From: a virus
Lineage: Duplodnaviria; Heunggongvirae; Uroviricota; Caudoviricetes
IMG/VR virus record: IMGVR_UViG_3300020576_001727
Coordinates: 103,062-167,061 of that record
Direction: 5' to 3' (one strand)
DNA: 64,000 bases
Part shown: piece after piece, positions 1 through 64,000 of the stretch
Layout of the letters: each line of letters begins with the position of its first letter
How positions within the stretch are numbered: position 1 is the first letter of the stretch
The notes under the pieces: generated by a model
The model's input: the letters and a program-made list of their open reading frames with translations, nothing else
Told to the model about the DNA's origin: nothing
The model's database searches: none
Translations under genes and position numbers: made by a program

Positions 1-50
1 TGAAAAATCCGGATATCAGCACTTATCGCGCCTTCAAGGACGAATCGCGA

Positions 51-959
51 ATGTTCATCAACGCAATGGTTTCCGAATTCGAAATGAAGAAGAACGCCAA
101 TGCATTTGCTCGAATGACTGAAAGCAAGACCGGCATTCTGAATATGAATAAGATTTATGCTTATCGTATTTCGGAAGACGTGTTCAAGCGGTCAAGTCAG
201 GTTCCGGATGGAAAGAGTCATGGTTTCGTTTTCCTTCTGGATACTTCTTCTTCCATGTCGGAAGTTATGCGCGATACTCAAAAGCAGCTTGTGATTTTCG
301 CTCTTTTCGCACGGCGAATTGCAGTTCCTTTCGAAATTTACTCTTTCGGGGGTTGGAGTGGAACGACCATCTATCGCCTCTTGTCAAGCGACATGAACGT
401 TGTCGAATTTGATCAGCGTTGCGCTACGATGCTGGACGCTACTGCATCGGGTGTCTGTGCCAGCGGCGGAACTCCATTGAATGGTGCTTTGGTCAATATG
501 GTTAGCATTTGTGAAAAGTTCCTTGCCCAAAAAAAGGTTGATATTTTCAACATGGTAACTCTGACAGATGGAGGCGCAGGAGACACTACTATTGGTCGTA
601 ATGGATTTTTCGATAACAAGACCGGAAAGACCATTATTCATGGTAAGAATGGAATAGTGAATTCAACAGACTCTTGTTTGCACTTGATCAAGAATCGTCT
701 TGAATGTTTCTATCCAGAAACTTCGATTTCAATTCTGAATTTCAATATTCAACCGCAAACCGAAATTTTGAGTTATAATCGACTTTCTGGTTATGATGAA
801 AAGTTCTTCATCAATCCGCAAGATATGAAGAAAAATGATCTGGACATTTCCAAGTCGAAAAAATCGGCGGTTGATGCATATAAAACGTCTGTGTCAAACA
901 CTGCGAAATATATGAAGTTCCTGAAAAATTTTGCAAGTCGGGTGGCACAAACCGCTTGA
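51..959 (+). CDS. von Willebrand factor A (vWA) domain protein, CobT-like partner of downstream AAA ATPase; may be 5'-truncated by window edge
   Basis: MIDAS-like motif DTSSSM...T...D (LLDTSSSMSE, GGTPLNGAL, LTDGGAG); immediately upstream of AAA ATPase. Confidence 0.55.
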   Translation: MFINAMVSEFEMKKNANAFARMTESKTGILNMNKIYAYRISEDVFKRSSQVPDGKSHGFVFLLDTSSSMSEVMRDTQKQLVIFALFARRIAVPFEIYSFGGWSGTTIYRLLSSDMNVVEFDQRCATMLDATASGVCASGGTPLNGALVNMVSICEKFLAQKKVDIFNMVTLTDGGAGDTTIGRNGFFDNKTGKTIIHGKNGIVNSTDSCLHLIKNRLECFYPETSISILNFNIQPQTEILSYNRLSGYDEKFFINPQDMKKNDLDISKSKKSAVDAYKTSVSNTAKYMKFLKNFASRVAQTA

Positions 960-2317
960 CTTGCAACTCCAAAAGTTGTAAATTTCCAATATCAGAAACA
1001 GGGAAAATTTTCGTAATGGCTAACACTAAGCGAAGTGATGTTATTCGCGCGTTCAAAGCGGCTGGTCTTTCTGGACTGGTAAACCGCAAACGTATCAATG
1101 AAGTTTGTGAGGAATATTCAATCAAGTTTCCTCATTGGATTAAGGATTATAACGCCGGTTGGGGCGTCTTTAATATCGACTCTCTTTATGAGAAAGAGCC
1201 GATTGAAGATGCTGGCGCGGAAAAAGAAGAAGCTTCGGAAGAAGCTTCTTCGGTCGCCACCGAAACCGTCTTTACCAATCCAGTTTCCGAAAGTCTCATT
1301 CGAGACGCTTCGGTTGCGAATTCGTTCGTTCCTAAGCGATTTGATGGTTATGTTCCGTTCGGACATTATGATGATGTCAAGAGCATTATCAGTTCCAAGC
1401 GGTTCTATACCACGTTCGTTACCGGACTTTCCGGCAACGGCAAAACTCTTATGATCGAGGAAGTTTGTGGAGAACTCAATCGAGAATGTATCCGCGCCAA
1501 CATCACCATTGAAACCGATGAAGACGATCTTATCGGCGGTTTCCGCCTTATTCAGGGCGAAACCGTATGGCAGGACGGTCCTGTCATTACCGCAATGAAG
1601 CGAGGCGCAATTCTCTTGCTGGACGAAGTTGACTTGGGTTCTCACAAGATGATGTGCCTTCAGCCGGTTCTTGAAGGCAAGCCGATTTACATCAAGAAAA
1701 TCAATCAGGTCGTCTATCCAGCGCCCGGGTTCAATATCTTGGCGACTGCCAATACGAAGGGACGTGGTAACGATAACGGCAAGTTTGTCGGAACGATGAT
1801 CCTGAACGAAGCTTTTCTTGAACGTTTCTCTGTGACTTTTGAACAGGACTATCCTTCGGCGGAAACCGAAAAGAAAATTCTGAATTCGATTTTGAAGCGA
1901 AACGGCAAGCCGGATGAAGACTTCACGAATTGTTTGACTCGTTGGTCTAAGCAAATTCGAATGATGTATGAAAAGGGTGAAGAGGAAGAAATGATTTCGA
2001 CTCGTCGCCTCACTCATATCTGTGAAGCGTATTCGATCTTCGGTAAGCGCGAAAAGGCTTTGGACCTTTGCCTAAGCCGGTTCGATACAAGCACGAAGAA
2101 AAAGTTCATCGATTTTTATTCCAAGATCGATGTCGAAATCCGAAACGAGCGTGAAGCAGAACAGCGCCGGAAAGAGCGGGAAGCACAGGAAGCTAAGCGC
2201 CTAGAGGAACTGAAGAAGAATCCTCCAAAGACTTCGCCACAGACTGCGAATCCGATGTCACCGCCGCCAAAGTCTTCCAAGGCGGCTCTGGACCTTGAAA
2301 AGGATTTCCCGTTCTAA
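956..2317 (+). CDS. AAA+ ATPase, MoxR/CobS-like
   Basis: Walker A GLSGNGKT, Walker B ILLLDEVD, arginine-finger region; typical vWA+AAA pairing. Confidence 0.6.
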   Translation: MTCNSKSCKFPISETGKIFVMANTKRSDVIRAFKAAGLSGLVNRKRINEVCEEYSIKFPHWIKDYNAGWGVFNIDSLYEKEPIEDAGAEKEEASEEASSVATETVFTNPVSESLIRDASVANSFVPKRFDGYVPFGHYDDVKSIISSKRFYTTFVTGLSGNGKTLMIEEVCGELNRECIRANITIETDEDDLIGGFRLIQGETVWQDGPVITAMKRGAILLLDEVDLGSHKMMCLQPVLEGKPIYIKKINQVVYPAPGFNILATANTKGRGNDNGKFVGTMILNEAFLERFSVTFEQDYPSAETEKKILNSILKRNGKPDEDFTNCLTRWSKQIRMMYEKGEEEEMISTRRLTHICEAYSIFGKREKALDLCLSRFDTSTKKKFIDFYSKIDVEIRNEREAEQRRKEREAQEAKRLEELKKNPPKTSPQTANPMSPPPKSSKAALDLEKDFPF

Positions 2318-2342
2318 GTCGGGAAGACAATTAGAGCATACC

Positions 2343-2379
2343 AAAACGGCGGTCTTTCGATTGCCGTTTTGTTTATTTT
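2343..2379 (+). terminator. rho-independent terminator after AAA ATPase gene
   Basis: aaaacggc...gccgtttt stem followed by gtttatttt T-run. Confidence 0.55.
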
Positions 2380-2381
2380 GG

Positions 2382-2409
2382 TTGACTCTCTAATTTCGTT
2401 TGGTATATA
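2382..2409 (+). promoter_or_regulatory. sigma70-like promoter TTGACT-N16-TATATA
   Basis: read directly; upstream of ORF 2439. Confidence 0.45.
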
Positions 2410-2438
2410 CTTAGAGAAATAACCAAAATGGGGAAAAT

Positions 2439-3245
2439 ATGGAACTTAAATTTGATTGGAATGAACTAAGAAAAAACAAAATATTCATTGCAACCCCGAT
2501 GTATGGGGGACAGTGCTTAGGGACTTACACAACAGCCGCTCTTGAATTGCAGGGATTGCTAATTTCGCATGGCGTCGAATGTCGATTTTCGTTCCTGTTT
2601 AATGAAAGCCTGATTCCTAGAGCAAGAAATTATCTGGTTGATGAATTCCTTCGATCTGGATATACTCATTTGCTTTTTATTGACGCCGATATTCGTTTCA
2701 ATCCAATTGATATCGTCGCCATGCTCCATATGGACAAGGATATTATCGGCGGTCCTTATCCCAAGAAAGCCTTGAAGTGGAGCAATGTCATCAAGGCTTT
2801 TGAAGTCGCCCAACAAAGAGGCGTTCAGCTTAAGCCGGAACAACTTGAATTGCTGGTTGGTGATTATGTGTTCAACCCGGTTCCGGGCACTACGCAATTC
2901 AATTCGTCCGAACTCCTAGAAGTTATGGAAATTGGAACCGGCTTCATGCTGGTTAAGAGGGAAGTGTTTGAGAAATTCAAGCAAGAATATCCTCACCTTT
3001 CCTATAAGCCCGATCATGCGGGACAGGCAAATTTCGATGGAAGCCGCTATATTCATGCATATTTCCATTGCGATATCGATCCTGTTTCGCATCGATATTT
3101 GAGTGAAGACTATTTCTTCTGTCAGGCTTGCCGTGAAATCGGAATTCAGATTTGGTATTGTCCTTGGATGAAGACAGGACATACAGGAACCTATGAATTC
3201 AAGGGGGATATTCAGGCTGTTGCCGCCTTGATAGGACAACTTTAA
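2439..3245 (+). CDS. putative GT-A fold glycosyltransferase (DxD = DAD)
   Basis: LFIDADIRFNP motif, size 268 aa; sits where T4 has a DNA glucosyltransferase locus near gene 45. Confidence 0.35.
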   Translation: MELKFDWNELRKNKIFIATPMYGGQCLGTYTTAALELQGLLISHGVECRFSFLFNESLIPRARNYLVDEFLRSGYTHLLFIDADIRFNPIDIVAMLHMDKDIIGGPYPKKALKWSNVIKAFEVAQQRGVQLKPEQLELLVGDYVFNPVPGTTQFNSSELLEVMEIGTGFMLVKREVFEKFKQEYPHLSYKPDHAGQANFDGSRYIHAYFHCDIDPVSHRYLSEDYFFCQACREIGIQIWYCPWMKTGHTGTYEFKGDIQAVAALIGQL

Positions 3246-3254
3246 GGATAATTT

Positions 3255-3911
3255 ATGCAAGTGATTGGTATTTGTGGTTTTATTGGAAGTGGAAAGAACA
3301 CAGTCGGAAAAATCCTGAAAGAGGCTGGTTATAAACCAGTCTCGTTTGCAGAGACGTTGAAAGACGCGACTTCTGTAATATTTGGTTGGGAAAGAGCCTT
3401 GTTGGAAGGCGATACCGACGAAAGCAGAAAATTCAGAGAGCAACCCGACGAATTCTGGTCGGGTGTTTTCGGATATGAATTCACGCCGCGATTTGCATTG
3501 CAAAAAATGGGAACCGAAGCCGGAAGAAACGTCTTTGGTGAACAGATTTGGGTTGAATCTGTTGTGAAAAAGATGTATGATATCATTAACTCGGAAGGCG
3601 AAACCAAATTTGTCATTACCGATGTTCGATTCGAAAATGAAATCAAGACGATAGAACGTCTTGGCGGAAAGATTTTCGAAGTTGCCCGGGGTGAATCTCC
3701 CGAATGGTATGATTGTGCATTACGGACCAAATCCGGCGCTGCACCAAAATACGAAAGAATGGAAGTTCTCTATCCGAAAATTCATATTTCGGAATGGGAC
3801 TGGATTACTGTCAAGAAATCCGGAATCATTTGGAATAACAAGGATTTGGAACATCTTCATAATGAAGTGAACAGATTAATATTAAATGAGGAAAATAATG
3901 CAACTATCTGA
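3255..3911 (+). CDS. deoxynucleoside monophosphate kinase (T4 gene 1-like)
   Basis: P-loop GFIGSGKNT; recalled similarity to T4 gp1 blocks (ALQKMGTEAG, ITDVRFENE). Confidence 0.5.
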   Translation: MQVIGICGFIGSGKNTVGKILKEAGYKPVSFAETLKDATSVIFGWERALLEGDTDESRKFREQPDEFWSGVFGYEFTPRFALQKMGTEAGRNVFGEQIWVESVVKKMYDIINSEGETKFVITDVRFENEIKTIERLGGKIFEVARGESPEWYDCALRTKSGAAPKYERMEVLYPKIHISEWDWITVKKSGIIWNNKDLEHLHNEVNRLILNEENNATI

Positions 3912-4551
3912 TAATACTATTGAAGTGCTGAAAAATTTTGCCAAGATCGAAAATTCTCTCCTGATACAACCGGGCAAAATCCAGAAAACCCTAAGTGCTG
4001 ACCGTTCGGTAATGGCTAGTGTCGAGTTGGATGAAGAATTTCCAATCGAATTTGGCGTTTACGATCTATCCTCGTTTTTGGCAAACATTGGCTATGTCAA
4101 GAATGCAGAAGTCGAATTCAATGACGCCTTTGCCGAAATCAAGGGTGAAGGAACTACAATCAAGTTCTATGGCGCGGACAAGCGCATCCTGAAATATCCA
4201 AAGAAGCCCGATCCCATTGTGGAGTATGCGGCGACCTTTGAAATTACCCATGAAATTATGAAAAAAGCCGTTGGGCTTGCTTCCTTGAATGGATTGGAAC
4301 ACCTTTCCATCATTGGCAAGGCTGGCAAGGTCATGATCAAGGCGCACAATAGAGAAACCAAGGATTCCAATTTCGGCTCTATCCAAGTCGGGGAATATCA
4401 GGGACAGGACTTCTCTGTTGACTTGAAGGGTTCGAACCTGAACATGCTTCCGATGAATTACGAAGTAGGAGTATGTCTTGACGAATTTGTTCGATTTGTC
4501 GGACAAAACGGCAGAGTCAAATATTTTGTTGGAATTCTAGCAGACGAATAG
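3886..4551 (+). CDS. gp45: sliding clamp (T4 gp45 homolog)
   Basis: N-terminal LKNFAKIENSLLIQPG vs T4 LKNFATINSGIMLKSG; 221 aa; upstream of gp44/62. Confidence 0.75.
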   Translation: MRKIMQLSDNTIEVLKNFAKIENSLLIQPGKIQKTLSADRSVMASVELDEEFPIEFGVYDLSSFLANIGYVKNAEVEFNDAFAEIKGEGTTIKFYGADKRILKYPKKPDPIVEYAATFEITHEIMKKAVGLASLNGLEHLSIIGKAGKVMIKAHNRETKDSNFGSIQVGEYQGQDFSVDLKGSNLNMLPMNYEVGVCLDEFVRFVGQNGRVKYFVGILADE

Positions 4552-4553
4552 GA

Positions 4554-4850
4554 GTGATTATAATGGCAGAGATTGGACACAATAAAATCAGCTTGCAAAA
4601 CCTGAACGATGATGCTCGCAAGCGCGTCAAGAAAGCTATTTTGGAAATCGATGAATCATTGACTCGAATTGCATCCGAACGCGATTTACAGAAAGAAATC
4701 CTGAACAAGCTAGAGGAAGAGCTAGGAGTCGAAAAGAAGATGGTTCGCAAGCTGGCGAGAACCTATTTCAAACAGGATTTCAAGATGCAACTTGCCGACC
4801 AAGACGAATTTGAAACGGCGTATCAGGAAATTGTGGAGAAAACATCATGA
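4554..4850 (+). CDS. small acidic/basic protein at T4 rpbA position
   Basis: synteny only (between 45 and 44). Confidence 0.3.
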   Translation: MIIMAEIGHNKISLQNLNDDARKRVKKAILEIDESLTRIASERDLQKEILNKLEEELGVEKKMVRKLARTYFKQDFKMQLADQDEFETAYQEIVEKTS

Positions 4851-5438
4851 TTACCGATTTGTTTTAGGCTTTAACCTAAACCAATTAGGATGATGCGGAC
4901 TATCCAAACGTTTTCTAACAGAAACTTGAATGTTATTTTTTCGAAAATATTCTTCTGCTTCTCCAATGCTGGAAAAATGAATATTATCACATACACATGG
5001 ATTTTTTAGTGCTTTTGATATTTTTGGATTTGGTCCGTATATTTTGCCGTAATTTGGATTTAGTTTCCCTGTTTTGCCAAACATAGGGTTTCCAGAACCA
5101 GAGTATTTTTCGGATACTTTTTTTCTATATTCTTCGGTAATAGAAAATGTTAATCCACCGTCGCCACCGTCTGTCATATTGTATGATGGTTTTAGTTCGG
5201 ATATCCAATATCTTTCTTTTTCGTTTAGGATATCCGAACTAATGTTTTCCTCTAATGGAGAAACGCTAAAATTATGATCGCCATATTTTCTGATTGCTCT
5301 ATATAAATGTGTCTGTATTTCTGTGTATTTTTTGGCGTTGTATAGATGTTGATTAAACCGTTCTTTGATGGTTTTTGTTGTTTTTCCAATATAGATATCG
5401 TTGTTGGTATCGTTTCTAATTAAATATATGTTACCCAT
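4851..5438 (-). CDS. GIY-YIG homing endonuclease
   Basis: N-terminal IYLIRN..NDIYIGKT...R..H motif. Confidence 0.7.
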   Translation of the reverse strand: MGNIYLIRNDTNNDIYIGKTTKTIKERFNQHLYNAKKYTEIQTHLYRAIRKYGDHNFSVSPLEENISSDILNEKERYWISELKPSYNMTDGGDGGLTFSITEEYRKKVSEKYSGSGNPMFGKTGKLNPNYGKIYGPNPKISKALKNPCVCDNIHFSSIGEAEEYFRKNNIQVSVRKRLDSPHHPNWFRLKPKTNR

Positions 5439-5474
5439 GTTATTCCTTTACTTGAACTATATAGACCCTATTTA

Positions 5475-6428
5475 TTGATTTGGAGTTTTATGATGCAGGA
5501 ATTTTTGTTTGTAGAAAAATATCGCCCCAAGACCATTGATGAATGTATTTTGCCGGATCGAATCAAATCGATCCTGTCAGAATATATCAAGGCTGGACGT
5601 ATTCCCAATCTTCTTTTCGAAGGAACTCCCGGAACCGGTAAGACAACAGCGGCTAAGGCTCTTTGCGAAAGCACTGGCACCGATTACCTTTTCATCAACT
5701 CTTCAAACGAAAGAGGCGTTGATGTTTTTCGTAATAAAATCAGTAACTTTGCCGCAACAAAATCATTGACTGGCAAGCCAAAATGCGTCATACTTGACGA
5801 AGCTGATAACTTGACGCCAGATGCGCAAGCCGCGTTTCGTGGAATTGTCGAAACCTATTCCAGCAATTGCACGTTCATCATGACGTGCAATTTTGCTGCG
5901 AAATTGATGGAAGCCATCGACTCTCGAATGGCTTCTGTCTCGTTTCGTTTCAAGGAAAACGAGAAGGGCAAGCTTCAAGCCGCGATGTTTGTCCGCTTGA
6001 AACAGATACTTGATACCGAAAAAATCCCATATGAAGACAAGGTGATAGCCAAGCTGGTTGACAGATACTATCCAGACTTCCGCAAAACTCTTGGAGAACT
6101 CCAAAAGATTTCGAAGTTGGGAAAGATCGATATCGACTCCTTGTCTCAAATCGGATTTACCAAGAATATTCAGGAACTTGTCAAATTCCTTAAGAACAAG
6201 GAATTCGGGGAAATGAGAAAGTGGGTCGAATCCAATTCTGATCAGGATATCGCCTCTCTCTATCGCAAGATTTATGACGGACTTTACGAACATTGTCAAA
6301 AGTCAAGTATCGGTCAAGCTGTTATAATCATTGCTAAATATCAGTATCAGCACGCTTTTGTGGCAGACCCAAGCATCAACTTGGTTGCATGTTTGACCGA
6401 ATTAATGGTCGATTGTCAGTGGAATTGA
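5475..6428 (+). CDS. gp44: clamp loader large subunit (T4 gp44 homolog, RFC-like AAA+)
   Basis: KYRPKTIDE, GTPGTGKTT Walker A, VILDEAD Walker B, SRC-like motif. Confidence 0.8.
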   Translation: MIWSFMMQEFLFVEKYRPKTIDECILPDRIKSILSEYIKAGRIPNLLFEGTPGTGKTTAAKALCESTGTDYLFINSSNERGVDVFRNKISNFAATKSLTGKPKCVILDEADNLTPDAQAAFRGIVETYSSNCTFIMTCNFAAKLMEAIDSRMASVSFRFKENEKGKLQAAMFVRLKQILDTEKIPYEDKVIAKLVDRYYPDFRKTLGELQKISKLGKIDIDSLSQIGFTKNIQELVKFLKNKEFGEMRKWVESNSDQDIASLYRKIYDGLYEHCQKSSIGQAVIIIAKYQYQHAFVADPSINLVACLTELMVDCQWN

Positions 6429-6429
6429 A

Positions 6430-6828
6430 ATGCCAGACTTATTCAAAGAAGTGATCCCGGCTATCATGAATACCAAGAAACAGGTATTCCAGAGTGATGA
6501 AGAAGCCGACGAATATTACATTAAAAATGGCTATATGGTGAACAAGACGCTTTCGATGTATCTCGATTGCATTTTCCCTGCCAACATGATCAATTATTTT
6601 TGGAGCCTTGACGGCAAGATGAAGCATGACTTTTTCATGTCTGTTATTCGAGGATATAGACGATCCTTCAATTACGCCAAGGCGAAGAAGACAGAAGCCG
6701 ATTTGAAATCGGTTTCTGAATATTATGATTGCAGTTTTGCAAAGGCGAAGGAATATCTGTCAATCCTAGACGATGAACAGATTGCTATTATAAGAAAAAA
6801 ACTAGAAAAGGGTGGTAATTTGAAATGA
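6430..6828 (+). CDS. gp62: clamp loader small subunit (gp62-like)
   Basis: synteny immediately after gp44 with 1-nt gap. Confidence 0.4.
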   Translation: MPDLFKEVIPAIMNTKKQVFQSDEEADEYYIKNGYMVNKTLSMYLDCIFPANMINYFWSLDGKMKHDFFMSVIRGYRRSFNYAKAKKTEADLKSVSEYYDCSFAKAKEYLSILDDEQIAIIRKKLEKGGNLK

Positions 6829-7262
6829 CTTATGCACATGATTATCTGAATGAATTGATTTGGGTGAAGCTGAAGAAGCCGGATGATTTCTTGATTATTA
6901 AGGAAACTCTGACTCGAATTGGAATACCTTCGAAAATGGAGAAGAAATTGACCCAAACTTGTCATATTCTCCACAAGAAAGGAAGATATGCGATTGTTCA
7001 CTTCAAGGAATTGTTCATATTAGATGGAAAACCAACTGATTTTTCCGAAGAAGACAAGGAAAGACGTAATGCTATTGTTGCGTTATTGGAAATGTGGGGA
7101 TTGATCGAAAGAGAAAAGCCTTCGACTGGAAATGGTCCGGAATGGGCAAACAATCCGACGATCAAAATCATTTCGTCCAAGGAAAAATCCGAATGGCAAT
7201 TGATCAGCAAATATACAGTGGGCAACAAAGGAAGATATAATGCCGGTTCCTCCAATTCTTAG
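6825..7262 (+). CDS. regA: RegA translational repressor
   Basis: LKKPDDFLIIKETLTRIGI...CHILHKKGRYAIVHFKE matches T4 RegA; T4 synteny 45-44-62-regA. Confidence 0.8.
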   Translation: MTYAHDYLNELIWVKLKKPDDFLIIKETLTRIGIPSKMEKKLTQTCHILHKKGRYAIVHFKELFILDGKPTDFSEEDKERRNAIVALLEMWGLIEREKPSTGNGPEWANNPTIKIISSKEKSEWQLISKYTVGNKGRYNAGSSNS

Positions 7263-7752
7263 ATTTTTCAAACTGCATCCGAACGTGCAAATTCCAACGC
7301 TGGCAACGGCAGGAAGTGCATGTTTCGACTTGTCCTATTTTCCCCATGTTTCAAAGGTGAAGGGATTCAGCGCGACGAATGCGCCATTCGAGAGAGATAT
7401 CAACGCGGATGGCGGGATTGGTATCATGCAGGGGGAAAGATTGCTTCTGCCAACTGGACTGATCGCGGATATCCCATTGGGTTACTCAATGCGGGTTCAT
7501 CCGCGTTCGGGAACTTCCGTTAAATTGGGATTGACTTTGGCGAATGCGGAAGGTATCATTGACTCAGATTACGTCGAAGAAATTTTCTTGACGGCTCATA
7601 ACACTTCACAAAATCGAATTCTGATCAATCGGGGCGATCGTATTGCCCAAGGAGAATTGTATCAGGATTTGAAAAACATAATTCAGGAAACCTTGACTCG
7701 TCCTGTCCAGAAGACGACCCGCCAAGGTGGTTTTGGTTCTACTGGCGTATGA
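7240..7752 (+). CDS. dut: dUTPase
   Basis: conserved dUTPase motifs (RSG in HPRSGTSV, GIIDSDY, C-terminal GGFGSTG). Confidence 0.7.
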   Translation: MPVPPILRFFKLHPNVQIPTLATAGSACFDLSYFPHVSKVKGFSATNAPFERDINADGGIGIMQGERLLLPTGLIADIPLGYSMRVHPRSGTSVKLGLTLANAEGIIDSDYVEEIFLTAHNTSQNRILINRGDRIAQGELYQDLKNIIQETLTRPVQKTTRQGGFGSTGV

Positions 7753-8474
7753 TATATTCAACAGAAAGAGATAACCTAACGGTGTTCGCTCCCAAGCCAA
7801 AAGTCTTGGTAGTGACACCGACTGTTGATTCCGCCTATATCGTTTCGGATTCCGCCAAAAGTGTTCGTGAACAGAAGTCTGATTATGAATTCGAACACTT
7901 GATAGTTTATGATGGAATCAAGCCTAATGCGTATCGAGGATTGTTTCCTAATACCAAGACAATCGAGCTACCTTGGAACATTGGTGCCAATGGATTTTAT
8001 GGGCATAGAGTGTATGCCGCTATCGGTCATTTGGTCAATCATGATATTGTCTTTTTCCTAGACCAAGACAATTGGTATCAACCGGATCATGTCCAGACTT
8101 TGACCGATCTTTTGGTAAACAAGCCATATGCTCAATTCGGCTTCTCTTATCGGCAGATTTGGGATGGTTACGATTTTGTTTGTATCGATCAATTTGAGTC
8201 AATCGGTCAAGCGCCTCATTGGTTGGTCGATACGTCCAGTTTTGCTTTTCGCAGGACAACTCTTCTGCAATACGGTCATATCTGGCATAGCAAATGGGGT
8301 GCCGACAGACGATTTTTTCAGATAATGAGACAGAATAACATCGCCTATGCGACAACCGGGCTTCCGACTTTGAACTATCGTTTGAATGGAAATCCCAATT
8401 CCCCAACTAGAGAATTTTTCGAGCTAGGCAATCAACAGAATGGATGGAACAAAGATGGAAAACAACGGACTTAA
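7749..8474 (+). CDS. putative glycosyltransferase (GT-A like, DQD)
   Basis: FLDQDNWYQPDH motif; first gene of glycan island. Confidence 0.3.
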   Translation: MIYSTERDNLTVFAPKPKVLVVTPTVDSAYIVSDSAKSVREQKSDYEFEHLIVYDGIKPNAYRGLFPNTKTIELPWNIGANGFYGHRVYAAIGHLVNHDIVFFLDQDNWYQPDHVQTLTDLLVNKPYAQFGFSYRQIWDGYDFVCIDQFESIGQAPHWLVDTSSFAFRRTTLLQYGHIWHSKWGADRRFFQIMRQNNIAYATTGLPTLNYRLNGNPNSPTREFFELGNQQNGWNKDGKQRT

Positions 8475-9498
8475 TCTGGATAAACTTTTTGCCGAAGCCG
8501 GAAATTTATTACAACCATCGCGCGGACTTTTGGTCCCAAGAGAAATACCTAACAAAAATGTGCGTCTGTCTCACCAAGATATGATTATTGGTGCCATCAC
8601 CAATTATGAGCCGGAACATATTGAACAATGGATCGTCTCGATTGAGAAATCCAACTTTCCCGGCAAGCGCATTGCTTTGGTCTATAATGCAAAAAAGCCT
8701 GTCTTGGACAAGCTTCAGGAATATGGTTTCACCATTTGGGCATTGGCTAGAGCTACACCGGAAAAACAGGCGGAAGGTTGGGTTTATTATTACAAAGATT
8801 TGGACAAATTCAATGTCTGTCTTGAACGTTTCTGGCACACATGGATTTTCCTGAAAAAATTGAATCTGACTTCTGACAATGACGTTCGCGTCTATTTGAC
8901 AGACACAAAGGACGTTGTTTTCCAGCGTGATCCTTCCAATTATACCATGCCCGAAAATGTCAGTGTCATGCTGACTTCGGAAGGATTGACTTATGAGAAT
9001 GAGCCTTGGGGATGGAACAACATCACAGAGGCGTTTGGTAAGAACGTGGCAGAAACCATGCGCAATGTTGAAATCTCGAATGCGGGAGTCATTGTTGCTC
9101 GCCTGAACGATACGTTTCTCGATTTCCTTCAATCAGTCTATTTCTTTGGACGTTCAGCCAAGACAATCAACGGACATGTCCCGGGCGGGGGTGGTCCTGA
9201 TCAAGCGTCGGTAAATATCATCGCCAACATGAAAGTTTGGAAGCCTCATATTGCCTTTATCCAGACAACGGATGATTGGTGCTTGAATGCTGGCACAACA
9301 AACGACCCAAACAAGAATTTTGGTGACAAGTTTATTGGAACTCCCGGTATTCTGATTACTCCTAATGAAACGGATGATTTGTTTGTCTTCATTACAGGAG
9401 TCAAGAACATAGCTGGACAATTGTATCATGTTGTTCATCAATATGATAGAAATCCAGAGTGGAATGAGTATTTCAAAAAGGAATATAGATACAAATGA
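8440..9498 (+). CDS. putative nucleotide-diphospho-sugar transferase
   Basis: YLTDTKDVVFQRDP DxD-like segment; context. Confidence 0.3.
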   Translation: MDGTKMENNGLNLDKLFAEAGNLLQPSRGLLVPREIPNKNVRLSHQDMIIGAITNYEPEHIEQWIVSIEKSNFPGKRIALVYNAKKPVLDKLQEYGFTIWALARATPEKQAEGWVYYYKDLDKFNVCLERFWHTWIFLKKLNLTSDNDVRVYLTDTKDVVFQRDPSNYTMPENVSVMLTSEGLTYENEPWGWNNITEAFGKNVAETMRNVEISNAGVIVARLNDTFLDFLQSVYFFGRSAKTINGHVPGGGGPDQASVNIIANMKVWKPHIAFIQTTDDWCLNAGTTNDPNKNFGDKFIGTPGILITPNETDDLFVFITGVKNIAGQLYHVVHQYDRNPEWNEYFKKEYRYK

Positions 9499-10577
9499 AC
9501 ATTGATTTGATTTTGCCGTATGTGAAGCGTTATGCGAAAAAGAATGAAGAAAATTTGATTGCTTATGTAATGGAACATAAGGGTTCTATTCTGAAAAAAT
9601 TGGGAGAAACAGAACTCTTTTTGCTGGTTACAGGTCATGCCTTTCATGAAAACGAAGCCGATTTTGTGTTTGTTGATTATAACAGACTTCAAGATGTTGA
9701 AAAGCCTTGGTCTTTTGTTAAGTTAGGCGGCTGGATTGTCTTTGTCATGAACGAACATAATTGGTCTTTGATCAAGAAATTCCGTCAAGCCAATCGTATC
9801 AGTTCTTTTCCGAGAATCGCCGGGGAATTGGTGTTCTTTCAAAAGGAAGATTATGCAAATCGAAAGCCGGTTCCTCCTGCCAATGATAATTCTTTGTTAA
9901 GAATAGCCGATTTCTATGACGAGCCGGGAAGTATTCCGGTTCCGGACCCTGCCGGTTCTCATTTGAAGATCGATTATATTCAGAAATATGGTCAATTCGA
10001 TGCGTTTATCGAAACAGGAACATATCTTGGACAAACTGTTGAACTTATTCGTAATTCTGGACTTCCATTTGAGGAAATTTATTCGATTGAATTGGAACCA
10101 ACTCTTGCCAAGAATGCTCGCAAATATTTCGCGGGCGATACAAGAGTGTTTATTGTTGAAGGCGATTCGGTCGATATAGTGTCCAAAATTTGTAGTCAAA
10201 AATTGGACAACAAGAATGCCACGTTTTGGTTGGATGCACATGCTTCCGGTCCTTTGAAAGGTGGAAGAACCGGTCCAAATCCTCTTGTCGAGGAACTAGA
10301 AGCCATTCGACAAACTGGAAACCCAAATCATACAATCTTGATCGATGATCGCCGCTTGTTTGGTTCTGGCGAATGGGGATTTTTGAAAGAAGAGAAGGTA
10401 ATGGAAATGCTCAATAAAATCAACCCGAATTATACAATTTTGTATCTGGACGGGGAAGTGCCCGAAGATATTATCTGTGCAACAGTTGTCGAGAGAGAAA
10501 TTTCAGTCATTGAGCCTGTTTCAATTGTTGAAAATGCCCAAAATACTGAAATGATGGTCCTAGAGGATTTTGAATGA
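9495..10577 (+). CDS. SAM-dependent methyltransferase (FkbM/class I-like)
   Basis: FIETGTYLGQTVE...IELEP...IVEGDS motifs. Confidence 0.5.
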   Translation: MNIDLILPYVKRYAKKNEENLIAYVMEHKGSILKKLGETELFLLVTGHAFHENEADFVFVDYNRLQDVEKPWSFVKLGGWIVFVMNEHNWSLIKKFRQANRISSFPRIAGELVFFQKEDYANRKPVPPANDNSLLRIADFYDEPGSIPVPDPAGSHLKIDYIQKYGQFDAFIETGTYLGQTVELIRNSGLPFEEIYSIELEPTLAKNARKYFAGDTRVFIVEGDSVDIVSKICSQKLDNKNATFWLDAHASGPLKGGRTGPNPLVEELEAIRQTGNPNHTILIDDRRLFGSGEWGFLKEEKVMEMLNKINPNYTILYLDGEVPEDIICATVVEREISVIEPVSIVENAQNTEMMVLEDFE

Positions 10578-11500
10578 AAATAATCAAGCTTGGGTTTGTC
10601 GATACGTTTGATGGAACGGCTGAATTCTTTCTTGATACCTTGAAGGAATTATTCACTCTCGATATCAAGGATGAATTTTCTGGTGATATCTATGAGTTTG
10701 AACGCAATGATACAGACCCAAATATTCTCTTTTTTGGGGATGAAAACTTTGGCACTCGTAACTTGTCTTACGATCCGTCCAAAGTTCTGAAAATCTTCTA
10801 TACAGGAGAGAATCGACGTTTCTATAACTATCAGTGTCATTACGGAATCACTTTCGACCATATCGATGATGACCGGCATTTCCGTTTGCCTCTATATCTC
10901 CTGAATATGCATTACTTGAAAGAAAGACATAAAATCAGTTGGATGCCTGAATGGAAGCGCCGGGCTGATACTATGTCAACCAACAAGGATTATGATCGCG
11001 CATTCTGTGGTTATGTTCAAGCCAATCCCAACTGTGAAAAGCGTAATGATTTTTTCCAGAAATTGAATGCATACAAAAAGATCGACTCGGCTGGACCGCA
11101 TTTCAATAATACGGGCTTCATCCTTCCTAGAGGCGAAGATGGAATTCTGAAAAAAATGGATTTCCTTCGTGAAAAGAAATTCACTCTTGCATTCGAGAAT
11201 GGTTCATATCCCGGTTATGCAACAGAGAAGCTTTTGGAAGCGTGGTTGGCGGGAACGGTCCCGATCTATTGGGGTTCACCAACGGTCGCACTCGATTTCA
11301 ATCCGAAGGCTTTCATCAACTGGCATGATTTCTCGGATGATGGCAAGTTTATTGAATACATCAAGTTGGTCGATAGCGACAAATATATCTATAACGCAAT
11401 TCGCAATCAGCCTTTGTTTGTTGATTATGGTTATTATGATGGTTGGGAAAGTAGATTCTATAACTGGTTTAATAGAATAATCGAAAGACACATTCAATGA
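10574..11500 (+). CDS. GT10-family alpha-1,3/4-fucosyltransferase-like glycosyltransferase
   Basis: LAFENGSYPGYATEKLLEAWLAGTVPIYWG matches FucT FxFENSxxxxYVTEK...VPIYxG signature. Confidence 0.6.
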   Translation: MKIIKLGFVDTFDGTAEFFLDTLKELFTLDIKDEFSGDIYEFERNDTDPNILFFGDENFGTRNLSYDPSKVLKIFYTGENRRFYNYQCHYGITFDHIDDDRHFRLPLYLLNMHYLKERHKISWMPEWKRRADTMSTNKDYDRAFCGYVQANPNCEKRNDFFQKLNAYKKIDSAGPHFNNTGFILPRGEDGILKKMDFLREKKFTLAFENGSYPGYATEKLLEAWLAGTVPIYWGSPTVALDFNPKAFINWHDFSDDGKFIEYIKLVDSDKYIYNAIRNQPLFVDYGYYDGWESRFYNWFNRIIERHIQ

Positions 11501-12210
11501 GCTTCAAAGTAGCACTCTGCTTATCAGGACAACCAAGATCATACAAGAAAGGTTACGAGTATCACAAGCGTAACCTTTTAGATCATTTTGACGTTGATGT
11601 TTTCATGCATTCTTGGAATGACATTGGAGAAGAAACCAAAGCTGATCTAGTTAATCTTTATGGTTCGGATAATCGTAAAGTGGAGTCGTCTTTCGGACTT
11701 TTGGGGGAACATCTGCTTTCGGCAATAGATGAATTTTATTCCAGAATTCCAAATCCTCAATTCCCGGCACGTAACACATATCGTATGTTCTATTCCATTC
11801 GAGAATCCAAGCCCGATAGAATGGATAATTATGATGTAATCATTCGCTCCCGTTATGATTATGCCTTGAATGTCAAGCTTCCTTTGCAGGAAACGAAGGT
11901 TGGAAAGATTTATGTTCCTTCCGACAGAATGACTCCTGCCCATGATTTTTGTGCGGACATGTTTGCTTTCGGCACTCCCAAAGTAATGCGCTCGTATATG
12001 GATACGTTTTATAATCTCAAAAAACATTATGAAAACGGCGTGACCATGATCGGGGAAGACATGCTTGCCGCACAATTGAAACATCATGGTTTGATTGGTG
12101 AGAACATGGTTTACGTGAACATGGCCAATCCTTTTCCGCCCGGTAAATACAATGGAAATTGGCATTCTCTCATTCGAGAAGACTTTACAGATTGGAACAA
12201 ACTACGATGA
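11497..12210 (+). CDS. uncharacterized paralog family member 1 (VALxLxGQxR..DVDxxxHxW)
   Basis: paralogous to 14759..15472 and 15450..16229. Confidence 0.5.
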   Translation: MSFKVALCLSGQPRSYKKGYEYHKRNLLDHFDVDVFMHSWNDIGEETKADLVNLYGSDNRKVESSFGLLGEHLLSAIDEFYSRIPNPQFPARNTYRMFYSIRESKPDRMDNYDVIIRSRYDYALNVKLPLQETKVGKIYVPSDRMTPAHDFCADMFAFGTPKVMRSYMDTFYNLKKHYENGVTMIGEDMLAAQLKHHGLIGENMVYVNMANPFPPGKYNGNWHSLIREDFTDWNKLR

Positions 12211-12632
12211 TTTTCAAGGAATTGTCGGATTATCCGGGTTATTTTGCATGTTCTGATGGGTGGGTATATTCATCATGGAGGCAAACCAAAGATTCTTCCT
12301 ACATTGACTATTCCGTCAAACATAAACTTAAGCCGGGTTTAAGAGGAAAAAAGAAATATTATTTAATTTGCCCCAAAAATATAGATGGCAAACCGACAAC
12401 TAAGGATATTCATAGCTTAATTGCATCCGCATTCCTTGGTCCGAAACCAGAAGGCATGACCGTTTCACATAAGGACGGCAATTCTAAAAATAATAAACCT
12501 GAGAATTTGGTATATGAAACATATTCGGATAATCATAAGAGAAAAATAGAACATGGCACTTATGATGGTGGGACAAAAAATTCAAGGGCTATATTTTCTC
12601 TAGAAGATTTGCAAACAATGCTATCCTTGTGA
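12207..12632 (+). CDS. HNH homing endonuclease (NUMOD4-like N-term)
   Basis: HKDGNSKNNKPENL...SDNHKRK; DYPGYFACSDGWVYSS. Confidence 0.6.
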   Translation: MIFKELSDYPGYFACSDGWVYSSWRQTKDSSYIDYSVKHKLKPGLRGKKKYYLICPKNIDGKPTTKDIHSLIASAFLGPKPEGMTVSHKDGNSKNNKPENLVYETYSDNHKRKIEHGTYDGGTKNSRAIFSLEDLQTMLSL

Positions 12633-12717
12633 AACCAAAACTGGACACATAAGCAAATAGCAGACCATTTGAATACAGATTCACGAAACATTCAACGAAT
12701 TTTAGCAGGACAAAGAT

Positions 12718-14097
12718 ATGCAAGAGAAATACAATCGCTTAATAGTGTTTGATTTGGATGGTGTTTTGGTCGATACAAAAGACATTCATTATCATGCCTT
12801 GAATTATGCTCTTAATAAAGCTGGTGTAAAGACAATCGCTTATTCGGAACATGTTTCAACTTATGACGGACTTCCTACCAAGACCAAACTAGATATGCTA
12901 TCAGCAAAAGGTCTTGACCGTTCTTTGATTCCTCAAATTATCAAAGATAAAAATGAAATGACCAATCACAAACTCTATAATCTTCAAAAAGATGAAAAGC
13001 TTGTTGATTTGTTTGCTGCTTTGAAAATTCATGGCTATAAGATAGCGGTCGCCTCCAATGCGGTAAGAGATACTGTCAAGATTTGTATTGATCGCCTTGG
13101 TTTGAATCTCTTGGTTGATTTGTTTTTGTCCAATGAAGACGTTACCAACCAAAAGCCGCACCCCGAAATCTATTGGAAAGCCATGTCCAAGCTTAAGGCA
13201 TTGCCTGAAAATACAATCATTGTCGAGGATTCAGCCGTTGGTCGTGAAGGCGCGAACAAGACAGGAGCCTTGGTTTGGGGACTCGATCATCTTTACGAAT
13301 TGACTTTGGATAACATGCTGAATTATATAGACAAATTGGAAAAGACTCCAAACAAGACGGTTTGGAAAGACGAAAAGATGACCGTTCTCATTCCAATGGC
13401 TGGATTGGGGTCGCGCTTCGCCCAAGCCGGTTACACGTTCCCCAAGCCTTTGATCGAAGTCCGAAACAAGCCGATGATTCAGATTGTTGCCGAAAATCTA
13501 GGGATCGATGCCAAGTTCGTCTACATCGTTCAAAAGGAACATTACGAGAAATATAATCTGAAAAATGTCTTGAACCTGATCACTCCTAATTGTGAAATAG
13601 TTCAGACAGAAGGCTTGACAGAAGGCGCCGCTTGCACTACATTACTCGCTAAACATCTGATTGATAATGATCGTCGGTTGGTAATTGCCAACAGTGATCA
13701 GTTTGTCGAGTGGGATTCAGCCAAGACGCTTTATTCCTTGATTGAGTCTAAAGTGGACGGTGGAATTTTGACGTTCAAGTCAACGCATCCGAAATGGTCA
13801 TTTGCCAAGGTCGATGAATCTGGTTTTGTTACCGAAGTTGCTGAAAAGCAGCCAATCTCGGATAATGCAACCGTTGGTATCTATTATTGGAAGCATGGTT
13901 CGGATTACGTCAAGTATGCAGAACGAATGATCACAAAGAATATTCGCACCAATAATGAGTTCTATGTGTGTCCGGTCTTCAATCAGGCTATCGAGGATGG
14001 GAAGAAGATCGTTACCAGACAGATTGAAGCTATGTGGGGAATTGGCACTCCCGAAGATTTGAATTATTTCTTGAACAATTACAAAGGTGTAGTATGA
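12718..14097 (+). CDS. bifunctional HAD-family phosphatase / sugar-phosphate nucleotidyltransferase
   Basis: N-term LIVFDLDGVLVDT (HAD motif I); C-term LIPMAGLGSRF nucleotidyltransferase signature. Confidence 0.55.
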   Translation: MQEKYNRLIVFDLDGVLVDTKDIHYHALNYALNKAGVKTIAYSEHVSTYDGLPTKTKLDMLSAKGLDRSLIPQIIKDKNEMTNHKLYNLQKDEKLVDLFAALKIHGYKIAVASNAVRDTVKICIDRLGLNLLVDLFLSNEDVTNQKPHPEIYWKAMSKLKALPENTIIVEDSAVGREGANKTGALVWGLDHLYELTLDNMLNYIDKLEKTPNKTVWKDEKMTVLIPMAGLGSRFAQAGYTFPKPLIEVRNKPMIQIVAENLGIDAKFVYIVQKEHYEKYNLKNVLNLITPNCEIVQTEGLTEGAACTTLLAKHLIDNDRRLVIANSDQFVEWDSAKTLYSLIESKVDGGILTFKSTHPKWSFAKVDESGFVTEVAEKQPISDNATVGIYYWKHGSDYVKYAERMITKNIRTNNEFYVCPVFNQAIEDGKKIVTRQIEAMWGIGTPEDLNYFLNNYKGVV

Positions 14098-14762
14098 AAT
14101 TAGGTATTGTCAGTGACTTGCATCTTGAATTTCGAGATGCAAACTTTTTCTATGATATTTCCGACAAGCTTCATGAGAGTGAAGCCGATGTAATCATTTT
14201 GGCTGGTGATATTCATAGACAGAAGATAATGAGAGATTTGTTTCTGGAGTCAATTCAGAAGCCTTATTTCTTCGTGCATGGAAATCATGATTATTACAAC
14301 AAATTCGCCTTTGTGGAAGACGATTTCCATGAAGAAATCTTCGACGGCGTGAAGATAGCGGGAGCTTGTCTTTGGACTCATTTTGGGGATGATCCGATTG
14401 TGGAGATACATGCTCGCGAAGAAATCAACGATTTTCGAGTTATTCCGAACTTCACCACGTTCAAATGTAAGGAAATTTTCTCACAACAGTTTAAGAAGTT
14501 GATGCAGTCGGATGCTGATATCATTGTCACACATTTTCCACCGACTTATGCGACTGAAAATCCTTTATACAAGAACAGTCCTTTGAATCCATATTTCATG
14601 AACAATCTTGACGATCATGTTTATGATAAGAAGCTTTGGATTCATGGTCATACGCATACCAGACGCGAAGCTATGGTCGGGAATTGTCGAGTGATAACTA
14701 ATCAGTTGGGTTATCCCGGTGAAATCAAAGAACCATACGAAATCAAGATAGTGGAAGTGTGA
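14094..14762 (+). CDS. calcineurin-like metallophosphoesterase
   Basis: GIVSDLH, LAGDIH, GNHD motifs. Confidence 0.55.
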   Translation: MKLGIVSDLHLEFRDANFFYDISDKLHESEADVIILAGDIHRQKIMRDLFLESIQKPYFFVHGNHDYYNKFAFVEDDFHEEIFDGVKIAGACLWTHFGDDPIVEIHAREEINDFRVIPNFTTFKCKEIFSQQFKKLMQSDADIIVTHFPPTYATENPLYKNSPLNPYFMNNLDDHVYDKKLWIHGHTHTRREAMVGNCRVITNQLGYPGEIKEPYEIKIVEV

Positions 14763-15472
14763 TGAAAGTAGCTCTAATCCTTTATGGTCAGCCTCGTTTT
14801 ATTCAGAGGGATGATGTCTATAAATCCCATATCGATAATATCGTTTATAAGTATGATGATGTAGACATTTACGCGCATATGTGGTGGCATCCTTTTGATC
14901 ATTTTGGAACAACTTCAAGTTGGGCAAAGGATCATGGAACACAAGATTTTATGAGTTGCCCAATTGATGCACCAGCACTTATAGCGACAAAATATCATCC
15001 AAAACGTATGTTGATAATGCCTCCACAACGGTTTGAACCGGAACCTCAAACTAAACAGATTCTCGAATCTCGTTTTACCGGAAACAAGTATTTTTCATGG
15101 GAAAATTGGAGCAACATCGCCTCCCAACTAACCGCATTACAAGAAGCCTCACTTTTGGTTGAACAAGCGAACCAATACGATTGGTTGGTGATGGCTAGAT
15201 ATGATGCTCTCCTAGAGAATTTTCCTGACTTAACCACGTTGGAACCGGGCTTCTATTGTCCCCAAGGCGGTCATTTTAATGACTTGATTCACGTCTATAA
15301 ACCAGTCTATAATGAGTTTTTCAACTATCTGGCATCTGCTGCGAACGATCCTTGGATTCTTAACAAGATCGATTTGCCGATTCCCGAATTGTTCAAATAC
15401 TGGCACTACCAATCCTGTTTCATGCAGGAACCAAAGAAGATAGGAATGTATGCACATGTCATCCGAAACTAA
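14759..15472 (+). CDS. uncharacterized paralog family member 2
   Basis: MKVALILYGQPRF...DVDIYAHMWW. Confidence 0.5.
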   Translation: MMKVALILYGQPRFIQRDDVYKSHIDNIVYKYDDVDIYAHMWWHPFDHFGTTSSWAKDHGTQDFMSCPIDAPALIATKYHPKRMLIMPPQRFEPEPQTKQILESRFTGNKYFSWENWSNIASQLTALQEASLLVEQANQYDWLVMARYDALLENFPDLTTLEPGFYCPQGGHFNDLIHVYKPVYNEFFNYLASAANDPWILNKIDLPIPELFKYWHYQSCFMQEPKKIGMYAHVIRN

Positions 15473-16229
15473 GAAGGCTAAAGTTGCGCTCGTTCTGACA
15501 GGTCATATGCGTTGTTGGGAACAAGTCTATCCGAATATCAAGAAAAATTTCATTGATCCGTATGATACGGACGTTTTCATTTCGACTTGGGATGACGAAG
15601 GCTATTGGACTTCCCCGGAAAATGATCCGAAGGGAGTAGGCGTCAATACGGCTTCTCCCAAGCTGAATATCGAAAGAGTCAAGGAAATCTATAATCCGAT
15701 AAAATTTTATATTGACTCGAATGAAGAATATCGAGAAACTTATGATCATCAAGCCAAAATATTAGAACCATATTGTAAGCAAATTCGACCGCTGAATATT
15801 CTTTGTCAGTTTGACCGTATCTATAATGGATATGCCGACATGCTATCGACGGGAATACAATATGATTGGGTTGTTCGAATTCGCCCGGATTTGATAATTA
15901 ATTCTGGACTACCCAATCTGAATACAACGCCTAAAGATTTTGTTTTCACATTACATCATCCTAACCACGAAGGTCTTGGAACGGGTGATATGATGCTGAT
16001 TTCTTCCCTTAATTTTGCTTATTATTTTGGAATTGGTCATATATCAGTTCCGAGTGATGCAAACACAAAGAATCTTCTTGTTAATGGTCGTTTCTGCCCA
16101 CATGTCTATACCAAGCATGTAATCAAGAAATTGTGTGAAGAATTGCAACACAAGCACGTTGAATTGAGAGTGGATAAGTATCTTATGCATACCCCGCGCG
16201 GACAATATCAGGATGTTCCCAATGGCTAA
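15450..16229 (+). CDS. uncharacterized paralog family member 3
   Basis: KVALVLTGHMRCW...DTDVFISTWDDEG. Confidence 0.5.
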   Translation: MHMSSETKKAKVALVLTGHMRCWEQVYPNIKKNFIDPYDTDVFISTWDDEGYWTSPENDPKGVGVNTASPKLNIERVKEIYNPIKFYIDSNEEYRETYDHQAKILEPYCKQIRPLNILCQFDRIYNGYADMLSTGIQYDWVVRIRPDLIINSGLPNLNTTPKDFVFTLHHPNHEGLGTGDMMLISSLNFAYYFGIGHISVPSDANTKNLLVNGRFCPHVYTKHVIKKLCEELQHKHVELRVDKYLMHTPRGQYQDVPNG

Positions 16230-16740
16230 AATCATTTCACATAGAGGCAATCTATCCGGACCTAAAACCGCTCCAAGTGGAGAGAATAGCGGTCACGCCA
16301 TCAAACATGCGATAGCTGAAGGATTTGATGTCGAAGTCGATATTCAGGATTTTGACGGATATAATTTCATTACCGGACATGACGAAGCCGATCATGTTGT
16401 CGATTCGCAAAAACTTGATATAAATCGGGTTTGGTTTCATGCTAAAAGCATATACATCTTTGAAAAAATGTTGAACCATACCACCAAATTCAATGTCTTT
16501 TATCATACCAATGAAGACGTTGTTCTAACTTCCAAGGGAAATCTTTGGTTTTTCCCCAAGGCTATTATTCCATTCCATTCGAATAATGTCATGGTATTGC
16601 CCGAAGCCTTTTGGTTCAGGAAAAGGGAAAGTGGTTCTTACTGGAATATGTCATCTGACTTGAAATTGATGATGCAACAGCTTCATGGGGTTTGCACAGA
16701 TTATCCCTATGATTTTTATGAATTTTTTGGAGGAAAATAA
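16213..16740 (+). CDS. glycerophosphodiester phosphodiesterase (GDPD)-like
   Basis: ISHRGNLSGP...ENSGHAIKHAIAEGFDVEVDI matches GP-PDE N-terminal motifs. Confidence 0.45.
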   Translation: MFPMAKIISHRGNLSGPKTAPSGENSGHAIKHAIAEGFDVEVDIQDFDGYNFITGHDEADHVVDSQKLDINRVWFHAKSIYIFEKMLNHTTKFNVFYHTNEDVVLTSKGNLWFFPKAIIPFHSNNVMVLPEAFWFRKRESGSYWNMSSDLKLMMQQLHGVCTDYPYDFYEFFGGK

Positions 16741-17940
16741 GTGAAAACCGTATCTATCATTGGTGCTTGTGGGCATGTTGGTCTTCCTCTAACAGTGCTT
16801 GTCGCGGAAGCCGATTATAATACCATCGGCATTGATATAAACCGGGAAGCCGTTGATTTGGCAAACAATGGAATGGCTACGTTCAAGGAAAAGAATTTAA
16901 ACGAGCGCCTTGCCAACATCAAACAAAATGGCAACCTGCATTTTGTCATTGCAGACACCATTCAAGCCGATGCAGCCTTGATCGAATCGGACGTGATTGT
17001 CATCATTATCGGAACTCCAATCGATCACGAAAACAATCCGAGAATGGAGCCTCTTTTCGATCTTGCCGAAATGCTCAATCGAGTCGATCTTTCCAACAAG
17101 GTCATCATTTTACGTTCAACAGTATCGCCGGGAACAACTGCCGTCTTTGCCGAAAAGCTGAATCAGACTCCCAAGGCAATCGCTTTCTGTCCGGAACGTG
17201 TCCAGCAAGGCAATTCGTTAGTCGAACTCGAAAAATTTCCTCAAATCGTCGGAATGCATTCGGGCAATCGAGAAGCCGTCCATAATTTTTTCTGGAAAGT
17301 TCTTCCCGATATAGAACTTATCGAAGCTACCGATTTGGAAGCCGAAATTGGCAAGCTGTTTACCAACATGGCGCGTTATATCGAATTTGCCGTGGCGAAT
17401 GAATTTCAGATGATTGCCGCCTCGTTTGGTGTTGATGGAACCGACATTCTTGAAAAATTCAAGAAATCCTATCCTCGCATGAATCTCGCCAAACCCGGTC
17501 CAAATGTTGGCGGTCCTTGCCTGTTCAAGGATGGCAAGTTCTTGTTGAAAAACGTGAGTGGAATGACCATGACCGAAATGGCATTTCGAGTGAATGAGGG
17601 AATGCCAGCCTATATCGTCCAGCAAATGCAGCCGTTGCCGGGTGACAGAGTTTTGATCCTCGGAGCCGCTTTCAAGGCGGAAAGTGATGATATCCGCAAT
17701 TCCTTGTCATTCAAGCTGAAAAAACTCTTGATTAATGAAGGGGTTGACGTTACAATTTACGATCCTCATGTGAAGGGGTATGAAAAACTTCCTAGTTTGG
17801 ATGGTTTTGAATATTTCGTGGTAATGACGCCTCATTCACAGTTCGCGGAATTGCTATATCAAATCGATGATGAACGGAACGCCAATTCCACAATCGTTGA
17901 TTTCTGGAAAATAAATCCAGATAAAGGAATAATGTATTAA
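16741..17940 (+). CDS. NDP-sugar (UDP-glucose/GDP-mannose) 6-dehydrogenase, GTG start
   Basis: Rossmann VSIIGACGHVGLPL; central and C-terminal dehydrogenase domains (GGPCL catalytic Cys region). Confidence 0.6.
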   Translation: MKTVSIIGACGHVGLPLTVLVAEADYNTIGIDINREAVDLANNGMATFKEKNLNERLANIKQNGNLHFVIADTIQADAALIESDVIVIIIGTPIDHENNPRMEPLFDLAEMLNRVDLSNKVIILRSTVSPGTTAVFAEKLNQTPKAIAFCPERVQQGNSLVELEKFPQIVGMHSGNREAVHNFFWKVLPDIELIEATDLEAEIGKLFTNMARYIEFAVANEFQMIAASFGVDGTDILEKFKKSYPRMNLAKPGPNVGGPCLFKDGKFLLKNVSGMTMTEMAFRVNEGMPAYIVQQMQPLPGDRVLILGAAFKAESDDIRNSLSFKLKKLLINEGVDVTIYDPHVKGYEKLPSLDGFEYFVVMTPHSQFAELLYQIDDERNANSTIVDFWKINPDKGIMY

Positions 17941-17951
17941 AGGAAAACAAT

Positions 17952-18932
17952 ATGACAATTTTAGTAACTGGTTCAGCCGGATCATTGGGTTCGGAAATCG
18001 TCAAGCAACTGAAAGACAATCAAACAGATTTCAATTCTGTCTATGGAATAGATATTAATGAAGGCGAACATGTTGATTTCAAAATTGATTTGGTTGATAA
18101 TGTTTCTGAATTAGAACGGGTTTTTGGTGATATACAACCCGATATCATAGTGCATTGCGCAGCGAATATCTATGGAATCGGTGGTTTTAATGCCTTGCCA
18201 GCAACCATCCTTGGCAAAGACGTTGCCATGCTCTATAACACTTTGAATTTGTTCAAGAATTTACCGAAAAAAACCAAGTTTGTTTATATTTCTTCTTCAA
18301 TGGTGTATGAGCAAGTTCGGGGTGATCCTGAACTTTCCGAACATCTGGTTGACGATTCGATTGCTCCTAAGACAGAATATGGAATGTCCAAGTTTGTTGG
18401 GGAGAGATTGGTTAAAGCCTTTGGCAAGGAATATGGCATCGAATATACAATCTGGCGTCCTTTCAATATCATTACTCCATATGAGAAGCCCAAGGAAGGA
18501 AGAAACAGACAGGGATACTCCCATGTCTTTGCGGATTTCTTTGAAAATATTCTAATCAACAAACTGAATCCATTGCCTATCATTGGTTCTGGTAGTCAAG
18601 TTCGATGCTTTACGTGGTATGAGGAAGTCGCTGATTGTATCGTCTCAAATCTGTGGAACAAGAAGACCGTCAATGAAGTTTACAACATTGGCAACAATGA
18701 ACCTGTCAACATGATGCAGTTGGCGCATATGATCGTGGACGAATCCAAGGAAAGAGGATATTTGTCCAAGGATTTCCGATTGGAATTCAAATCGGTCAAG
18801 GACTATCCCAATGATGTCATGGTAAGAGTTCCTAACGTGTTCAAGGCTCTTGGTGATCTTGGTTTCTCTGCTTCGATCAAGACCAAGGAATCGATCAAGC
18901 GTTGTATGAATGAATGGGAAAAACTCCTATGA
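17952..18932 (+). CDS. NAD-dependent epimerase/dehydratase (SDR)
   Basis: ILVTGSAGSLGS, YGMSK (YxxxK). Confidence 0.6.
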   Translation: MTILVTGSAGSLGSEIVKQLKDNQTDFNSVYGIDINEGEHVDFKIDLVDNVSELERVFGDIQPDIIVHCAANIYGIGGFNALPATILGKDVAMLYNTLNLFKNLPKKTKFVYISSSMVYEQVRGDPELSEHLVDDSIAPKTEYGMSKFVGERLVKAFGKEYGIEYTIWRPFNIITPYEKPKEGRNRQGYSHVFADFFENILINKLNPLPIIGSGSQVRCFTWYEEVADCIVSNLWNKKTVNEVYNIGNNEPVNMMQLAHMIVDESKERGYLSKDFRLEFKSVKDYPNDVMVRVPNVFKALGDLGFSASIKTKESIKRCMNEWEKLL

Positions 18933-19888
18933 CCAAGAAAAACTTCCTGATTATTGGCGGCTATGGTTATGTCGGCACTCATTTGCGAAAGTATCTGACT
19001 CAAAAATATGATTTGAGTGAAGAATTTGGTTCGGCTCGAAAAAACAACGGCAAAATCTATGATATAGATATTTTGTCGAGTGATTATCAGTCTCAATTGA
19101 AAGAATCTCTTTTGCATGAATATGATGCGGTGTTCTATCTTGCTGCAAATTCTATGGTTTCGGACGGCATTCTTTCTCCATTTTCAACACTTGAAAACAA
19201 TGTCGGTCAATTGATGTATTATCTCAAAATGTTGAAAGGCAAAGCCAAGACTTGGGTTTTTGCTTCATCTTCTTCGGTTTATGCATCCGACTCAAAGCTT
19301 GTCAAGGATGGTGATGGATATTCTGAAAATAGTCCAACCAAAATCTATGCAATGTCAGCCGCCGCCAATGCCAATGACAGCATTTATGCGGTTTCAAAGA
19401 TTTTGGGAGAGAGAATTTTACAAGCCGCGAATCATGAATATGGTTTGAAGTCGATTTCTCTTCGATTTGGTAATATCGCCGGTAATGAAATTCAATCATA
19501 TGTCTGGAAAAATCATCTAATTCCCAAGCTTCTTTTATCAGAAGATCGAAAGATTACTTTTTATGGCAATCCTAATTCCTTTTCAAGGGATTATGTTCAT
19601 ATCAATGATGTTTGTATTGCCTTGGATTTGGCTTGGCAATATTCTTTGACGACTGGATTGGGTTATGAAGTGTTCAACATTGCTTCTGGACAAGACACAA
19701 CTAACGCGGCAATTCTGAAAAAAGTCGAAACCTATTTGGATAAAAAATTTGATACCGTCATAGGAGACGAACGAATTGGGGAAGAATACAACATCAAGCT
19801 TGACATTACCAAGGCAAAACAGTATCTTGGTTGGGAGCCTAAGAAAAATTTGAATGATATAATTCAGTCATATGTAGGAGTGGTTTGA
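18914..19888 (+). CDS. NAD-dependent epimerase/dehydratase (SDR)
   Basis: LIIGGYGYVGTH, YAVSK. Confidence 0.6.
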   Translation: MGKTPMTKKNFLIIGGYGYVGTHLRKYLTQKYDLSEEFGSARKNNGKIYDIDILSSDYQSQLKESLLHEYDAVFYLAANSMVSDGILSPFSTLENNVGQLMYYLKMLKGKAKTWVFASSSSVYASDSKLVKDGDGYSENSPTKIYAMSAAANANDSIYAVSKILGERILQAANHEYGLKSISLRFGNIAGNEIQSYVWKNHLIPKLLLSEDRKITFYGNPNSFSRDYVHINDVCIALDLAWQYSLTTGLGYEVFNIASGQDTTNAAILKKVETYLDKKFDTVIGDERIGEEYNIKLDITKAKQYLGWEPKKNLNDIIQSYVGVV

Positions 19889-20331
19889 TGTTTGATTCTG
19901 ATTATGTGAAGAAGTGGGGCAAAGGTCCGTTTGTCACTGTTGACGTGGTTCTCTATGACACTCTCAATCGATTTTTGTTGATTCAGAGACAGGATGGCCA
20001 ATGGGCAAATCCCGGTGGGTTTGTCGAAGCCGAAGAAGAGTTGATCGACGCGGCGAAGCGCGAAATGCTTGAAGAAACAGGCGTTGATTTGGACGCGATT
20101 CATGCACGAATGCCTTATGCAGTTCATCCGTTTTCGTCTGTCAATCGTGATCCTCGCGCCAGAATCATAACGTTTGCTCATTATTTCATCGTCTTGGATT
20201 TGAATAAGATAGATTTCAAGGCGGGCGACGATGCAAAAGATGCGCGAATTTTCCGATTGGATGAAATCAAGGAAATGGATTTGTATGGCGATCATAAAAA
20301 AATTATCGCAATGGTCGATTATCTGGATTGA
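19885..20331 (+). CDS. Nudix hydrolase
   Basis: Nudix box GGFVEAEEELIDAAKREMLEETG. Confidence 0.65.
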   Translation: MMFDSDYVKKWGKGPFVTVDVVLYDTLNRFLLIQRQDGQWANPGGFVEAEEELIDAAKREMLEETGVDLDAIHARMPYAVHPFSSVNRDPRARIITFAHYFIVLDLNKIDFKAGDDAKDARIFRLDEIKEMDLYGDHKKIIAMVDYLD

Positions 20332-20393
20332 CAAACGACTCGAAATCTCCTAGATTGTTTTCGTAAAAAGAAACGACGAACTAGGAGATTTCG
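20328..20393 (+). promoter_or_regulatory. promoter TTGACA-N17-TAGATT overlapping 13-bp perfect inverted repeat (operator-like)
   Basis: cgaaatctcctag ... ctaggagatttcg read directly. Confidence 0.5.
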
Positions 20394-20396
20394 TCA

Positions 20397-20780
20397 ATGA
20401 CTGCTCTTTTCCAGACCATCTATGATGAAGCCCACAAGGCGGGCATGGACGCACTTGACGCCATGAAGCCGGTTCCCATGATCGTCGGTGATGCCGTTGG
20501 TCTTTTCGGCAACCAGATCGATCCTTCCAAGCCGACCTACTATGTCGCAGATGGCGTCTGTGGGTTCGCATGGGTGAACGTTCGGGACGGACGCAAGCCG
20601 TTTACCAAGTGGCTTGTGAAGAAGGGTTATGGTCGGAAGGACGACTATTACAAGGGCGTTACCGTTTGGGTTCGGGCTGGCAACCAGTCGATGCAGAAGA
20701 AGGAAGCCTATGCCCGGGCAATGGCTGGTGTCTTTTCCAAGTATGGAATCGATTGCTACGCTGATAGCCGGATGGATTAA
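20397..20780 (+). CDS. hypothetical protein
   Basis: ORF with RBS, follows promoter. Confidence 0.45.
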   Translation: MTALFQTIYDEAHKAGMDALDAMKPVPMIVGDAVGLFGNQIDPSKPTYYVADGVCGFAWVNVRDGRKPFTKWLVKKGYGRKDDYYKGVTVWVRAGNQSMQKKEAYARAMAGVFSKYGIDCYADSRMD

Positions 20781-20791
20781 CAAAAATCGAT

Positions 20792-20836
20792 AATGGGGAT
20801 TGACATTTGTTTTAATCCCCATTATTTTATTTTTGA
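20792..20836 (+). terminator. rho-independent terminator (10-bp stem aatggggatt/aatccccatt + T-run) with TTGACA in loop
   Basis: read directly. Confidence 0.55.
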
Positions 20837-20845
20837 AAATAAACG

Positions 20846-21304
20846 TTGCGGGACGTTATCATGTTTGGAGATAATCTGAAATGGGCTGGAAATGTCCCAT
20901 TTCGTAATGTCGAAGAAATCACGCTTTACAAGAGAGTCCTTCTCGAATATCACCATGTTTGTCAGAACGGACTTTGTTTCTATTGCGAAGAAACTTCGCC
21001 TCTGAAACCGGCTGGTTGTCCGACTCAGCCAAAGCCTTATCACGCCACTATCGAGCATCTAGAACCGGCTTCTGTCACCAAGAAAAGGTGGATTGTTGAA
21101 TCGCCTGACTTGGTTCGTAAGTGGGGAGACATTTCAATCGACAATACTGTGATGGCGTGCAAGCGTTGCAACAACAGCCGTCCGAATGAAATGAATCCTT
21201 GGGAATATAAGGCTTATGTCTTGCGCAACAAGAAGAAACAGAAAAAGCGTGAAGCCGGAAAAATTTGGTTGACAAATAATCGGATCGATGCTAGTGTTGC
21301 ATAA
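20846..21304 (+). CDS. HNH endonuclease
   Basis: CFYCEE...HATIEHLEP...CKRCNNSRPN. Confidence 0.55.
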   Translation: MRDVIMFGDNLKWAGNVPFRNVEEITLYKRVLLEYHHVCQNGLCFYCEETSPLKPAGCPTQPKPYHATIEHLEPASVTKKRWIVESPDLVRKWGDISIDNTVMACKRCNNSRPNEMNPWEYKAYVLRNKKKQKKREAGKIWLTNNRIDASVA

Positions 21305-21316
21305 ATAAACAACTAT

Positions 21317-21395
21317 GGGGGATTAGGCTAATTGGTATCGCCGGTAGTTTCAAAAACTACGCCGTTTGAGGGTTCGACTCCCTTGTTCCCTACCA
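21317..21395 (+). tRNA. tRNA, anticodon CAA (Leu-like but short variable arm)
   Basis: hand fold: acceptor gggggat/gttccct with G-U pairs, AC stem gtagt/actac loop ttcaaaa, T-loop ttcgact, CCA encoded. Confidence 0.45.
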
Positions 21396-21426
21396 ATTTT
21401 TTTTTTTGTTATGGAAAGGTCATTGT

Positions 21427-21727
21427 GATGACTTATAGACTTTTCGTTTCGCCATCCAATAGTGCTTTTGAGGAAGATTTTATCACGGTAAAGTCTTTGG
21501 AACAGGCAAAGCAGACAGTCGAGACTCTTGGATTTCCGTCTTATGTCAGTTTCGATGAAGACGCGGACTTCGGAGAAGAATTCGCGTATTGGCTTCTTGA
21601 TCTTGATATGATTTCTGATTATTGGTCATATCCGTCTCGATTTGAATGGTATGTTCATCCAAAAATGCCCATTCGAAATATGATCAATATGCAATTTGAA
21701 GGTTATAAGAAACATAAATTCAGATAA
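21427..21727 (+). CDS. hypothetical protein (internal ATG of ORF 21332..21727)
   Basis: ORF track; upstream part overlaps tRNA. Confidence 0.4.
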
Positions 21728-21730
21728 TTT

Positions 21731-21809
21731 GGGGTATTAGGCTAATTGGCATCGCCGGAACGCTTAAAACGTTCGTCGTCTGTGGGTTCGACTCCCTCAT
21801 GCCCTACCA
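21731..21809 (+). tRNA. tRNA, anticodon UAA (Leu-like, paralog of 21317)
   Basis: shares D-arm/T-arm sequence with 21317 tRNA; AC stem gaacg/cgttc loop cttaaaa. Confidence 0.45.
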
Positions 21810-21903
21810 ATATTTCTTCCTCTGTATGTGTCGGTTTGCGCAAAGCACCATTGACATTCGGTAATTTCTTTGTTATGTTGATTCCGTAATAACGGAGATA
21901 AAC

Positions 21904-22173
21904 ATGTCTGGTTATGTGAAGATTACCGAAGAGAACGTTGCCGACTATCCAGTTGGCACAATTGTCGAATTCTTTTGGGGTGCTATGTATCCCAAGGAAG
22001 AGGGAATTATCACCGGATTTGAAATTACCAAGTGGGGTGCCCATTTGGTCGCCAAGACCAATTCAGGAGATATCCATACGATCTCGGGATTTTCGTCGGT
22101 TGGTATTGGAACCTATCTGGTTAAGGTTCCGGAAACGAAGGTTAACAAGGCTTCGCCTTGGTATCGAGAATAA
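21904..22173 (+). CDS. hypothetical protein
   Basis: ORF track. Confidence 0.4.
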   Translation: MSGYVKITEENVADYPVGTIVEFFWGAMYPKEEGIITGFEITKWGAHLVAKTNSGDIHTISGFSSVGIGTYLVKVPETKVNKASPWYRE

Positions 22174-22261
22174 GGAAGGTAAAGCGAACGGGGTTCGTCC
22201 TCGCTTGGAAAGCGAGTGGTGCTGCAATACGCATGTGAGTCGGGATCACTGCCTTCCGCCA
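22174..22261 (+). tRNA. type II tRNA-Ser (anticodon GGA)
   Basis: 88 nt, acceptor ggaaggt/gccttcc, AC stem ctcgc/gcgag loop ttggaaa, long variable arm, CCA; paralog of Ser tRNAs at 30344-30622. Confidence 0.5.
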
Positions 22262-22266
22262 GAATT

Positions 22267-22362
22267 ATGAAACATAAACATCATATCATTCCTAAACATA
22301 TGGGCGGGAATGATAAAACAGAAACAAAATTTGGATTAATAATTCTCAAAAATCGAAAATGA
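22267..22362 (+). pseudogene. 31-codon remnant of HNH endonuclease N-terminus
   Basis: MKHKHHIIPKHMGGNDK resembles NHHIIPKCMGGSNDD of 28857..29498 HNH. Confidence 0.35.
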
Positions 22363-22422
22363 TTCTTAGAGAAGATTTGAACAAATATCAGGTTGATGGT
22401 TGGGCTGTTGGTAGATTAAAAC

Positions 22423-22818
22423 ATGTTGTATGTAATTCGAAAAAATGATATTAATTTAGATTGGTTCTCGGGAACTGGTCCCGGCGGACAAAACAGAAAT
22501 AAAGTAAAAAATTGTTTGCGCTTGACTCACAAGCCTTCGGGCATTAAAGTTATAGCTCAAACCAATCGAGATAGAATTTCAAATCTGAAAGAAGCTTATA
22601 TCAAGTTACAGCCTTTAGTGGCGCAATGGCTTCTAAAAGATCGGATTCAGCCGGAACGAATTGATACTGTCATACGTTCTTACAAGTTAGAAGATAATTT
22701 GGTTATTGATCATGTCTTGGGAAGACAGGAAGTCATGTTAAATCTCGATTCTATTGATCTTGATAGCTTTTTGGAAGAGAAATTGAGTCGTAATGAGCGA
22801 ACTGAAGTATTTCGATGA
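22423..22818 (+). CDS. hypothetical protein
   Basis: ORF track. Confidence 0.4.
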   Translation: MLYVIRKNDINLDWFSGTGPGGQNRNKVKNCLRLTHKPSGIKVIAQTNRDRISNLKEAYIKLQPLVAQWLLKDRIQPERIDTVIRSYKLEDNLVIDHVLGRQEVMLNLDSIDLDSFLEEKLSRNERTEVFR

Positions 22819-23230
22819 TCAGACATTCTTTCTAGATGCTGTTGATTTTGAAGAGGATGATATAAGCGACAAGGATGCAAGATGCATCCGTTTTCGTTTG
22901 GATGGTGTTGTCTATATCGCAGTTGAAGACCCTGAAGATGGATATCTTTCTTGTTTGAACGAAATTTTGATTGGTGACAAAATTACCAATCAGTTCAAAA
23001 AATGTCCGGTTCGCGGGAAATGGATTGACAAAAACGAATATGGTAGTGACTGTGACATAATTCAATTTATTGATGACTTGACAAACAAGGTTGTTTTGGA
23101 AATTGGGACGGATCATGCATACAATTACTATCCATCTTTCGTTGCCAATTTCAATCCAGAGAACATGTCGATAAATAAGAAAGCCGATGAATTGATAGAT
23201 AATGTGGTTATGAAAAACTGCTTGACATGA
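22793..23230 (+). CDS. hypothetical protein
   Basis: ORF track. Confidence 0.4.
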   Translation: MSELKYFDDQTFFLDAVDFEEDDISDKDARCIRFRLDGVVYIAVEDPEDGYLSCLNEILIGDKITNQFKKCPVRGKWIDKNEYGSDCDIIQFIDDLTNKVVLEIGTDHAYNYYPSFVANFNPENMSINKKADELIDNVVMKNCLT

Positions 23231-23266
23231 AATCGTGAGTGAGATAATATCTAGATAACAGTTAAT

Positions 23267-23350
23267 GAACCGATGACCCAAGAGGCGAAGGGCGCTGGCT
23301 TTTAACCAGTTAAACAAACACCGTGGGTTCGAGTCCCACTCGGTTCACCA
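23267..23350 (+). tRNA. tRNA-like, 84 nt, anticodon candidate UUU; irregular D-arm/long variable region
   Basis: acceptor gaaccga/tcggttc, T-arm gtgggttcgagtcccac, CCA. Confidence 0.4.
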
Positions 23351-23399
23351 ATATTAAAAGTCTCGGATCAATACGCCAATCCAAATAGAGACTTTTAAT

Positions 23400-23481
23400 G
23401 GACATGAAGTGTAAACGTCTTCGGAAGCGAAGTTGCCTCTTAAGCAACGCACAAATGGTTCGACTCCATTCATGTCCTCCA
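23400..23481 (+). tRNA. tRNA-like, anticodon candidate CUU; enlarged D region
   Basis: acceptor ggacatg/catgtcc, AC stem gttgc/gcaac loop ctcttaa, T-loop ttcgact, CCA. Confidence 0.4.
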
Positions 23482-23961
23482 ATTTTTTATATATTCTAGA
23501 ACTTTATCTTCAACAAGATATTTATATCTAGAATGCCAATATTGATGATGTGTTGGACACATTGGAATGAGATTTTCGGGAGAATTATTCGTTTTATCTT
23601 CATCAAGATGATGAACCGCTACGATATTTTCTTCCGAACAAATGACACATTTTTTGTCGTGATATTGAAAGCATGTTGAACGATAACTACTCTCTTTCCA
23701 AGCACCATTGCTGGAACCGGTTCTGAAATGTTTGTTAGAACAAGAATATCCGCATGTTGTGGATGTTTTGAAATTTTTAATTGGCTGTTCACATACAACA
23801 CAGAGCTTGATGTTAATGGGATTTAAATAACAATTGTTGTTGTGTCTCTTATAGTTTAATTTAGAAAAGAGTTTATTACAATGGTTGCATTGTATTTTTT
23901 CTTTTCCTGCGAGTCTTGCGTTTTCTAATAAAATTTTGTGAGATTCGTAATCATATGACAT
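23470..23961 (-). CDS. HNH homing endonuclease
   Basis: C-terminal VAVHHLDEDKTNNSPENLIPMCPTHH; multiple CxxC. Confidence 0.6.
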   Translation of the reverse strand: MSYDYESHKILLENARLAGKEKIQCNHCNKLFSKLNYKRHNNNCYLNPINIKLCVVCEQPIKNFKTSTTCGYSCSNKHFRTGSSNGAWKESSYRSTCFQYHDKKCVICSEENIVAVHHLDEDKTNNSPENLIPMCPTHHQYWHSRYKYLVEDKVLEYIKNWRT

Positions 23962-24003
23962 TTGATTTTCTAGCGTTGGTTGTTTGGAACGCTATTATTT
24001 AGT

Positions 24004-24074
24004 TTACGGAGCGTGGGAAAGTCTGGTAATCCGCCTGATTTGGGATCAGGAGTATCGTCGGGTTCAAGTCCCAC
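24004..24074 (+). tRNA. irregular tRNA-like element (anticodon-like hairpin UGG, GGTTCAAGTCC T-motif, acceptor does not pair canonically)
   Basis: cctga-tttggga-tcagg hairpin; gtcggg...cccgac helix; ends cca. Confidence 0.3.
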
Positions 24075-24105
24075 AGTCCCGACCAAAAATTTTTCATTTT
24101 GTCTA

Positions 24106-24134
24106 TTGACAAAGATTGAAACATGCACTATATT
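24106..24134 (+). promoter_or_regulatory. promoter TTGACA-N17-TATATT
   Basis: read directly. Confidence 0.5.
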
Positions 24135-24158
24135 CCAAATTGAGGAATGATCCTCTAG

Positions 24159-24398
24159 TTGAAACGAAAGGAAATGATCATGAAGAAGGTTTTTCTCGCA
24201 TTTGTAATGTCTCTCGCAGTCGCAAGTTCTGCATTCGCTGCTGGATTTGTCGATGGTAACGATGGTTCCAAGTATGGTGGTCCACAGCCTTGTGGTTGCA
24301 GTGGTCCTCCGTCCGGTGGTGGTGTTTCGACCGGTCCCGAAGGTGACGGTTCGGGTGCTACCGGTGGTGGTTCCGGCGAAGGCGGCAACGGTCGATAA
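24159..24398 (+). CDS. small secreted Gly-rich protein with signal peptide
   Basis: MKRKEMIMKKVFLAFVMSLAVASSAFA then G/S/P-rich. Confidence 0.45.
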   Translation: MKRKEMIMKKVFLAFVMSLAVASSAFAAGFVDGNDGSKYGGPQPCGCSGPPSGGGVSTGPEGDGSGATGGGSGEGGNGR

Positions 24399-24475
24399 TC
24401 AGAATTTTCAAACTAAGTTCCTACCGGGACGCCAAGCGCCTCGGTAGGATTTTTTTATCTAATTATGGAGATATT

Positions 24476-25456
24476 ATGTCATACGATTTTGTTTTGCCTG
24501 AAAAATTTTATGTGGCGGTTCAAGAAAGAACCGGGTTCAGCACCGATACCTTTCCTCTTGGTTTTGCTACTCATTTTGGCACAGACAAGGCTTTTGCGAA
24601 GCGAAAGGAAACTGTCGATAATTGGGCTGGAATTAACAACACTACGGAAAGCTATGTTGAAAAGGACGCCGATGGTAAAAATGTCTGGAAAAACAGACCC
24701 GCGCCAGAACACAAGGGTTTTATGACGTTTGATAACGTGCCAATTGAAGGCTTCTCGTTTGATCGAGTCGTCGCTCGATACAGAACAGACAACAAGCTTT
24801 TTCGAATTCAAGACCCGCGCGGCTTCACTCTCGAAATTTCATCGGAAAATCTTGGTGATGTTCTCCTGAATTCCTCTATTTCCAAGGGTTATTTCGTTGG
24901 TGAATATGTGTGGGCAAGAACAGCCGGAAAGAACTACCTGCTTCGAACCGATCATCCGGTTTATCTGGAATTGACCAAGACAAAAAATAAGGATGATTTG
25001 ACCATCCAAGTCGGTGATGTAATCAAATGCAAGACTGGCACTTTGAAATATTTTGGCAAATTCTATTTTGCACAAAAGAAAGAACAAACTGAATATGATT
25101 ATGGAAATGGATGGCAGAATAAGCCAGAATATTCATTTTCCTATTATAATGTAAACAGACTCAAAAGAAAAAGAAACGCGACAATCTATTCGAAGATCGA
25201 AAAGCCTCACCACGTTTTTATGCAAGTTGATGAAAATCATTATTATAAGGATCGTCTGTATCTTATGACTTCATTGCCGAAGAAATTCGACAAGACAACC
25301 ATTCCGGATGAACAATACATCAAAACGATTCTTCCAACGGATGAATGGGTTAAAACCGATAGTTGGTCAAGGGGTGATGTCAAGATTTTTGTCGATAGAA
25401 AGTCTTTGAACGAATATCCTTTGCCAGATACCGAATATCGTGATGAAAGTTCATAA
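24476..25456 (+). CDS. hypothetical protein
   Basis: ORF track, 326 aa. Confidence 0.45.
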   Translation: MSYDFVLPEKFYVAVQERTGFSTDTFPLGFATHFGTDKAFAKRKETVDNWAGINNTTESYVEKDADGKNVWKNRPAPEHKGFMTFDNVPIEGFSFDRVVARYRTDNKLFRIQDPRGFTLEISSENLGDVLLNSSISKGYFVGEYVWARTAGKNYLLRTDHPVYLELTKTKNKDDLTIQVGDVIKCKTGTLKYFGKFYFAQKKEQTEYDYGNGWQNKPEYSFSYYNVNRLKRKRNATIYSKIEKPHHVFMQVDENHYYKDRLYLMTSLPKKFDKTTIPDEQYIKTILPTDEWVKTDSWSRGDVKIFVDRKSLNEYPLPDTEYRDESS

Positions 25457-25463
25457 ATAGGGG

Positions 25464-25492
25464 TTGACATTGGTTGGCGAATCCATTATCCT
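25464..25492 (+). promoter_or_regulatory. promoter TTGACA-N17-TATCCT
   Basis: read directly. Confidence 0.4.
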
Positions 25493-25521
25493 ATTTTGGT
25501 AATAATGATTGAGGCTAACCA

Positions 25522-25911
25522 ATGCCAACAGTTCGTGAAATGGCTGCATATCTTTTCGTCACAGAATTCAAGGAAGACGAGAATGCAGAAATCGACAATA
25601 CCGAAGCGGCTCTAGCAAGAGCGAACAGTTTTTGCCTTGCTATCGAGAAGCTGGTTGGATGGCTTCCGACCTTGCCTGAAACGGCAACTGAAGAAGAAAT
25701 CCAATATGTCTACTATGAAGTAGGCAAGGAATTTTATGGAGTCGAAGGACCGGTCTTACGCCAGTTTTTCAAGGACTTCTATTTGTTGATGTTTGGAAGC
25801 GCGAATGGTCCCCGTCTTGGGATTTTCACCAAGCTTCTAGGTATTGACAAGACTGTTGAAAGAGTGCAGTATCGTATGAACGATCTGTTTTCAGTTCGCG
25901 GTATTTTTTGA
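25522..25911 (+). CDS. hypothetical protein
   Basis: ORF track. Confidence 0.4.
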   Translation: MPTVREMAAYLFVTEFKEDENAEIDNTEAALARANSFCLAIEKLVGWLPTLPETATEEEIQYVYYEVGKEFYGVEGPVLRQFFKDFYLLMFGSANGPRLGIFTKLLGIDKTVERVQYRMNDLFSVRGIF

Positions 25912-25918
25912 GTTTAAT

Positions 25919-25994
25919 GTCTGATAAGCTAACTTAGTAGAAGCGCCTGCCTGAAGAGCAGGAGGATACGGGGCGGAACCGTGATCAGACACCA
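25919..25994 (+). tRNA. tRNA-Phe (GAA), noncanonical T-loop
   Basis: acceptor gtctgat/atcagac, AC stem cctgc/gcagg loop ctgaaga, CCA. Confidence 0.5.
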
Positions 25995-25999
25995 TTTTT

Positions 26000-26073
26000 G
26001 GGTCATTAATTCAATGGGAGAATGTCTGTTTTACACACAGAATACGGCGGATCGTAACCGTCATGACCTACCA
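26000..26073 (+). tRNA. tRNA-Val (UAC)
   Basis: acceptor gggtcat/atgacct, D-stem attc/gaat, AC stem tctgt/acaga loop tttacac, CCA. Confidence 0.55.
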
Positions 26074-26077
26074 TTTT

Positions 26078-26151
26078 GCGGGCTTCGTATAATGAAAGTA
26101 TAATTGATTTCCACTCAATGGGTTAGGGTTTGATTCCCTAAGTCCGCGCCA
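26078..26151 (+). tRNA. tRNA-Gly (UCC)
   Basis: acceptor gcgggct/agtccgc, AC stem attga/tcaat loop tttccac, T-arm tagggtttgattcccta, CCA. Confidence 0.55.
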
Positions 26152-26159
26152 TTATATAA

Positions 26160-26234
26160 TCTCCCAAAGCATTGCTGGCGATGCGAGACTCTTGTAAGGT
26201 CGGGAATTCGGTTCGATTCCGGATGGGAGAACCA
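26160..26234 (+). tRNA. tRNA-Thr (UGU)
   Basis: perfect acceptor tctccca/tgggaga, D-stem gcat/atgc, loop cttgtaa, T-loop ttcgatt, CCA. Confidence 0.55.
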
Positions 26235-26235
26235 T

Positions 26236-26874
26236 TCAATAACTCTTATTTTCTGCATATCGCTGTCTTCTATATGCTCTACCATTACCTTTGTTTTTAG
26301 CTTTGTATGTATCGGTTTGGGCATCACAATTACAGCAAATATAGCGTAAATTATCAATTCGCCAATCATCCGAGTTGCCGTTGATATGATCTAAAACCAA
26401 CGGAATTGGTTTGTCATTCCAAGTTTCTCGGTTACATATTTTGCAATTATGCCCTTGTTGATTTTTAATGTAATATCTCGCTTTGACCAAACTGGGTAAA
26501 ATACCTGTTTTTTCGCTTTCTTCTATCCAAATATTTCTTTTATGTTCAATTGTGCATTTTTTAGAACAAAATTTGCCTTTGCTATATCTCAATTTATCTC
26601 CACAATTCATACAATGTGATTTTGTTTTTGGCGATAGTTGATATTTTGTATTATTTGACGATTTATTTCCTCTGTTTAAATTATTATATGTGGCTGAACA
26701 ACTTTGATTGCAAAATTTCTTATTTCTTTCCGCATATGAAAAAGAAACAAAACAGTGTTGACATTTAGTTGGATTTTGGTTATAATTCAAAATACGTAAT
26801 TTTTTCTGTTCTTGTTTGGTTTGGTTAGATGCCGCTGCTCCTAGTCTACCTCTTTCAGAATGTGATAACATCAT
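26236..26874 (-). CDS. HNH homing endonuclease with Zn-ribbon repeats
   Basis: HNCKICN...LVLDHINGNSDDWRIDNLRYICCNCDAQTD. Confidence 0.65.
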   Translation of the reverse strand: MMLSHSERGRLGAAASNQTKQEQKKLRILNYNQNPTKCQHCFVSFSYAERNKKFCNQSCSATYNNLNRGNKSSNNTKYQLSPKTKSHCMNCGDKLRYSKGKFCSKKCTIEHKRNIWIEESEKTGILPSLVKARYYIKNQQGHNCKICNRETWNDKPIPLVLDHINGNSDDWRIDNLRYICCNCDAQTDTYKAKNKGNGRAYRRQRYAENKSY

Positions 26875-26950
26875 TAGCCTTTCATTAGTTTCGAATATGT
26901 GTTAATGATATTTAGTGAATATAGAATTTTCGAATCGGAGAAATAGCTAA

Positions 26951-27586
26951 ATGACTTGTGCTTGTGAAACCTGCCCATTCGAAAATCCTCCTACAGACAA
27001 GATTTTTTACGAAATTCATGTGACAGTCGAAATGTCAGATGTCGAGAAGTTCAAATCTCTTTGTGCAGAAATCGATTCCAAGGCAATCATCATCGCTTTC
27101 GACAAAGACACGATTCCAAGTCAGTTCATGACTTCGGACAATATTCCAGACGATCTGCTTAAGACGTATGCTCGTATGTCAGAAGTCGTCAATTTCTTCA
27201 AATCCAAGGGTATCAACGTTCTTCGCAAAAAGATCGAAACCGTCCCTTGGCATCCGGACGCCAAGAAAAAGAAACTCTCCAAGAAACAATATTTCGAAAC
27301 CCATTTTGGTATCGAGTTGGCTTCCCAAGCCGAAAAGGAATTGCTGAAAAAGGAAATTCCCATTCACTGGTCGCGCAATGCGTTCAAGAAATTGGAAGAT
27401 GGCAAATTCATCCAAATGGGCACTCTTCGATTGGCAGAGTGTGGCGCAACGTATTTTCCTTTGAAAGCGCATTACAAGCGATTGATCACAGAACTTGGCT
27501 TTTGTATCAAAAAAGAAATTACCGAATTTTGTCTCTATGATTCGAATTTGGACCTTGACAAAGAATGGATGAAGAGATATGATTGA
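26951..27586 (+). CDS. hypothetical protein
   Basis: ORF track. Confidence 0.4.
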   Translation: MTCACETCPFENPPTDKIFYEIHVTVEMSDVEKFKSLCAEIDSKAIIIAFDKDTIPSQFMTSDNIPDDLLKTYARMSEVVNFFKSKGINVLRKKIETVPWHPDAKKKKLSKKQYFETHFGIELASQAEKELLKKEIPIHWSRNAFKKLEDGKFIQMGTLRLAECGATYFPLKAHYKRLITELGFCIKKEITEFCLYDSNLDLDKEWMKRYD

Positions 27587-27932
27587 CAAAATTATATTAC
27601 CCAATCTCACAGACCGAAATGGCAGAAAATATAGCCAAGAAGAGTTGGAAAAACAGCCAAAATCTGTCTATGGTTCATTGGATGCACGCGATCCTAGAGA
27701 TTTGGATACGATTAGTCATAGAATTGACAATTTAAGAGTCGAGAATGGTAATTATGTTGGAACCTTCCATTTTCTGGAAACTCCATTGGGTAAAATCGCG
27801 AAATCTTTGGTTGATTCCAAGGTGGAATTACAGACAAATATAATCGGTCTTGGAAAATTGACCAAAACAGAAGATGGATATTTGGTCGAAGATTTCACAC
27901 TTATAGGGATTAATTTGACTTATGACAATTGA
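27579..27932 (+). CDS. hypothetical protein
   Basis: ORF track. Confidence 0.4.
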   Translation: MIDKIILPNLTDRNGRKYSQEELEKQPKSVYGSLDARDPRDLDTISHRIDNLRVENGNYVGTFHFLETPLGKIAKSLVDSKVELQTNIIGLGKLTKTEDGYLVEDFTLIGINLTYDN

Positions 27933-28182
27933 TATCAAGAATGCCGTCAAAGACGGAAAGAGAGTTCGATTCGCCTATTATTTCGACGGTGATCTTTGGT
28001 ATCAGACAGAAGATAAGGAACTTTTTCCGGTTCCAATCGCTGATATCGGAAACGCAACTTTCCTGAATGAAGACAAGGCAATTCTGTTCATGCGATATAT
28101 GCGCAAGTGGAACAAATCCTTGGCTGACTTGAACCGGAAGAGACGGGCTTTGAACGAGTATGGCCAAAATTCTATCGTATGA
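27922..28182 (+). CDS. hypothetical protein
   Basis: ORF track. Confidence 0.35.
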   Translation: MTIDIKNAVKDGKRVRFAYYFDGDLWYQTEDKELFPVPIADIGNATFLNEDKAILFMRYMRKWNKSLADLNRKRRALNEYGQNSIV

Positions 28183-28193
28183 GGAAGTGAAAG

Positions 28194-28448
28194 ATGGCAA
28201 GATTTAACAGTGAAGATTATTCGACTCATGCCTTGATGGCAGAATTGAATCAGTATCTTGATATTATTGACGAAAAACCCGTTTCCTTTAGTAAAGATGA
28301 TATTGCTTTGGCTAAAAAGGTGAGAATGCAAATTCAAACCATGTCTTTCGCCAAGCTTTGCGGTATGTTGGGATTCTTTCAATCACTTTTCCATTACCAT
28401 AAGGATTTTAAGGGAAAGCAGATTTTTCATCACGATTGGGATAACTAG
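28194..28448 (+). CDS. hypothetical protein
   Basis: ORF track. Confidence 0.35.
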   Translation: MARFNSEDYSTHALMAELNQYLDIIDEKPVSFSKDDIALAKKVRMQIQTMSFAKLCGMLGFFQSLFHYHKDFKGKQIFHHDWDN

Positions 28449-28505
28449 TTGACAATCCCTAGAATCATGCTATGTTAAGGCAAGATCGAAACAGGAGATT
28501 TTGTC

Positions 28506-28883
28506 ATGGCTTATGTGTCGAAGGAAACCAAGGCGGCTGTTATGGTTGCTCTTGCTGCAACCGGCGCTAAGAAGGAAGGTTTTTCTTGGACGGTCGGCGT
28601 TCGCGACCACATGACCTTGCAAGTCAAGATTTGGAAGTATCCGACTTGGTTCAAGCTGAATCAGAAGTGGAGCGAATACGACTCCGAATATGGAATTGAT
28701 CTGAACACGTATCATCCTCATATGTATTTCGATGATACGCCGGAAGGGCAGAAGTCGCTTGAATGGATTAAGAAGTTCATCGCGGCAATGAACACTGGCA
28801 ATTGGGACAAGTCGGACGTGATGACTGATTATTTCAATGTTGGGTTTTTCGTGTCATTAAGGTTGTTTCCTAATAAGAAATGA
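28506..28883 (+). CDS. hypothetical protein
   Basis: ORF track; promoter TTGACA at 28449. Confidence 0.4.
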   Translation: MAYVSKETKAAVMVALAATGAKKEGFSWTVGVRDHMTLQVKIWKYPTWFKLNQKWSEYDSEYGIDLNTYHPHMYFDDTPEGQKSLEWIKKFIAAMNTGNWDKSDVMTDYFNVGFFVSLRLFPNKK

Positions 28884-29498
28884 TTTACAATTTTCGTTAT
28901 GAAAACGAGATAATATGTTTGCGGCGACCGATTTATCACAATATTTACATTTAATTTTGGGTTTCGGTCTCCCTTTTTGTTTTGTGCTAGAAGCAATTTT
29001 GATTTTTTCGATAGTTTCTGGCGAATGTGTCTTTCCATAAAATGGATTTTTTTCACCTATACATTTACCTTTTCTGTTTTGTGATATTAGTAATTTAGAT
29101 TCTTCTGTGTGGGGCTTTCTTTTTATGCCTAATTTGGAGAGACTCATATTTCTTCTGGTTTTTTCTGAAAAAGGTTTTCTCTTTCTGCCGATATATGAAA
29201 TGGATAATTCTTTTTTTAATTGTTCGTATTGACGTGCCGTAATTTTAATTTTATTTTTACGCATAGTAAATTGCCAAGCCGCATATGCAAGTTTTTCTTT
29301 ATATGGAGCATCGACCATTCTTATCAGAAGCAGATGGCATAAAAAGTGTTGACGGGCAGATAAACGTATGATATTATTGTCATCGTTAGAACCTCCCATG
29401 CATTTTGGAATAATATGATGATTTTCAACATATATGTCATTTTGGGGTTTTGAAATTATATCAAAATACCATTTGGTATATTTGTTATCTTTAAACAT
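28857..29498 (-). CDS. HNH homing endonuclease with NUMOD3 repeats
   Basis: NHHIIPKCMGGSNDDNNIIRL; repeated GRKRKPFSEKT/GIKRKPHTEES. Confidence 0.65.
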   Translation of the reverse strand: MFKDNKYTKWYFDIISKPQNDIYVENHHIIPKCMGGSNDDNNIIRLSARQHFLCHLLLIRMVDAPYKEKLAYAAWQFTMRKNKIKITARQYEQLKKELSISYIGRKRKPFSEKTRRNMSLSKLGIKRKPHTEESKLLISQNRKGKCIGEKNPFYGKTHSPETIEKIKIASSTKQKGRPKPKIKCKYCDKSVAANILSRFHNENCKSFLIRKQP

Positions 29499-29554
29499 TA
29501 GGGAATCCTCCTAATGAGTATATATGAAATTTTAATGTTGGAAGGTATGTGAAA

Positions 29555-29650
29555 ATGGCACATGAACGAAAAAATCGCCCGCGAAAGGGAAGACGTAAGG
29601 TCGGCTCTGCCAAGCGTCTTGCTCGACGCAAGCGCAAACAGAGAAAGTGA
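29555..29650 (+). CDS. 31-aa highly basic peptide (MAHERKNRPRKGRRKVGSAKRLARRKRKQRK)
   Basis: RBS ggaagg 6 nt upstream; 17 of 31 residues R/K. Confidence 0.35.
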   Translation: MAHERKNRPRKGRRKVGSAKRLARRKRKQRK

Positions 29651-29694
29651 CGAATCGATTCATATCGTTACATATTTCGACTAAATAAGAAACA

Positions 29695-29775
29695 TGCCTC
29701 TGTATCAGTCCCGGCTTCGAACCGGTCGTTAAAGCTGTAATGGAGTATGGGGGTTCGAATCCCTTCAGGGGCACC
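29695..29775 (+). tRNA. noncanonical tRNA-like, anticodon-like loop UCG (Arg), canonical acceptor/T-arm, apparent D-arm missing/rearranged
   Basis: acceptor gcctctg/caggggc, hairpin ccgg-cttcgaa-ccgg, T-arm gggggttcgaatccctt, CCA; paralog at 29995. Confidence 0.4.
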
Positions 29776-29780
29776 AATTT

Positions 29781-29855
29781 TGCTTTGTAAGCATTGACGG
29801 TGATGCAGGAGTTTCGTAAACTTCAGAGGATGGTTCGATCCCGTCACAAAGCACC
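29781..29855 (+). tRNA. tRNA-Thr (CGU)
   Basis: acceptor gctttgt/acaaagc, D-stem gcat/atgc, AC stem ggagt/acttc loop ttcgtaa, CCA. Confidence 0.5.
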
Positions 29856-29912
29856 AAATTTTTCTTGACAACGTTCAAAAACACATATATACTAAACCAG
29901 AATTAGAAATTT

Positions 29913-29987
29913 GCGGGTATAACTCAAAGGTAGAGTGTCAGCCTTCCAAGCTGTATGTTGTCGGTTCGAGTCCGATTGCCCGCTCCA
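29913..29987 (+). tRNA. tRNA-Gly (UCC), second copy
   Basis: acceptor gcgggta/tgcccgc, D-stem actc/gagt, loop cttccaa, T-loop ttcgagt, CCA. Confidence 0.5.
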
Positions 29988-29994
29988 GTTTAAT

Positions 29995-30075
29995 GCTTCC
30001 GTATCGCCACCGGCTTCTACCCGGTCGTTAACAGCGTAATGGAGTATGGGGGTTCGAGTCCCTCCGGGAGCACCA
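29995..30075 (+). tRNA. noncanonical tRNA-like, anticodon-like loop UCU (Arg), paralog of 29695
   Basis: acceptor gcttccg/cgggagc covaries with paralog; hairpin accgg-cttctac-ccggt. Confidence 0.4.
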
Positions 30076-30084
30076 GAATTTATA

Positions 30085-30159
30085 GGAATAGTGCCGGAAC
30101 GGTAACGGGACGATCTGCAAAATCGTTTTTAACGGGTTCGACTCCCGTCTATTCCTCCA
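30085..30159 (+). tRNA. tRNA-Cys (GCA)
   Basis: perfect acceptor ggaatag/ctattcc, AC stem acgat/atcgt loop ctgcaaa, T-loop ttcgact, CCA. Confidence 0.55.
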
Positions 30160-30171
30160 AAATTAGAAATT

Positions 30172-30244
30172 GGCTTTGTGGCGGAATTGGCAACGCGGGC
30201 ACCTGCAAAGTGACCAGATTCAGGTTCAAGTCCTGACAAAGCCT
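30172..30244 (+). tRNA. tRNA-like, loop ctgcaaa (GCA) with weak AC stem; no encoded CCA
   Basis: acceptor ggctttg/caaagcc, T-arm tcaggttcaagtcctga. Confidence 0.4.
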
Positions 30245-30263
30245 CAAATTATTTAAGTTTAAT

Positions 30264-30337
30264 ACCCGTATGGTGTAATGGTAGCACAAGAGCCTCCAAA
30301 ACTTTTAGTCTCGATTCGATTTCGGGTGCGGGTGCCA
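30264..30337 (+). tRNA. tRNA-Trp (CCA)
   Basis: acceptor acccgta/tgcgggt, D-arm gtgtaatggtagcac, loop ctccaaa, CCA. Confidence 0.5.
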
Positions 30338-30343
30338 ATAAAT

Positions 30344-30432
30344 GGAAAGTAAAGCAGCCGGGGTGCTGCCGGGGCTTGCTAAGCCTTGGGTGCTGAAATA
30401 TGCATGGGAGTCGGAATCTCTGCTTTCCGCCA
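30344..30432 (+). tRNA. type II tRNA-Ser (GCU)
   Basis: 89 nt; acceptor ggaaagt/gctttcc; AC loop ttgctaa; variable arm hairpin; CCA; T-loop tcggaat noncanonical. Confidence 0.5.
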
Positions 30433-30440
30433 GATTTAAT

Positions 30441-30529
30441 GGAAAATGAACCGGACAGGCGAGCCGGAACCGCCTTGAAAGCGGATTGTCCCGAAAGGGA
30501 TGGATTTCGAGTATGCCCGTCTTCCGCCA
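30441..30529 (+). tRNA. type II tRNA-Ser (UGA)
   Basis: 89 nt; acceptor ggaaaat/gtcttcc (A6-U67 covaries with G6-C67 of paralogs); AC ccgc-cttgaaa-gcgg; variable arm tccc-gaaa-ggga. Confidence 0.45.
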
Positions 30530-30534
30530 TTCAT

Positions 30535-30622
30535 GGAAAGTAAACCGGTTGGGAACCGGACACGTTTCGAAAACGTTGTGACCCGGTAACGGGTTATGGA
30601 TCGATACCATTGCTTTCCTCCA
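30535..30622 (+). tRNA. type II tRNA-Ser (CGA)
   Basis: 88 nt; acceptor ggaaagt/gctttcc; AC loop ttcgaaa; variable arm acccg-gtaa-cgggt; CCA. Confidence 0.5.
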
Positions 30623-30627
30623 TTCAT

Positions 30628-30698
30628 GCCCATGTAGTATAAAGGTATTACGGCGCTTTGGTAAAGCGTAAAATCAGGATCGTTCCCTGACTTGGGCT
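30628..30698 (+). tRNA. tRNA-Thr (GGU), no encoded CCA, one acceptor mismatch
   Basis: D-stem gta/tac, AC stem gcgct/agcgt loop ttggtaa, T-arm tcagg-atcgttc-cctga. Confidence 0.4.
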
Positions 30699-30702
30699 CA
30701 TT

Positions 30703-30749
30703 GAAATCCTAGAATCCATAAATAATAGTAAACTGGATTCTAGGATTTC
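30703..30749 (+). promoter_or_regulatory. 16-bp perfect stem hairpin (gaaatcctagaatcca / tggattctaggatttc, 15-nt loop) immediately upstream of GIY-YIG gene
   Basis: read directly. Confidence 0.55.
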
Positions 30750-30754
30750 CTTAT

Positions 30755-31357
30755 TTGCTATACACGATCTATAAAATTACGAATAATATTAACGGTAAAA
30801 TTTATATTGGTAAACATCAAACTAAAAATTTAGATGATGGGTATTTTGGTTCTGGTAAAAATCTAAAACGTGCGATATCGAAATACGGTATAGAGAACTT
30901 TAACAAAGAAATTCTTTATGTATTCGACAACGAGTCGGATATGAATGTTAAGGAACGTGAATTAGTAACCGAAGAATTTTGTAAACGTCTAGATACCTAC
31001 AATATTTGTGAAGGTGGTAAAGGCGGATTTGGTTATATAAATTCGATTGTATCAAATGAAGATAAATCTAGGTTTGGAAAATTTGGCGCGCAAAAATATG
31101 TCGAACGTTTAAAATCAGACAAAAATTTTGCAGATTTGAGAATTTCTTCTTTCAAAGAAAGTATTCAAAAGTTAAGAGACTCTGGTTGGAAATCGTCCGA
31201 ATCTCATATGAAGTTGATGACTGAAAAAGCAGCCGAAAAAACACGTAACATGATATGGATTACAGACGGTGTTGCTAATAAAAAAATACTAAAAACTAAT
31301 AAAATTCCTCCAAATTTTTATAGAGGAAGAATTGTAAATAAACGTCAATCGTCATGA
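30755..31357 (+). CDS. GIY-YIG homing endonuclease (TTG start)
   Basis: [22 protein letters not shown]...YFGSG...NxE. Confidence 0.65.
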
Positions 31358-31361
31358 AAGG

Positions 31362-31577
31362 ATGACTATGCGTAACGATTTGATTATAATTGGACTTGCA
31401 TTCTTTGCGGTGTTTGTATTTCCAGTTCCCGCTATGATTTCGGCGGCAAGCACTGTAATGGTTTTGCTAGGAATTGGTATCGTCCTTCTAGGAGGATATG
31501 CGGCTTGGACTTCTGGAATGAAGATTTTCAAGAAGTTTCTGAACAATGATGTTGATAACAATGGAGAAAATGGATGA
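31362..31577 (+). CDS. small two-TM membrane protein
   Basis: two hydrophobic helices; overlaps start of SPFH gene. Confidence 0.45.
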   Translation: MTMRNDLIIIGLAFFAVFVFPVPAMISAASTVMVLLGIGIVLLGGYAAWTSGMKIFKKFLNNDVDNNGENG

Positions 31578-32446
31578 TTCGTAAGATTATGATTGCTGGA
31601 ATGCTCGGAATTTCCTTGCTTTCCTTGGCTGGTTGCGGAAAAGTTCCGGCTGGTAACGTGGGTGTCAAGGTCTATCTGCTAGGTGGCAGCAAGGGTGTTG
31701 ACAGTGAAGTTCTAACTCCCGGGCGCTATTTCATCGGCTGGAATGAAGACCTTTATTTGTTCCCTACGTTCACTCAAAACTATGTTTGGACCAAGGATTC
31801 AAGACCCGGTTCCGAGACAGACGAATCATTTACTTTCCAAACAAAGGAAGGCATGGCGGTAACAGCCGATATCGGTATCAGCTATGCAATTCGTCCAGAA
31901 AGTGTCAGCACGATCTTTCAGAAGTATCGTCGCGGGGTGGATGAAATCACAGATACTTTCTTGCGCAACATGGTAAGAGACGCCTTGGTTGTCGAAGCCT
32001 CGAAACTTCCAATCGAGTCGGTTTATGGTGCTGGTAAGGAAGATTTGATCAAGTCGGTTGAAAATCGCGTCAAATCGCAAGTCAATGAACTTGGTATCAA
32101 CATTGAGCGCATTTATTGGATTAATAGTCTTGAACTTCCTCCGGAAGTCGTCGGATTGATCAATGCTAAGATTGGTGCAACTCAAAAGACTCAACAGCGC
32201 CAGAATGAAATCGAGCAAGTCAAGGCTGAAGCTCAAAAGGCAATTGAAGAAGCGCGCGGTCTTGCTGAATCGGTCAAGCTAAGAGCGCAAGCCGAAGCAG
32301 AAGCCAACCGGATCATTAATCAGTCTTTGACCGATGACTTGGTTCGTTATAAGGCTTTGGAAAAATGGGATGGCGTATTGCCTCGTATGACGGGCGGCGG
32401 TGCAGTTCCTTTCATTGATGTAGAAAAAACCATTTCCAATCAATGA
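31574..32446 (+). CDS. SPFH/band-7 (prohibitin-like) domain lipoprotein
   Basis: lipobox LLSLAGCG; band-7 like core; C-terminal coiled-coil AQAEAEANRI. Confidence 0.55.
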   Translation: MIRKIMIAGMLGISLLSLAGCGKVPAGNVGVKVYLLGGSKGVDSEVLTPGRYFIGWNEDLYLFPTFTQNYVWTKDSRPGSETDESFTFQTKEGMAVTADIGISYAIRPESVSTIFQKYRRGVDEITDTFLRNMVRDALVVEASKLPIESVYGAGKEDLIKSVENRVKSQVNELGINIERIYWINSLELPPEVVGLINAKIGATQKTQQRQNEIEQVKAEAQKAIEEARGLAESVKLRAQAEAEANRIINQSLTDDLVRYKALEKWDGVLPRMTGGGAVPFIDVEKTISNQ

Positions 32447-32481
32447 ATTAAGAAAAAAATTAGTCGAATCGAAAAAAGTGG

Positions 32482-32510
32482 TTGACATTCGTTTCCGGTT
32501 CGACTAAATT
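32482..32510 (+). promoter_or_regulatory. promoter TTGACA-N17-TAAATT
   Basis: read directly. Confidence 0.5.
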
Positions 32511-32641
32511 AAGAGCATAGAGATTGAAGGGAAGCCGGTGGGTTTCCAGTTCTTTGAAAATTGAAGCGAAAGAAAAGAGGCGTGTCCCGCGCGTGAGTCC
32601 GGTTTACCGGACAGGGAATGAGTTAATCATCCAAAGATTTT

Positions 32642-33196
32642 TTGTTGACAACATCAAATGTCACATATATAGTAACACAGAATATGAAACTCTGCGAAAC
32701 TTGTCATAATCAACATGATGGTAATTTTGGTTCCGGAAGATTTTGTTGCAAAAAATGCGCTTGTTCATATAGCACCAAAAATTCTAGACATGAGATTAAT
32801 CAGAAGGTCAAAAATGCTTTAATTGGTCGAAAAGCTTCGATTGAAACGATAGACAAGATGAAAGAATCTTGGAAATCGAGAAAATCAAGCAATTCCTATT
32901 ATAGGCGTTCGCAAACGAATATTGAAGATATTTGTGTAGTCGATTCTATCTATACTACTAAATATGTTAAAGAAAGATTATTTCGCGACAATCTAAAAAA
33001 ATATGAATGTGAAGAATGTGGATTATATGAGTGGCGAAATAAGCCAATAACATTACAACTTCATCACAGAAATGGTAAAAATAAAGATCATAGATTAGAA
33101 AATCTGCAAATCTTATGTCCAATGTGTCATTCTCAAACGGACAATTATGCAGGAAGAAATAGAAGGCTTCGTATTTTAACTGGAAAGATGCATTGA
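32642..33196 (+). CDS. HNH homing endonuclease
   Basis: LQLHHRNGKNKDHRLENLQILCPMCH; N-terminal Zn ribbons; own promoter TTGACA-N17-TATAGT upstream. Confidence 0.65.
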   Translation: MLTTSNVTYIVTQNMKLCETCHNQHDGNFGSGRFCCKKCACSYSTKNSRHEINQKVKNALIGRKASIETIDKMKESWKSRKSSNSYYRRSQTNIEDICVVDSIYTTKYVKERLFRDNLKKYECEECGLYEWRNKPITLQLHHRNGKNKDHRLENLQILCPMCHSQTDNYAGRNRRLRILTGKMH

Positions 33197-33241
33197 CTAC
33201 GAATCAATGAGGTAAAGGTTCGAATCCTTTCGAAGTCGCCA
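33195..33241 (+). pseudogene. tRNA 3' fragment / minihelix (acceptor + T-arm + CCA, no D or anticodon arm) abutting HNH stop codon
   Basis: gactacg..aaaggttcgaatccttt cgaagtc g cca. Confidence 0.4.
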
Positions 33242-33244
33242 ATA

Positions 33245-33319
33245 CAGGGTGTAAGAGATAAGATCATCGGTCGGTTTTGGAAACCGGCTAAGCTGGAGCG
33301 TTACCAGCCATCCTGACCA
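33245..33319 (+). tRNA. tRNA-Pro (UGG), weak D-stem, noncanonical T-loop
   Basis: acceptor cagggtg/catcctg, AC stem gtcggt/accggc loop tttggaa, CCA. Confidence 0.45.
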
Positions 33320-33401
33320 ATTCTCTCTTAAGTGTTGGCGCACGAAAGAGAGATAAGCAAAGCCCGAAAAAGCAAATCACGCCAATGATTTGTGAGTAAC
33401 G

Positions 33402-33470
33402 AGTCATATCGTCTAGGGCGGAAGGACGCCCCTGTTGAAGGGGGAAACGTGGGTTCGAATCCCATTATGT
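33402..33470 (+). tRNA. tRNA-like (D-arm cgtc/gacg, T-arm gtgggttcgaatcccat) whose acceptor halves do not pair; possible pseudo-tRNA
   Basis: hand fold. Confidence 0.3.
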
Positions 33471-33862
33471 TTAGCTTTGCTTTAAAATTTCGGATTAAGT
33501 TCCCGTCAACGCACACTAGCGACGTTAACTTTGGGTGCCGTGTTTTGTTGCTTCCTCCCGTTAAGAAAGCAATCCTTTTGATTATTTTCGGCGAAAAATA
33601 ATCGGTCATGCGTGAGTGTCTACAATTCTTACGCCGTATGGTAGCACGGATGCACCATGTCAATGCCAGTCAGACATACCCAAAAATGTGATATAATTGG
33701 AAAAAAATATCAATCTGGCAACCTATTAAATGCTTGATTTGACTATAAAATCAGGTATAATACAGTAAACAGGAACGATGAATCAGATAGTTTTCGTCCT
33801 ATCGTTCAAAGCGTCGTAAAGTCCGCCCGGTCTGTTCAAAACGGTGGCGGGTTAGAATTTAT

Positions 33863-33940
33863 TCCTCAGAGGCGAGCAAGGTGCACGCGGCGGTCTGTTA
33901 AACCGAGTTAAGGCAGGTTCGATTCCTGCTTGGGGAGCCA
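33863..33940 (+). tRNA. tRNA-Asn (GUU), U1-A72
   Basis: acceptor tcctcag/ttgggga with wobbles, AC loop ctgttaa, T-arm gcaggttcgattcctgc, CCA. Confidence 0.45.
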
Positions 33941-34138
33941 AAATAAGTTATTGACAAGCTTGAAGAAATTCGCTAGGATATGTCAATAATAGGAACCGGA
34001 AGTGGGGTATCAAATCCTCGATCCCGCCCAACAAATTCAAGCATGGCCAACGCTATGTGATGATCGGATCGCTACCGACGAATTTGTATTATCGGGATTT
34101 GGTGTAAGAAAGCACGCCGGACGAATTTTTTGAATAAT

Positions 34139-34212
34139 GCGGGTATCGTATAACGGAATTATGCGACGTTGCCAACGTTGAGAAGTCGGATCGTCCCCGA
34201 CTACCCGCACCA
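34139..34212 (+). tRNA. tRNA-Gly (GCC)
   Basis: perfect acceptor gcgggta/tacccgc, AC stem cgacg/cgttg loop ttgccaa, CCA. Confidence 0.55.
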
Positions 34213-34275
34213 AGAATGAGCCTTTGGAAACGATCACTGTGCTTTGACACAAATCCCCAAGGGACGTGAATAAAT

Positions 34276-34350
34276 GGCGCATTAGTTTAGTGGCTAGAAT
34301 CCTCGGCTTTCAACCGGGAGGAAGGGGATCGAAACCCCTATGCGCTACCA
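34276..34350 (+). tRNA. tRNA-Glu (UUC)
   Basis: acceptor ggcgcat/atgcgct, loop ctttcaa, T-arm aggggatcgaaacccct, CCA. Confidence 0.55.
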
Positions 34351-34377
34351 AATTGGAATAGAAATATTCCTACGTTT

Positions 34378-34452
34378 TGCGGGGTAGAGAAGCAGCATCT
34401 CGCCACTCTCATAAAGTGGAAATCATCGGTGCGAGTCCGGTCCCCGCAACCA
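34378..34452 (+). tRNA. tRNA with CAU anticodon (Met/fMet/Ile2)
   Basis: D-stem gaga/tctc, AC stem ccact/agtgg loop ctcataa, CCA. Confidence 0.55.
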
Positions 34453-34504
34453 ATAATACGTTATAAGGTAAAGTTCGGATGGCTGACTTAAGCAGCGTAA
34501 AACC

Positions 34505-34918
34505 TTAAGAATTTCGTAAATTATAATGTAGTTTACGATGACAGTTTGAACAAAGAATATCACATTTTTCGATTTCTTTCTTGATACGATCAAGCGATAT
34601 TCCGTTTCTAGATAATCTGGCAATTGACTGTTCTTTTTGATTAGGATCACGATGATGAAAATCAAGTGCTGCAATGTGATTTTCTGGACATTGACTGCAT
34701 GATTTATCAGAAAGATATTGCAATACATATTCTCTGTTACGATTGTATATGTTTTTGACGTTTTTGCGAACACGTTTGCGTTCATCAGAATTATTTTTAT
34801 ATTTTTCTCTATTATGAGTTCGAATACATTCTTTACACCAAGAATTAAGTTTTCCGTTTGTCTTGGGTGAAAATTGATTTTCCTCTTTTAGAGATTGACA
34901 TTTAGAACAAATTTTCAT
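34505..34918 (-). CDS. HNH homing endonuclease
   Basis: CSQCPENHIAALDFHHRDPNQKE...CSNCHRKLH. Confidence 0.65.
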   Translation of the reverse strand: MKICSKCQSLKEENQFSPKTNGKLNSWCKECIRTHNREKYKNNSDERKRVRKNVKNIYNRNREYVLQYLSDKSCSQCPENHIAALDFHHRDPNQKEQSIARLSRNGISLDRIKKEIEKCDILCSNCHRKLHYNLRNS

Positions 34919-34962
34919 AGATTTAGATATCCTTTTAATTTCTAAATCTATTTATGATTATT

Positions 34963-35040
34963 GCCCGACTGACGAAAATGGAAGCCGTGTCAGACTTAGA
35001 ATCTGAATTTTTGGGGGTTCGACTCCCCCGTTGGGCACCA
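34963..35040 (+). tRNA. tRNA, anticodon UAG (Leu-like, short variable arm)
   Basis: acceptor gcccgac/gttgggc, AC stem tcaga/tctga loop cttagaa, T-arm gggggttcgactccccc, CCA. Confidence 0.5.
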
Positions 35041-35047
35041 AATTAAT

Positions 35048-35122
35048 GCCGGTATAGTGCTAATGGTAACACGCCTGTTTGTGGAGCAGGAATCAAAGGA
35101 TCGATACCTTTTGCCGGTGCCA
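35048..35122 (+). tRNA. tRNA-His (GUG)
   Basis: acceptor gccggta/tgccggt, AC stem cctgt/gcagg loop ttgtgga, CCA. Confidence 0.5.
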
Positions 35123-35343
35123 TTTAGACTTTAGGGCGCGCGGAATGCCGTTGCTTCCCTAATGTCTAGACCCAAAGATTATGGGCGATTGGGTCTATAA
35201 ATATAAGGCTTGTTGAAAGACAAGAATTCGTCGCGGTCATGCTCTTTGAGTTCATTCCGTAAAGGTTGGACACTCCTTTCAAAAGTGCTATCGAGGGTTT
35301 AGGTGATTTTCCCGCGTAAGCAAAAAATCATACCAGTTTTAAT

Positions 35344-35417
35344 GGTCCCTTGATGTAATGGTAGCATACCACTCTGTCTAAGTGAGAGCAGCGGATCGTA
35401 ACCGCTAGGGATCGCCA
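35344..35417 (+). tRNA. tRNA-Asp (GUC)
   Basis: acceptor ggtccct/agggatc, D-stem atgt/gcat, loop ctgtcta, CCA. Confidence 0.45.
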
Positions 35418-35560
35418 ATGAGAACGCACAGCCCGAATGCCTAATTATGGTCAAGACTGTGGTTCAATAGTCCGGTGGCTACCTTTGCCCGTAAGGGTGT
35501 GGAACCAACCACTTAATAGTTAGACGACTGAACGGTGTCGGCAAACCCGGAAGTTGGGTG

Positions 35561-35585
35561 GAAATCCCAACAACTTTTTAAAAAG
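35561..35585 (+). terminator. rho-independent terminator gttggg-tggaaat-cccaac + T-run
   Basis: read directly. Confidence 0.5.
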
Positions 35586-35649
35586 TCTCTTGACAATCTT
35601 TCGGTCAAGAGATAATATATACATAACATGAACGAAAGGAATTAATCAG

Positions 35650-35745
35650 ATGGCGTGGGTAAAAGAAACGGTTCCTTATACTCCCGAATCTTTTGGAATG
35701 GCAATAGCTATTGCCATTTTGATGATCGAATATCTGATTTTCTAG
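35650..35745 (+). CDS. 31-aa hydrophobic peptide (MAWVKETVPYTPESFGMAIAIAILMIEYLIF)
   Basis: TTGACA-N17-TAATAT promoter within 9-bp inverted repeat upstream; RBS aagga. Confidence 0.35.
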   Translation: MAWVKETVPYTPESFGMAIAIAILMIEYLIF

Positions 35746-35748
35746 TGT

Positions 35749-35824
35749 CAGAAACAAGCCTTGGTAGGCTAACTTGTCTCATAAGCAAGCCAAATTGTGA
35801 GTTCGATTCTCACTTCCGCAACCA
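35749..35824 (+). tRNA. tRNA-like with CAU anticodon arm and canonical T-arm, acceptor not pairing as drawn
   Basis: D-arm agcc-ttggta-ggct, AC cttgt-ctcataa-gcaag, T gtgagttcgattctcac, ...cca. Confidence 0.35.
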
Positions 35825-35973
35825 AAGTGGGTGACGCTGCGAAATTGCGAAAGTAACAGCGAAAATTCCCGAATAGGCAAAAACCGAAATCCTAAGCGCG
35901 CTCAAGATGGTCGGTTTGGTTGACAAGCGGGGTTAAGTTTCTTAGCGGGGGCTATGTCAACATTTGAATTCAT

Positions 35974-36049
35974 GGCAGTATGGGGTAGCTGGTGCGCCCG
36001 TCCGTCTCATAAGCGGAAAGAACCTGATCGTAACAGGTTACTGCTACCA
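35974..36049 (+). tRNA. tRNA with CAU anticodon (third copy)
   Basis: acceptor ggcagta/tactgct, D-stem gggt/gccc, AC tccgt-ctcataa-gcgga, CCA. Confidence 0.55.
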
Positions 36050-36058
36050 ATTAATTTA

Positions 36059-36105
36059 GTGCCAAACGGACACGTTGAAAGAACTCTGTTTGGTTTATTT
36101 TATGG
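36059..36105 (+). terminator. hairpin ccaaac...gtttgg followed by tttatttt
   Basis: read directly. Confidence 0.4.
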
Positions 36106-36194
36106 GGAGTGCAAATAAGGGTTGCTGGTGCAGCCGCCGAGTTGTAGCCTCGGTCCTTAATGGCAGGAGATTCGATTTCGTCCATTCCCCACCA
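36104..36194 (+). tRNA. type II tRNA-Tyr (GUA)
   Basis: 88 nt, acceptor ggggagt/attcccc, AC ccgag-ttgtagc-ctcgg, variable arm, CCA. Confidence 0.45.
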
Positions 36195-36202
36195 ATAAAT
36201 AT

Positions 36203-36276
36203 GTCCTCATAGCTTAGTGGCAAAGCGGGCGCTTGATAGGCGTTTGACCTTAGTTCGATTCTAGGTGGGGACACCA
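36203..36276 (+). tRNA. tRNA-Ile (GAU)
   Basis: acceptor gtcctca/tggggac, D-stem gctt/aagc, loop ttgatag, CCA. Confidence 0.5.
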
Positions 36277-36291
36277 ATTCAAGATTGCTGA

Positions 36292-36981
36292 TTGATGTAT
36301 TTTACCATCTATAAAATAACGAATAAAATCAATGGTAAAACTTATATCGGAAAGCATCAAACCGAAAATTTAAACGATGGTTACTTCGGTTCCGGTAATG
36401 GAATAAAATACGCCATTGCTAAATATGGCAAGGATAACTTTGTCAAAGAAATTCTTCATGTTTTTGACAATGAATCCGATATGAACGCTAAAGAAGCTGA
36501 ATTAGTTACCGAAGAATTTTGTAAACGTTTGGATACTTATAACATCATGACCGGTGGTTATGGAGATTTTAATTTCATAACTCCTGAAGAAAGAACAAAA
36601 AATGCTAAAAAGGGTATATCTTGTTTGAATAAAAAATTGGATTCGGACCCAATGTTCCGACAACAATTTTATAAAAAACGAACTGAAGCAATCAGAAATG
36701 TCGATTGGTCATCAATCAATTTGATTGGAAGAACTCATACAAAAATATCCAAAGATAAAATGAGGGAAAAGGCTCTTGGTAGAAAACGTTCCGAATTGTC
36801 TATAAAATTTCAGAAAATAAATTCATTAGGTGAAAAAAATTCTCAATATGGGACTCGTTGGTCTTGGATTACAGATGGCCAAACGAACAAAAAAGTGCCA
36901 TATTTAGAGGATAAGGATATTCCAGAAGGCTGGAAAAGAGGAAGAAGTCGGACAGGACAACTAGTGGAGTCGTTCGCTTGA
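36292..36981 (+). CDS. GIY-YIG homing endonuclease
   Basis: YFTIYKITNKINGKTYIGKHQT; paralog of 30755 gene. Confidence 0.65.
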   Translation: MMYFTIYKITNKINGKTYIGKHQTENLNDGYFGSGNGIKYAIAKYGKDNFVKEILHVFDNESDMNAKEAELVTEEFCKRLDTYNIMTGGYGDFNFITPEERTKNAKKGISCLNKKLDSDPMFRQQFYKKRTEAIRNVDWSSINLIGRTHTKISKDKMREKALGRKRSELSIKFQKINSLGEKNSQYGTRWSWITDGQTNKKVPYLEDKDIPEGWKRGRSRTGQLVESFA

Positions 36982-37023
36982 CATGCGAAAGATGGTAGGC
37001 GCGAAACCTACGTTCGACACCAT
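36969..37023 (+). pseudogene. tRNA 3'-fragment-like element (T-arm-like hairpin + acceptor-like + ACCA) overlapping GIY-YIG stop
   Basis: gtagg-cgcgaaa-cctac gttcgac a cca. Confidence 0.3.
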
Positions 37024-37030
37024 TTAGAAG

Positions 37031-37059
37031 TTGACATGGAGAGTAAAATTAGGTATATT
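37031..37059 (+). promoter_or_regulatory. promoter TTGACA-N17-TATATT
   Basis: read directly. Confidence 0.5.
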
Positions 37060-37169
37060 GAATCATCGAAATCTATGAAGGTTGGTGATATGATTTGCCA
37101 GATTGGTTTTTATGTATCTGTCGCTTTTATTATATGTATCATTTTGGGAATTATGTGAAAGGATTTGAA

Positions 37170-37310
37170 ATGGCTTGGTATTTGTATGGTATTGGCGCTG
37201 CTTTGATATCAATTTCGATTGGTTTGGCGGCTGGTTTCGTTCCTTTTCTTGCTGCATTAGGATTTTCGGCACTTGTCGCCGGTTTTCTTCATGCGATTAT
37301 AAATAGTTAA
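37170..37310 (+). CDS. 46-aa small membrane protein
   Basis: RBS aaagga; single long hydrophobic stretch. Confidence 0.4.
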   Translation: MAWYLYGIGAALISISIGLAAGFVPFLAALGFSALVAGFLHAIINS

Positions 37311-37313
37311 TTT

Positions 37314-37388
37314 GGGCTGTTGGTGATAATGGGAGCATCCCGCACTTGCAATGCGGGGGAGACGGATCGTAACCGTCACAGTCCACCA
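37314..37388 (+). tRNA. tRNA-Ala (UGC)
   Basis: acceptor gggctgt/acagtcc (G3-U70), AC ccgca-cttgcaa-tgcgg, CCA. Confidence 0.55.
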
Positions 37389-37395
37389 AGTTTAA

Positions 37396-37468
37396 TGCGG
37401 GGTAGTAGAAGTTAGAACGCCGGTCTTTGAAACCGGAGATACTGGTTCAAGTCCAGTCCGCGCAGCCA
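37396..37468 (+). tRNA. tRNA-Gln (UUG), U1-A72
   Basis: AC ccggt-ctttgaa-accgg, T-arm actggttcaagtccagt, CCA. Confidence 0.5.
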
Positions 37469-37479
37469 ATTTTAACAAT

Positions 37480-37570
37480 GGTTCCATAGCATAAAGGTAA
37501 TGCGCCGAGCTTATACCTCGTTACTCCTGATTAGAGGGTGATACAGGTTCGAATCCTGTTGGAACTACCA
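37480..37570 (+). tRNA. type II-length tRNA (88 nt), anticodon candidate UAU; identity uncertain
   Basis: acceptor ggttcca/tggaact, D-stem gcat/atgc, 21-nt variable arm, T-arm acaggttcgaatcctgt, CCA then T9 run. Confidence 0.45.
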
Positions 37571-37585
37571 ATTTTTTTTTATTTT

Positions 37586-37978
37586 ATGTTGTTGATAGAA
37601 GAATATATTAAAAAATCAATAGAAGATCGCCAAAAACATCTAGATTTACAATCTGAATGTGATGAAAGGGGCGGATTTTCTTCTTATTATAAAGGATTAA
37701 TGGCATATTATCTTGACACAACAATTCCTTCCGGAAATCGTATTTTAGTTTGTCATGCTTGCCATAATTCAAAATGTAGTAATCCAAAACATTTATATTT
37801 TGGAACACCAAAAGAAAATGTAGCAGATATGAAATCTGTAGGTAATTTTAAAAATGCGTGGCAAGCTAAAGTTGATAAATATGGTCATGATGAAGCACTT
37901 AAAATGGTCCGAGAACATTTGAATAAAGTAAGATATCTAGGAACCATAGCTTCGCCAGTAACTAAAAAAAGAAAATAA
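37586..37978 (+). CDS. HNH (His-Me finger) endonuclease
   Basis: ILVCHACHNSKCSNPKHLYFGTPKEN. Confidence 0.55.
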   Translation: MLLIEEYIKKSIEDRQKHLDLQSECDERGGFSSYYKGLMAYYLDTTIPSGNRILVCHACHNSKCSNPKHLYFGTPKENVADMKSVGNFKNAWQAKVDKYGHDEALKMVREHLNKVRYLGTIASPVTKKRK

Positions 37979-37985
37979 ATTTTAT

Positions 37986-38060
37986 TCCCCGTTCGTCTAA
38001 CGGTAGGACCACACGCTTTGAACGTGTCCAATGGAGGTTCGAATCCTTCGCGGGGAGCCA
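37986..38060 (+). tRNA. tRNA-Gln (UUG) second copy
   Basis: D-arm gtctaacggtaggac, AC acacg-ctttgaa-cgtgt, CCA. Confidence 0.5.
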
Positions 38061-38068
38061 AATCATGT

Positions 38069-38142
38069 TTCCGAGTCGTCTAGTGGTAGGACGTTTCTCT
38101 CTGAAAGAAAAGACGGTTGTTCGAATCAACCCTTGGAAGCCA
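38069..38142 (+). tRNA. tRNA-Gln (CUG)
   Basis: acceptor ttccgag/cttggaa, AC tttct-ctctgaa-agaaa, T-arm ggttgttcgaatcaacc, CCA. Confidence 0.5.
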
Positions 38143-38292
38143 AATTTAGAAAGAATTTGTAATGAACGAAATCAATTTGACAGGTAATTGGCAAAAAACC
38201 CCTTGGTATTTCACTCTGTTTGGCTTTTCTGCCAAACGTCGCAAAATTCATCACTCCAAAAATCCAGAACTTTATGTATGGGAATATCAGTA

Positions 38293-38700
38293 ATGGCATA
38301 TAGACTTTACATCATCATGCGAACTGATATGGCTTCAATGAACGCTGGTAAGGCGATGGCACATGCTGCACATGCCGCCAATGATTTCGAAGACAGAATT
38401 CAAAAATACATCAAGAAACATGATGAAGATGAATGGCTTGTCAATCGTTATCTAGACTGGAAAGAAGATCGTTCGTTTGGAACGACTCTTGTTTTTGGCG
38501 GAAAAGAAAATGATATCATGACCGTAACAGGATCACATTTCGAAGATGGTATGTCCGGTCTTGTGATCGATCCTACTTATCCAATTCGTGATGGTGAAAT
38601 CGTTCATCATATCAGTATCATGACTTGTGGTTGGGTCTTCTGTGATGAAGACGAGTGGAAATCCAATCCAAACGCGGCTTCTCTGTCGCTTCATCCTTAG
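38293..38700 (+). CDS. peptidyl-tRNA hydrolase, Pth2 family-like
   Basis: IIMRTDMASMNAGKAMAHAAHAAND resembles Pth2 motif (RTDL.MGKGK.AAQ..HA). Confidence 0.45.
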   Translation: MAYRLYIIMRTDMASMNAGKAMAHAAHAANDFEDRIQKYIKKHDEDEWLVNRYLDWKEDRSFGTTLVFGGKENDIMTVTGSHFEDGMSGLVIDPTYPIRDGEIVHHISIMTCGWVFCDEDEWKSNPNAASLSLHP

Positions 38701-38711
38701 TTCAAAAAATC

Positions 38712-38785
38712 GCCCCTATCGTCTAGTGGTAGGACATTAGATTCTCAATCTAAAGGTGTCGGATCGTAACCGACTAGGGGAACCA
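38712..38785 (+). tRNA. tRNA-Glu (CUC), G1-A72 mismatch
   Basis: D-arm gtctagtggtaggac, AC ttaga-ttctcaa-tctaa, CCA. Confidence 0.45.
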
Positions 38786-38828
38786 TTTCTCTCTTGACAT
38801 TTCCTTTCGCTTCCATTAAGTTATTAGT

Positions 38829-39278
38829 ATGACAAAGATTGAAGATCATATTCGAACCGAAATCGAAATGTGGGCAAAGGTCGGGCATCCTGCATTGATG
38901 CAGAAGTTCATTCTTAACGAAGGTCGCCTTTTCGAAAATCCGGTTGCCGCCAAGAAGTTTGGCAAGCAGAAGGAATGCTTCAAGAATGCATTCCATTATG
39001 CGCAAGATGAAGAAGTTGAATATGTAGAAGGTTATATTCTTTTGCCAAACATTCCAATTCTCATTCATCATGCTTGGTGCTGCGAATTTGGCGATACCGT
39101 TCCGATTGAAACCACGATCAAGGATTTCGAGGGAATTCAGTATTTTGGTTTTGAATTCGATTATGAAACCGTCGTCGCCTATTTGATCAAGCATGGTGTT
39201 TATGGCATCATTGATCCGGGTTTTGGTCTGAACATCGATTTGTTCAAGAGATATGGAATGGAGATATCGGATGGCTAA
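38829..39278 (+). CDS. hypothetical protein
   Basis: ORF track; TTGACA promoter at 38785. Confidence 0.4.
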   Translation: MTKIEDHIRTEIEMWAKVGHPALMQKFILNEGRLFENPVAAKKFGKQKECFKNAFHYAQDEEVEYVEGYILLPNIPILIHHAWCCEFGDTVPIETTIKDFEGIQYFGFEFDYETVVAYLIKHGVYGIIDPGFGLNIDLFKRYGMEISDG

Positions 39279-39495
39279 GTTTCGAGTTCTTTATCGTGAA
39301 TCTGAACGTGGGTGGGGAACCAAGCTTTTCTCTGGCGTTGAACGCGATTATTTGGCAGAAGCACAAGCAGAATTTTCCAAGTGTAATGCTGAAAATTTTG
39401 CCGATTATGCCAAGACCGCACAAGTTCCCGATTACTATATTCAGCCGGAAGGCATTGAAACCCTTGTCGAAGGTAAATGGATAAGGTATTCGTGA
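39253..39495 (+). CDS. hypothetical protein
   Basis: ORF track. Confidence 0.35.
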   Translation: MEWRYRMAKFRVLYRESERGWGTKLFSGVERDYLAEAQAEFSKCNAENFADYAKTAQVPDYYIQPEGIETLVEGKWIRYS

Positions 39496-39671
39496 TGTTA
39501 CATAAATTGAAAGAATATGCGGTTGATAGAGAATTGATCGCAAAAGCCGCTTTAGATAAAAATCTAAGTGAACAGTCTTTTCGACTCCTTTGCACCTTAC
39601 AAAAAGGTGAAATAACAAAAGAAGTTCAAGATTGGGTGGATTTCGTCATTTTGTCAATTACCAAAGGATGA
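39477..39671 (+). CDS. hypothetical protein
   Basis: ORF track. Confidence 0.3.
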   Translation: MDKVFVMLHKLKEYAVDRELIAKAALDKNLSEQSFRLLCTLQKGEITKEVQDWVDFVILSITKG

Positions 39672-39675
39672 TAAT

Positions 39676-39864
39676 ATGCATCTGATCATTGGAGCATATC
39701 TATTCCTTGGCGGAATCTATTCGGCTTGGTCGCTCAAATGGACCAAAAAGAATTTTGAACAGTTCAAGGATTATTTCTGGCATGTGGTTCTCACAACCTT
39801 CCTTTGGCCATTGTTTGCCTTCAAGGATGGTATCTTGAAACTCTATGACATGGTGTTTGGATAA
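39676..39864 (+). CDS. small membrane protein
   Basis: hydrophobic, W-rich. Confidence 0.35.
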   Translation: MHLIIGAYLFLGGIYSAWSLKWTKKNFEQFKDYFWHVVLTTFLWPLFAFKDGILKLYDMVFG

Positions 39865-40256
39865 TGGCATATTGGATTCCGAAAAAAGATTGGGCTGAAT
39901 GGATAGAAACCCACCAAAAAATGTCTGATTTTTTTGGTATTAAAAAACCATTTCGAGAAGCATCGAAAAGCTTAAAAGATATTGTCCTGTTTTTTGAAGA
40001 GAATTCTTTTCAAGATAATAAATTTACAAAACAGACGATTGGTTACAATTGGTTGTATTGGGCGATAGAATCAATTTATGAAATGCTTTCTAAAGAGAAA
40101 GAATCATATGATAAGCTGGTTGATCGACTCGATTCGATGTCTGGATGGCTGAATTCCAAGGAAAATCAACAGGTTTTGGAAGCCAAGGTAAAGAGTCTGG
40201 AATCCACGGTCGAACGTCTCGAAAAAAAGTTGGCACAATTCGAAAAAAGCGATTGA
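39864..40256 (+). CDS. hypothetical protein with C-terminal coiled coil
   Basis: ORF track. Confidence 0.4.
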   Translation: MAYWIPKKDWAEWIETHQKMSDFFGIKKPFREASKSLKDIVLFFEENSFQDNKFTKQTIGYNWLYWAIESIYEMLSKEKESYDKLVDRLDSMSGWLNSKENQQVLEAKVKSLESTVERLEKKLAQFEKSD

Positions 40257-40348
40257 CTTGGGAACCGAAACGTCCTATATTAAGTTTGTAAGCAGGAAAG
40301 AGAAAACAGCGGAGACAAAAAAAATGTAACCGAACCTCAAAAAAACTC

Positions 40349-40377
40349 TTGACAAAGAGAGATAGATAGAGTAGAAT
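40349..40377 (+). promoter_or_regulatory. promoter TTGACA-N17-TAGAAT facing ORF-free region
   Basis: read directly. Confidence 0.5.
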
Positions 40378-41167
40378 TTAAAAATAGAAACGATCTAGAC
40401 AAGAGAGTAAAGCAATGGCTAGAGACTCGCCCTAGAAAGTAACTTAAAGCCTCAAAGAGGCAACTTAGATAGAGATATTAGATATAGTATGTTAAAATGA
40501 AACTTGGTTTACCGATGGAGCGAAGTTGGGCAATGTCAATAAGTCCCGCCAGCATAGAAGTCGGACCAACGAGAGAAGAACGTTAACTCGCTAAATCAAC
40601 GTGACAGTCCGGAGAGACGGACACTTTAATTCAATGAAAACAAGAACAGTCCTGTCCTGAAAATAGCTCTAAGACATGATAATATTGGATATCTGCTTGT
40701 TTTCATTTAATTAAAGATTGGCGTGTATGGCGTCGTCAGAATAAGGTTGGCAACAACCCCAACGGGAAAAATCTCACGATATCCCACCTAGCAATAGGGT
40801 CAACCATGCAAGCCTCCCCGGTCTGGTAACAGATGTTTCGCTGATAAGAGCGGCGGAACGAACGAGGAAGCCGATGTAGTGGAAAGAACCTTCGTTTAAG
40901 CGCCCGCAAGGGAAACGCAAGCGAAGGGAAAGTAACGGGTGGTGCCGACTTCACTACAAAACCAATCGGTCATTCGGGACGGGAAAGGGTAGGGTATTTG
41001 TCCGAGTCTTACAAACAAGGGCTTATATCCAGTCTGATAGGTCGGTGGTAACGAAACGCTGGTCTTGAAAGACCGCTAAGTAGTCGGTAGACAAAAGGCA
41101 TGAAGGCGTGTTGTATTTTGGTTCCCAAAAGGAATTGAAGCAACAGGGGCAGCACGTCTCGGTGAGT

Positions 41168-41237
41168 TAGCAAGTAGCTCAATGGTAGGGCAATCGCATT
41201 TGAAGCGATGACTGTTGGTTCAATTCCAACCTTCATA
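41168..41237 (+). tRNA. tRNA-like element (UUG anticodon arm atcgc-atttgaa-gcgat, T-arm gttggttcaattccaac) without pairing acceptor
   Basis: hand fold. Confidence 0.3.
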
Positions 41238-41572
41238 TAAAAAAGCAAAGACTGTCCCAGTTGATGGTGAAAATGGTTTAATACTACACTCGAAAGAGAA
41301 TGTAGTTACAAAAAGTCCGCAAGACAATTTGTATTTGTTTTAGAAATTTCGTAACAACTTAGCGGTTGTGAATGGTTCGCAAGATCAGCGGGAAAGAAGA
41401 AACAGAGTAGCTATCAGCGATACGAGAAACGCGACTCGTCAAACGCAACCATGATGTTGTAGAAAGATACCGAAAGGATTTTTCTGGATATGGAAGGAAA
41501 GCAGTCCGCAAAACTGCCATAATCTTCTTAAAGCAGCATTGGTAAACGTGTAATCTCAACGTTTTACAATAG

Positions 41573-41590
41573 CCCTTCGGGGCTATTTTC
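41573..41590 (+). promoter_or_regulatory. UUCG-tetraloop hairpin atagccc-ttcg-gggctat just upstream of HNH-like ORF start
   Basis: read directly. Confidence 0.4.
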
Positions 41591-41605
41591 ATTTATGGGC
41601 TAGTT

Positions 41606-42211
41606 ATGACAAGAACACAAACAGAACGCAAAATTTCGTCTCTACTTAAAAACGTTAATACATTACAAGGACTCAAAGTTTGTCTTAGTAAATGTGATCA
41701 GCAGATACATAATCTCTCCATAATGAGAAAAAATTTAACTAAAAAACACGCTAAAGAAAAGAATTCTATTAGACGTGAAATGAAATTCTGGTATCTGTTT
41801 AGAAACAGAATTTATCTAACATCTGAAATGTGGGTTAATGATGCTCTAGACGAGCAGTTATATCAGATAATTCCAGAGCATGAACGAACGTCTATAACAA
41901 AATACAGATATCTCGCGCGCTTTCGGCTAAATGCTGTTGAGTTGAATCGTGTCATTGGTTATGATAAACTAGTAAAATATGGATGGTATTCCTCCACAAA
42001 CCCAACGGGTGTAGTTAAAGATCATCGTCTTTCAATAAAATTTGGATTTGAAAATAAAATTGATCCAAAGATATTATCGCATCCTTGTAATTGTGAATTT
42101 TTGACGTTCAAAGAAAATGGATTGAAAAGTGATAATTGTTCAATAGGACTAATTTTACTTCAAGAATCTATAGAAAATTGGAAAATCGATGCATCTACCA
42201 AAAGAAGCTAG
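41606..42211 (+). CDS. putative HNH-like endonuclease
   Basis: VVKDHRLSIKFGFEN...HPCNCEFL..EN. Confidence 0.35.
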   Translation: MTRTQTERKISSLLKNVNTLQGLKVCLSKCDQQIHNLSIMRKNLTKKHAKEKNSIRREMKFWYLFRNRIYLTSEMWVNDALDEQLYQIIPEHERTSITKYRYLARFRLNAVELNRVIGYDKLVKYGWYSSTNPTGVVKDHRLSIKFGFENKIDPKILSHPCNCEFLTFKENGLKSDNCSIGLILLQESIENWKIDASTKRS

Positions 42212-42515
42212 ACGAATTCTAGACCGTTATAGACGGCGCGAAAGAAAGCATCGAATTGGTTGTCGCGGTAAAGTTCGTAACGGTTCGACTGGTTTGATAG
42301 ATGATCTGTTACTGGAAAATATGATTCGGAATTCGAAGAAAAGATATGCAAGGAAAGGAAAACTTAGTGTTTATCAAAGACTTATATGAAATGTATGATC
42401 GATGGCAGAGAGAACGAAACACGATTAGAGAACTGTCCAGATTGACAGACAGAGAATTGTCGGATTTGGGTATCAATCGAGGAAGCATCCGCCATGTAGC
42501 AAGAAAGGTTTACAA

Positions 42516-43088
42516 ATGATTTTTTCACGTAATGAATTGGTTGAATTGTCCAAGGAAGTTGCAATTGTTAATGAAAAATGGAATATCGATCCCGTCACTG
42601 GACTGAAGAAAGAACCTGTAATGGGTAGATGTCTTATGTTGATTGTTTCCGAACTTTCGGAGGCATTAGAAGGCATTCGAAAAGATTTATGGGATACACA
42701 TTTACCCCATAGAAAAATGGAAGAAGTTGAAATGGCGGATGCATTGATTCGTCTTCTTGATTTTGTAAATCGTTTTGATATCGATATTCTCGCAGACATA
42801 AAAGAAATTCCTTCTGATATATTTGAGAATAATCCATTCTCTAGTAATACTAAAGAAGAAAATTTATTTGAAATTGTTGGTGAATTGAGTAATTTAAATC
42901 CATATCAGATGGATGATGAATGGTGGATGAATACTAATACTATTTACGCGATTACCAGCGTTTTACAATATTGTCGTGATTGGAATCTCGATCTTCGCGG
43001 TGCTGTTCGCGAAAAGATGGAATACAACAAAAATCGCGAAGATCACAAAATCGAATCTCGTTTGGCAGAGAACGGAAAAAAGTGGTGA
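42516..43088 (+). CDS. MazG-like nucleotide pyrophosphohydrolase
   Basis: EExxE-type motifs VSELSEALEGIRK, EMADALIRLLD. Confidence 0.55.
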   Translation: MIFSRNELVELSKEVAIVNEKWNIDPVTGLKKEPVMGRCLMLIVSELSEALEGIRKDLWDTHLPHRKMEEVEMADALIRLLDFVNRFDIDILADIKEIPSDIFENNPFSSNTKEENLFEIVGELSNLNPYQMDDEWWMNTNTIYAITSVLQYCRDWNLDLRGAVREKMEYNKNREDHKIESRLAENGKKW

Positions 43089-43148
43089 TCGTCCTTGACA
43101 AGCGAATCCCCCCTCTGATACATTTATCGACATAAAGGGGGATTCGTC

Positions 43149-43364
43149 ATGTTCATATCACTTTATTTCATTATCGGCGTTTGCTATTACGTCGCTCTTT
43201 TGCAATTCGATTGGGAGTTGTCGAGAGAGATTCGAGAAATCAACAGAAAGTATCCGGTTTGGGGTATCATTCTGTTTTTCTTCATTTCCTTCATTTTCCC
43301 GATATCGTTCGTTTTTCGATATCTTCGCGGTTTAATAAAGACCGACAAGCCCGGTCGCGGTTGA
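43149..43364 (+). CDS. small membrane protein
   Basis: two hydrophobic segments. Confidence 0.35.
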   Translation: MFISLYFIIGVCYYVALLQFDWELSREIREINRKYPVWGIILFFFISFIFPISFVFRYLRGLIKTDKPGRG

Positions 43365-43653
43365 CGTGTTTGAAACATGCACCGCGCGGACTTTCAACAT
43401 GGTTCCGGCTGGCACATTGGCGAATGATCGACTAGCTCCGTCATTCGCCAAAAGAGCAACAACCGAACCGGCACCGCCGACATAGATGGCGCGAGTCACG
43501 TAAGCAAAGGTGTTTGCTACGTTCGCGGTAGGGGTGATATCGAAACTGTTCGAATATGGATCATCCAAAAGAGCGGTGAATTTTGAAAAATTATCAACGG
43601 CAGTCATGTCATTTCCTTCTTTTTTCTAGACTATTTATGATTTTGGAGTTGTA

Positions 43654-44289
43654 ATGATCAATTTCTATTCAGGAGGCGCGGAAGGTGCGGATTGTGTATT
43701 TGGCAATCTGGCATTGTCTCTAGGGCACCACGTCACTCATTTTTCTTTCAAAAATCACAAGGGTTTCATGGCAGATCGAAAGTATGCCTTGGAGTTGACT
43801 CATGATCAGTTGAAAAAAGCAGATTCTTCTCTAATTCGAGCAAATCAAACTCTCGGGAGAAGTTTTCCTAGTCAAAATCATGGGGTTAATTGCCTCCTGC
43901 GAAGAAATTATTATCAGGTTTTGAATACCGATGCTGTTTTTGCGGCTTGCTCATTCGAGAATGTTGATTCTTTGTTCGCGTCCGAACCAAAAGGCGGCAC
44001 CGCATGGGCAATTCAGATGTTCATCGATAGAAATTTCTATGATGCGACTCAAGATGTTGTCGGATTGACCAAACTTCCGTTATTTATTTTGAACACCAAG
44101 ACAAATCAATGGTATGAGCATAATTCGACATATCCTTGCACTTCCAGCAAGGGAAAGTTGATTTCGATCTATGAAAAGATGATCGATCCTCCTAAAATTC
44201 TGAATGAGGATGGAAAAAACTGGACAGGAATCGGCACAAGAGAGTTGACTCATGCCAATGAACAGGCTATCATGTCTCTAAATAGTTGA
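43654..44289 (+). CDS. hypothetical protein, possible SLOG/Rossmann-like nucleotide-binding (GGAEGAD)
   Basis: N-terminal FYSGGAEGAD. Confidence 0.3.
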   Translation: MINFYSGGAEGADCVFGNLALSLGHHVTHFSFKNHKGFMADRKYALELTHDQLKKADSSLIRANQTLGRSFPSQNHGVNCLLRRNYYQVLNTDAVFAACSFENVDSLFASEPKGGTAWAIQMFIDRNFYDATQDVVGLTKLPLFILNTKTNQWYEHNSTYPCTSSKGKLISIYEKMIDPPKILNEDGKNWTGIGTRELTHANEQAIMSLNS

Positions 44290-44301
44290 AAGGATTGAGA
44301 A

Positions 44302-44574
44302 ATGGGAAAGAAACGAACTCGGGCTAAATATACGTCGAAGGGACAAAGAGGATCGATGGATACTCGTCCTTTGAAGCAATTGCATCGGGAACGAAGCGTT
44401 CTGGATATTGCACTTCAAAAGATCGATGCGTTCTTGAACGGCAAAGACGTTTGGATTACCATTGACAATCCAAATCCGAAGGAAACCAACAAGCGAAAGA
44501 TTCGTGTCAAAGCGAAGTCCTTGTATGGAGATTATCGAAAGTTCAAACAGGGAATTGTCATGCGAACTGAATAG
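44302..44574 (+). CDS. hypothetical basic protein
   Basis: ORF track. Confidence 0.35.
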   Translation: MGKKRTRAKYTSKGQRGSMDTRPLKQLHRERSVLDIALQKIDAFLNGKDVWITIDNPNPKETNKRKIRVKAKSLYGDYRKFKQGIVMRTE

Positions 44575-44585
44575 GGAATGGAATA

Positions 44586-45062
44586 ATGCAGAAAATCGAC
44601 ATCGAAAAATTGAAGACTTTCATCAAGAGTCAGTCGCCAGATTCGAGAATTTATATCGGTTGTGACTCCTTCTGTCACAAGAAGGGTGATGGTAAGTGGT
44701 ATGCCTCTTACACAACCGTTGTTGTTGTCCATATGAACGGTCGTAACGGTTGCCGTGTTTTCGGTAACATCGATACCGAACCGGTCTATGACAAGAACAA
44801 GAGTCGTCCAGCCTTGCGTTTGATGAACGAAGTGTATCGCGCCGTTCAGATGATGCAGGAATTGATCGACGCGATTGATGACAGAGAAGTCGAATTGCAC
44901 TTGGACATTAACCCGAACAAGATGCATGGTTCGTCCTGTGTTGTCGATCAGGCTATTGGTTACGTTCGAGGCGTTGCCGGAGTCGATCCGAAAGTCAAGC
45001 CCGATGGTTGGGCTGCTACTCACGCCGCCGACCATTTCCGAACCTATAGGGGACGTGAATGA
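44586..45062 (+). CDS. RNase H-like fold protein
   Basis: RIYIGCDSF...KWYASYTTVVVVH resembles RNase HI N-terminal strand motif. Confidence 0.35.
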   Translation: MQKIDIEKLKTFIKSQSPDSRIYIGCDSFCHKKGDGKWYASYTTVVVVHMNGRNGCRVFGNIDTEPVYDKNKSRPALRLMNEVYRAVQMMQELIDAIDDREVELHLDINPNKMHGSSCVVDQAIGYVRGVAGVDPKVKPDGWAATHAADHFRTYRGRE

Positions 45063-45424
45063 TCGGTGAGCTTGTTAAAAACGCAAAGCCCAATTATGGT
45101 TTTAGTTGGGCTTTGCGAAATAAGGGCAAGGTTTTTCGTTATCAGAAATCAAACGAATCGTTTCATATCCGTATTCTAGGTTTCGCGGAAGATGCCATGC
45201 AGGGTTTTTTCATCGTGACGAGCGATGAAGAACCAGAAGGCAAGCAATTCATGATTTCGACTAGTAACATCATTCCTTTGGAAATCGTTGATGAAACCAT
45301 CTTGAAACGTGTTCCTCTGCCGAAGAAAGATCAGTTTCAATTCTTCTTTGCTGGACCGGAACACAACATACACTTTTACGGGAAGATGGTCATGACTCCC
45401 GAAGGAAGGAAGGAAATGCGATGA
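45059..45424 (+). CDS. hypothetical protein
   Basis: ORF track. Confidence 0.4.
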   Translation: MIGELVKNAKPNYGFSWALRNKGKVFRYQKSNESFHIRILGFAEDAMQGFFIVTSDEEPEGKQFMISTSNIIPLEIVDETILKRVPLPKKDQFQFFFAGPEHNIHFYGKMVMTPEGRKEMR

Positions 45425-45556
45425 AGACAGTGAGAATCTATCGAGCTAGAACAGAAGGCGAATTCAAAGTCAATACCTATTTTCAATATTTTGACTCAAT
45501 GAAGGAAGCCAAGAAATCTCCCTCCCGCGACCGTTGGCACTGCACTAAAGTTCGGT

Positions 45557-46201
45557 ATGAAAAGTTCGATGCCGAAAAAAATAAATGGATTCCCGCTTGA
45601 CTCTCTCTTAGACGCATGTTATTATTTTAATATAATGATTCGGGTGAGGGATGAAATGATTTATAACATAAATCTAGAACATTTCATTGCTACCAACGGA
45701 AAGTTGGGCTGGCGCGTTCTTGTTATTCTGGACGAGATTGTCCAGAAGTTTCCAAGCATTCCTTGGGATAAGTTGAAGATCACTTCATACAAGAGCAACG
45801 GCTATGGTGGGTATTTTACCCACAAGCCTTTTTCCTTGAACTTTTTTGTCAGTCCTTGGACGAGCAACAAGGATTTGCGCTTTCTTGTTTATCACGAAGT
45901 CGGTCATTTGCTGGACTATGTTCATGGTGACATGATGGTTGACGATCAGAACAAGGTTTATTTCAAGGGCAAGCTGCTGAATACCGAATTTGCCAATGAT
46001 GTTCTAGCCGAAGCGCAGATGCACGAATTGAATTGCAATGACGAAGATGCAAAGTTCATGATTCGGGTTTATGCCTCACTTCCTCTTGAATATTCAGCCA
46101 ACTGTTTCGCGGTTGCTCATTGTCCCTATGTTCCGGATGATGGTAATTTCGAAATTATGTATAAGGTCGCTAATGGAGAAATTCCGTTGTATCGGTTCTG
46201 A
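45557..46201 (+). CDS. putative zinc metallopeptidase (HExxH)
   Basis: LVYHEVGHLLDYVHGD. Confidence 0.4.
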   Translation: MKSSMPKKINGFPLDSLLDACYYFNIMIRVRDEMIYNINLEHFIATNGKLGWRVLVILDEIVQKFPSIPWDKLKITSYKSNGYGGYFTHKPFSLNFFVSPWTSNKDLRFLVYHEVGHLLDYVHGDMMVDDQNKVYFKGKLLNTEFANDVLAEAQMHELNCNDEDAKFMIRVYASLPLEYSANCFAVAHCPYVPDDGNFEIMYKVANGEIPLYRF

Positions 46202-46210
46202 TATATAATT

Positions 46211-46696
46211 GTGACGAAAGGTTTCTTTATGCGTCCAAACAACTATCTCATTCCTTGGGCTTTCGTCTGCTTTGATGTTTTCTTGGCAGTCGTCGCCTCC
46301 CAAATCGGTCTTTTCCAAATGATCATGTTGGATACCAGTTTCATTTCTCTTGGCATCTTCATCGTCTATCTTCTAGCCAATATACTGCCGTTCGCCTTGG
46401 TCTATTTCGACCGACACAATTCCAAGATTCGAGAATATATCGCCCGCGTGTCATGGTGGATTGTCAGTGCTTTCCCAATGTTTGGTATGTTAGGAACTGT
46501 GTTGGGTTTCTCTTGGCTTTTTTTGGACTTTTTTCAGGGAGATTTTTCCAACGTCGCTGGCGAAGAACTATTTCGTGAAAAAATTGGTCCGATGGGTTCG
46601 AACATTTTCATCGCGCTAATTTCTACGGCTTCCGGCATCGTCGCCACTGTTGCTCTTTCTCTAAAATTGGTGATCATGAACAATGCGGAAGAATAA
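46211..46696 (+). CDS. integral membrane protein (4 TM)
   Basis: hydrophobicity. Confidence 0.4.
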   Translation: MTKGFFMRPNNYLIPWAFVCFDVFLAVVASQIGLFQMIMLDTSFISLGIFIVYLLANILPFALVYFDRHNSKIREYIARVSWWIVSAFPMFGMLGTVLGFSWLFLDFFQGDFSNVAGEELFREKIGPMGSNIFIALISTASGIVATVALSLKLVIMNNAEE

Positions 46697-47258
46697 TCTC
46701 GCCATCGCTGTTTATATCGATCTGGTTTTCAATCTGGCGACGGCATTTATCGTTTTGTTCATGCTGGTAATCATGCTGATCAATCCGATTGCGAAACAAA
46801 ATGATATCGATACGGTTGACAATTTGATGATTACGCTTGACTGGAATAACGATTCCGGTTATGATATGGACTTACATTTCAAACAACCAGACGGCAGAGT
46901 CATTTTTTTCAATGATCGCGAATCGTTGCTGGCGTCTCTCGAAAGAGACGATCTAGGAAAGACGAACGATGTTGACGGCTTTGTGGTGAACCGGGAAGTT
47001 CTCCATATTCGCCATTTGGTTGACGGCAACTATGTGGTAAACGTTCATTTCTATTCAACCCCCGCTGGCGAAGCTTTGCCACAAAATATCGAAATCGAGT
47101 TTGTCAAAATCCAGCCTGACTATCGGATTTACGTCAAGAAGAAATTGACGATCCCATTGGTTGTAAAAGAAGAAGTAACGATGTTCTCGTTTTCGGTTGT
47201 GAATGGTGAAGTTGTGGTTCCGATTGATACGTCAACTCAATACAAAGTGGTGCGATGA
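46683..47258 (+). CDS. hypothetical protein with N-terminal TM
   Basis: ORF track. Confidence 0.4.
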   Translation: MRKNNLAIAVYIDLVFNLATAFIVLFMLVIMLINPIAKQNDIDTVDNLMITLDWNNDSGYDMDLHFKQPDGRVIFFNDRESLLASLERDDLGKTNDVDGFVVNREVLHIRHLVDGNYVVNVHFYSTPAGEALPQNIEIEFVKIQPDYRIYVKKKLTIPLVVKEEVTMFSFSVVNGEVVVPIDTSTQYKVVR

Positions 47259-47704
47259 TGGATTTTTTCTGGATTTTTGTCCTGTTTTTGTTGTTGGTTG
47301 CGGTTATTCCTCACTACGGAACCATTCTCAAATACTTCATTGTGGCGTCGGTTTGTCTCACTGTTTTGGTAGCATATAATCACGAAGCATCCTTGTATTT
47401 TAAGCCAATCGAAGGATATCCCAAGAGTGATATCGATTATACGTTCAATCATTACAAGTTCGTCGCCAACCCGGAAAGCACTGTTCCTGATATCATCGTA
47501 TGGCTTTCGGATGATGGTGAGAAGCAATATCTCTTCAAGTTTCCTTATGACGAAAAGTCAAAGGAATTGAAAAAGAAATATGATGAACTAAAAGCGAAAA
47601 ACGAAAGAGGGGAACCAACCCGTCACAGAATGCAGAATTATCAAAATCAGATTTATGATTTGATATTATCTCCAAATTTGATTGAAGGACAGACTAAGGA
47701 TTAA
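47255..47704 (+). CDS. hypothetical membrane-anchored protein
   Basis: ORF track. Confidence 0.4.
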   Translation: MMDFFWIFVLFLLLVAVIPHYGTILKYFIVASVCLTVLVAYNHEASLYFKPIEGYPKSDIDYTFNHYKFVANPESTVPDIIVWLSDDGEKQYLFKFPYDEKSKELKKKYDELKAKNERGEPTRHRMQNYQNQIYDLILSPNLIEGQTKD

Positions 47705-47916
47705 CATGAAGAATTTTCAAACACAGATTCTTGAAATCTTTTTTCACTATCGCCGTTTCGATTCGAAATGGGAAGTTCTAGGTAAGATTTTCGACACCGA
47801 AAATGTCTATTCTTATAAGAACGAACATGGAAAGACCGTCACTACTTCGCCCACAAAATGGGTTTGTATTGACGTTCTGGACAATCAAGATCAACTAGCT
47901 CAATATAAGGTATAAC

Positions 47917-48354
47917 ATGACTGAAAAGAATGATAAAATCAAATTGGTTGTCAATAATGACAATCCCGATTTCAAGAAAGACTTGAAGAATTCAACGGCT
48001 GACAAGCCAATCCTGAACGTTATCGAGAATGATAACAATCGCTATGCTGGCAAGGGAATGGTGAAGCTAGTTCGCTTGATCACTGGCGAAGTCATCATGG
48101 GCTTTTATAAGCCAAATGGAGACTACTCTGTCAGAATTTCCGATCCTGTCTTGGTTCATGCAATGGCTGATCAGAGTGGACAGATGCGCTTGGGAATGAT
48201 GCCTTATATGGCATACTCCAAGGATGAAAGCTTCGAATTCAGCTTGGTGAACATCTTGAATGTTGCCAATCCAGCCGATGGCTTGAAGCAACAGTATATC
48301 CAGTCAATGACTGGTTTGATCCTTCCGGAACAAGGAAGCGGTTTGGTTCTATAA
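47917..48354 (+). CDS. hypothetical protein
   Basis: ORF track. Confidence 0.4.
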   Translation: MTEKNDKIKLVVNNDNPDFKKDLKNSTADKPILNVIENDNNRYAGKGMVKLVRLITGEVIMGFYKPNGDYSVRISDPVLVHAMADQSGQMRLGMMPYMAYSKDESFEFSLVNILNVANPADGLKQQYIQSMTGLILPEQGSGLVL

Positions 48355-48842
48355 TGTGTGAGTTAACTCACAAAAGATTATGTTCTATATTGAATTATGA
48401 TCCGTTAACAGGACATTTTTCTAGAAAAACAAAGAGAAGAACGAATGCTTTCGGGACGATAGGAAACTATCGTCCCGATGGCTATCTTGTTATATCTATA
48501 GACAAAAAACTATACCTTGCTCATAGATTGGCTTGGTTCTTTGTAACCGGCAAATGGCCAAAAGAAACAATCGACCATATAAATTGCGATAAATCAGATA
48601 ATCGATGGTGCAACTTGCGAGAGGCGTCATTGACTCAAAACAATTTCAATGTTGGAATATTCAAAACCAATACGACTGGCTATAAGGGTGTCTCAAAAGC
48701 CAAATTTGGAAAATATAGAGCGGTCATTAGTTTAAATAATAAACAACTTCATTTAGGAACATTTGATACGCCAGAAGAAGCATATCAAGTTTATTGTCAA
48801 AAAGCATTTGAATTAAGAGAAGAGTTTACTAACGTTGGGTAA
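48354..48842 (+). CDS. HNH endonuclease with AP2-like DNA-binding domain
   Basis: LAHRLAWFFVTGKWPKETIDHINCDKSDNRWCNL; YKGVSKAKFGKYRAVI. Confidence 0.6.
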   Translation: MCELTHKRLCSILNYDPLTGHFSRKTKRRTNAFGTIGNYRPDGYLVISIDKKLYLAHRLAWFFVTGKWPKETIDHINCDKSDNRWCNLREASLTQNNFNVGIFKTNTTGYKGVSKAKFGKYRAVISLNNKQLHLGTFDTPEEAYQVYCQKAFELREEFTNVG

Positions 48843-49368
48843 AAGATCAAATTTTGAAAAAATTACTAAAGATCAATATTATACAATCGATATTAGGGCA
48901 GTAAATACACTGCTTCCATATCTGAAAGAAAAAACAAAATTCATAGAACCATGTGCCGGGTCTGGAATGTTGATAGATCAATTAGGAAAAAATGGCCATA
49001 CATGCGTCTATGCTTGTGATATTGATCCAAAACGAGAAGATATATTTCAAAAAGATGTTTTTGAAATCGAAAGTTTTGATGTCGATTTTGATTGTATAAT
49101 TACTAATCCATGTTGGACTAGAAAAATCCTGCATCCGATGATTGAGAAGTTCTTGTCTCTGACTGACAAGCCTGTTTGGCTGCTTTTCGATGCTGATTGG
49201 ATGCATACTAAACAGTCCGCCGCCTTGATGCAGCATTGCCTAAGCGTTGTCTCTATCGGTCGCCTGATATGGATTCCCGATACCACAATGTCTGGAAAGG
49301 ACAATTGTTGCTGGTATCAATTTTCGCGAGAAAAGGTGCGAACGTCTTTTTATGGGAGAAAATCATGA
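48835..49368 (+). CDS. putative DNA methyltransferase (amino-MTase-like)
   Basis: motif I EPCAGSG, motif IV-like ITNPCW. Confidence 0.4.
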   Translation: MGKRSNFEKITKDQYYTIDIRAVNTLLPYLKEKTKFIEPCAGSGMLIDQLGKNGHTCVYACDIDPKREDIFQKDVFEIESFDVDFDCIITNPCWTRKILHPMIEKFLSLTDKPVWLLFDADWMHTKQSAALMQHCLSVVSIGRLIWIPDTTMSGKDNCCWYQFSREKVRTSFYGRKS

Positions 49369-49628
49369 AAGTGGAATTCAAAGTGACGTATGACACAGAG
49401 ACAGAAAAAATTGGAATTGATCCTCTTAGTGATAATGTCGATCTTCGCCATTCGGGTTCTAGTTATTTGAGAATTAGAGATTTGACCAAAAAAGTTTCTG
49501 ATTTAAATGAATATGGAGTGAACGATCCTGTATATACATCAATTGGCACTGTGGGTCATGCAGTCCATTCGGGAAACGCCAGCCATAGAACTTTGACTAT
49601 ATGGTTTTATGGAAATGACGGTCGATAA
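49365..49628 (+). CDS. hypothetical protein
   Basis: ORF track (internal ATG with spacing). Confidence 0.35.
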   Translation: MKVEFKVTYDTETEKIGIDPLSDNVDLRHSGSSYLRIRDLTKKVSDLNEYGVNDPVYTSIGTVGHAVHSGNASHRTLTIWFYGNDGR

Positions 49629-49674
49629 AAAATTTTTCTTGCAATCCGATAACCGATTGGTCTATAATCCATAA

Positions 49675-52209
49675 ATGCATAATTTTTACACCAACGTTCA
49701 AACCCATTTCGGGAAAATCCTCTTTCGCGGCGTCATGAACGGTAATCGAGTTTCCAAGAGATTCGATTACCGTCCTTGTTTGTTTGTTCCCGACGAAGCA
49801 GGAGAGTATCAGACGATCAAGGGAAAGTTCTGTGCCAAGCGCGAATTCTCTCGAATTTCGGAGGCACGGAAATTCATTCGAGAAATGGGAGAAATTCCCA
49901 ACTTTCCAGTCTATGGAATGCGTCGTTTCGAATATCCGTTCATCAATGAACATTTCTCGGAAGATATCAATTTCGATATCAACAAAATTCTCGTCGCTCG
50001 AATCGATATCGAAGTCATGTCCGACAACGGCTTTCCAGAACCGGAACGCGCCGATGATGAAATTACCGCCATCACAATCAAGCTGAACAATCACATTCAT
50101 GTTTTCGGAATTAAGCCGTTCATCCATGAACGGAAGGATTTGACGTATTATAGATGCGCTGATGAAATCGAATTGATTGAAAAATTCATGTCTCTCTGGA
50201 CTTCGGACCATCCCGATATCGTGACAGGATGGTTTATCGAAGGATTCGACATTCCTTACCTGATCAATCGTATCGGCAAGGTAATGGGCGAAGATGTAAT
50301 GAAGAAGCTGTCGCCGTGGGGAGAGATTTCGGAAAAAACCAATTTCTTCAAGGGGCGTGAACAGAAGACATACAACATTCTTGGAGTCGCCATCCTCGAT
50401 TCTATCGAACTCTATAAGAGATACAGTCCCAAGGGAATGAGTCAAGATAGTTATGCCTTGGATAATATCGGCTTGGTTGAATTGAAAGAAAGAAAGACCG
50501 ACTATTCGGCATATGGCAATCTGAACGATCTTTATAAGAAAAATCCACAACTCTATTATGAATACAACATTCAAGACGTTGAATTGGATGAAAAAATTGC
50601 CAAGAAATATGACGTGATCCGTCTCGCCTTGACCATCGCTTACATGAACAAGGTTAATTACGAGGATATTTTCAAACAGGTTCGTATGTGGGCTGCAATT
50701 GTCGATAGAACTTTGTTGGAAAAAAAGATTGTTCTTGATCATAACCTTGATACCAGTCGCGGTCAATATTCGGGCGGGTTCGTCAAGGAACCGGTTCCGG
50801 GAATGTATGACTGGATTGTCTCATTCGACTTGAACTCTCTTTACCCTCACTTGATTATGCAATATAACATTTCCCCGGAAACGCTGGTTGAACCAAGCGA
50901 ATATACGCCGGGAATGCGTTCCATCCTGAACCAATCCATTAGCGTTGAACGGCTTTTGGAAAAAGGCGTCGATACGTCCAAGTTGAAAGACGAAGGCGTG
51001 ACACTCACTCCAAACAAGCAACTGTTTCGAACGGACAAGCGCGGGTTTTTGCCGGAAATCATGCAGAAAATGTATGATGACCGTAAAAAATACAAGAAAA
51101 TGCAGATCGAATTTTCCAAACAAGCGCAAGTTGCCAAGACCGAAACGGAAAAGGAACGTCTTAAGGACGAATCAGCCAAATATAAGTCGATTCAGGAAGC
51201 TTTGAAGGTATGTCTCAATTCGGCTTACGGTGCTTTGGGTTCGGAATATTTTGTCATTTATGATACTCGGATGGCGGAAGCTATTACGTCTGGCGGTCGC
51301 CTGTCAATCCAATGGGTGGGCAATGATATCAACCAAAATCTGCAAAAACTGACAAAGACAACCGACGATTTTGTTCTTGCCCAAGACACAGATTCTATGT
51401 ATCTCGTTTTGGAGAAAATCGTCAACGTCGCATTTGAAGGAAAAAATCCAAGCAAGGAAAAAGTTGTTGATTTTCTAGATAAAATCTGCGAAGATACTAT
51501 TCAGAAGATGATTGATAAATCCTTCATCGAATTGAAGGATTATCTAAACGCATATGAACAAAAAATGTTCATGAAGCGGGAAAATATCGCTTCGATGGGT
51601 GTCTGGACAGGAAAGAAACGCTATTTCCTGAATGTCTATGATTCCGAAGGTGTTCGCTATAAAAAGCCGGAAATCAAGATCACTGGACTAGAGCCGGTTC
51701 GATCTTCGGTTCCTATCACCGCTCGAAATGCGATGAAAAAGTGCTATAAAATCATCGCAGAGAAGAACCAAATCAAGCTGCACAAGTTCATCGCTCGAAT
51801 CAAGCGAAACTGGCACAAAGCCGATTTGAATCGAATTTCGTTCCCTGTCGGTGTCAATGGGTTGGATAAGTATTCCGATCACAAAACAATTTGGTCGAAA
51901 GGAACTCCTGAACACGTTCGCGCCTGTCTGATCTATAATCATCTGATCAAAGAGAACGGCTTGGACAAGAAATACGAAACCATCAAAAACGGCAATAAAA
52001 TCAGATATGTCTATATGAAAGAACCAAATCCTTTGAGAACAGACGTGATTGCCTATGAAAAGACACTCCCAACCGAACTGGAAATAAGACAACATATTGA
52101 TTATCGAGCGTGTTACGAAAAGGCGTTTGGTAAGCCAATGGACGATCTTCTCTCCAAATTCGGCTGGACTTCCAAGAAAACCAACTCACTCGATAAATTT
52201 TTCATGTAA
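49675..52209 (+). CDS. gp43: DNA polymerase, family B (T4 gp43-like)
   Basis: exo motif DIEV, DLNSLYPH, KxxxNSxYG, YGDTDS-type LAQDTDSMY, KKRY. Confidence 0.85.
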   Translation: MHNFYTNVQTHFGKILFRGVMNGNRVSKRFDYRPCLFVPDEAGEYQTIKGKFCAKREFSRISEARKFIREMGEIPNFPVYGMRRFEYPFINEHFSEDINFDINKILVARIDIEVMSDNGFPEPERADDEITAITIKLNNHIHVFGIKPFIHERKDLTYYRCADEIELIEKFMSLWTSDHPDIVTGWFIEGFDIPYLINRIGKVMGEDVMKKLSPWGEISEKTNFFKGREQKTYNILGVAILDSIELYKRYSPKGMSQDSYALDNIGLVELKERKTDYSAYGNLNDLYKKNPQLYYEYNIQDVELDEKIAKKYDVIRLALTIAYMNKVNYEDIFKQVRMWAAIVDRTLLEKKIVLDHNLDTSRGQYSGGFVKEPVPGMYDWIVSFDLNSLYPHLIMQYNISPETLVEPSEYTPGMRSILNQSISVERLLEKGVDTSKLKDEGVTLTPNKQLFRTDKRGFLPEIMQKMYDDRKKYKKMQIEFSKQAQVAKTETEKERLKDESAKYKSIQEALKVCLNSAYGALGSEYFVIYDTRMAEAITSGGRLSIQWVGNDINQNLQKLTKTTDDFVLAQDTDSMYLVLEKIVNVAFEGKNPSKEKVVDFLDKICEDTIQKMIDKSFIELKDYLNAYEQKMFMKRENIASMGVWTGKKRYFLNVYDSEGVRYKKPEIKITGLEPVRSSVPITARNAMKKCYKIIAEKNQIKLHKFIARIKRNWHKADLNRISFPVGVNGLDKYSDHKTIWSKGTPEHVRACLIYNHLIKENGLDKKYETIKNGNKIRYVYMKEPNPLRTDVIAYEKTLPTELEIRQHIDYRACYEKAFGKPMDDLLSKFGWTSKKTNSLDKFFM

Positions 52210-52219
52210 AGGAATATAA

Positions 52220-53287
52220 ATGGCAAAAAAAGAAGTCAAGGTAACAGGTTCTCTAAAAGAACGTATTCTAAAAAATTCCACTAGCAAATATGCTGCAATG
52301 ATTGGGGAATCGGAAATTTATGACAAGCGTTGGACGGCTTCGACCAATATTCCTCTAATGGACGTAGCTGTTTCTGGAAAAATGAATGGTGGTTTCCAGC
52401 CGGGATTTACTGTTATTGCGGGTCCGTCCAAGCATTTCAAGACTGGTTTTTGTCTCGAATTCGCGGCTGCTTTCCAACGCAAGTTTCCAGAAGGTATTGT
52501 CATTTTCTATGATTCGGAATTTGGGTCGCCTCCTGCATACTTCGCTTCACGCGGAGTCGATATGGATAGAGTGATTCATATTCCAATCACGAATATTGAG
52601 GATTTGCAATTCGATATTGCTTCGCAACTGGATAATATTGAAAGAAACGAGCCTGTTTTCATCATGGTTGACTCGTTGGGCAATCTTCCTTCCAAGAAAG
52701 AAAAGGAAGACATGTTGAAACAGGATATCAAGGCTGACATGGGCGTTCGCTCCAAAGCCTTCAAATCTCTTTTCCGCGTCATTACTCCAATGTTGAATTT
52801 GAAAAATATTCCGATGTTCGGTATTGCCCATGTTTACGATACGATGGAAATGTTTTCGAAAAAGGTCGTATCGGGTGGAACTGGCATCATGCTTTCTGCT
52901 GATAACGTCTGGATTGTCGGTCGCGAACAATACAAGGAAGGAACCGAAATCAAGGGTTATAATTTCAACATCAATATCGAAAAGTCTCGATTTGTCAAGG
53001 AAAAATCCAAGTTTCAAATCGAAGTTCGTTGGGATGGTGGTATCAACAAGTATTCAGGCATTATCGATCTAGCTATTGAAGCTGGAATTGTTGTTCGACC
53101 AACTCTTCAGACATATCAATTGTTTGGTGTTGACTATAAGAAGAGAGAACTTCTGGACGCGGATACTAATGCACTTGAAAAATTGCTTCATGATCCATCT
53201 TTCATAGCCTTTGTGGAAGACAAATACCGCATTCCGGACGGACAACATTTCAAGGAAGTGGAGATTCCAGATGACGATATTGAGTGA
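52220..53287 (+). CDS. uvsX: UvsX recombinase (RecA-like)
   Basis: LKNSTSKYAA, AGPSKHFKT, IFYDSEFG match T4 UvsX. Confidence 0.8.
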   Translation: MAKKEVKVTGSLKERILKNSTSKYAAMIGESEIYDKRWTASTNIPLMDVAVSGKMNGGFQPGFTVIAGPSKHFKTGFCLEFAAAFQRKFPEGIVIFYDSEFGSPPAYFASRGVDMDRVIHIPITNIEDLQFDIASQLDNIERNEPVFIMVDSLGNLPSKKEKEDMLKQDIKADMGVRSKAFKSLFRVITPMLNLKNIPMFGIAHVYDTMEMFSKKVVSGGTGIMLSADNVWIVGREQYKEGTEIKGYNFNINIEKSRFVKEKSKFQIEVRWDGGINKYSGIIDLAIEAGIVVRPTLQTYQLFGVDYKKRELLDADTNALEKLLHDPSFIAFVEDKYRIPDGQHFKEVEIPDDDIE

Positions 53288-53636
53288 CAAACGCCGATTT
53301 GAGAATGTCGATTACAAATTTCGAGACGATTTAATCAAAAATATCAACGATTTCACTCCGATTGAAATTTTGGTTGAACCATACAAAGGAATTGTTTATC
53401 ATTATGAGAATGTAATTTTGAGGGGCGAAGAACACAACCAATTAGGGTTTACTGTGATTTTTGTTCAAGGTGAAGCTGATCTAAAAGACCCCGCTTTCGT
53501 CCAGTTGGCGGGGGATATCCTACTCTCAATCTTCATCGAAGGCAAAGGCTATAATGAATCTAGAAAAGACAATCTTAAAAAATCTCGTTCAAAACGACAA
53601 ATTCGCGCAAAAAGTCCTGCCGTATCTAAAGGTTAA
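53271..53636 (+). CDS. hypothetical protein at T4 gene 40 position
   Basis: synteny uvsX-40-41 only. Confidence 0.3.
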   Translation: MTILSDKRRFENVDYKFRDDLIKNINDFTPIEILVEPYKGIVYHYENVILRGEEHNQLGFTVIFVQGEADLKDPAFVQLAGDILLSIFIEGKGYNESRKDNLKKSRSKRQIRAKSPAVSKG

Positions 53637-54918
53637 GTATTTTCATGATGCAGTCGAAAAGCGGCTGTTCATGGAAATCAAGGATTTCATTCTTCAATAC
53701 AACAAAAGCCCGGAATATGACATTCTCGATTTGGAGTTGCAACAGTCTAAGGGAATGACTGAAGAGTCGTTGAAAGAATGTCAGAAAGTCATTGCCGATA
53801 TCAAGGCGGATAACTCTCCAATCAATTTGGATTGGCTTGTGGATAGCACCGAAAAGTTCTGTAAGAACAAGGCTATCTATAACGCCATGCTGGAATCTAT
53901 GGAAATTATCGAGGGAAAGAACAAGCAAAAGCAGGAAGGCGAAATCCCTGTCTTGCTTCAAGAGGCATTGTCTATTTCGTTCGATCCGAATGTTGGACAT
54001 GACTATTTTGGCGACATTACCAAACAGTATGAATTCTATCATAAGATTGAAAACATTATCAAATTCAACATGAATTCATTCAACAAGATGACAAATGGCG
54101 GTCTTCCGGAAAAGACGTTTACATGTATTCTTGGAGGAATTCACGTAGGTAAGACTCTCGCCATGTGTTCAATCGCTGCGGACTATCTTACCCAAGGCTA
54201 TGACGTTCTCTATATTTCCTTGGAAATGGCGGAAGAACAAATAGTTCATCGTATTGACGCCAACTTGATGAACATGAATTTGAAAGATATCAAGGCTCTT
54301 CCAAAAGACGAGTATATTCGTAAAGCTAGTGTTCTGAAATCCAAGACAAACGGTCAATTGATCGTCAAGGAATTTCCTACAGGTGGAGCGGGTGCTTTGC
54401 ACTTCAAGGCTCTTCTGGACGAATTGCGCTTGAAGAAGAATTTCAAGCCTCATATCATTTTCATCGATTATATCAATCTGTGCATGTCCAGCCGGTTGAA
54501 GCCGGGAACGACTAATTCGTATGGATATATCAAGGCGATTGCAGAAGAGTTGCGCGGTTTGGCGGTTTCCTTCAACACTCGTATCTTTACCGCAACCCAA
54601 GTCAATCGAGACGGCTTCAAGTCGTCGGATATCGACTTGACCAATACGGCTGAATCCTTTGGATTGCCCGCAACGGCTGACTTGATGTTTGGTATCATCC
54701 GAACCGAAGATTTGGACAAGCTTGGACAAGTTCTGATTATTCAGATGAAAAACCGCTTCGAGTCAATGGGCATCATGCCTCGTTTCGTCATAGGAGTGGA
54801 TTTGCTGCGAATGAAGCTGTTTGATGTGGAATCGTCTGCCCAAAAGGATTTGATTGATCCTGATATTGGCAGAGTGGTGAAGGAAAACAAGAAAGAATTT
54901 GGAGATTTCAAATGGTGA
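53554..54918 (+). CDS. gp41: replicative DNA helicase (T4 gp41 / DnaB-like)
   Basis: N-term matches gp41; Walker A GGIHVGKT, RecA-like core. Confidence 0.75.
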   Translation: MNLEKTILKNLVQNDKFAQKVLPYLKVKYFHDAVEKRLFMEIKDFILQYNKSPEYDILDLELQQSKGMTEESLKECQKVIADIKADNSPINLDWLVDSTEKFCKNKAIYNAMLESMEIIEGKNKQKQEGEIPVLLQEALSISFDPNVGHDYFGDITKQYEFYHKIENIIKFNMNSFNKMTNGGLPEKTFTCILGGIHVGKTLAMCSIAADYLTQGYDVLYISLEMAEEQIVHRIDANLMNMNLKDIKALPKDEYIRKASVLKSKTNGQLIVKEFPTGGAGALHFKALLDELRLKKNFKPHIIFIDYINLCMSSRLKPGTTNSYGYIKAIAEELRGLAVSFNTRIFTATQVNRDGFKSSDIDLTNTAESFGLPATADLMFGIIRTEDLDKLGQVLIIQMKNRFESMGIMPRFVIGVDLLRMKLFDVESSAQKDLIDPDIGRVVKENKKEFGDFKW

Positions 54919-55208
54919 TCGATGAAGCAACCGATAAGGCGTTTGATCGTTACAGAGACATGTTGACAAACAGGGGTGTTCATCCTTATAATCATGCTGA
55001 TAAGGATTTTTCCAAGCTGACTCGAAAAGAGCAATTGGAACACGCATATTGGATGTGTGATGAAGTTTTGAAGTTGGAAAATCGTCATTGGTCTGTGGAT
55101 AAGCGCCATAGATGGCTAGGATTCTGTCAAGCTGTTTTAATTATAAATGGACTCACGACAATCGAAAAAGAGCGCAATATAACAAGACCTTGGTTTAATC
55201 CTCAATAA
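54912..55208 (+). CDS. hypothetical protein
   Basis: ORF track. Confidence 0.35.
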   Translation: MVIDEATDKAFDRYRDMLTNRGVHPYNHADKDFSKLTRKEQLEHAYWMCDEVLKLENRHWSVDKRHRWLGFCQAVLIINGLTTIEKERNITRPWFNPQ

Positions 55209-55870
55209 TTTCCCTTGCCATATAATCTCGCTTTGCGTAAATTTTCTTTGTGTTCTTCTGAAAATTTCATGCCTTTTCTGCTTTTTGATATTTTGTCTTT
55301 GTGTTCTTGGGAATATTTTTTGTTTTTATGAGTCAATGAAATTTTCATTCGTCCTTCTAATGTAAAAATCCTTTTGACCGTTCTTGCATTTTCTGTGAGT
55401 TTTGAAATAGTTTCTTCCGAATGTTTTTTACCAGTTAGAGATTTTCGAATTTTTTCTTTGGTTTCTGTCGAATGGTTAATTTTTTGTTTGGCTCTGGCTT
55501 CTCTAATTTTTTGTTTGGTTTCTTCCGAATGTTTCTTACCTAACATATTTTTGTTTCCGTAAGGAATTGAATAGAAATTTGTTTGTGTGATGCATTGATT
55601 AATATACATAGAATTTTTATGCACTTGAAATGCCAACTGAAATTTCTTTTCTTTGTTATTAGCTTCTTCTTTGCTGTTATGATAACTTAGAATGGTTGTT
55701 TTAAATAAATGTGGGTTTTCTTTTAATTCGGCTTTCCATATCGATTGATATAATTTAGATTGGACCGAACCATGATAACCCTTTTGGATTCGTTTAATGT
55801 AGGTGTGGCCAATATAGAATGGCGGCATTTTGTTTCCTGTATATACAGTAAGATATGTGCAGTATGTCAT
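55202..55870 (-). CDS. GIY-YIG homing endonuclease with NUMOD3 repeats
   Basis: PPFYIGHTYIKRIQKGYHGS; repeats GKKHSEETKQKI. Confidence 0.6.
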   Translation of the reverse strand: MTYCTYLTVYTGNKMPPFYIGHTYIKRIQKGYHGSVQSKLYQSIWKAELKENPHLFKTTILSYHNSKEEANNKEKKFQLAFQVHKNSMYINQCITQTNFYSIPYGNKNMLGKKHSEETKQKIREARAKQKINHSTETKEKIRKSLTGKKHSEETISKLTENARTVKRIFTLEGRMKISLTHKNKKYSQEHKDKISKSRKGMKFSEEHKENLRKARLYGKGNY

Positions 55871-55903
55871 TTCTAATCCTAACTAACTAGTCTATTTATT
55901 GAT

Positions 55904-56371
55904 TTGGATATTTATATGAAGGTTTTGTTTTTGGATTGTGACGGCGTTCTTAACTCGAATCGATCCGGCTCTTTCCTTGCCTTGTCGAAACCCGCTTTGC
56001 GTCGTCTGGAAAGAATCGTCAAGGAAACTGGTTGTAAGATCGTCCTTTCTTCGACTTGGAGAAAAGACGAAAGAGCATTTCGCCGCTTGACTCGCGTATT
56101 GTCTTATCGTGGTTTGTCGATCTTTGATAGAACTCCTGTCATGTGGAAAAATGACCAAACAGGAGACAGATATTTTCGCGGTCATGAAATCCAAACGTGG
56201 TTGGACAATCATCCGGAAGTTACCGAATATTGCATTGTTGATGATGATGGTGACATGCTGGATTCTCAATTGCGAAATTTTATCCAAACCACGATGGAAC
56301 ATGGCTTGACAGATACCCATGCATACCGTATAATTTACATTCTGAATAATGGACCTAGAAATATAACATGA
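55904..56371 (+). CDS. HAD-superfamily phosphatase (polynucleotide 3'-phosphatase-like)
   Basis: motif I FLDCDGVL, motif II SSTW. Confidence 0.45.
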   Translation: MDIYMKVLFLDCDGVLNSNRSGSFLALSKPALRRLERIVKETGCKIVLSSTWRKDERAFRRLTRVLSYRGLSIFDRTPVMWKNDQTGDRYFRGHEIQTWLDNHPEVTEYCIVDDDGDMLDSQLRNFIQTTMEHGLTDTHAYRIIYILNNGPRNIT

Positions 56372-57006
56372 AACTAATAGCAATTGGCGATATTCATGGT
56401 TGTTTGGATGAACTTATCGAACTGTATGACAAGATCATTGGAGAAATTGGCAATGAAGATGCCAAAATCATTTTCCTTGGTGATTATGTTGATCGCGGTC
56501 CTAACGTCAAAGGCGTCTTGGATTTCTGCATGTCTTTGCGGAATACCGACAACATTCAACACGTCTTCCTAATGGGTAATCACGAAGATATCTTGCTGAC
56601 TACGGTTTATGCAGACATTGCAGAGGCAACGTATCGTAGCTTCGGTGTGAACAATGGAGACGGAATTCCTTTTGAGTATCGAGTATGGATGCAGAAGCTT
56701 GGATTGATTCATACTCATGGTCGCTATGTGTTTGTTCACGCCGGGATTGATCCGAGTATTGCCGATATTTATGATCAAAGGGGATTAAATCTGCTTTGGA
56801 CTCGTGATTTTGACGGTTATAAAGGCGATTATGAAGGCGGCTGGTTTGTTGTGCGCGGTCATACTCCCGTATTTGATGGACCGATTGTGACCAAAAACCA
56901 GATCAATCTTGATACCGGTTGCGTTTTTGGTGGAAAATTGTCGGCAGTTATTATTGATGAAAATCAAGGGTTTGTAAAATTTCTGGACGTAAAATCAAAA
57001 AAGTGA
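56368..57006 (+). CDS. PPP-family Ser/Thr phosphatase / ApaH-like metallophosphoesterase
   Basis: GDIHG, GDYVDRG, GNHE motifs. Confidence 0.6.
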   Translation: MKLIAIGDIHGCLDELIELYDKIIGEIGNEDAKIIFLGDYVDRGPNVKGVLDFCMSLRNTDNIQHVFLMGNHEDILLTTVYADIAEATYRSFGVNNGDGIPFEYRVWMQKLGLIHTHGRYVFVHAGIDPSIADIYDQRGLNLLWTRDFDGYKGDYEGGWFVVRGHTPVFDGPIVTKNQINLDTGCVFGGKLSAVIIDENQGFVKFLDVKSKK

Positions 57007-57016
57007 CAAAACCCCA

Positions 57017-57045
57017 TTGACAAAAAGAATGAAATCTCCTAAATT
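57017..57045 (+). promoter_or_regulatory. promoter TTGACA-N17-TAAATT
   Basis: read directly. Confidence 0.5.
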
Positions 57046-57105
57046 GTATTTGTGACGTTGAGGGAAATGGTTCCCCGACAAAAACCTGAAAATGGAGAAG
57101 TGAAA

Positions 57106-57201
57106 ATGGCTAAGGTTCAGAAGCGCGGTCGTCCCGCCTACCAGTATGTTCCGACTGCCAAGGGCAAGGCGCTGGTTACTCTCGCTAAGCAGTGGCAGTA
57201 A
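57106..57201 (+). CDS. 31-aa basic peptide with AT-hook-like KRGRP (MAKVQKRGRPAYQYVPTAKGKALVTLAKQWQ)
   Basis: RBS ggag; promoter upstream; terminator hairpin downstream at 57273. Confidence 0.35.
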   Translation: MAKVQKRGRPAYQYVPTAKGKALVTLAKQWQ

Positions 57202-57272
57202 CAAGAAAGGGTGTGTCTCTGAAGTAAGACACATAAAAACCAAAACGTTTGTATGGCGTGAGTAGTTTTTAG

Positions 57273-57306
57273 ACCGGGAAAGGTTCGTCCTTCCCGGTCT
57301 TTCCCT
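57273..57306 (+). terminator. hairpin agaccgggaaagg...ccttcccggtct followed by T-rich
   Basis: read directly. Confidence 0.45.
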
Positions 57307-57325
57307 ATAAAATGAAAGGAAATCA

Positions 57326-57778
57326 ATGAGATACGTTAAAGGCAATTTGGTTGATGCGAAAGAGCGAATTATTGCGCATGGTTGCAATTCCCAAGGTAAA
57401 ATGGGTAAAGGTGTCGCTCTTGATATCAAGAACAAATGGCCATTAGCTTATCAGCTTTATGTAAACCGACACAAGGTCCGTCCTCTTAAGCTAGGAGAAG
57501 TCGTTTCGGCACCAGTTGATGATAAAATCATTTGTAATCTTATTACACAAGAATTTTATGGATATGGGAGACGGTTTGTGAACTATGCCGCTATCCTTGT
57601 TTGTCTCGATAAAGTCGCTCTTGCTTTCGAAGGTGTTGGTGCGCCTACTGGCGAGATAGCAATTTCCAAAATCGGTGCGAAAAATGGCGGTGGTGACTGG
57701 AAAATCATCGAAACCATGATTCTTGATCTGGAAAGAATGAGAAATGTGGAGTTCGTTATTTACTCTCTTGACAACTGA
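57326..57778 (+). CDS. macro domain protein (ADP-ribose binding / ADP-ribosylhydrolase-like)
   Basis: IAHGCNSQGKMGKGVALDI matches macro N-terminal motif. Confidence 0.5.
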   Translation: MRYVKGNLVDAKERIIAHGCNSQGKMGKGVALDIKNKWPLAYQLYVNRHKVRPLKLGEVVSAPVDDKIICNLITQEFYGYGRRFVNYAAILVCLDKVALAFEGVGAPTGEIAISKIGAKNGGGDWKIIETMILDLERMRNVEFVIYSLDN

Positions 57779-57817
57779 TATTTTCCTGCTTACGATGTGA
57801 AAATCAAAACCCAATGA

Positions 57818-58126
57818 ATGGAATTTGAAATGAAAGATAATATTTTGGAAGTTATGGTTAATGCCATTACCGAAACCAGAGCCGTTTTGACGGAAATGGA
57901 AACAGCCGACGAGCGCGCTGTTGTCGATTCCGACTTTATTATGTGTGCTTATGGCAACGCTGTTTTGGCGCTTCGATTGAGTCTTGTCTATATGGCGGAA
58001 AATCCGGAAGCTCTAGCTGCCTATGCAGCCGATGGCTTCAAATCTTGGACAGATGACATGATCGAGAAATTCGACATTATGGTTGTCGGAACCGAAAAGA
58101 CTGTCCCTAACCCTTTCAAAAAGTGA
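57818..58126 (+). CDS. hypothetical protein
   Basis: ORF track. Confidence 0.4.
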   Translation: MEFEMKDNILEVMVNAITETRAVLTEMETADERAVVDSDFIMCAYGNAVLALRLSLVYMAENPEALAAYAADGFKSWTDDMIEKFDIMVVGTEKTVPNPFKK

Positions 58127-58132
58127 TTTCTC

Positions 58133-58567
58133 ATGAATTTGAAACTGTTTGATCGTCGTCGTTACGTTTTTGATGATGATGATCTTTTCTCCCATTCTCA
58201 CGAACCTGATGAAGAATCCCCAACCTTCCCTTGGTGGAAGCCACGTTGGAATGGTTCTGCATGGGAATTTGTAAATCCCAACGGCAAGGTTCTGGATACG
58301 ACTCGTCTCTATTCGACGCTCTATCCAACCTACTCGAAACTTATGCGGGAAGGCGCGGAATACGAACACTCTCCCAAGTTTTTTGTTGATTGGGCGAAAA
58401 AGATCGTGTATTATATGTCTTGCGTCGTATATACGGAAGCCGAACGAGAGAATCAGGCGGCTATCCCAAAGGGTCTTTCTCCAAAGGAAGCAACTAAAGC
58501 TTCCAAGGAAGCAGATCGAAAGACCGAAGCAACCGTTCAGGAATTTTTCAACTCTTTTAAGGAATAA
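58133..58567 (+). CDS. hypothetical protein
   Basis: ORF track. Confidence 0.4.
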   Translation: MNLKLFDRRRYVFDDDDLFSHSHEPDEESPTFPWWKPRWNGSAWEFVNPNGKVLDTTRLYSTLYPTYSKLMREGAEYEHSPKFFVDWAKKIVYYMSCVVYTEAERENQAAIPKGLSPKEATKASKEADRKTEATVQEFFNSFKE

Positions 58568-58624
58568 TTGCTATGACACCTTATGTTTTGGGATGGATTG
58601 CTAGTGGATTGTTCATAACTCACC

Positions 58625-58822
58625 ATGCACCAAAGGGAAATGATTAAAATGAATATTATCAAGGTTTATGATTTGGCTTATGATCGGTATGTGCAGTATG
58701 CCATTCCGACCAAGAAAGAAGCCATCAAGCATATGGAAAACACTTGGGGAAGCCAATGGGATTCCGTTGAAAAGGAAGTTGTCGAGGGTGGAGTCCCCAC
58801 CCCTTGGAGAAAGGTAATCTGA
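58625..58822 (+). CDS. hypothetical small protein
   Basis: ORF track. Confidence 0.3.
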   Translation: MHQREMIKMNIIKVYDLAYDRYVQYAIPTKKEAIKHMENTWGSQWDSVEKEVVEGGVPTPWRKVI

Positions 58823-58823
58823 A

Positions 58824-59045
58824 ATGAGAGACAAGGCAAAGGAAACGATTGACAAGGCTTTTGATCTTGGTGAAGACGCCAAGGAAAAGGCAAAGGAATT
58901 GGCCAATGAAACGCTTGAAGGGGCAGACGAAATCAAGGACAAGGCAATTGAAGTTGCCTTGGAGTCCGCTGATCAAGCAATTCAAAAAGCGAAAGAAATT
59001 ACTGAAACGGGACAAAAAATCCTTGAAAAGATGAAGTTCTGGTAA
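58824..59045 (+). CDS. K/E-rich coiled-coil small protein
   Basis: ORF track. Confidence 0.35.
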   Translation: MRDKAKETIDKAFDLGEDAKEKAKELANETLEGADEIKDKAIEVALESADQAIQKAKEITETGQKILEKMKFW

Positions 59046-59053
59046 GGGAATTT

Positions 59054-59662
59054 ATGCAAGAAAAATTGATACTTACAGACTGTGACGGGGTTTTGCTTGA
59101 TTGGGAGCGTGGTTTTGAAAATTGGATGGCTGAAAAAGGCTATGTAAAGCTTCCCGATTATGACATGAAAGCCTATTCATTAAGCATTCACTATGGAATT
59201 CCCAAGGAAGAAATTAAGCATCTGATCAAACAATTCAATGAATCGGCTGCAATCGGTTATCTTGAACCATATCACGATGCCCATGAATTCATTCCTAAAT
59301 TTTGGGAATTTGGATATGATTTTCATGTGATTACGTCTTTGTCCCATGACAAACATTCCAAGATGGCGAGGATCGACAATCTCAATCGAGAAATTCCGAG
59401 TTGGGATCATGATGGCTATTTTTGGGAAAAAAATGTAACCTGCCTTGATGTAGGAGCCGATAAGGATTCGGCGTTGTTGCCTTATAAGGACACCGGGCTT
59501 TGGTGGATCGAAGACAAGTATGAAAACGCAATGGCTGGTTTCAAGCTTGGTCTTAAGCCTTTGCTTTTGGTGCATGATCATAATGGCCATATCGAAACGC
59601 CGTTTCCCAAAGTGAAGAACTGGAAAGAGATTTATGAAATCGTTACAGCTTCCGAAAACTAA
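59054..59662 (+). CDS. HAD-family hydrolase, 5'(3')-deoxyribonucleotidase-like
   Basis: LILTDCDGVLLDWE motif I. Confidence 0.45.
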   Translation: MQEKLILTDCDGVLLDWERGFENWMAEKGYVKLPDYDMKAYSLSIHYGIPKEEIKHLIKQFNESAAIGYLEPYHDAHEFIPKFWEFGYDFHVITSLSHDKHSKMARIDNLNREIPSWDHDGYFWEKNVTCLDVGADKDSALLPYKDTGLWWIEDKYENAMAGFKLGLKPLLLVHDHNGHIETPFPKVKNWKEIYEIVTASEN

Positions 59663-59933
59663 TCTTTATGAAACTTGTCCGACTTGTGGCGGAAGTGGTT
59701 TGCAATTGTCAGCCTATGACGGGGAGCCGGATCATTGTCACGAATGCAAAGGGAACACTGTTGTTCCCAAGATCAAAATAAGGAAAAAGTGAGGTTGACA
59801 TTGCCGTTTATGAAGTCGAGACGCTTTTTGCCGGCAACACGCAAGCGGTCTTTCCCAAGGACGCGAAGAAGATTTTGGTTGACAAGATCGAATTTTAGTC
59901 CTATATTCCCTTTGTAACAAAGAGGAAGTTGTC

Positions 59934-60158
59934 ATGGCTTATGTGGTTCAGACTTCTATCGCAAATCCCATTATCGGCATCAAGAACAAGACCCATGCCG
60001 AAGTTGAAACTATCGCGGAAGGTGTTGCCTACGTCCAGAACGAGTTTCCCGGTTGGAATATGTATTGGGAAATGGACGCCGATGGTGCGGATGCCGCTGA
60101 TATCTTCATCTACAAGGGCGCAATGTCCCATGTCTACAGCATCGAAAAGGTGAAGTGA
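59934..60158 (+). CDS. hypothetical small protein
   Basis: ORF track. Confidence 0.35.
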   Translation: MAYVVQTSIANPIIGIKNKTHAEVETIAEGVAYVQNEFPGWNMYWEMDADGADAADIFIYKGAMSHVYSIEKVK

Positions 60159-60159
60159 C

Positions 60160-60572
60160 ATGTTCACGCGAGAAGGACATTTTTGGGTTTATCCAATCAA
60201 TAACAAGGCGAAAGGACGTTGGATTTACGCCTTTAACATGAAAAGTGCCATTACTGCCATATCAAAAAAGCCAAAACATTAGATCATAAAATTCCCGTTT
60301 CCAAAGGTGGTGAAGATACGCCAGAAAATTTAGTTCCTTGTTGTTTTGTCTGTAACCATGAAAGAGGAAGTGAGATATCATACGAATTGTTCGTAAGATT
60401 TACTCGCCGCTTTGGTGGTCCTGATACTGGTTGGTATAAATCGACAATGAAATATAAAATCAATGCATCCAAAATGATTTTGAAAAATCTTGCGCAAAAT
60501 ATTGCTCTTGAAATAATCTCCGAAAAATATCCATATGATTATGAACGAATTGTAAGAAGATTGAAATTGTAA
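60160..60572 (+). pseudogene. HNH endonuclease gene disrupted by frameshift in A6 run (60264-60269)
   Basis: frame 1 stops after AISKKPKH; shifted frame continues LDHKIPVSKGGEDTPENLVPCCFVCNHERG. Confidence 0.5.
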
Positions 60573-60580
60573 TATCCCTC

Positions 60581-60934
60581 TTGACAGGCGAGCCGAAAAC
60601 GACTAGATTACCATCATCAACAGAGGGTAATGACATGACTATGCAGGTAGCACAGACGATCCTTCAGCAGTTGGGCGGAAAGCGTTTCGCCATGATGACC
60701 GGTGCCAAGGATTTCATCGGTGGTGACAACAAGCTGAAGTTCCGCATTCCCATGACGAAGAACATCACTCACGTTGTTGTCGAGTTGACTCCGGCTGATC
60801 TTTACAAGATGACGTTCTATCGCTTCAACAAGGCTAAGCTGGAAATGAAGGTTGTTGCCGAAGAGGATGGCGTTTACTGCGATATGTTGCAGGACGTTTT
60901 CACCGAAAAGACCGGGCTTTACACTCAACTCTAG
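60581..60934 (+). CDS. hypothetical protein
   Basis: ORF track. Confidence 0.4.
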   Translation: MTGEPKTTRLPSSTEGNDMTMQVAQTILQQLGGKRFAMMTGAKDFIGGDNKLKFRIPMTKNITHVVVELTPADLYKMTFYRFNKAKLEMKVVAEEDGVYCDMLQDVFTEKTGLYTQL

Positions 60935-60943
60935 GAGATTTCG

Positions 60944-61102
60944 ATGTTCAAGGTTGTTGTTGATCGACTCGAAGCACGGCACGCTACGCGGATCGAACAC
61001 CTTACCCAAACTTTTGCGACGGAAGCAGAAGCACGCGCAAGACAACGTGAAATCAATGACAAGGCTTTCACGCCGTTCATGGCTTATGTGTTGCCAGCGT
61101 GA
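60944..61102 (+). CDS. 52-aa hypothetical protein
   Basis: RBS aggag upstream; not in ORF track (below length cut). Confidence 0.3.
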   Translation: MFKVVVDRLEARHATRIEHLTQTFATEAEARARQREINDKAFTPFMAYVLPA

Positions 61103-61398
61103 CTGACTTCAGCAATCTTCGACTCAAATATCTGTCCTTGGATGCAGAAGTCCAAGGACACATTCATGCAGGATTGCGTTCCGCTCCTACGTCCAAGGTC
61201 TATAAGCGTTGGTATGAAAAACGCTTGGTCGAACTTCAAGACGCAAGGGACAAGGCAAGGGAAGAATGGCGGAAAGTTGCGCCTCCTGAACCTTCCTATC
61301 GGGACAAGCTGATTATGGCTGCAAATGGCCATGAAGATTTGGAATCGACCAAGGCTGCTAGACGACTTTGTGATAAAAAAGGTTTTAAATATCAATGA
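61099..61398 (+). CDS. hypothetical protein
   Basis: ORF track. Confidence 0.4.
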   Translation: MTDFSNLRLKYLSLDAEVQGHIHAGLRSAPTSKVYKRWYEKRLVELQDARDKAREEWRKVAPPEPSYRDKLIMAANGHEDLESTKAARRLCDKKGFKYQ

Positions 61399-61976
61399 TT
61401 TATGAAGAAGCTTTCAAATATATTTCCAAAAAGTTCAAGACTAATGATTTCTTGATCGCTGGCGGTTCGGTCTATCGAGCATTTCACAGAGAAGATTTTC
61501 ATGCGTCTGGTTCGGACATTGATGTTTTCTTGTCACGTAGCTGTTTCGTGGGTCGCTCCAAATATGATCTAATGACCAAAACAGAAGAATATTTTATCAA
61601 TTCCAGACTAAAGAAATCCAAAGATTACCCCTCCGAATCTTATAAATTTTTCGATTCCCATCTTCGGAAAAATATCGAATATATCGTGATCGATGACAAT
61701 GTTTTTGATAAAGGAAATATCATCAAGCATTTCGACTTGAATTGTTCTCGTTACTATTGGAATTCTGCCAAGGAAGTCATCGAAAACGAAGACCCTTATC
61801 CAAATGAAATCGCAATCATGAAGCTTAAACCCGGATATACCTTTCAGAAGTTGTTCGAAAGAGTTTCAAAATATCGCCAGATCATGCCTAAAGCAGTCGT
61901 TTTCCGAGTTGAACCGGAATTGACTGTTACTATTACTAATGAAAAACCCAAGAAAAACATAATAGATGGTTATTGA
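61395..61976 (+). CDS. hypothetical protein
   Basis: ORF track. Confidence 0.4.
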   Translation: MIYEEAFKYISKKFKTNDFLIAGGSVYRAFHREDFHASGSDIDVFLSRSCFVGRSKYDLMTKTEEYFINSRLKKSKDYPSESYKFFDSHLRKNIEYIVIDDNVFDKGNIIKHFDLNCSRYYWNSAKEVIENEDPYPNEIAIMKLKPGYTFQKLFERVSKYRQIMPKAVVFRVEPELTVTITNEKPKKNIIDGY

Positions 61977-62302
61977 TGGAAACGACGAAGCGTGATGAAC
62001 GATTGAAACATTGTCCGCATTGTGGACCATTTCAAAGCTACTGTGACGTGGTTCAATCCGATATCAATCACAGATGGCAGGTTTTTTGTGGGCGTTGCGG
62101 TTCATCTTCGGGATCGTGCAGGACAGAAGACAAGGCAATTGAATTGTGGAATCAACGTCCTGTCGAGAATTTGGCGATTGCTGAATATGCCAACATGATG
62201 ATTGCTTATGAAAATTGCAATCCGGAAGTCGGTTTTGGACCATCCGATTCATATATTCGAGAAAAATGCGAAAAATACATCTTGACGGATGCGTGGCGAT
62301 AA
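61973..62302 (+). CDS. C4 zinc-ribbon protein
   Basis: CPHC...CGRC. Confidence 0.4.
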   Translation: MMETTKRDERLKHCPHCGPFQSYCDVVQSDINHRWQVFCGRCGSSSGSCRTEDKAIELWNQRPVENLAIAEYANMMIAYENCNPEVGFGPSDSYIREKCEKYILTDAWR

Positions 62303-62340
62303 GCTATATTCATTTCGTAATCAAAGAAAAGGTGATTGAA

Positions 62341-62670
62341 ATGGCGTATAAGCTGACTTTCAAGAAGCAGAAGGCGGCAACCGGTCTTAGAGCAGTTGGA
62401 AACGGAATGCCAAATACCAACATCAAGGCGAATGGAAAGTATGTTGGTGAAATCGTTGCACCAAATTGGATGACAAAGGATCGTCTTTATGGTATTCGTT
62501 TTGCCGTGAAAAAGAATGTTACGGAGGAAGACCCGGCTGCTTTCGGGTGGATAACTCTAAAGGCGCGGGCTGAAATGGAATCTGACGCCCGGGCGTTAAT
62601 AATCCGCAATTGGGAAAAGATTTGTGAAAAGTATGATCTTTACCTTTTTGAAGATTTTATGCCGGAATAA
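62341..62670 (+). CDS. hypothetical protein
   Basis: ORF track internal start MAYKLTF. Confidence 0.35.
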   Translation: MAYKLTFKKQKAATGLRAVGNGMPNTNIKANGKYVGEIVAPNWMTKDRLYGIRFAVKKNVTEEDPAAFGWITLKARAEMESDARALIIRNWEKICEKYDLYLFEDFMPE

Positions 62671-62728
62671 AAAAAAACTTCTTGACATTCGATTTTTTCC
62701 TATTATATTGATGATGTAACAAGGAAAG

Positions 62729-62923
62729 GTGATCGAAATGTTTTACGCCGCTCTTCCGTTCTATGCACTCGCAATTTTCATGTATCTGTGCATTCCGTTC
62801 GGGCGTGTCGAAATTAACGGTGAAGTTCTCCGGGGATTCGTTCCCAACTTGAAAGCAAAGATTGAACTTTTCCTTTTTGCCAATTTTGTTTTTGCGATTG
62901 GTGACTATGTAGGAGCAATGTGA
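62729..62923 (+). CDS. small membrane protein
   Basis: hydrophobic; TTGACA promoter at 62683. Confidence 0.35.
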   Translation: MIEMFYAALPFYALAIFMYLCIPFGRVEINGEVLRGFVPNLKAKIELFLFANFVFAIGDYVGAM

Positions 62924-63150
62924 TGATACCGATTGATATGCTGGATAAAGAAGTCCAAAAAGCTATTAGAAAAGCAGAAAAATCGGATGGATTTAAATAT
63001 GGAGCGCAAGTGCATTCCACTCGCGGCGAATGTTTTGTAAGTGTTCAATTTTATCCAAAAAGACAGTGGTATGTGACATTTAAAGACACAAAAGAAATTA
63101 TAGTATGCACAAAAGAATTAATGTCAAATATCAAACAATTAAAATTATAA
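62920..63150 (+). CDS. hypothetical small protein
   Basis: ORF track. Confidence 0.35.
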   Translation: MMIPIDMLDKEVQKAIRKAEKSDGFKYGAQVHSTRGECFVSVQFYPKRQWYVTFKDTKEIIVCTKELMSNIKQLKL

Positions 63151-64000
63151 ATGGCTAATCTGAAATACGCCGATCTTCTAAAACGGCAGAATCTTCAACT
63201 TTTCCTTGATCGAAGGCAATTTACAGTGGATGGTCAAGAAACGCTCGTAACCGGGCGTTTTTTTGTATCCAACGTCGAAAAAGTCTTTGATTCCAATAGC
63301 TTAAAAACGTGGTTATTGGAGAGAAAGCCGAATGATGTTCTGGAAATCGAAACGGTTTCCGGGGAGCGTTTGAAGTTGTCTCGACTCCTGAAAGATGCTG
63401 AATTTGGAGGCAAGACAGGAGGGAAAAAACATTGGGAGAGACAGGAGATTGGTTTGATTGAGGCTTTGGATAAAGCCATTGAAACCAAGTCATCCGTTCC
63501 CGGCTTAAGCTTTGCCGTTCATCACGTCACAAAGGCTTATGGACTGGCACAGACCGGATGGGAACCCTATGCCGATATCAAGATCAATCATACGCTAGGA
63601 GTGTCCTGTAAAGGCGATCATGCGGCTTCTTTGGCAGGAGGCGGATTGCTTGGATTGAAGGCAACCGTTCCGGATTTGGTCGATCATCTGTATGCAAAGG
63701 TCGAAAATGTCATTTGTGGAGAACTTGGCTATTCGTCGGGTGATATCACACAGAACACCAACGTTCCTGATCTATTTCATGAAATTCCCGAAACCAAGAT
63801 ACGAGAAATCCTGATCGGTAACGAGTATATCGGTGGTCCGGTCGATTACATGTATGTCGGCGGAATGAACGTCACTTACTCGATTGAGAACAAGAAATTG
63901 AAGCTGAATGGAGAGTTCTATTCGATTGACGATTATGTCAAAAAAATCAATAGGTTCTTCTTTCGAGTGAGAAAACGCGACCTTGACAAGTCGGGTGAAA
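63151..64000 (+). CDS. hypothetical protein, 3'-partial (runs off window end)
   Basis: open frame from ATG 63151 to window end (hand translation: MANLKYADLLKRQ...). Confidence 0.4.
   Translation, partial: MANLKYADLLKRQNLQLFLDRRQFTVDGQETLVTGRFFVSNVEKVFDSNSLKTWLLERKPNDVLEIETVSGERLKLSRLLKDAEFGGKTGGKKHWERQEIGLIEALDKAIETKSSVPGLSFAVHHVTKAYGLAQTGWEPYADIKINHTLGVSCKGDHAASLAGGGLLGLKATVPDLVDHLYAKVENVICGELGYSSGDITQNTNVPDLFHEIPETKIREILIGNEYIGGPVDYMYVGGMNVTYSIENKKLKLNGEFYSIDDYVKKINRFFFRVRKRDLDKSGE

What the first reader, a model, noticed from the sequence alone, without database searches (positions are those of the whole stretch)
7749..20331. 12.6-kb sugar-nucleotide / glycan biosynthesis island inserted into the T4-type replication module
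The island splits the conserved T4 block regA-(43) right after regA and dUTPase. It encodes a near-complete glycan assembly line:
- NDP-sugar 6-dehydrogenase
- two SDR epimerase/dehydratases
- a HAD phosphatase fused to a sugar-1-P nucleotidyltransferase
- at least three glycosyltransferase-like proteins, including a GT10 fucosyltransferase-like one
- a SAM methyltransferase, a GDPD-like esterase, a metallophosphoesterase and a Nudix hydrolase

This far exceeds the single glucosyltransferases used for T-even DNA modification. It could specify a complex DNA hypermodification (glycosylated hydroxymethyl-pyrimidine) or a phage-driven surface-glycan modification.
Basis: partly seen in the sequence, partly recalled or inferred. 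Interest (0 to 1): 0.85.

Follow-up and report, generated by a model that had tools for sequence, protein, structure and literature searches.

The report
Glycan-building gene cluster in T4-like phage
A lake-type T4-like phage carries a conserved 14-gene operon of soluble sugar-activating enzymes and six sugar-transferases. Similar clusters are already known in marine T4-like phages; it most likely remodels a cell-surface (or virion) sugar coat, not the phage DNA.

Summary

It is not a recent insertion. The full block is syntenic in relatives L171 and L173 and largely in L012. It diverges in step with gp44 and regA, has dN/dS of 0.05-0.28, and shares the genome's GC content and restriction-site avoidance.

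A core of it (HAD-nucleotidyltransferase, GDPD-like protein, GT77-like GT-A, DUF7796 GT-A) recurs in at least 576 viral contigs and in cyanomyoviruses. In bacteria the HAD-NT/GDPD pair sits inside O-antigen/capsule-type loci beside Wzx-like or ABC exporters, which the phage lacks.

DNA hypermodification is disfavoured:
- GTAC occurs 0 times against 77 expected, and GGCC 13 against 140.
- 16 of 56 six-base palindromes are absent, unlike in T4.
- No gp42, gp56 or beta-gt homologue lies in the 73 kb read.

Best reading, with confidence about 0.45: an early-expressed cytoplasmic assembly line that feeds a new glycan into host export machinery. The main rival is virion glycosylation. This is a new member of a known kind, and the function is untested.

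The parts
7749..8474 (+). GT2-like GT-A glycosyltransferase (241 aa)
   Evidence: Pfam Glycos_transf_2, E 1.4e-4, 22.3 bits, just under the cut-off. DQD motif. Orthologues at 94% (L171) and 55% (L173), and in 15 of 80 core-module loci.
8455..9498 (+). GT-A glycosyltransferase of the Nucleotid_trans (GT77)/GT_PLOD type (347 aa; longest ORF starts at 8440)
   Evidence: The window protein itself has no Pfam hit. Of 25 family members, 6 hit PF03407 and 4 hit PF25342 (best E 9.8e-6). Invariant TD..DV.FQ..P, DQ and HQYDR motifs. Found in 47 of 80 HAD-NT loci.
9495..10577 (+). Two-domain protein; the C-terminal ~200 aa is a class-I SAM methyltransferase-like domain (probable sugar O-methyltransferase)
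   Evidence: 821 homologues, mostly stand-alone ~200-aa proteins. One is fused to GT2 (P0201) and one is named 'predicted O-methyltransferase YrrM' by JGI. The profile hits COMT, Erm and PIMT at E 0.002-0.01. No direct Pfam hit.
10574..11500 (+). GT10 alpha-1,3/4-fucosyltransferase-like (308 aa)
   Evidence: Pfam Glyco_transf_10, E 1.3e-17; FucT_N, E 4.1e-13. FENS..Y.TEK-type motif read in the sequence. 37.6% identical to the S-SKS1 'alpha-1,4 fucosyltransferase'.
11497..12210 (+). DUF7796/phrog_13607 paralogue A, GT-A fold
   Evidence: phrog_13607, E 1.2e-21. The family hits DUF7796 in 21 of 33 members. Fold inferred from the model of paralogue C.
12207..12632 (+). HNH homing endonuclease; a mobile insertion, not a pathway gene
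   Evidence: Pfam HNH_3, E 9.6e-12. Absent between the same neighbours in L171 and L173.
12718..14097 (+). Fusion of a HAD (beta-phosphoglucomutase-like) domain and a sugar-phosphate nucleotidyltransferase (459 aa)
   Evidence: HAD_2, E 3.3e-32; NTP_transferase, E 2.1e-11. PDB profile: 4evw NDP-sugar pyrophosphorylase 3.6e-22 and beta-PGM 2.6e-18. All HAD motifs intact (read). About 60% identical in at least 576 viral contigs and in cyanophages.
14094..14762 (+). Calcineurin-like metallophosphoesterase (222 aa)
   Evidence: Metallophos, E 6.5e-16. phrog_1649, E 4.5e-40.
14762..15472 (+). DUF7796/phrog_13607 paralogue B, GT-A fold
   Evidence: phrog_13607, E 1.8e-26 over its full length.
15456..16229 (+). 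DUF7796/phrog_13607 paralogue C, GT-A fold
16222..16740 (+). Minimal GDPD-like phosphodiesterase (172 aa)
16741..17940 (+). NDP-sugar 6-dehydrogenase (399 aa)
   Evidence: Three UDPG_MGDP_dh domains. TIGR03026, 252 bits, above the cut-off; no equivalog cut-off is reached. GGPCLFKD catalytic Cys motif.
17952..18932 (+). Extended SDR, epimerase-like (326 aa)
   Evidence: Epimerase, E 1.9e-38. SSS..VY and YxxxK motifs. No NCBIfam equivalog cut-off is reached.
18929..19888 (+). Extended SDR, GalE-like (319 aa)
   Evidence: Epimerase, E 2.1e-27. Best NCBIfam hit is GalE at 95.9 bits, below the cut-off.
19888..20331 (+). Nudix hydrolase (147 aa); membership in the pathway is uncertain
   Evidence: NUDIX, E 4.2e-19. 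Best NCBIfam matches are the NadM-type ADP-ribose pyrophosphatase domain at about 60 bits, below the cut-offs. It ends the block in L171 and L173 as well.
20789..20826 (+). Strong terminator-like hairpin (15-pair stem plus T run); probable end of the transcription unit
   Evidence: TTGACA-type promoter-like sites reappear at 20328, 20800 and 21851. No (N)ATAAATA late-promoter motif lies on the + strand inside the island.

Best explanation
The block is a vertically inherited operon, co-transcribed with early/middle genes, that encodes a fully soluble cytoplasmic glycan assembly line.

Precursor supply (inferred from domain families):
- The HAD/beta-PGM-like + nucleotidyltransferase fusion turns a sugar phosphate into an NDP-sugar.
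- The dehydrogenase oxidises an NDP-hexose to the uronic acid.
- The two epimerase-type SDRs interconvert epimers.

Assembly (inferred):
- Six glycosyltransferases (GT2-like, GT77-like, GT10 fucosyltransferase-like, three DUF7796 GT-A paralogues) add residues in turn.
- A methyltransferase-like domain caps a sugar.
- The GDPD-like and metallophosphoesterase proteins process phosphodiester or pyrophosphate intermediates.

The phage encodes no initiating phosphoglycosyl transferase, flippase, polymerase or exporter. The product would therefore be built on a host lipid-linked primer and exported by host O-antigen/capsule machinery. That would re-coat the infected cell during the latent period, for example to block superinfection or to stop progeny adsorbing to debris.

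Shown: the gene content, folds, conservation, purifying selection and bacterial context. Inferred: the substrates, the acceptor and the benefit to the phage.
For: 1. Enzyme identities are verified.
2. The genes form an operon-like array. Neighbouring genes overlap by up to 52 nt, with three short gaps (0, 11 and 85 nt). No late-promoter motif lies inside, and a terminator-like hairpin follows at 20789-20826.
3. No island protein has a transmembrane segment.
4. In free-living bacteria the HAD-NT/GDPD-like pair lies inside surface-polysaccharide loci:
   - Methylophilaceae LSUCC0401 (complete genome): SIS, rmlBDAC, GT2, HAD-NT, GDPD-like, SDR, Wzx-like protein (9 TM), GT2, and 11-TM and 8-TM proteins.
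   - SAR86 MED-G79: GT52, ABC exporter, HAD-NT, GDPD-like, SDR, CMP-sugar cytidylyltransferase.
   - UGDH and SDR genes flank the pair in other MAGs.
5. The same gene families occur in the 'LPS/cell-wall synthesis and modification' clusters of T4-like cyanomyoviruses S-CAM9 and B23. The literature reads those clusters as host-surface modification (PMC12801897, PMC9602691, PMC7029224).
6. The block is maintained by selection. It is syntenic in L171, L173 and L012, and dN/dS is 0.05-0.28, as for gp62, regA and dut.
7. Accessory content varies between lineages, as expected for a surface antigen.
Against: - No experiment, here or in the literature, shows that any lytic T4-like phage alters host LPS or capsule.
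- The core module is about 60% identical across phages of very different hosts (marine Synechococcus phages and many lake contigs). That fits a phage-intrinsic acceptor better than host-specific O-antigens.
- Host flippases and ligases are often specific for their own repeat unit.
- Donor sugars are unassigned: no NCBIfam equivalog cut-off was reached.
- No GDP-fucose pathway is evident for the GT10 enzyme.
- The bacterial context rests on two loci examined in detail.
Confidence: 0.45

Rival explanations
1. Virion glycosylation. The soluble enzymes decorate the phage's own capsid, decoration or fibre proteins in the cytoplasm, as chloroviruses and some mycobacteriophages do. The result would be a glycan shield or adhesin on the particle.
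For: - All the enzymes are soluble and cytoplasmic, which is where virions assemble.
- The core module is conserved at about 60% across at least 576 viral contigs from phages of different hosts, arguing for a conserved phage-borne acceptor.
- The toolkit parallels that of PBCV-1: UGDH, SDRs, GT-A enzymes, a methyltransferase domain and fucose. This parallel is from my own knowledge.
- Some members of the 8455-9498 family hit the PLOD protein-glycosyltransferase domain.
- Pelagimyophage GTs cluster with tail-fibre genes (PMC7029224).
Against: - The genes lie in the replication/early region, 30 kb or more from any structural gene, with no late promoter. Mycobacteriophage GTs sit next to capsid genes (PMC11256854).
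- Bacterial homologues of the core pair lie in export-dependent polysaccharide loci.
- The fold matches to viral GTs are no better than those to generic GT-A enzymes.
- No glycoprotein evidence exists for any T4-like phage.
Confidence: 0.3
2. DNA hypermodification. The NDP-sugars and GTs build an oligosaccharide on a modified pyrimidine in phage DNA, as an extended form of the T4 glucosyl-hmC or RB69/Thanatos pentosyl-C systems.
For: - The block lies in the replication/nucleotide-metabolism region beside a dUTPase, with a dNMP-kinase-like gene (3255-3911) upstream. T4 agt and bgt lie in the equivalent region.
- Expression is probably early.
- T4-like phages with pentosyl-cytosine use NTP-transferase/GT proteins (PMC12838424).
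- The UGDH + SDR + SDR set could in principle make a UDP-pentose.
Against: - Restriction-site avoidance is extreme: GTAC 0 against 77 expected, GGCC 13 against 140, and 16 of 56 six-base palindromes absent (p 8e-13). The T4 control shows none absent and obs/exp 0.94. The close relative L171 shows the same avoidance. DNA with bulky cytosine adducts should not be under this selection.
- The dUTPase is an ordinary dut.
- No gp42, gp56 or bgt homologue lies in the 73 kb read; the only agt similarity is a weak 78-aa match inside the GT10 gene (E 0.007).
- Both SDRs have epimerase-type SSS..VY motifs, without the acid/base Glu of decarboxylases and dehydratases.
- Six GTs exceed any known DNA glycan.
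- Cyanomyoviruses that carry the core module are not known to have hmC (own knowledge).
Confidence: 0.06
3. Metabolic rewiring with no new polymer. The HAD-NT, GDPD-like, phosphoesterase and Nudix enzymes redirect host sugar-phosphate, glycerophosphodiester or nucleotide-sugar pools, or make a small glycoside such as a compatible solute. The GT-A paralogues would then act on small acceptors.
For: - Four phosphoesterase or pyrophosphatase-type proteins are present: HAD, GDPD-like, metallophosphoesterase and Nudix.
- The Nudix protein resembles NadM-type ADP-ribose pyrophosphatases.
Against: - Six different GTs, a GT10 fucosyltransferase-like enzyme and a methyltransferase are hard to justify for a small molecule.
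- The bacterial homologues lie in polysaccharide export loci.
- The fold matches are generic for GT-A.
Confidence: 0.1

Closest known systems
'LPS / cell-wall synthesis and modification' gene clusters of T4-like cyanomyoviruses (P-SSM2, S-SCSM1, S-SCSM2R, S-CAM9, B23) and pelagimyophages
   Same: - T4-like myovirus backbone.
- Clustered NDP-sugar epimerases, dehydrogenases and pyrophosphorylases with many GTs (GT2, GT10, GT11, GT25).
- Shared orthologues: HAD-NT at 57-59%, DUF7796 proteins and the GDPD-like protein in S-CAM9 and B23.
- Function untested (PMC12801897, PMC9602691, PMC7029224).
   Different: - This phage is only distantly related: gp43 is 44% identical to cyanophage polymerases.
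- It is probably a lake phage with an unknown host.
- The cluster lies between regA/dUTPase and gp43 rather than in the hli/psbA AMG region or the tail-fibre 'host recognition cluster'.
- It carries three DUF7796 paralogues plus UGDH and two SDRs in one 14-gene operon.
Bacterial Wzx/Wzy- or ABC-dependent O-antigen/capsule loci that carry the HAD-NT + GDPD-like pair (Methylophilaceae LSUCC0401, SAR86 MED-G79)
   Same: The same HAD-NT/GDPD-like gene pair (54-58% identity for HAD-NT), flanked by SDR epimerases and GT2. UGDH homologues flank the pair in other MAGs.
   Different: The bacterial loci include polytopic membrane proteins (a Wzx-like protein with 9 TM, 11-TM and 8-TM proteins, or an ABC exporter). 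The phage island has none.
Chlorovirus PBCV-1 capsid glycosylation machinery, and mycobacteriophage virion glycosylation
   Different: There is no sequence-level homology beyond the shared fold. No evidence of glycosylated virion proteins exists here. The genes are not adjacent to structural genes.
T-even DNA glucosylation (gp42, gp56, alpha-gt, beta-gt) and the RB69/Thanatos pentosyl-cytosine systems
   Same: Glycosyltransferase genes embedded in the replication module of a T4-like genome. Use of nucleotide sugars.
   Different: No hydroxymethylase, dCTPase or beta-gt homologue was found in the 73 kb read, and alpha-gt gives only a weak local match (E 0.007) inside the GT10 gene. Strong restriction-site avoidance contrasts with T4. 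There are many more GTs.

Membership tests
T4-like phage cell-surface-glycan ('LPS/CWSM') AMG cluster | Host genome is a T4-superfamily myovirus | tested here: met
   gp45, gp44, gp62, regA, gp43, UvsX and gp41 in T4 order. gp46-like (SMC_N) and UvsW lie upstream; gp47 is assigned by position only. gp43 is 44% identical to Kyanoviridae polymerases.
T4-like phage cell-surface-glycan ('LPS/CWSM') AMG cluster | Contiguous cluster of nucleotide-sugar enzymes with several glycosyltransferases | tested here: met
   14 pathway genes, including 6 GT-like proteins.
T4-like phage cell-surface-glycan ('LPS/CWSM') AMG cluster | Orthology with genes of described cyanophage clusters | tested here: met
   HAD-NT is 57-59% identical in S-PRM1, S-CAM9 and DSL-LC03. 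DUF7796 and GDPD-like homologues are adjacent in S-CAM9 and B23. GT10 is 37.6% identical in S-SKS1.
T4-like phage cell-surface-glycan ('LPS/CWSM') AMG cluster | Alters the host cell-surface glycan during infection | not testable with these tools
   Not demonstrated for any member in the papers read (PMC12801897, PMC9602691, PMC7029224).
T-even-type DNA glycosyl hypermodification | dCMP/dUMP hydroxymethylase (thymidylate-synthase family) | tested here: inconclusive
   tblastn of T4 gp42 gives no hit better than E 3.2 in window+L008+L005 (73 kb). No Thymidylat_synt Pfam appears in the gene tables. About 97 kb of the contig could not be read.
T-even-type DNA glycosyl hypermodification | gp56-type dCTPase that excludes canonical dCTP | tested here: not met
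   The 170-aa protein is an ordinary dut, best match phiM19 dUTPase at 46%. T4 gp56 gives only E 0.078, at an unrelated site.
T-even-type DNA glycosyl hypermodification | alpha-gt/beta-gt-type DNA glycosyltransferase | tested here: not met
   beta-gt: best E 0.94. alpha-gt: a 78-aa local match at E 0.007 inside the GT10 gene, consistent with a shared GT-B nucleotide-binding half only.
T-even-type DNA glycosyl hypermodification | Genome freed from selection against Type II restriction sites | tested here: not met
   GTAC 0 against 77 expected; GGCC 13 against 140. Six-base palindromes have obs/exp 0.79 with 16 of 56 absent; T4 gives 0.94 with 0 absent.
Bacterial O-antigen/capsule biosynthesis locus | Nucleotide-sugar genes plus glycosyltransferases | tested here: met
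Bacterial O-antigen/capsule biosynthesis locus | Initiating phosphoglycosyl transferase and a flippase, polymerase or ABC exporter (polytopic membrane proteins) | tested here: not met
   No island protein has a TM-like segment; the two hydrophobic stretches in UGDH are Rossmann strands. The bacterial loci with the HAD-NT pair have 8-11-TM proteins or an ABC exporter.
Virus-encoded virion glycosylation (chlorovirus / mycobacteriophage type) | Soluble virus-encoded glycosyltransferases | tested here: met
Virus-encoded virion glycosylation (chlorovirus / mycobacteriophage type) | Glycan covalently attached to virion proteins | not testable with these tools
   Needs virions.
GT10 fucosyltransferase | Glyco_transf_10 catalytic domain with the alpha-1,3-FucT motif, plus the FucT_N domain | tested here: met
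   64.5 and 50 bits, both above the cut-offs. 'LAFENGSYPGYATEK' read.
Glycerophosphodiester phosphodiesterase (GDPD) | TIM-barrel GDPD fold with the HR / EN / ExD / HD catalytic motifs | tested here: inconclusive
   The fold and the motif order are met. However, the protein is only 172 aa against about 220-250 for GDPDs, aligning 127-145 residues. No Pfam or PDB sequence-profile hit to GDPD was obtained.
UDP-glucose/GDP-mannose dehydrogenase family | Three-domain architecture and a catalytic Cys | tested here: met
   All three Pfam domains score above their cut-offs. TIGR03026 at 252 bits against a cut-off of 189.8. GGPC motif. Substrate unassigned.
Class-I SAM methyltransferase (9495-10577, C-terminal half) | Rossmann-like SAM-binding fold with the E/DxGxG motif | tested here: inconclusive
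   'FIETGTYLG' motif. Profile hits to COMT, Erm and PIMT reach only E 0.002-0.01. Pfam Methyltransf_24 hits a homologue at E 0.11. No structure model was made.

The most novel reading that the evidence does not exclude
The core module is HAD-nucleotidyltransferase + minimal GDPD-like protein + GT77-like GT-A + DUF7796 GT-A. It is about 60% conserved in at least 576 aquatic T4-like phage contigs and usually lies a few kb from gp43-uvsX. On this reading it does not touch the host envelope. Instead it builds a phage-intrinsic glycoconjugate, most plausibly a glycan on capsid or fibre proteins. That would make cytoplasmic virion glycosylation a widespread, previously unrecognised trait of environmental T4-like phages. 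The 14-gene island here would then be an elaborated, fucosylated, uronic-acid-containing, methyl-capped version.
Probability: 0.3. Interest if true: 0.7.

Novelty: new member of a known kind. Interest (0 to 1): 0.36.

Why it matters
Glycan gene clusters are among the most common unexplained cargo of aquatic T4-like phages, and their target has never been shown.

This locus offers a compact, fully syntenic, selection-maintained 14-gene version in a non-cyanophage lineage. The comparison isolates a four-to-five-gene core that is shared by hundreds of phages and by bacterial O-antigen-type loci.

That gives concrete reagents and a clear three-way test of the target: host envelope, virion or DNA. 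The reagents are the HAD-NT fusion, the mini-GDPD and the DUF7796 GT-A proteins.

The restriction-site statistics already narrow the options by arguing against DNA hypermodification.

If the target proves to be the host envelope, it would document surface re-coating by lytic phages. If it is the virion, it would extend virus-encoded glycosylation to a major phage group.

Tried and rejected
- Megablast of 7000-21000 against 50,697 phage records found nothing.
- Single-sequence PDB searches of the four unannotated proteins gave no significant hit.
- Single-protein back-translation scans of viral contigs with DUF7796 paralogue B and with UGDH found nothing. An alignment query was needed.
- The afdb50 fold library was unavailable.
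- A literature search for 'DUF7796' found no paper. A search for phage virion glycoproteomics returned nothing relevant to T4-like phages.
- I considered a GDP-fucose pathway (Gmd/Fcl/Gmm-like) for the SDR-SDR-Nudix trio. I rejected it because both SDRs have epimerase-type SSS..VY motifs and score far below the Gmd/Fcl equivalog cut-offs, and because the Nudix protein matches NadM-type ADPR pyrophosphatase domains better than Gmm.
- I considered a UDP-xylose/arabinose route (UGDH-UXS-epimerase). It is not supported: the UXS/ArnA match covers only part of SDR1, at 79 bits against a cut-off of 294.
- I considered recent horizontal insertion. I rejected it on GC content, shared site avoidance, synteny and dN/dS.
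- The rest of the 170-kb contig could not be walked, because look-ups are restricted to window proteins.

Full report
**Source and backbone.** The window is part of JGI metagenome contig 3300033119|Ga0364480_10126 (170,332 bp); window position 1 is about record position 103,062. The same proteins recur on other 50-200 kb contigs, including one of 170,409 bp. The genome is therefore probably near-complete at about 170 kb.

The backbone is T4-type:
- Upstream of the window lie UvsW, an N6/N4 DNA methyltransferase and a gp46-like (SMC_N) protein, preceded by a 272-aa ORF in the gp47 position with no Pfam hit.
- Inside the window, in order: an AAA_5 ATPase, a 268-aa GT62-like protein, a dNMP-kinase-like protein, gp45, DsbA, a GIY-YIG endonuclease, gp44, gp62, regA and dUTPase.
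- The finding follows. Much later come gp43 (49675-52209), UvsX and gp41.
- gp43 is only 44% identical to the nearest isolates, which are cyanomyoviruses. Megablast of the island finds no phage record.

**Observation.** From 7749 to 20331 the + strand carries an unbroken chain of ORFs. Neighbouring genes overlap by up to 52 nt, with three short gaps of 0, 11 and 85 nt.

- *Direct Pfam/NCBIfam hits*: GT10 fucosyltransferase with its FucT_N domain, the HAD_2 + NTP_transferase fusion, a metallophosphoesterase, a three-domain NDP-sugar dehydrogenase (TIGR03026 above its cut-off), two extended SDRs and a Nudix hydrolase. The first ORF is a borderline GT2.
- *The 347-aa protein (8455-9498)* belongs to a family whose members hit Nucleotid_trans (GT77) and the PLOD GT domain. 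The family keeps DxD-like, DQ and HQYDR motifs.
- *The C-terminal half of the 360-aa protein* is a widespread ~200-aa domain. One homologue is fused to GT2, and one is named an O-methyltransferase by its source. The profile weakly matches COMT, Erm and PIMT, so 'SAM methyltransferase' is plausible but not proven.
- *An HNH homing endonuclease* (12207-12632) interrupts the block and is missing from relatives.

The island therefore holds 14 pathway genes with six GT-like proteins. No island protein has a transmembrane segment.

**Position.** regA and gp43 are 42 kb apart. The island is the first 12.6 kb of that interval. The remainder holds about 31 tRNA genes, a full-length GOLLD RNA, homing endonucleases and small ORFs.

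Among 80 viral contigs with a related regA, 23 reach gp43 within about 1-9 kb with no island, and many others end before gp43 is reached. Only L011, L012, L013 and L061 have the island at this place, and L087 has a small version.

**Age and selection.**
- Relative L171 (79-97% amino-acid identity) and the much more distant L173 (31-67%) carry all 14 genes in the same order after regA-dUTPase, ending with the Nudix gene.
- In L173 the island genes have diverged about as much as gp44 (62%) and regA (61%).
- dN/dS between the window and L171 is 0.05-0.28 for every island gene. The values for gp62, regA and dut are 0.10, 0.12 and 0.075.
- GC content is unremarkable, and the island shares the genome's idiosyncratic site avoidance.

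The block is thus an old, vertically inherited, functional part of this clade's genome, lying in a plastic region. It is not a recent insertion.

**A conserved core.**
- In the 80 best loci it is followed by the GDPD-like gene in 70. It is accompanied by the GT77-like gene in 47, a DUF7796 gene in 46 and the GT2-like gene in 15.
- uvsX lies 5-10 kb upstream of HAD-NT in 20 of these loci, and gp43 is also present in 15.
- In some loci the GDPD-like domain is fused to a ~270-aa domain that carries a DSD motif.
- The same genes sit together in cyanomyoviruses S-CAM9 and B23, beside annotated glycosyltransferases and an epimerase.
- GT10, UGDH, the SDRs, the extra DUF7796 copies, the methyltransferase-like protein and the Nudix protein are the lineage-specific elaboration.

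**Bacterial context.** The HAD-NT gene also occurs in cellular genomes, and 21 of 80 loci have the GDPD-like gene beside it.

| Genome | Neighbourhood of the HAD-NT/GDPD-like pair |
|---|---|
| Methylophilaceae LSUCC0401 (complete genome) | SIS isomerase, rmlB-D-A-C, GT2, **HAD-NT, GDPD-like**, SDR, Wzx-type Polysacc_synt protein (9 TM), GT2, 11-TM and 8-TM proteins |
| SAR86 MED-G79 (280-kb contig) | GT52, fused ABC exporter, **HAD-NT, GDPD-like**, SDR, CMP-sugar cytidylyltransferase, HAD, 2-hydroxyacid dehydrogenase |

UGDH and SDR homologues flank the pair in several other MAGs. The native setting of the core is therefore an export-dependent cell-surface polysaccharide locus. The phage has kept the soluble half only.

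**Against DNA hypermodification.**
1. Markov-corrected word counts show GTAC 0 observed against 77 expected and GGCC 13 against 140. Six-base palindromes sum to obs/exp 0.79, with 16 of 56 absent (Mann-Whitney p 8e-13).
2. The first 50 kb of T4, whose DNA is glucosyl-hmC, gives 0.94 with none absent and GGCC at 1.13.
3. L171 shows the same GTAC/GGCC loss, while L012 does not. Such avoidance is the signature of DNA exposed to Type II restriction. Both fully avoided sites contain cytosine.
4. The adjacent 170-aa protein is an ordinary dUTPase.
5. T4 gp42, gp56 and beta-gt have no homologue in the 73 kb readable. Alpha-gt gives only a 78-aa, E 0.007 match inside the GT10 gene.
6. The SDR active-site motifs are epimerase-type, not decarboxylase-type.

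The caveats are that about 97 kb of the contig is unread, and that partial or thymine-directed modification is not excluded. I give this reading about 6%.

**Expression.** No T4-type late-promoter motif (TATAAATA or NATAAATA) lies on the + strand between 5.5 and 21.3 kb. A 15-pair terminator-like hairpin follows at 20789-20826, and TTGACA-type promoter-like sites reappear from 20328. The block is most simply read through from the clamp-loader/regA/dut genes, which would make it early or middle. This is an inference from motifs only.

**Mechanism.** The best-supported model is a soluble cytoplasmic assembly line with the following steps, all inferred from domain families:
- The HAD/beta-PGM-like + NT fusion makes an NDP-sugar. 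All HAD motifs and the GxGSRF loop are intact.
- UGDH makes a uronic acid, and its Cys motif is intact.
- The two SDRs epimerise.
- Six GTs, including a fucosyltransferase-like one, add residues.
- A methyltransferase-like domain caps the glycan.
- The GDPD-like and metallophosphoesterase proteins handle phosphodiester or pyrophosphate intermediates.

Because initiation, flipping and export functions are absent, the product would have to ride on host machinery (confidence about 0.45). This matches the standing but untested interpretation of similar clusters in cyanomyoviruses and pelagimyophages (PMC12801897, PMC9602691, PMC7029224).

The main rival (about 0.3) is glycosylation of the phage's own virion proteins. 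It is favoured by the high conservation of the core across phages of very different hosts and by the chlorovirus-like toolkit. It is disfavoured by the bacterial context and by the distance from structural genes. A purely metabolic role gets about 0.1.

**Comparison and novelty.** Clusters of 13-24 'LPS/cell-wall' genes with up to 13 GTs, including GT10, GT11, GT2 and GT25, are published for T4-like cyanophages. UGDH and GT genes are published for pelagimyophages. This locus shares orthologues with them.

It is therefore a new member of a known kind, in a different and probably freshwater T4-like lineage, and at a different genomic site. To my knowledge and in the papers searched, the following have not been described:
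- the delineation of the conserved HAD-NT/mini-GDPD/GT77-like/DUF7796 core;
- the assignment of a GT-A fold to DUF7796;
- the link of the core to bacterial O-antigen-type loci.

These are annotations, not a new mechanism. Interest is moderate (0.36). It would rise if the virion-glycosylation reading proved true.

Noticed in passing
window 41103-41562 (+): Full-length GOLLD RNA (Rfam RF02032): 214.6 bits against a gathering score of 150, covering model positions 1-416 of 416. A tRNA-Gln (41168-41238) is embedded in it. It lies in the regA-gp43 interval of a T4-like phage.
   Followed up: no
window 21317-41238 (+): An array of about 31 tRNA genes covering most amino acids. It is interspersed with small ORFs and GIY-YIG/HNH endonucleases, between the glycan island and gp43.
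   Followed up: no
whole window; also L171, L173: Extreme, lineage-specific restriction-site avoidance. GTAC is 0 against 77 expected and GGCC 13 against 140, and 16 of 56 six-base palindromes are absent. Close relatives L171 and L173 share it, but L012 does not. This implies host GTAC- and GGCC-specific R-M systems and could help identify the host.
   Followed up: partly
window 2439-3245 (+) and 3255-3911 (+): A 268-aa GT62/Mnn9-like protein (Anp1, E 4.9e-5, below the cut-off) lies just before gp45 in most related contigs that extend far enough upstream, whether or not they carry the island. Homologues also occur in Sinorhizobium phiM7/phiN3, Stenotrophomonas DLP6 and some cyanophages. In a subset of relatives it is directly followed by a dNMP-kinase-like gene.
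   Followed up: partly
L012 13909-16326: In relative IMGVR_UViG_3300033075_001163 the HAD-nucleotidyltransferase gene is a single 805-aa ORF. It carries an in-frame insertion of about 340 aa between the conserved halves, possibly an intein.
   Followed up: no
window 12207-12632 (+); 4851-5438 (-); 30755-31357, 36292-36981, 48354-48842 (+): Several homing-endonuclease genes (HNH_3, GIY-YIG/SegE-like, HNH-AP2). One lies inside the glycan operon and is absent from L171 and L173. Another lies between dsbA and gp44.
   Followed up: partly
L162, L155, L129, L156 and others (e.g. L162 12081-13352): In some phages the mini-GDPD domain is fused to a ~270-aa C-terminal domain that has a DSD motif and no Pfam hit. 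The fused protein is 415-430 aa.
   Followed up: partly
window 22423-22818 (by synteny with L171 16024-16419); 21332-21727; 61395-62300: Downstream small ORFs include:
- an RF-1 (peptidyl-tRNA hydrolase domain) protein, annotated in L171 only;
- a cREC_REC-like protein (E 0.013 in the window, Pfam-annotated in L171 and L173);
- a weak Gad2-like protein;
- a Lar restriction-alleviation protein.
   Followed up: no
window 55.9-57.0 kb (+): A second phosphoesterase pair, HAD_SAK_2 followed by Metallophos, lies downstream of gp41. It is unrelated in position to the island.
   Followed up: no

Follow-up and report, generated by a model that had tools for sequence, protein, structure and literature searches.

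Three diverged paralogs in a syntenic phage gene cassette are predicted glycosyltransferases of the GT-A fold

Three paralogous genes, here called A, B, and C, lie within a glycan-related gene cassette that is conserved in marine phages, here seen in a 64,000-nucleotide stretch of tailed-phage DNA (the window). They are anciently diverged members of one very large and virus-rich superfamily (PHROG 13607, overlapping DUF7796), none of whose members has been characterized so far. The evidence on the trio comprises homology, fold, a conserved signature, gene order, and the solubility of the proteins of the cassette. We consider it probable that A, B, and C are nucleotide-sugar-dependent glycosyltransferases, each making one linkage of a phage-specified oligosaccharide whose donors are supplied in cis. 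This function is predicted from the fold, and the enzyme class is an ordinary one rather than a new type of system.

A syntenic cassette with one member of each subfamily

The first-pass annotation had placed the three open reading frames among sugar-activating enzymes. They are indeed found on the + strand with the coordinates and lengths it gave (237, 237, and 259 aa), interleaved with a HAD-NTP-transferase fusion, a UDP-glucose/GDP-mannose-type dehydrogenase, and two SDR epimerase/dehydratases. The features are:

7749..8474 (+), GT2-like glycosyltransferase, first cassette gene (Glycos_transf_2 1.4e-4, just under the curated cut-off)
8440..9498 (+), conserved ORF of 352 aa with D-T-K-D and G-P-D-Q motifs
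9495..10577 (+), conserved ORF of 360 aa, orthologs in T4-like cassettes only
10574..11500 (+), GT10-family alpha-1,3-fucosyltransferase-like (Glyco_transf_10 1.3e-17, FucT_N 4e-13)
11497..12210 (+), paralog A, predicted GT-A-fold transferase of 237 aa, abundant A subfamily
12159..12632 (+), HNH homing endonuclease (Pfam HNH_3 1e-11), between A and the HAD-NTP-transferase
12718..14097 (+), HAD (beta-phosphoglucomutase/phosphatase-like)-sugar-1-phosphate nucleotidyltransferase fusion, the HAD-NTP-transferase (HAD_2 3e-32, NTP_transferase 2e-11)
14034..14762 (+), calcineurin-like metallophosphoesterase (Metallophos 6.5e-16, phrog_1649), probable start ATG 14094
14759..15472 (+), paralog B, 237 aa, B subfamily, probable start ATG 14762
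15450..16229 (+), paralog C, 259 aa, C subfamily, first motif present as the variant G-H-M-R-C-W
16213..16740 (+), short GDPD-like phosphodiesterase, 175 aa (profile of 9 orthologs)
16741..17940 (+), UDP-glucose/GDP-mannose dehydrogenase family (UDPG_MGDP_dh N-terminal, central, and C-terminal domains), predicted to make an NDP-uronic acid
17952-18932 and 18914-19888 (+), two SDR nucleotide-sugar epimerase/dehydratases (Epimerase 2e-38 and 2e-27; GDP_Man_Dehyd 3e-24 and 7e-22)
19885..20331 (+), NUDIX hydrolase (Pfam NUDIX 4e-19), directly after the SDR genes
20789..20826 (+), terminator-like hairpin, a 15-bp stem then a T run, the strongest downstream of the island in a consensus scan

The genes are tightly packed. 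The GT10-like gene lies directly upstream of A, which it overlaps by 4 nt, and the last 23 nt of B overlap the start of C. B adjoins the stop codon of the metallophosphoesterase gene, and its JGI gene call begins at ATG 14762, one codon past GTG 14759, giving 236 aa (P0001). A search with the subfamily HMMs revealed no fourth family member in the 64-kb window. The hairpin likely ends the co-directional transcription unit. The NUDIX hydrolase is possibly part of the cassette unit; in L005, its ortholog (E 9e-32) lies ~280 bp 3' of the second SDR gene, after a 105-aa ORF. The HNH gene is a mobile passenger outside the pathway, and its slot is occupied by a NUMOD3 ORF in L004 and by small ORFs in L001 and L003.

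The full cassette, in which A, B, and C each occur exactly once, was found in the window and in L001, L003, L004, L005, and L013. Its order is GT2-like gene, 352-aa ORF, 360-aa ORF, GT10, A, HAD-NTP-transferase, metallophosphoesterase, B, C, GDPD-like gene, dehydrogenase, SDR, and SDR. It is syntenic in all six of these contigs, and its site after regA is fixed. We found no membrane, flippase, or polymerase component in the cassette, all of whose proteins are soluble. The GT2-like gene is kept in all cassette loci. The 352-aa ORF has orthologs in 10 loci, non-T4 phages included, and no Pfam, PHROG, or PDB match, and a GT-like role for it is only a guess; profile and database searches with the 360-aa ORF gave no matches either. 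The gene most constantly linked to family members is the HAD-NTP-transferase, presumed to make an NDP-sugar donor. It matches 4evw in the PDB (1e-17), along with PGP and beta-PGM structures, and its orthologs (E 1e-160 to 1e-198) adjoin family members in L001-L006, L012, L013, and L015. The metallophosphoesterase immediately precedes B in the window and L005 and lies a short distance upstream of it in the remaining full cassettes; L012 lacks both genes. The GDPD-like gene is directly downstream of C in every T4-like cassette, adjoins the HAD-NTP-transferase in phage B23, and is close by in S-CAM9. The profile of its orthologs matches solved GDPDs (3i10 1.2e-5, 2pz0 1.8e-3, 7e0v 9e-3) across the H-R / E-N / E-x-D / H-D motifs.

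Relatives of the trio occur in comparable company elsewhere. In the cultured cyanophages B23 (GT11 ... GT25) and S-CAM9, they are found within glycosyltransferase clusters. In a giant-virus MAG, a relative directly follows the major capsid gene and has GT47-, GT77-, GT11/2/92-, GT4-, and GT8/32-like neighbors. Clusters of glycosyltransferases with UDP-glucose dehydrogenase and epimerases have been described in hypervariable regions of marine T4-like phages (PMC7029224; PMC12801897).

Three subfamilies of one superfamily

The N-terminal signature reported in the first pass is present in all three proteins, as KVAL-x-L-x-G-[QH]-x-R ... D-x-D-[VI]-[FY]-x-x-x-W, and their similarity is beyond chance and extends past the N-terminus. 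Pairwise BLASTP gave 1e-5 over 40 aa for A-B, 2e-9 over 47 aa for A-C, and 2e-3 over 175 aa for B-C. The profile of PHROG 13607 (unknown function) matched A at 1.2e-21, B at 1.8e-26 (residues 2-233), and C at 2.2e-17. Independent HMMs recovered the other subfamilies at 1e-8 to 1e-14, and hhalign joined A-B (98.8%, E 7e-17, 140 columns), A-C (99.5%, E 3e-22, 174 columns), and B-C (98.1%, E 1e-13, 169 columns). Identity is 43-49% inside subfamilies versus 18-21% across them.

At 90% identity, the A subfamily forms >480 clusters, many already annotated as PF25072/DUF7796, and relatives of B in cultured cyanophages are 34-36% identical to it. With the PF25072 model, A scored 14.0 bits (E 0.023) and C 17.4 bits (E 0.0022), below the curated gathering threshold of 27 bits, and B was not matched; 35 of the 78 aligned members matched at E ≤0.01. 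Structural matches (BFVD) also included a Sylvanvirus 'DUF7796 domain-containing protein'. Some relatives are fusions, either of a SAM methyltransferase with two tandem family domains or of a family domain with an FkbM methyltransferase. Because this architecture is typical of glycan-building enzymes, we counted it in favor of glycosyltransferases.

Fold and conserved residues

The first-pass annotation had suggested uncharacterized transferases giving three successive decorations. A GT-A fold was observed, which supports that suggestion in part; transferase chemistry and the non-redundancy of the three enzymes are what we infer. The proteins form a single Rossmann-like alpha/beta/alpha domain with the GT-A strand order, and their best structural neighbors are ordinary glycosyltransferases. 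At the sequence level, named glycosyltransferase families (GT2, GT6, GT8, GT62/Anp1, Stealth, LicD) gave no profile match. In Pfam at E up to 10, only DUF7796 was found for A and C, and only a chance-level Homeodomain (E 0.048) for B. A profile search of PDB sequences with the family returned nothing, and hhalign against the island's GT2-like, 352-aa, and Anp1-like families gave probabilities <1%.

Seven columns are invariant among 78 sequences of the three subfamilies: A6, G11, R14, W40, R119, D121, and D154. The loop after beta4, as assigned from secondary structure, lacks a canonical DxD and carries R119-x-D121 instead. Among 146 superfamily domains, the first DxD position is R in 143, K in 1, L in 1, and D in 0, and the last Asp of the motif is retained in 144/145. 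Genuine GT-As with variant DxD motifs are known (GT6, GT14, GT27, WrtF), so that the missing DxD weakens membership in the GT-A class but does not rule it out. Strand 156-159 and helix 161-179 come after D154. The A subfamily conserves H223, to which a residue in B corresponds (M-Y-A-H-V-I-R) but none aligns in C. Positions 10, 12, 15, 90, 122, and 151, which flank the invariant residues, are fixed within subfamilies and differ between them.

From these features, we propose that the Rossmann-like half would bind the nucleotide, with the G11-x-x-R14 loop coming after beta1 and W40 at the end of beta2. R119-x-D121 at the end of beta4 would stand in for the DxD. R14 and R119 could then bind the diphosphate leaving group, like the basic pairs of metal-independent GT-A enzymes, with D154 as candidate catalytic base; metal independence of the family is a prediction. 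The subfamily-specific positions may set donor and acceptor specificity. The three enzymes would work alongside the GT2-like and GT10 fucosyltransferase-like enzymes, and in cis the HAD-NTP-transferase fusion, the dehydrogenase, and both SDR enzymes would supply the donors. The acceptor could be a virion protein, a host envelope precursor, or DNA.

Alternative functions

The trio might instead be sugar-1-phosphate or alditol-phosphate transferases, which would use a GT-A scaffold and an NDP-activated donor, move X-phosphate, and release NMP, while the neighboring phosphodiesterases trim or 'uncover' phosphodiester-linked decorations or feed precursors. We regard this as unlikely, albeit the least so of the alternatives. 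GT-A families can hold sugar-phosphate transferases, e.g., yeast Mnn6/Ktr6 in GT15. Two invariant arginines, R14 and R119, suit phosphate binding, the GDPD-like gene always adjoins C or the HAD-NTP-transferase, and the metallophosphoesterase keeps to B and is lost with it. Yet the metallophosphoesterase is missing from many loci that carry family members, and both phosphoesterases could recycle NDP by-products or have unrelated roles. In L007-L009, an A-type member lies beside an APH/choline-kinase-like kinase and an NTP_transferase, which we take to resemble LicA/LicC-type phospho-alcohol activation and counted for phosphate transfer, although such a pair is no less typical of sugar-1-kinase/pyrophosphorylase salvage. 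The weak BFVD matches include a 'Stealth protein' (hexose-1-phosphate transferase family; E 3.6e-5, TM 0.40); however, the top structural neighbors are ordinary glycosyltransferases, and Pfam Stealth and LicD gave no signal even at E up to 10. It is more improbable still that the trio are NDP-sugar/CDP-alcohol pyrophosphorylases of the 'nucleotide-diphospho-sugar transferase' superfold, activating three sugar phosphates. Of the G-x-G-T-R ... P-K/S-K signature, G11 and R14 are present, with no conserved downstream lysine (K24 is conserved in 91% of A, 21% of B, and 67% of C). Pfam NTP_transferase, NTP_transf_3, IspD, and CTP_transf did not match the trio at E up to 10. Unlike GlmU, RmlA, IspD, and PntC, the trio has no conserved catalytic lysine and helix alpha1 follows the loop directly; moreover, the cassette already contains a canonical sugar-1-phosphate nucleotidyltransferase.

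Glycosylation of the phage's own DNA, with the trio adding a mono-, di-, and trisaccharide to a modified base in the manner of T-even, RB69-type, and metavirome phages, seems to us slightly less credible again. On 5hmC, phage GT-A and GT-B enzymes are known to assemble mono- to trisaccharides, and they are often encoded near polymerase/clamp genes, epimerases, and APH kinases (bioRxiv 10.1101/2023.12.21.572611). The cassette is situated in the replication module, where it immediately follows the clamp loader, RegA, and a dCTP-deaminase/dUTPase-like gene, with a gp1-like dNMP kinase nearby (3255-3911) and no late-promoter motif found in the island. However, these DNA GT-As are TarP/JGT-like, with R...DDD...EDY/F (Pyle et al. 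2023; bioRxiv 10.1101/2023.12.21.572611) rather than the R-x-D of the trio. They need a neighboring C5-methyltransferase with a TET-like dioxygenase (5mYOX) or a ThyS-type hydroxymethylase (bioRxiv 10.1101/2023.12.21.572611), and no ThyS/hydroxymethylase homolog was found in the 64-kb window of the 170-kb genome or at any cassette locus, nor did a Pfam scan of the three paralogs and 40 other window ORFs show one. Five to seven transferases with uronic-acid/fucose-type chemistry go far beyond the needs of any known DNA glycan, and the relatives that adjoin a giant-virus capsid gene or lie in 'LPS-like' clusters of cyanophages also argue against a DNA acceptor. Finally, with the canonical DxD missing, at least one of the trio might lack catalytic activity and act as a scaffold or chaperone for the others, in the way that COSMC assists T-synthase; pseudo-glycosyltransferases of this type exist (PMC7185993). 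This we consider highly implausible: R14, R119, D121, D154, and W40 are invariant in the three subfamilies and across the superfamily, and invariance of the same polar residues is the pattern of a conserved active site and not of decay. Besides, A, B, and C are all intact in six diverged phage contigs.

Broader reading and comparison with known systems

If the trio are glycosyltransferases, a function would be assigned to a family of >11,000 sequence clusters, now 'hypothetical' in cultured cyanophages and giant viruses, and R-x-D with a second arginine would be a new active-site solution in the GT-A repertoire. A bolder and rather doubtful extension is that the DUF7796-like superfamily is a virus-specialized, arginine-assisted, metal-independent GT-A branch, shared by tailed phages and giant viruses, that assembles a virus-encoded glycan on an acceptor in the cytoplasm, for instance virion proteins, independently of host membrane machinery. 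The HAD-NTP-transferase fusion and the GDPD-like phosphodiesterase would then form the donor pathway, and the trio would lay down three consecutive residues, possibly phosphodiester-containing. Phages would then have their own equivalent of the autonomous capsid glycosylation of chloroviruses and mimiviruses. Fully soluble, conserved, and with single A, B, and C genes, the cassette offers a defined test case for whether marine-phage 'LPS-like' clusters glycosylate the host surface, the virion, or DNA; since the core module also occurs in the cultured phages S-CAM9, B23, and S-PRM1, this question is directly testable.

The structurally closest GT-A is yeast Mnn9 (GT62, PDB 3ZF8), with identity of only 10-11% and no sequence or profile match. 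In contrast to Mnn9, the family has R-x-D in place of D-x-D and consists of soluble proteins of ~240 aa without a membrane anchor. Bacteroides ovatus GT6a (4CJ8) and the Rhizobium fucosyltransferase WrtF (9OMH) are metal-independent GT-As with a non-canonical DxD, but the arginines of the family lie elsewhere (after beta1 and at the first DxD position) and there is no sequence similarity. PF25072 and PHROG 13607 are both of 'function unknown', and the Pfam model misses the B and C subfamilies. Among known gene clusters, the closest are the 'LPS-like' islands of marine T4-like cyano- and pelagimyophages and giant-virus capsid-glycosylation clusters. Relatives of the trio are found in clusters of these kinds in S-CAM9, B23, and the giant-virus MAG, and published descriptions of 'LPS-like' islands list these genes as hypothetical. 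Unlike those hypervariable islands, the cassette described here is syntenic and fixed in position.

Sequence relationships and diversity of the three paralogs

The three ORFs A, B, and C form a conserved trio in a syntenic phage glycan cassette. Their family is GT-A-like; it is catalogued but uncharacterised, and its catalytic motif is non-canonical. The first-pass annotation had proposed a three-member paralogous family here, and we recovered the ORFs, all on the + strand, at the coordinates (A, 11497..12210; B, 14759..15472; C, 15450..16229) and with the lengths (about 237 to 259 aa) that it gave; the N-terminal signature it described is found in all three. The pairwise comparison it suggested gave weak BLASTP matches, confined to the first 40-47 residues for A-B and A-C (E 1e-5 and 2e-9) and spanning 175 residues for B-C (E 2e-3). 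BLASTP alone thus comes close to an absence of similarity beyond the N-terminus, and it is profile methods that decide for relatedness. A, B, and C all match PHROG 13607 (E 1e-17 to 1e-26; residues 2-233 in B), and the ortholog HMM of each subfamily picks up the other two paralogs (E 1e-8 to 1e-14). Profile-profile alignments of the pairs reach 98.1-99.5% probability over 140-174 columns; all of them cover the Y-D...R-x-D motif, and those of A-C and B-C extend to the second invariant Asp. A recent local triplication was rejected, because A, B, and C have separate sets of orthologs (40-79% identity), whereas the paralogs share around 20%.

Median identity is 43-49% within subfamilies and 18-21% between them. 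There are more than 480 A-type clusters at 90% identity, which makes this type abundant; the B-type and C-type are rare (14 and 18 clusters). An alignment of 78 sequences drawn from the three subfamilies has seven invariant columns (A6, G11, R14, W40, R119, D121, D154) and four nearly invariant ones (D34, Y55, Y112, D113); these residues are kept in at least 96% of the 146 domains of the top 138 representatives. Positions 10, 12, 15, 90, 122, and 151, which flank the common invariant residues, are fixed in each subfamily and differ between them, a pattern that would be expected of one chemistry acting on different substrates.

An exhaustive profile search identified 11,254 cluster representatives at E <=1e-3 and 5,342 at E <=1e-10. 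No source gives a functional name to any member, the source names of cluster members being all "hypothetical" or absent. A profile search of PDB sequences returned chance matches only, with no sequence-level relative; Pfam gave no family above threshold (DUF7796 below it, for A and C only) and NCBIfam gave no match. Among predicted viral structures, the best matches (17-25% identity, E as low as 3e-16) are to "uncharacterized" proteins. Those from giant viruses belong to Catovirus, Tupanvirus, Fadolivirus, and chloroviruses and include a Sylvanvirus "DUF7796 domain-containing protein"; the cyanophage ones are from S-PRM1 and S-SKS1, three of them from S-SKS1. In a literature search, we found no paper mentioning DUF7796 and none pairing S-SKS1 with a glycosyltransferase. 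Some relatives are fused to SAM methyltransferases, in part with tandem family domains. Using hhalign with single sequences and with ortholog profiles, we detected no relation of the family to the island's GT2-like and 352-aa proteins or to the Anp1-like protein, which leaves the equivalence between R-x-D (R119-x-D121) and DxD without a sequence anchor.

The phage and its glycan cassette

The window derives from a 170-kb metagenomic contig and carries a T4-like phage with the sliding clamp gp45, the clamp loader gp44/62, RegA, DNA polymerase gp43, UvsX, and a gp41-type helicase. Its polymerase is around 44% identical to those of the closest cultured relatives, the cyanomyoviruses, and megablast found no deposited phage that matches the region at the DNA level. 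The T4 late-promoter motif is absent from the island and not enriched across the window.

Features of the window and of two other loci (window positions unless a locus is named)
2439-3245: weak Anp1/Mnn9-family (GT62) ORF (E 5e-5, phrog_1574), outside the island, adjoining the gp1-like kinase
3255-3911: T4 gp1-like deoxynucleotide monophosphate kinase
12159-12632: HNH homing-endonuclease gene, inserted between A and the HAD-NTP-transferase
19885-20331: NUDIX hydrolase, directly after the two SDR genes
30755-31357 and 36292-36981: two ORFs for SegE-like GIY-YIG homing endonucleases, in the stretch that separates the island from the DNA polymerase gene
31574-32446: SPFH/Band-7 protein
38188-38700: weak PTH2-like ORF
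46211-46696: weak MotA/ExbB-like ORF
56368-57006: second calcineurin-like metallophosphoesterase
14746-15186 of L005 (a locus with the full cassette): NUDIX hydrolase, after two SDR genes and a small 105-aa ORF
8321-8776 of L015 (Synechococcus phage S-CAM9, NC_031922): GDPD-like ORF (HMM E 1e-53), longer than the annotated "hypothetical protein" gp064 (8492-8779)

The gp1-like kinase is a possible hint of non-canonical nucleotides.

Gene order, mapped with local HMMs, is RegA, dUTPase-like, GT2-like, 352-aa ORF, 360-aa ORF, GT10, A, HAD-NTP-transferase, metallophosphoesterase, B, C, 175-aa ORF, dehydrogenase, SDR, SDR. This full order, with a single A, B, and C, occurs in the window and in the loci L001, L003, L004, L005, and L013. 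The same cassette is found in L012 (CAZDGL010000001.1, 151 kb) minus B and the metallophosphoesterase, which are absent together. L012 is labelled as a "Candidatus Saccharibacteria" MAG but carries T4-like genes (RegA, dUTPase-like, and the glycan cassette); it is a T4-like phage contig, probably mis-binned, and was the one locus returned when genome contigs were searched with the subfamily A profile alone.

The genes of the window are tightly packed, with overlaps of 4 to 35 nt. No island protein has transmembrane-like segments, and no flippase, polymerase, or priming transferase was found in the island. Where the window has the HNH gene, a NUMOD3-domain ORF is found in L004 and small ORFs in L001 and L003; this gap looks like a homing-endonuclease hot spot within an otherwise syntenic cassette. 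The SDR-SDR-NUDIX order is similar to that of gmd-fcl-gmm in GDP-fucose clusters, which would fit the fucosyltransferase-like GT10 gene upstream.

A module recurring in other phages

When the 175-aa, 352-aa, and 360-aa ORFs and the metallophosphoesterase were compared as single sequences with Pfam and the PDB, the results were uninformative. A profile of nine orthologs of the 175-aa ORF matches solved glycerophosphodiester phosphodiesterases (3i10, E 1.2e-5, and others) across the H-R / E-N / E-x-D / H-D motifs, and it is because of this profile only that we call the ORF GDPD-like. The HAD-NTP-transferase, in which a beta-phosphoglucomutase/phosphatase-like HAD is fused to a sugar-1-phosphate nucleotidyltransferase domain, is highly conserved (ortholog E 1e-160 to 1e-198). 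Four phage backgrounds have this fusion together with the GDPD-like gene and between one and three members of the family. They are the T4-like cassette, the unrelated phage L002, and the cultured cyanophages B23 and S-CAM9. The order in B23 is GT11, A-like gp349, fusion gp352, GDPD-like gp353, A-like gp355 ... GT25, and in S-CAM9 it is epimerase, GT, GT, gp068, fusion gp067, B-like gp066, HAD, GDPD-like, B-like gp062 ... GT, GT. The deposited start of gp064 in S-CAM9 may lie too far downstream.

The most abundant A-type clade (L007, L008, L009) has another setting, with GT2, a homolog of the 352-aa ORF, Methyltransf_24, A, an APH-like kinase, and NTP_transferase. These are PolB/UvsX/DnaB/DruA phage contigs of a different lineage, where the compact module lies between replication and structural genes. 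Finally, in a giant-virus MAG of 409 kb, the gene for the major capsid protein is immediately followed by the start of a dense glycosyltransferase cluster, and one of the genes in this cluster is B-like (36% identity).

Predicted chemistry

Glycosyl transfer is the best supported prediction for A, B, and C, since their top structural neighbours are glycosyltransferases, their genes lie among glycosyltransferases and adjoin sugar-activation enzymes, the fusion architectures are of the glycan-building type, and several specialised paralogs occur per genome. That they are nucleotidyltransferases is a real alternative: the two classes have a common superfold, nucleotidyltransferases score almost as high as glycosyltransferases in the structural comparison of C, and Thanatos TH1_063 is a precedent for a wrong fold-based glycosyltransferase assignment. 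However, the family is unrelated to TH1_063 and to TH1_060, the experimentally studied fold-alikes, and lacks the conserved lysine of the nucleotidyltransferase G-x-G-T-R...P-K signature; Pfam gives no signal for this class in A, B, or C, and a canonical NTP-transferase always adjoins the family members. Transfer of phospho-sugars ranks second to glycosyl transfer, and would be in line with the two invariant arginines and with the tight, unexplained linkage to two phosphoesterases. The earlier description of the trio as uncharacterised transferases is essentially right at the fold level. The sulfotransferase option finds no support in fold or context and was rejected.

If the predicted glycosyl transfer is correct, the enzyme class itself is ordinary; what is notable is the size of the family, its virus-centred distribution, and its odd active site. 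The presence of the same module in cultured phages makes the prediction testable.

Possible acceptors

Phage DNA is the least supported acceptor. The window does encode a gp1-like dNMP kinase, but the documented DNA GT-As have a motif different from that of this family and require a nearby hydroxymethylase or TET-like enzyme (bioRxiv 10.1101/2023.12.21.572611); a dCMP-hydroxymethylase probe had no match in the 64-kb window, about a third of the genome, or in the cassette loci. Islands of this kind in marine T4-like phages have been published, without evidence, as modifiers of the host surface (O-antigen) (PMC7029224, PMC12801897). Compared with the host surface, virion or other cytoplasmic acceptors are at least as plausible, because the inventory is all soluble and the giant-virus cluster adjoins the capsid gene.
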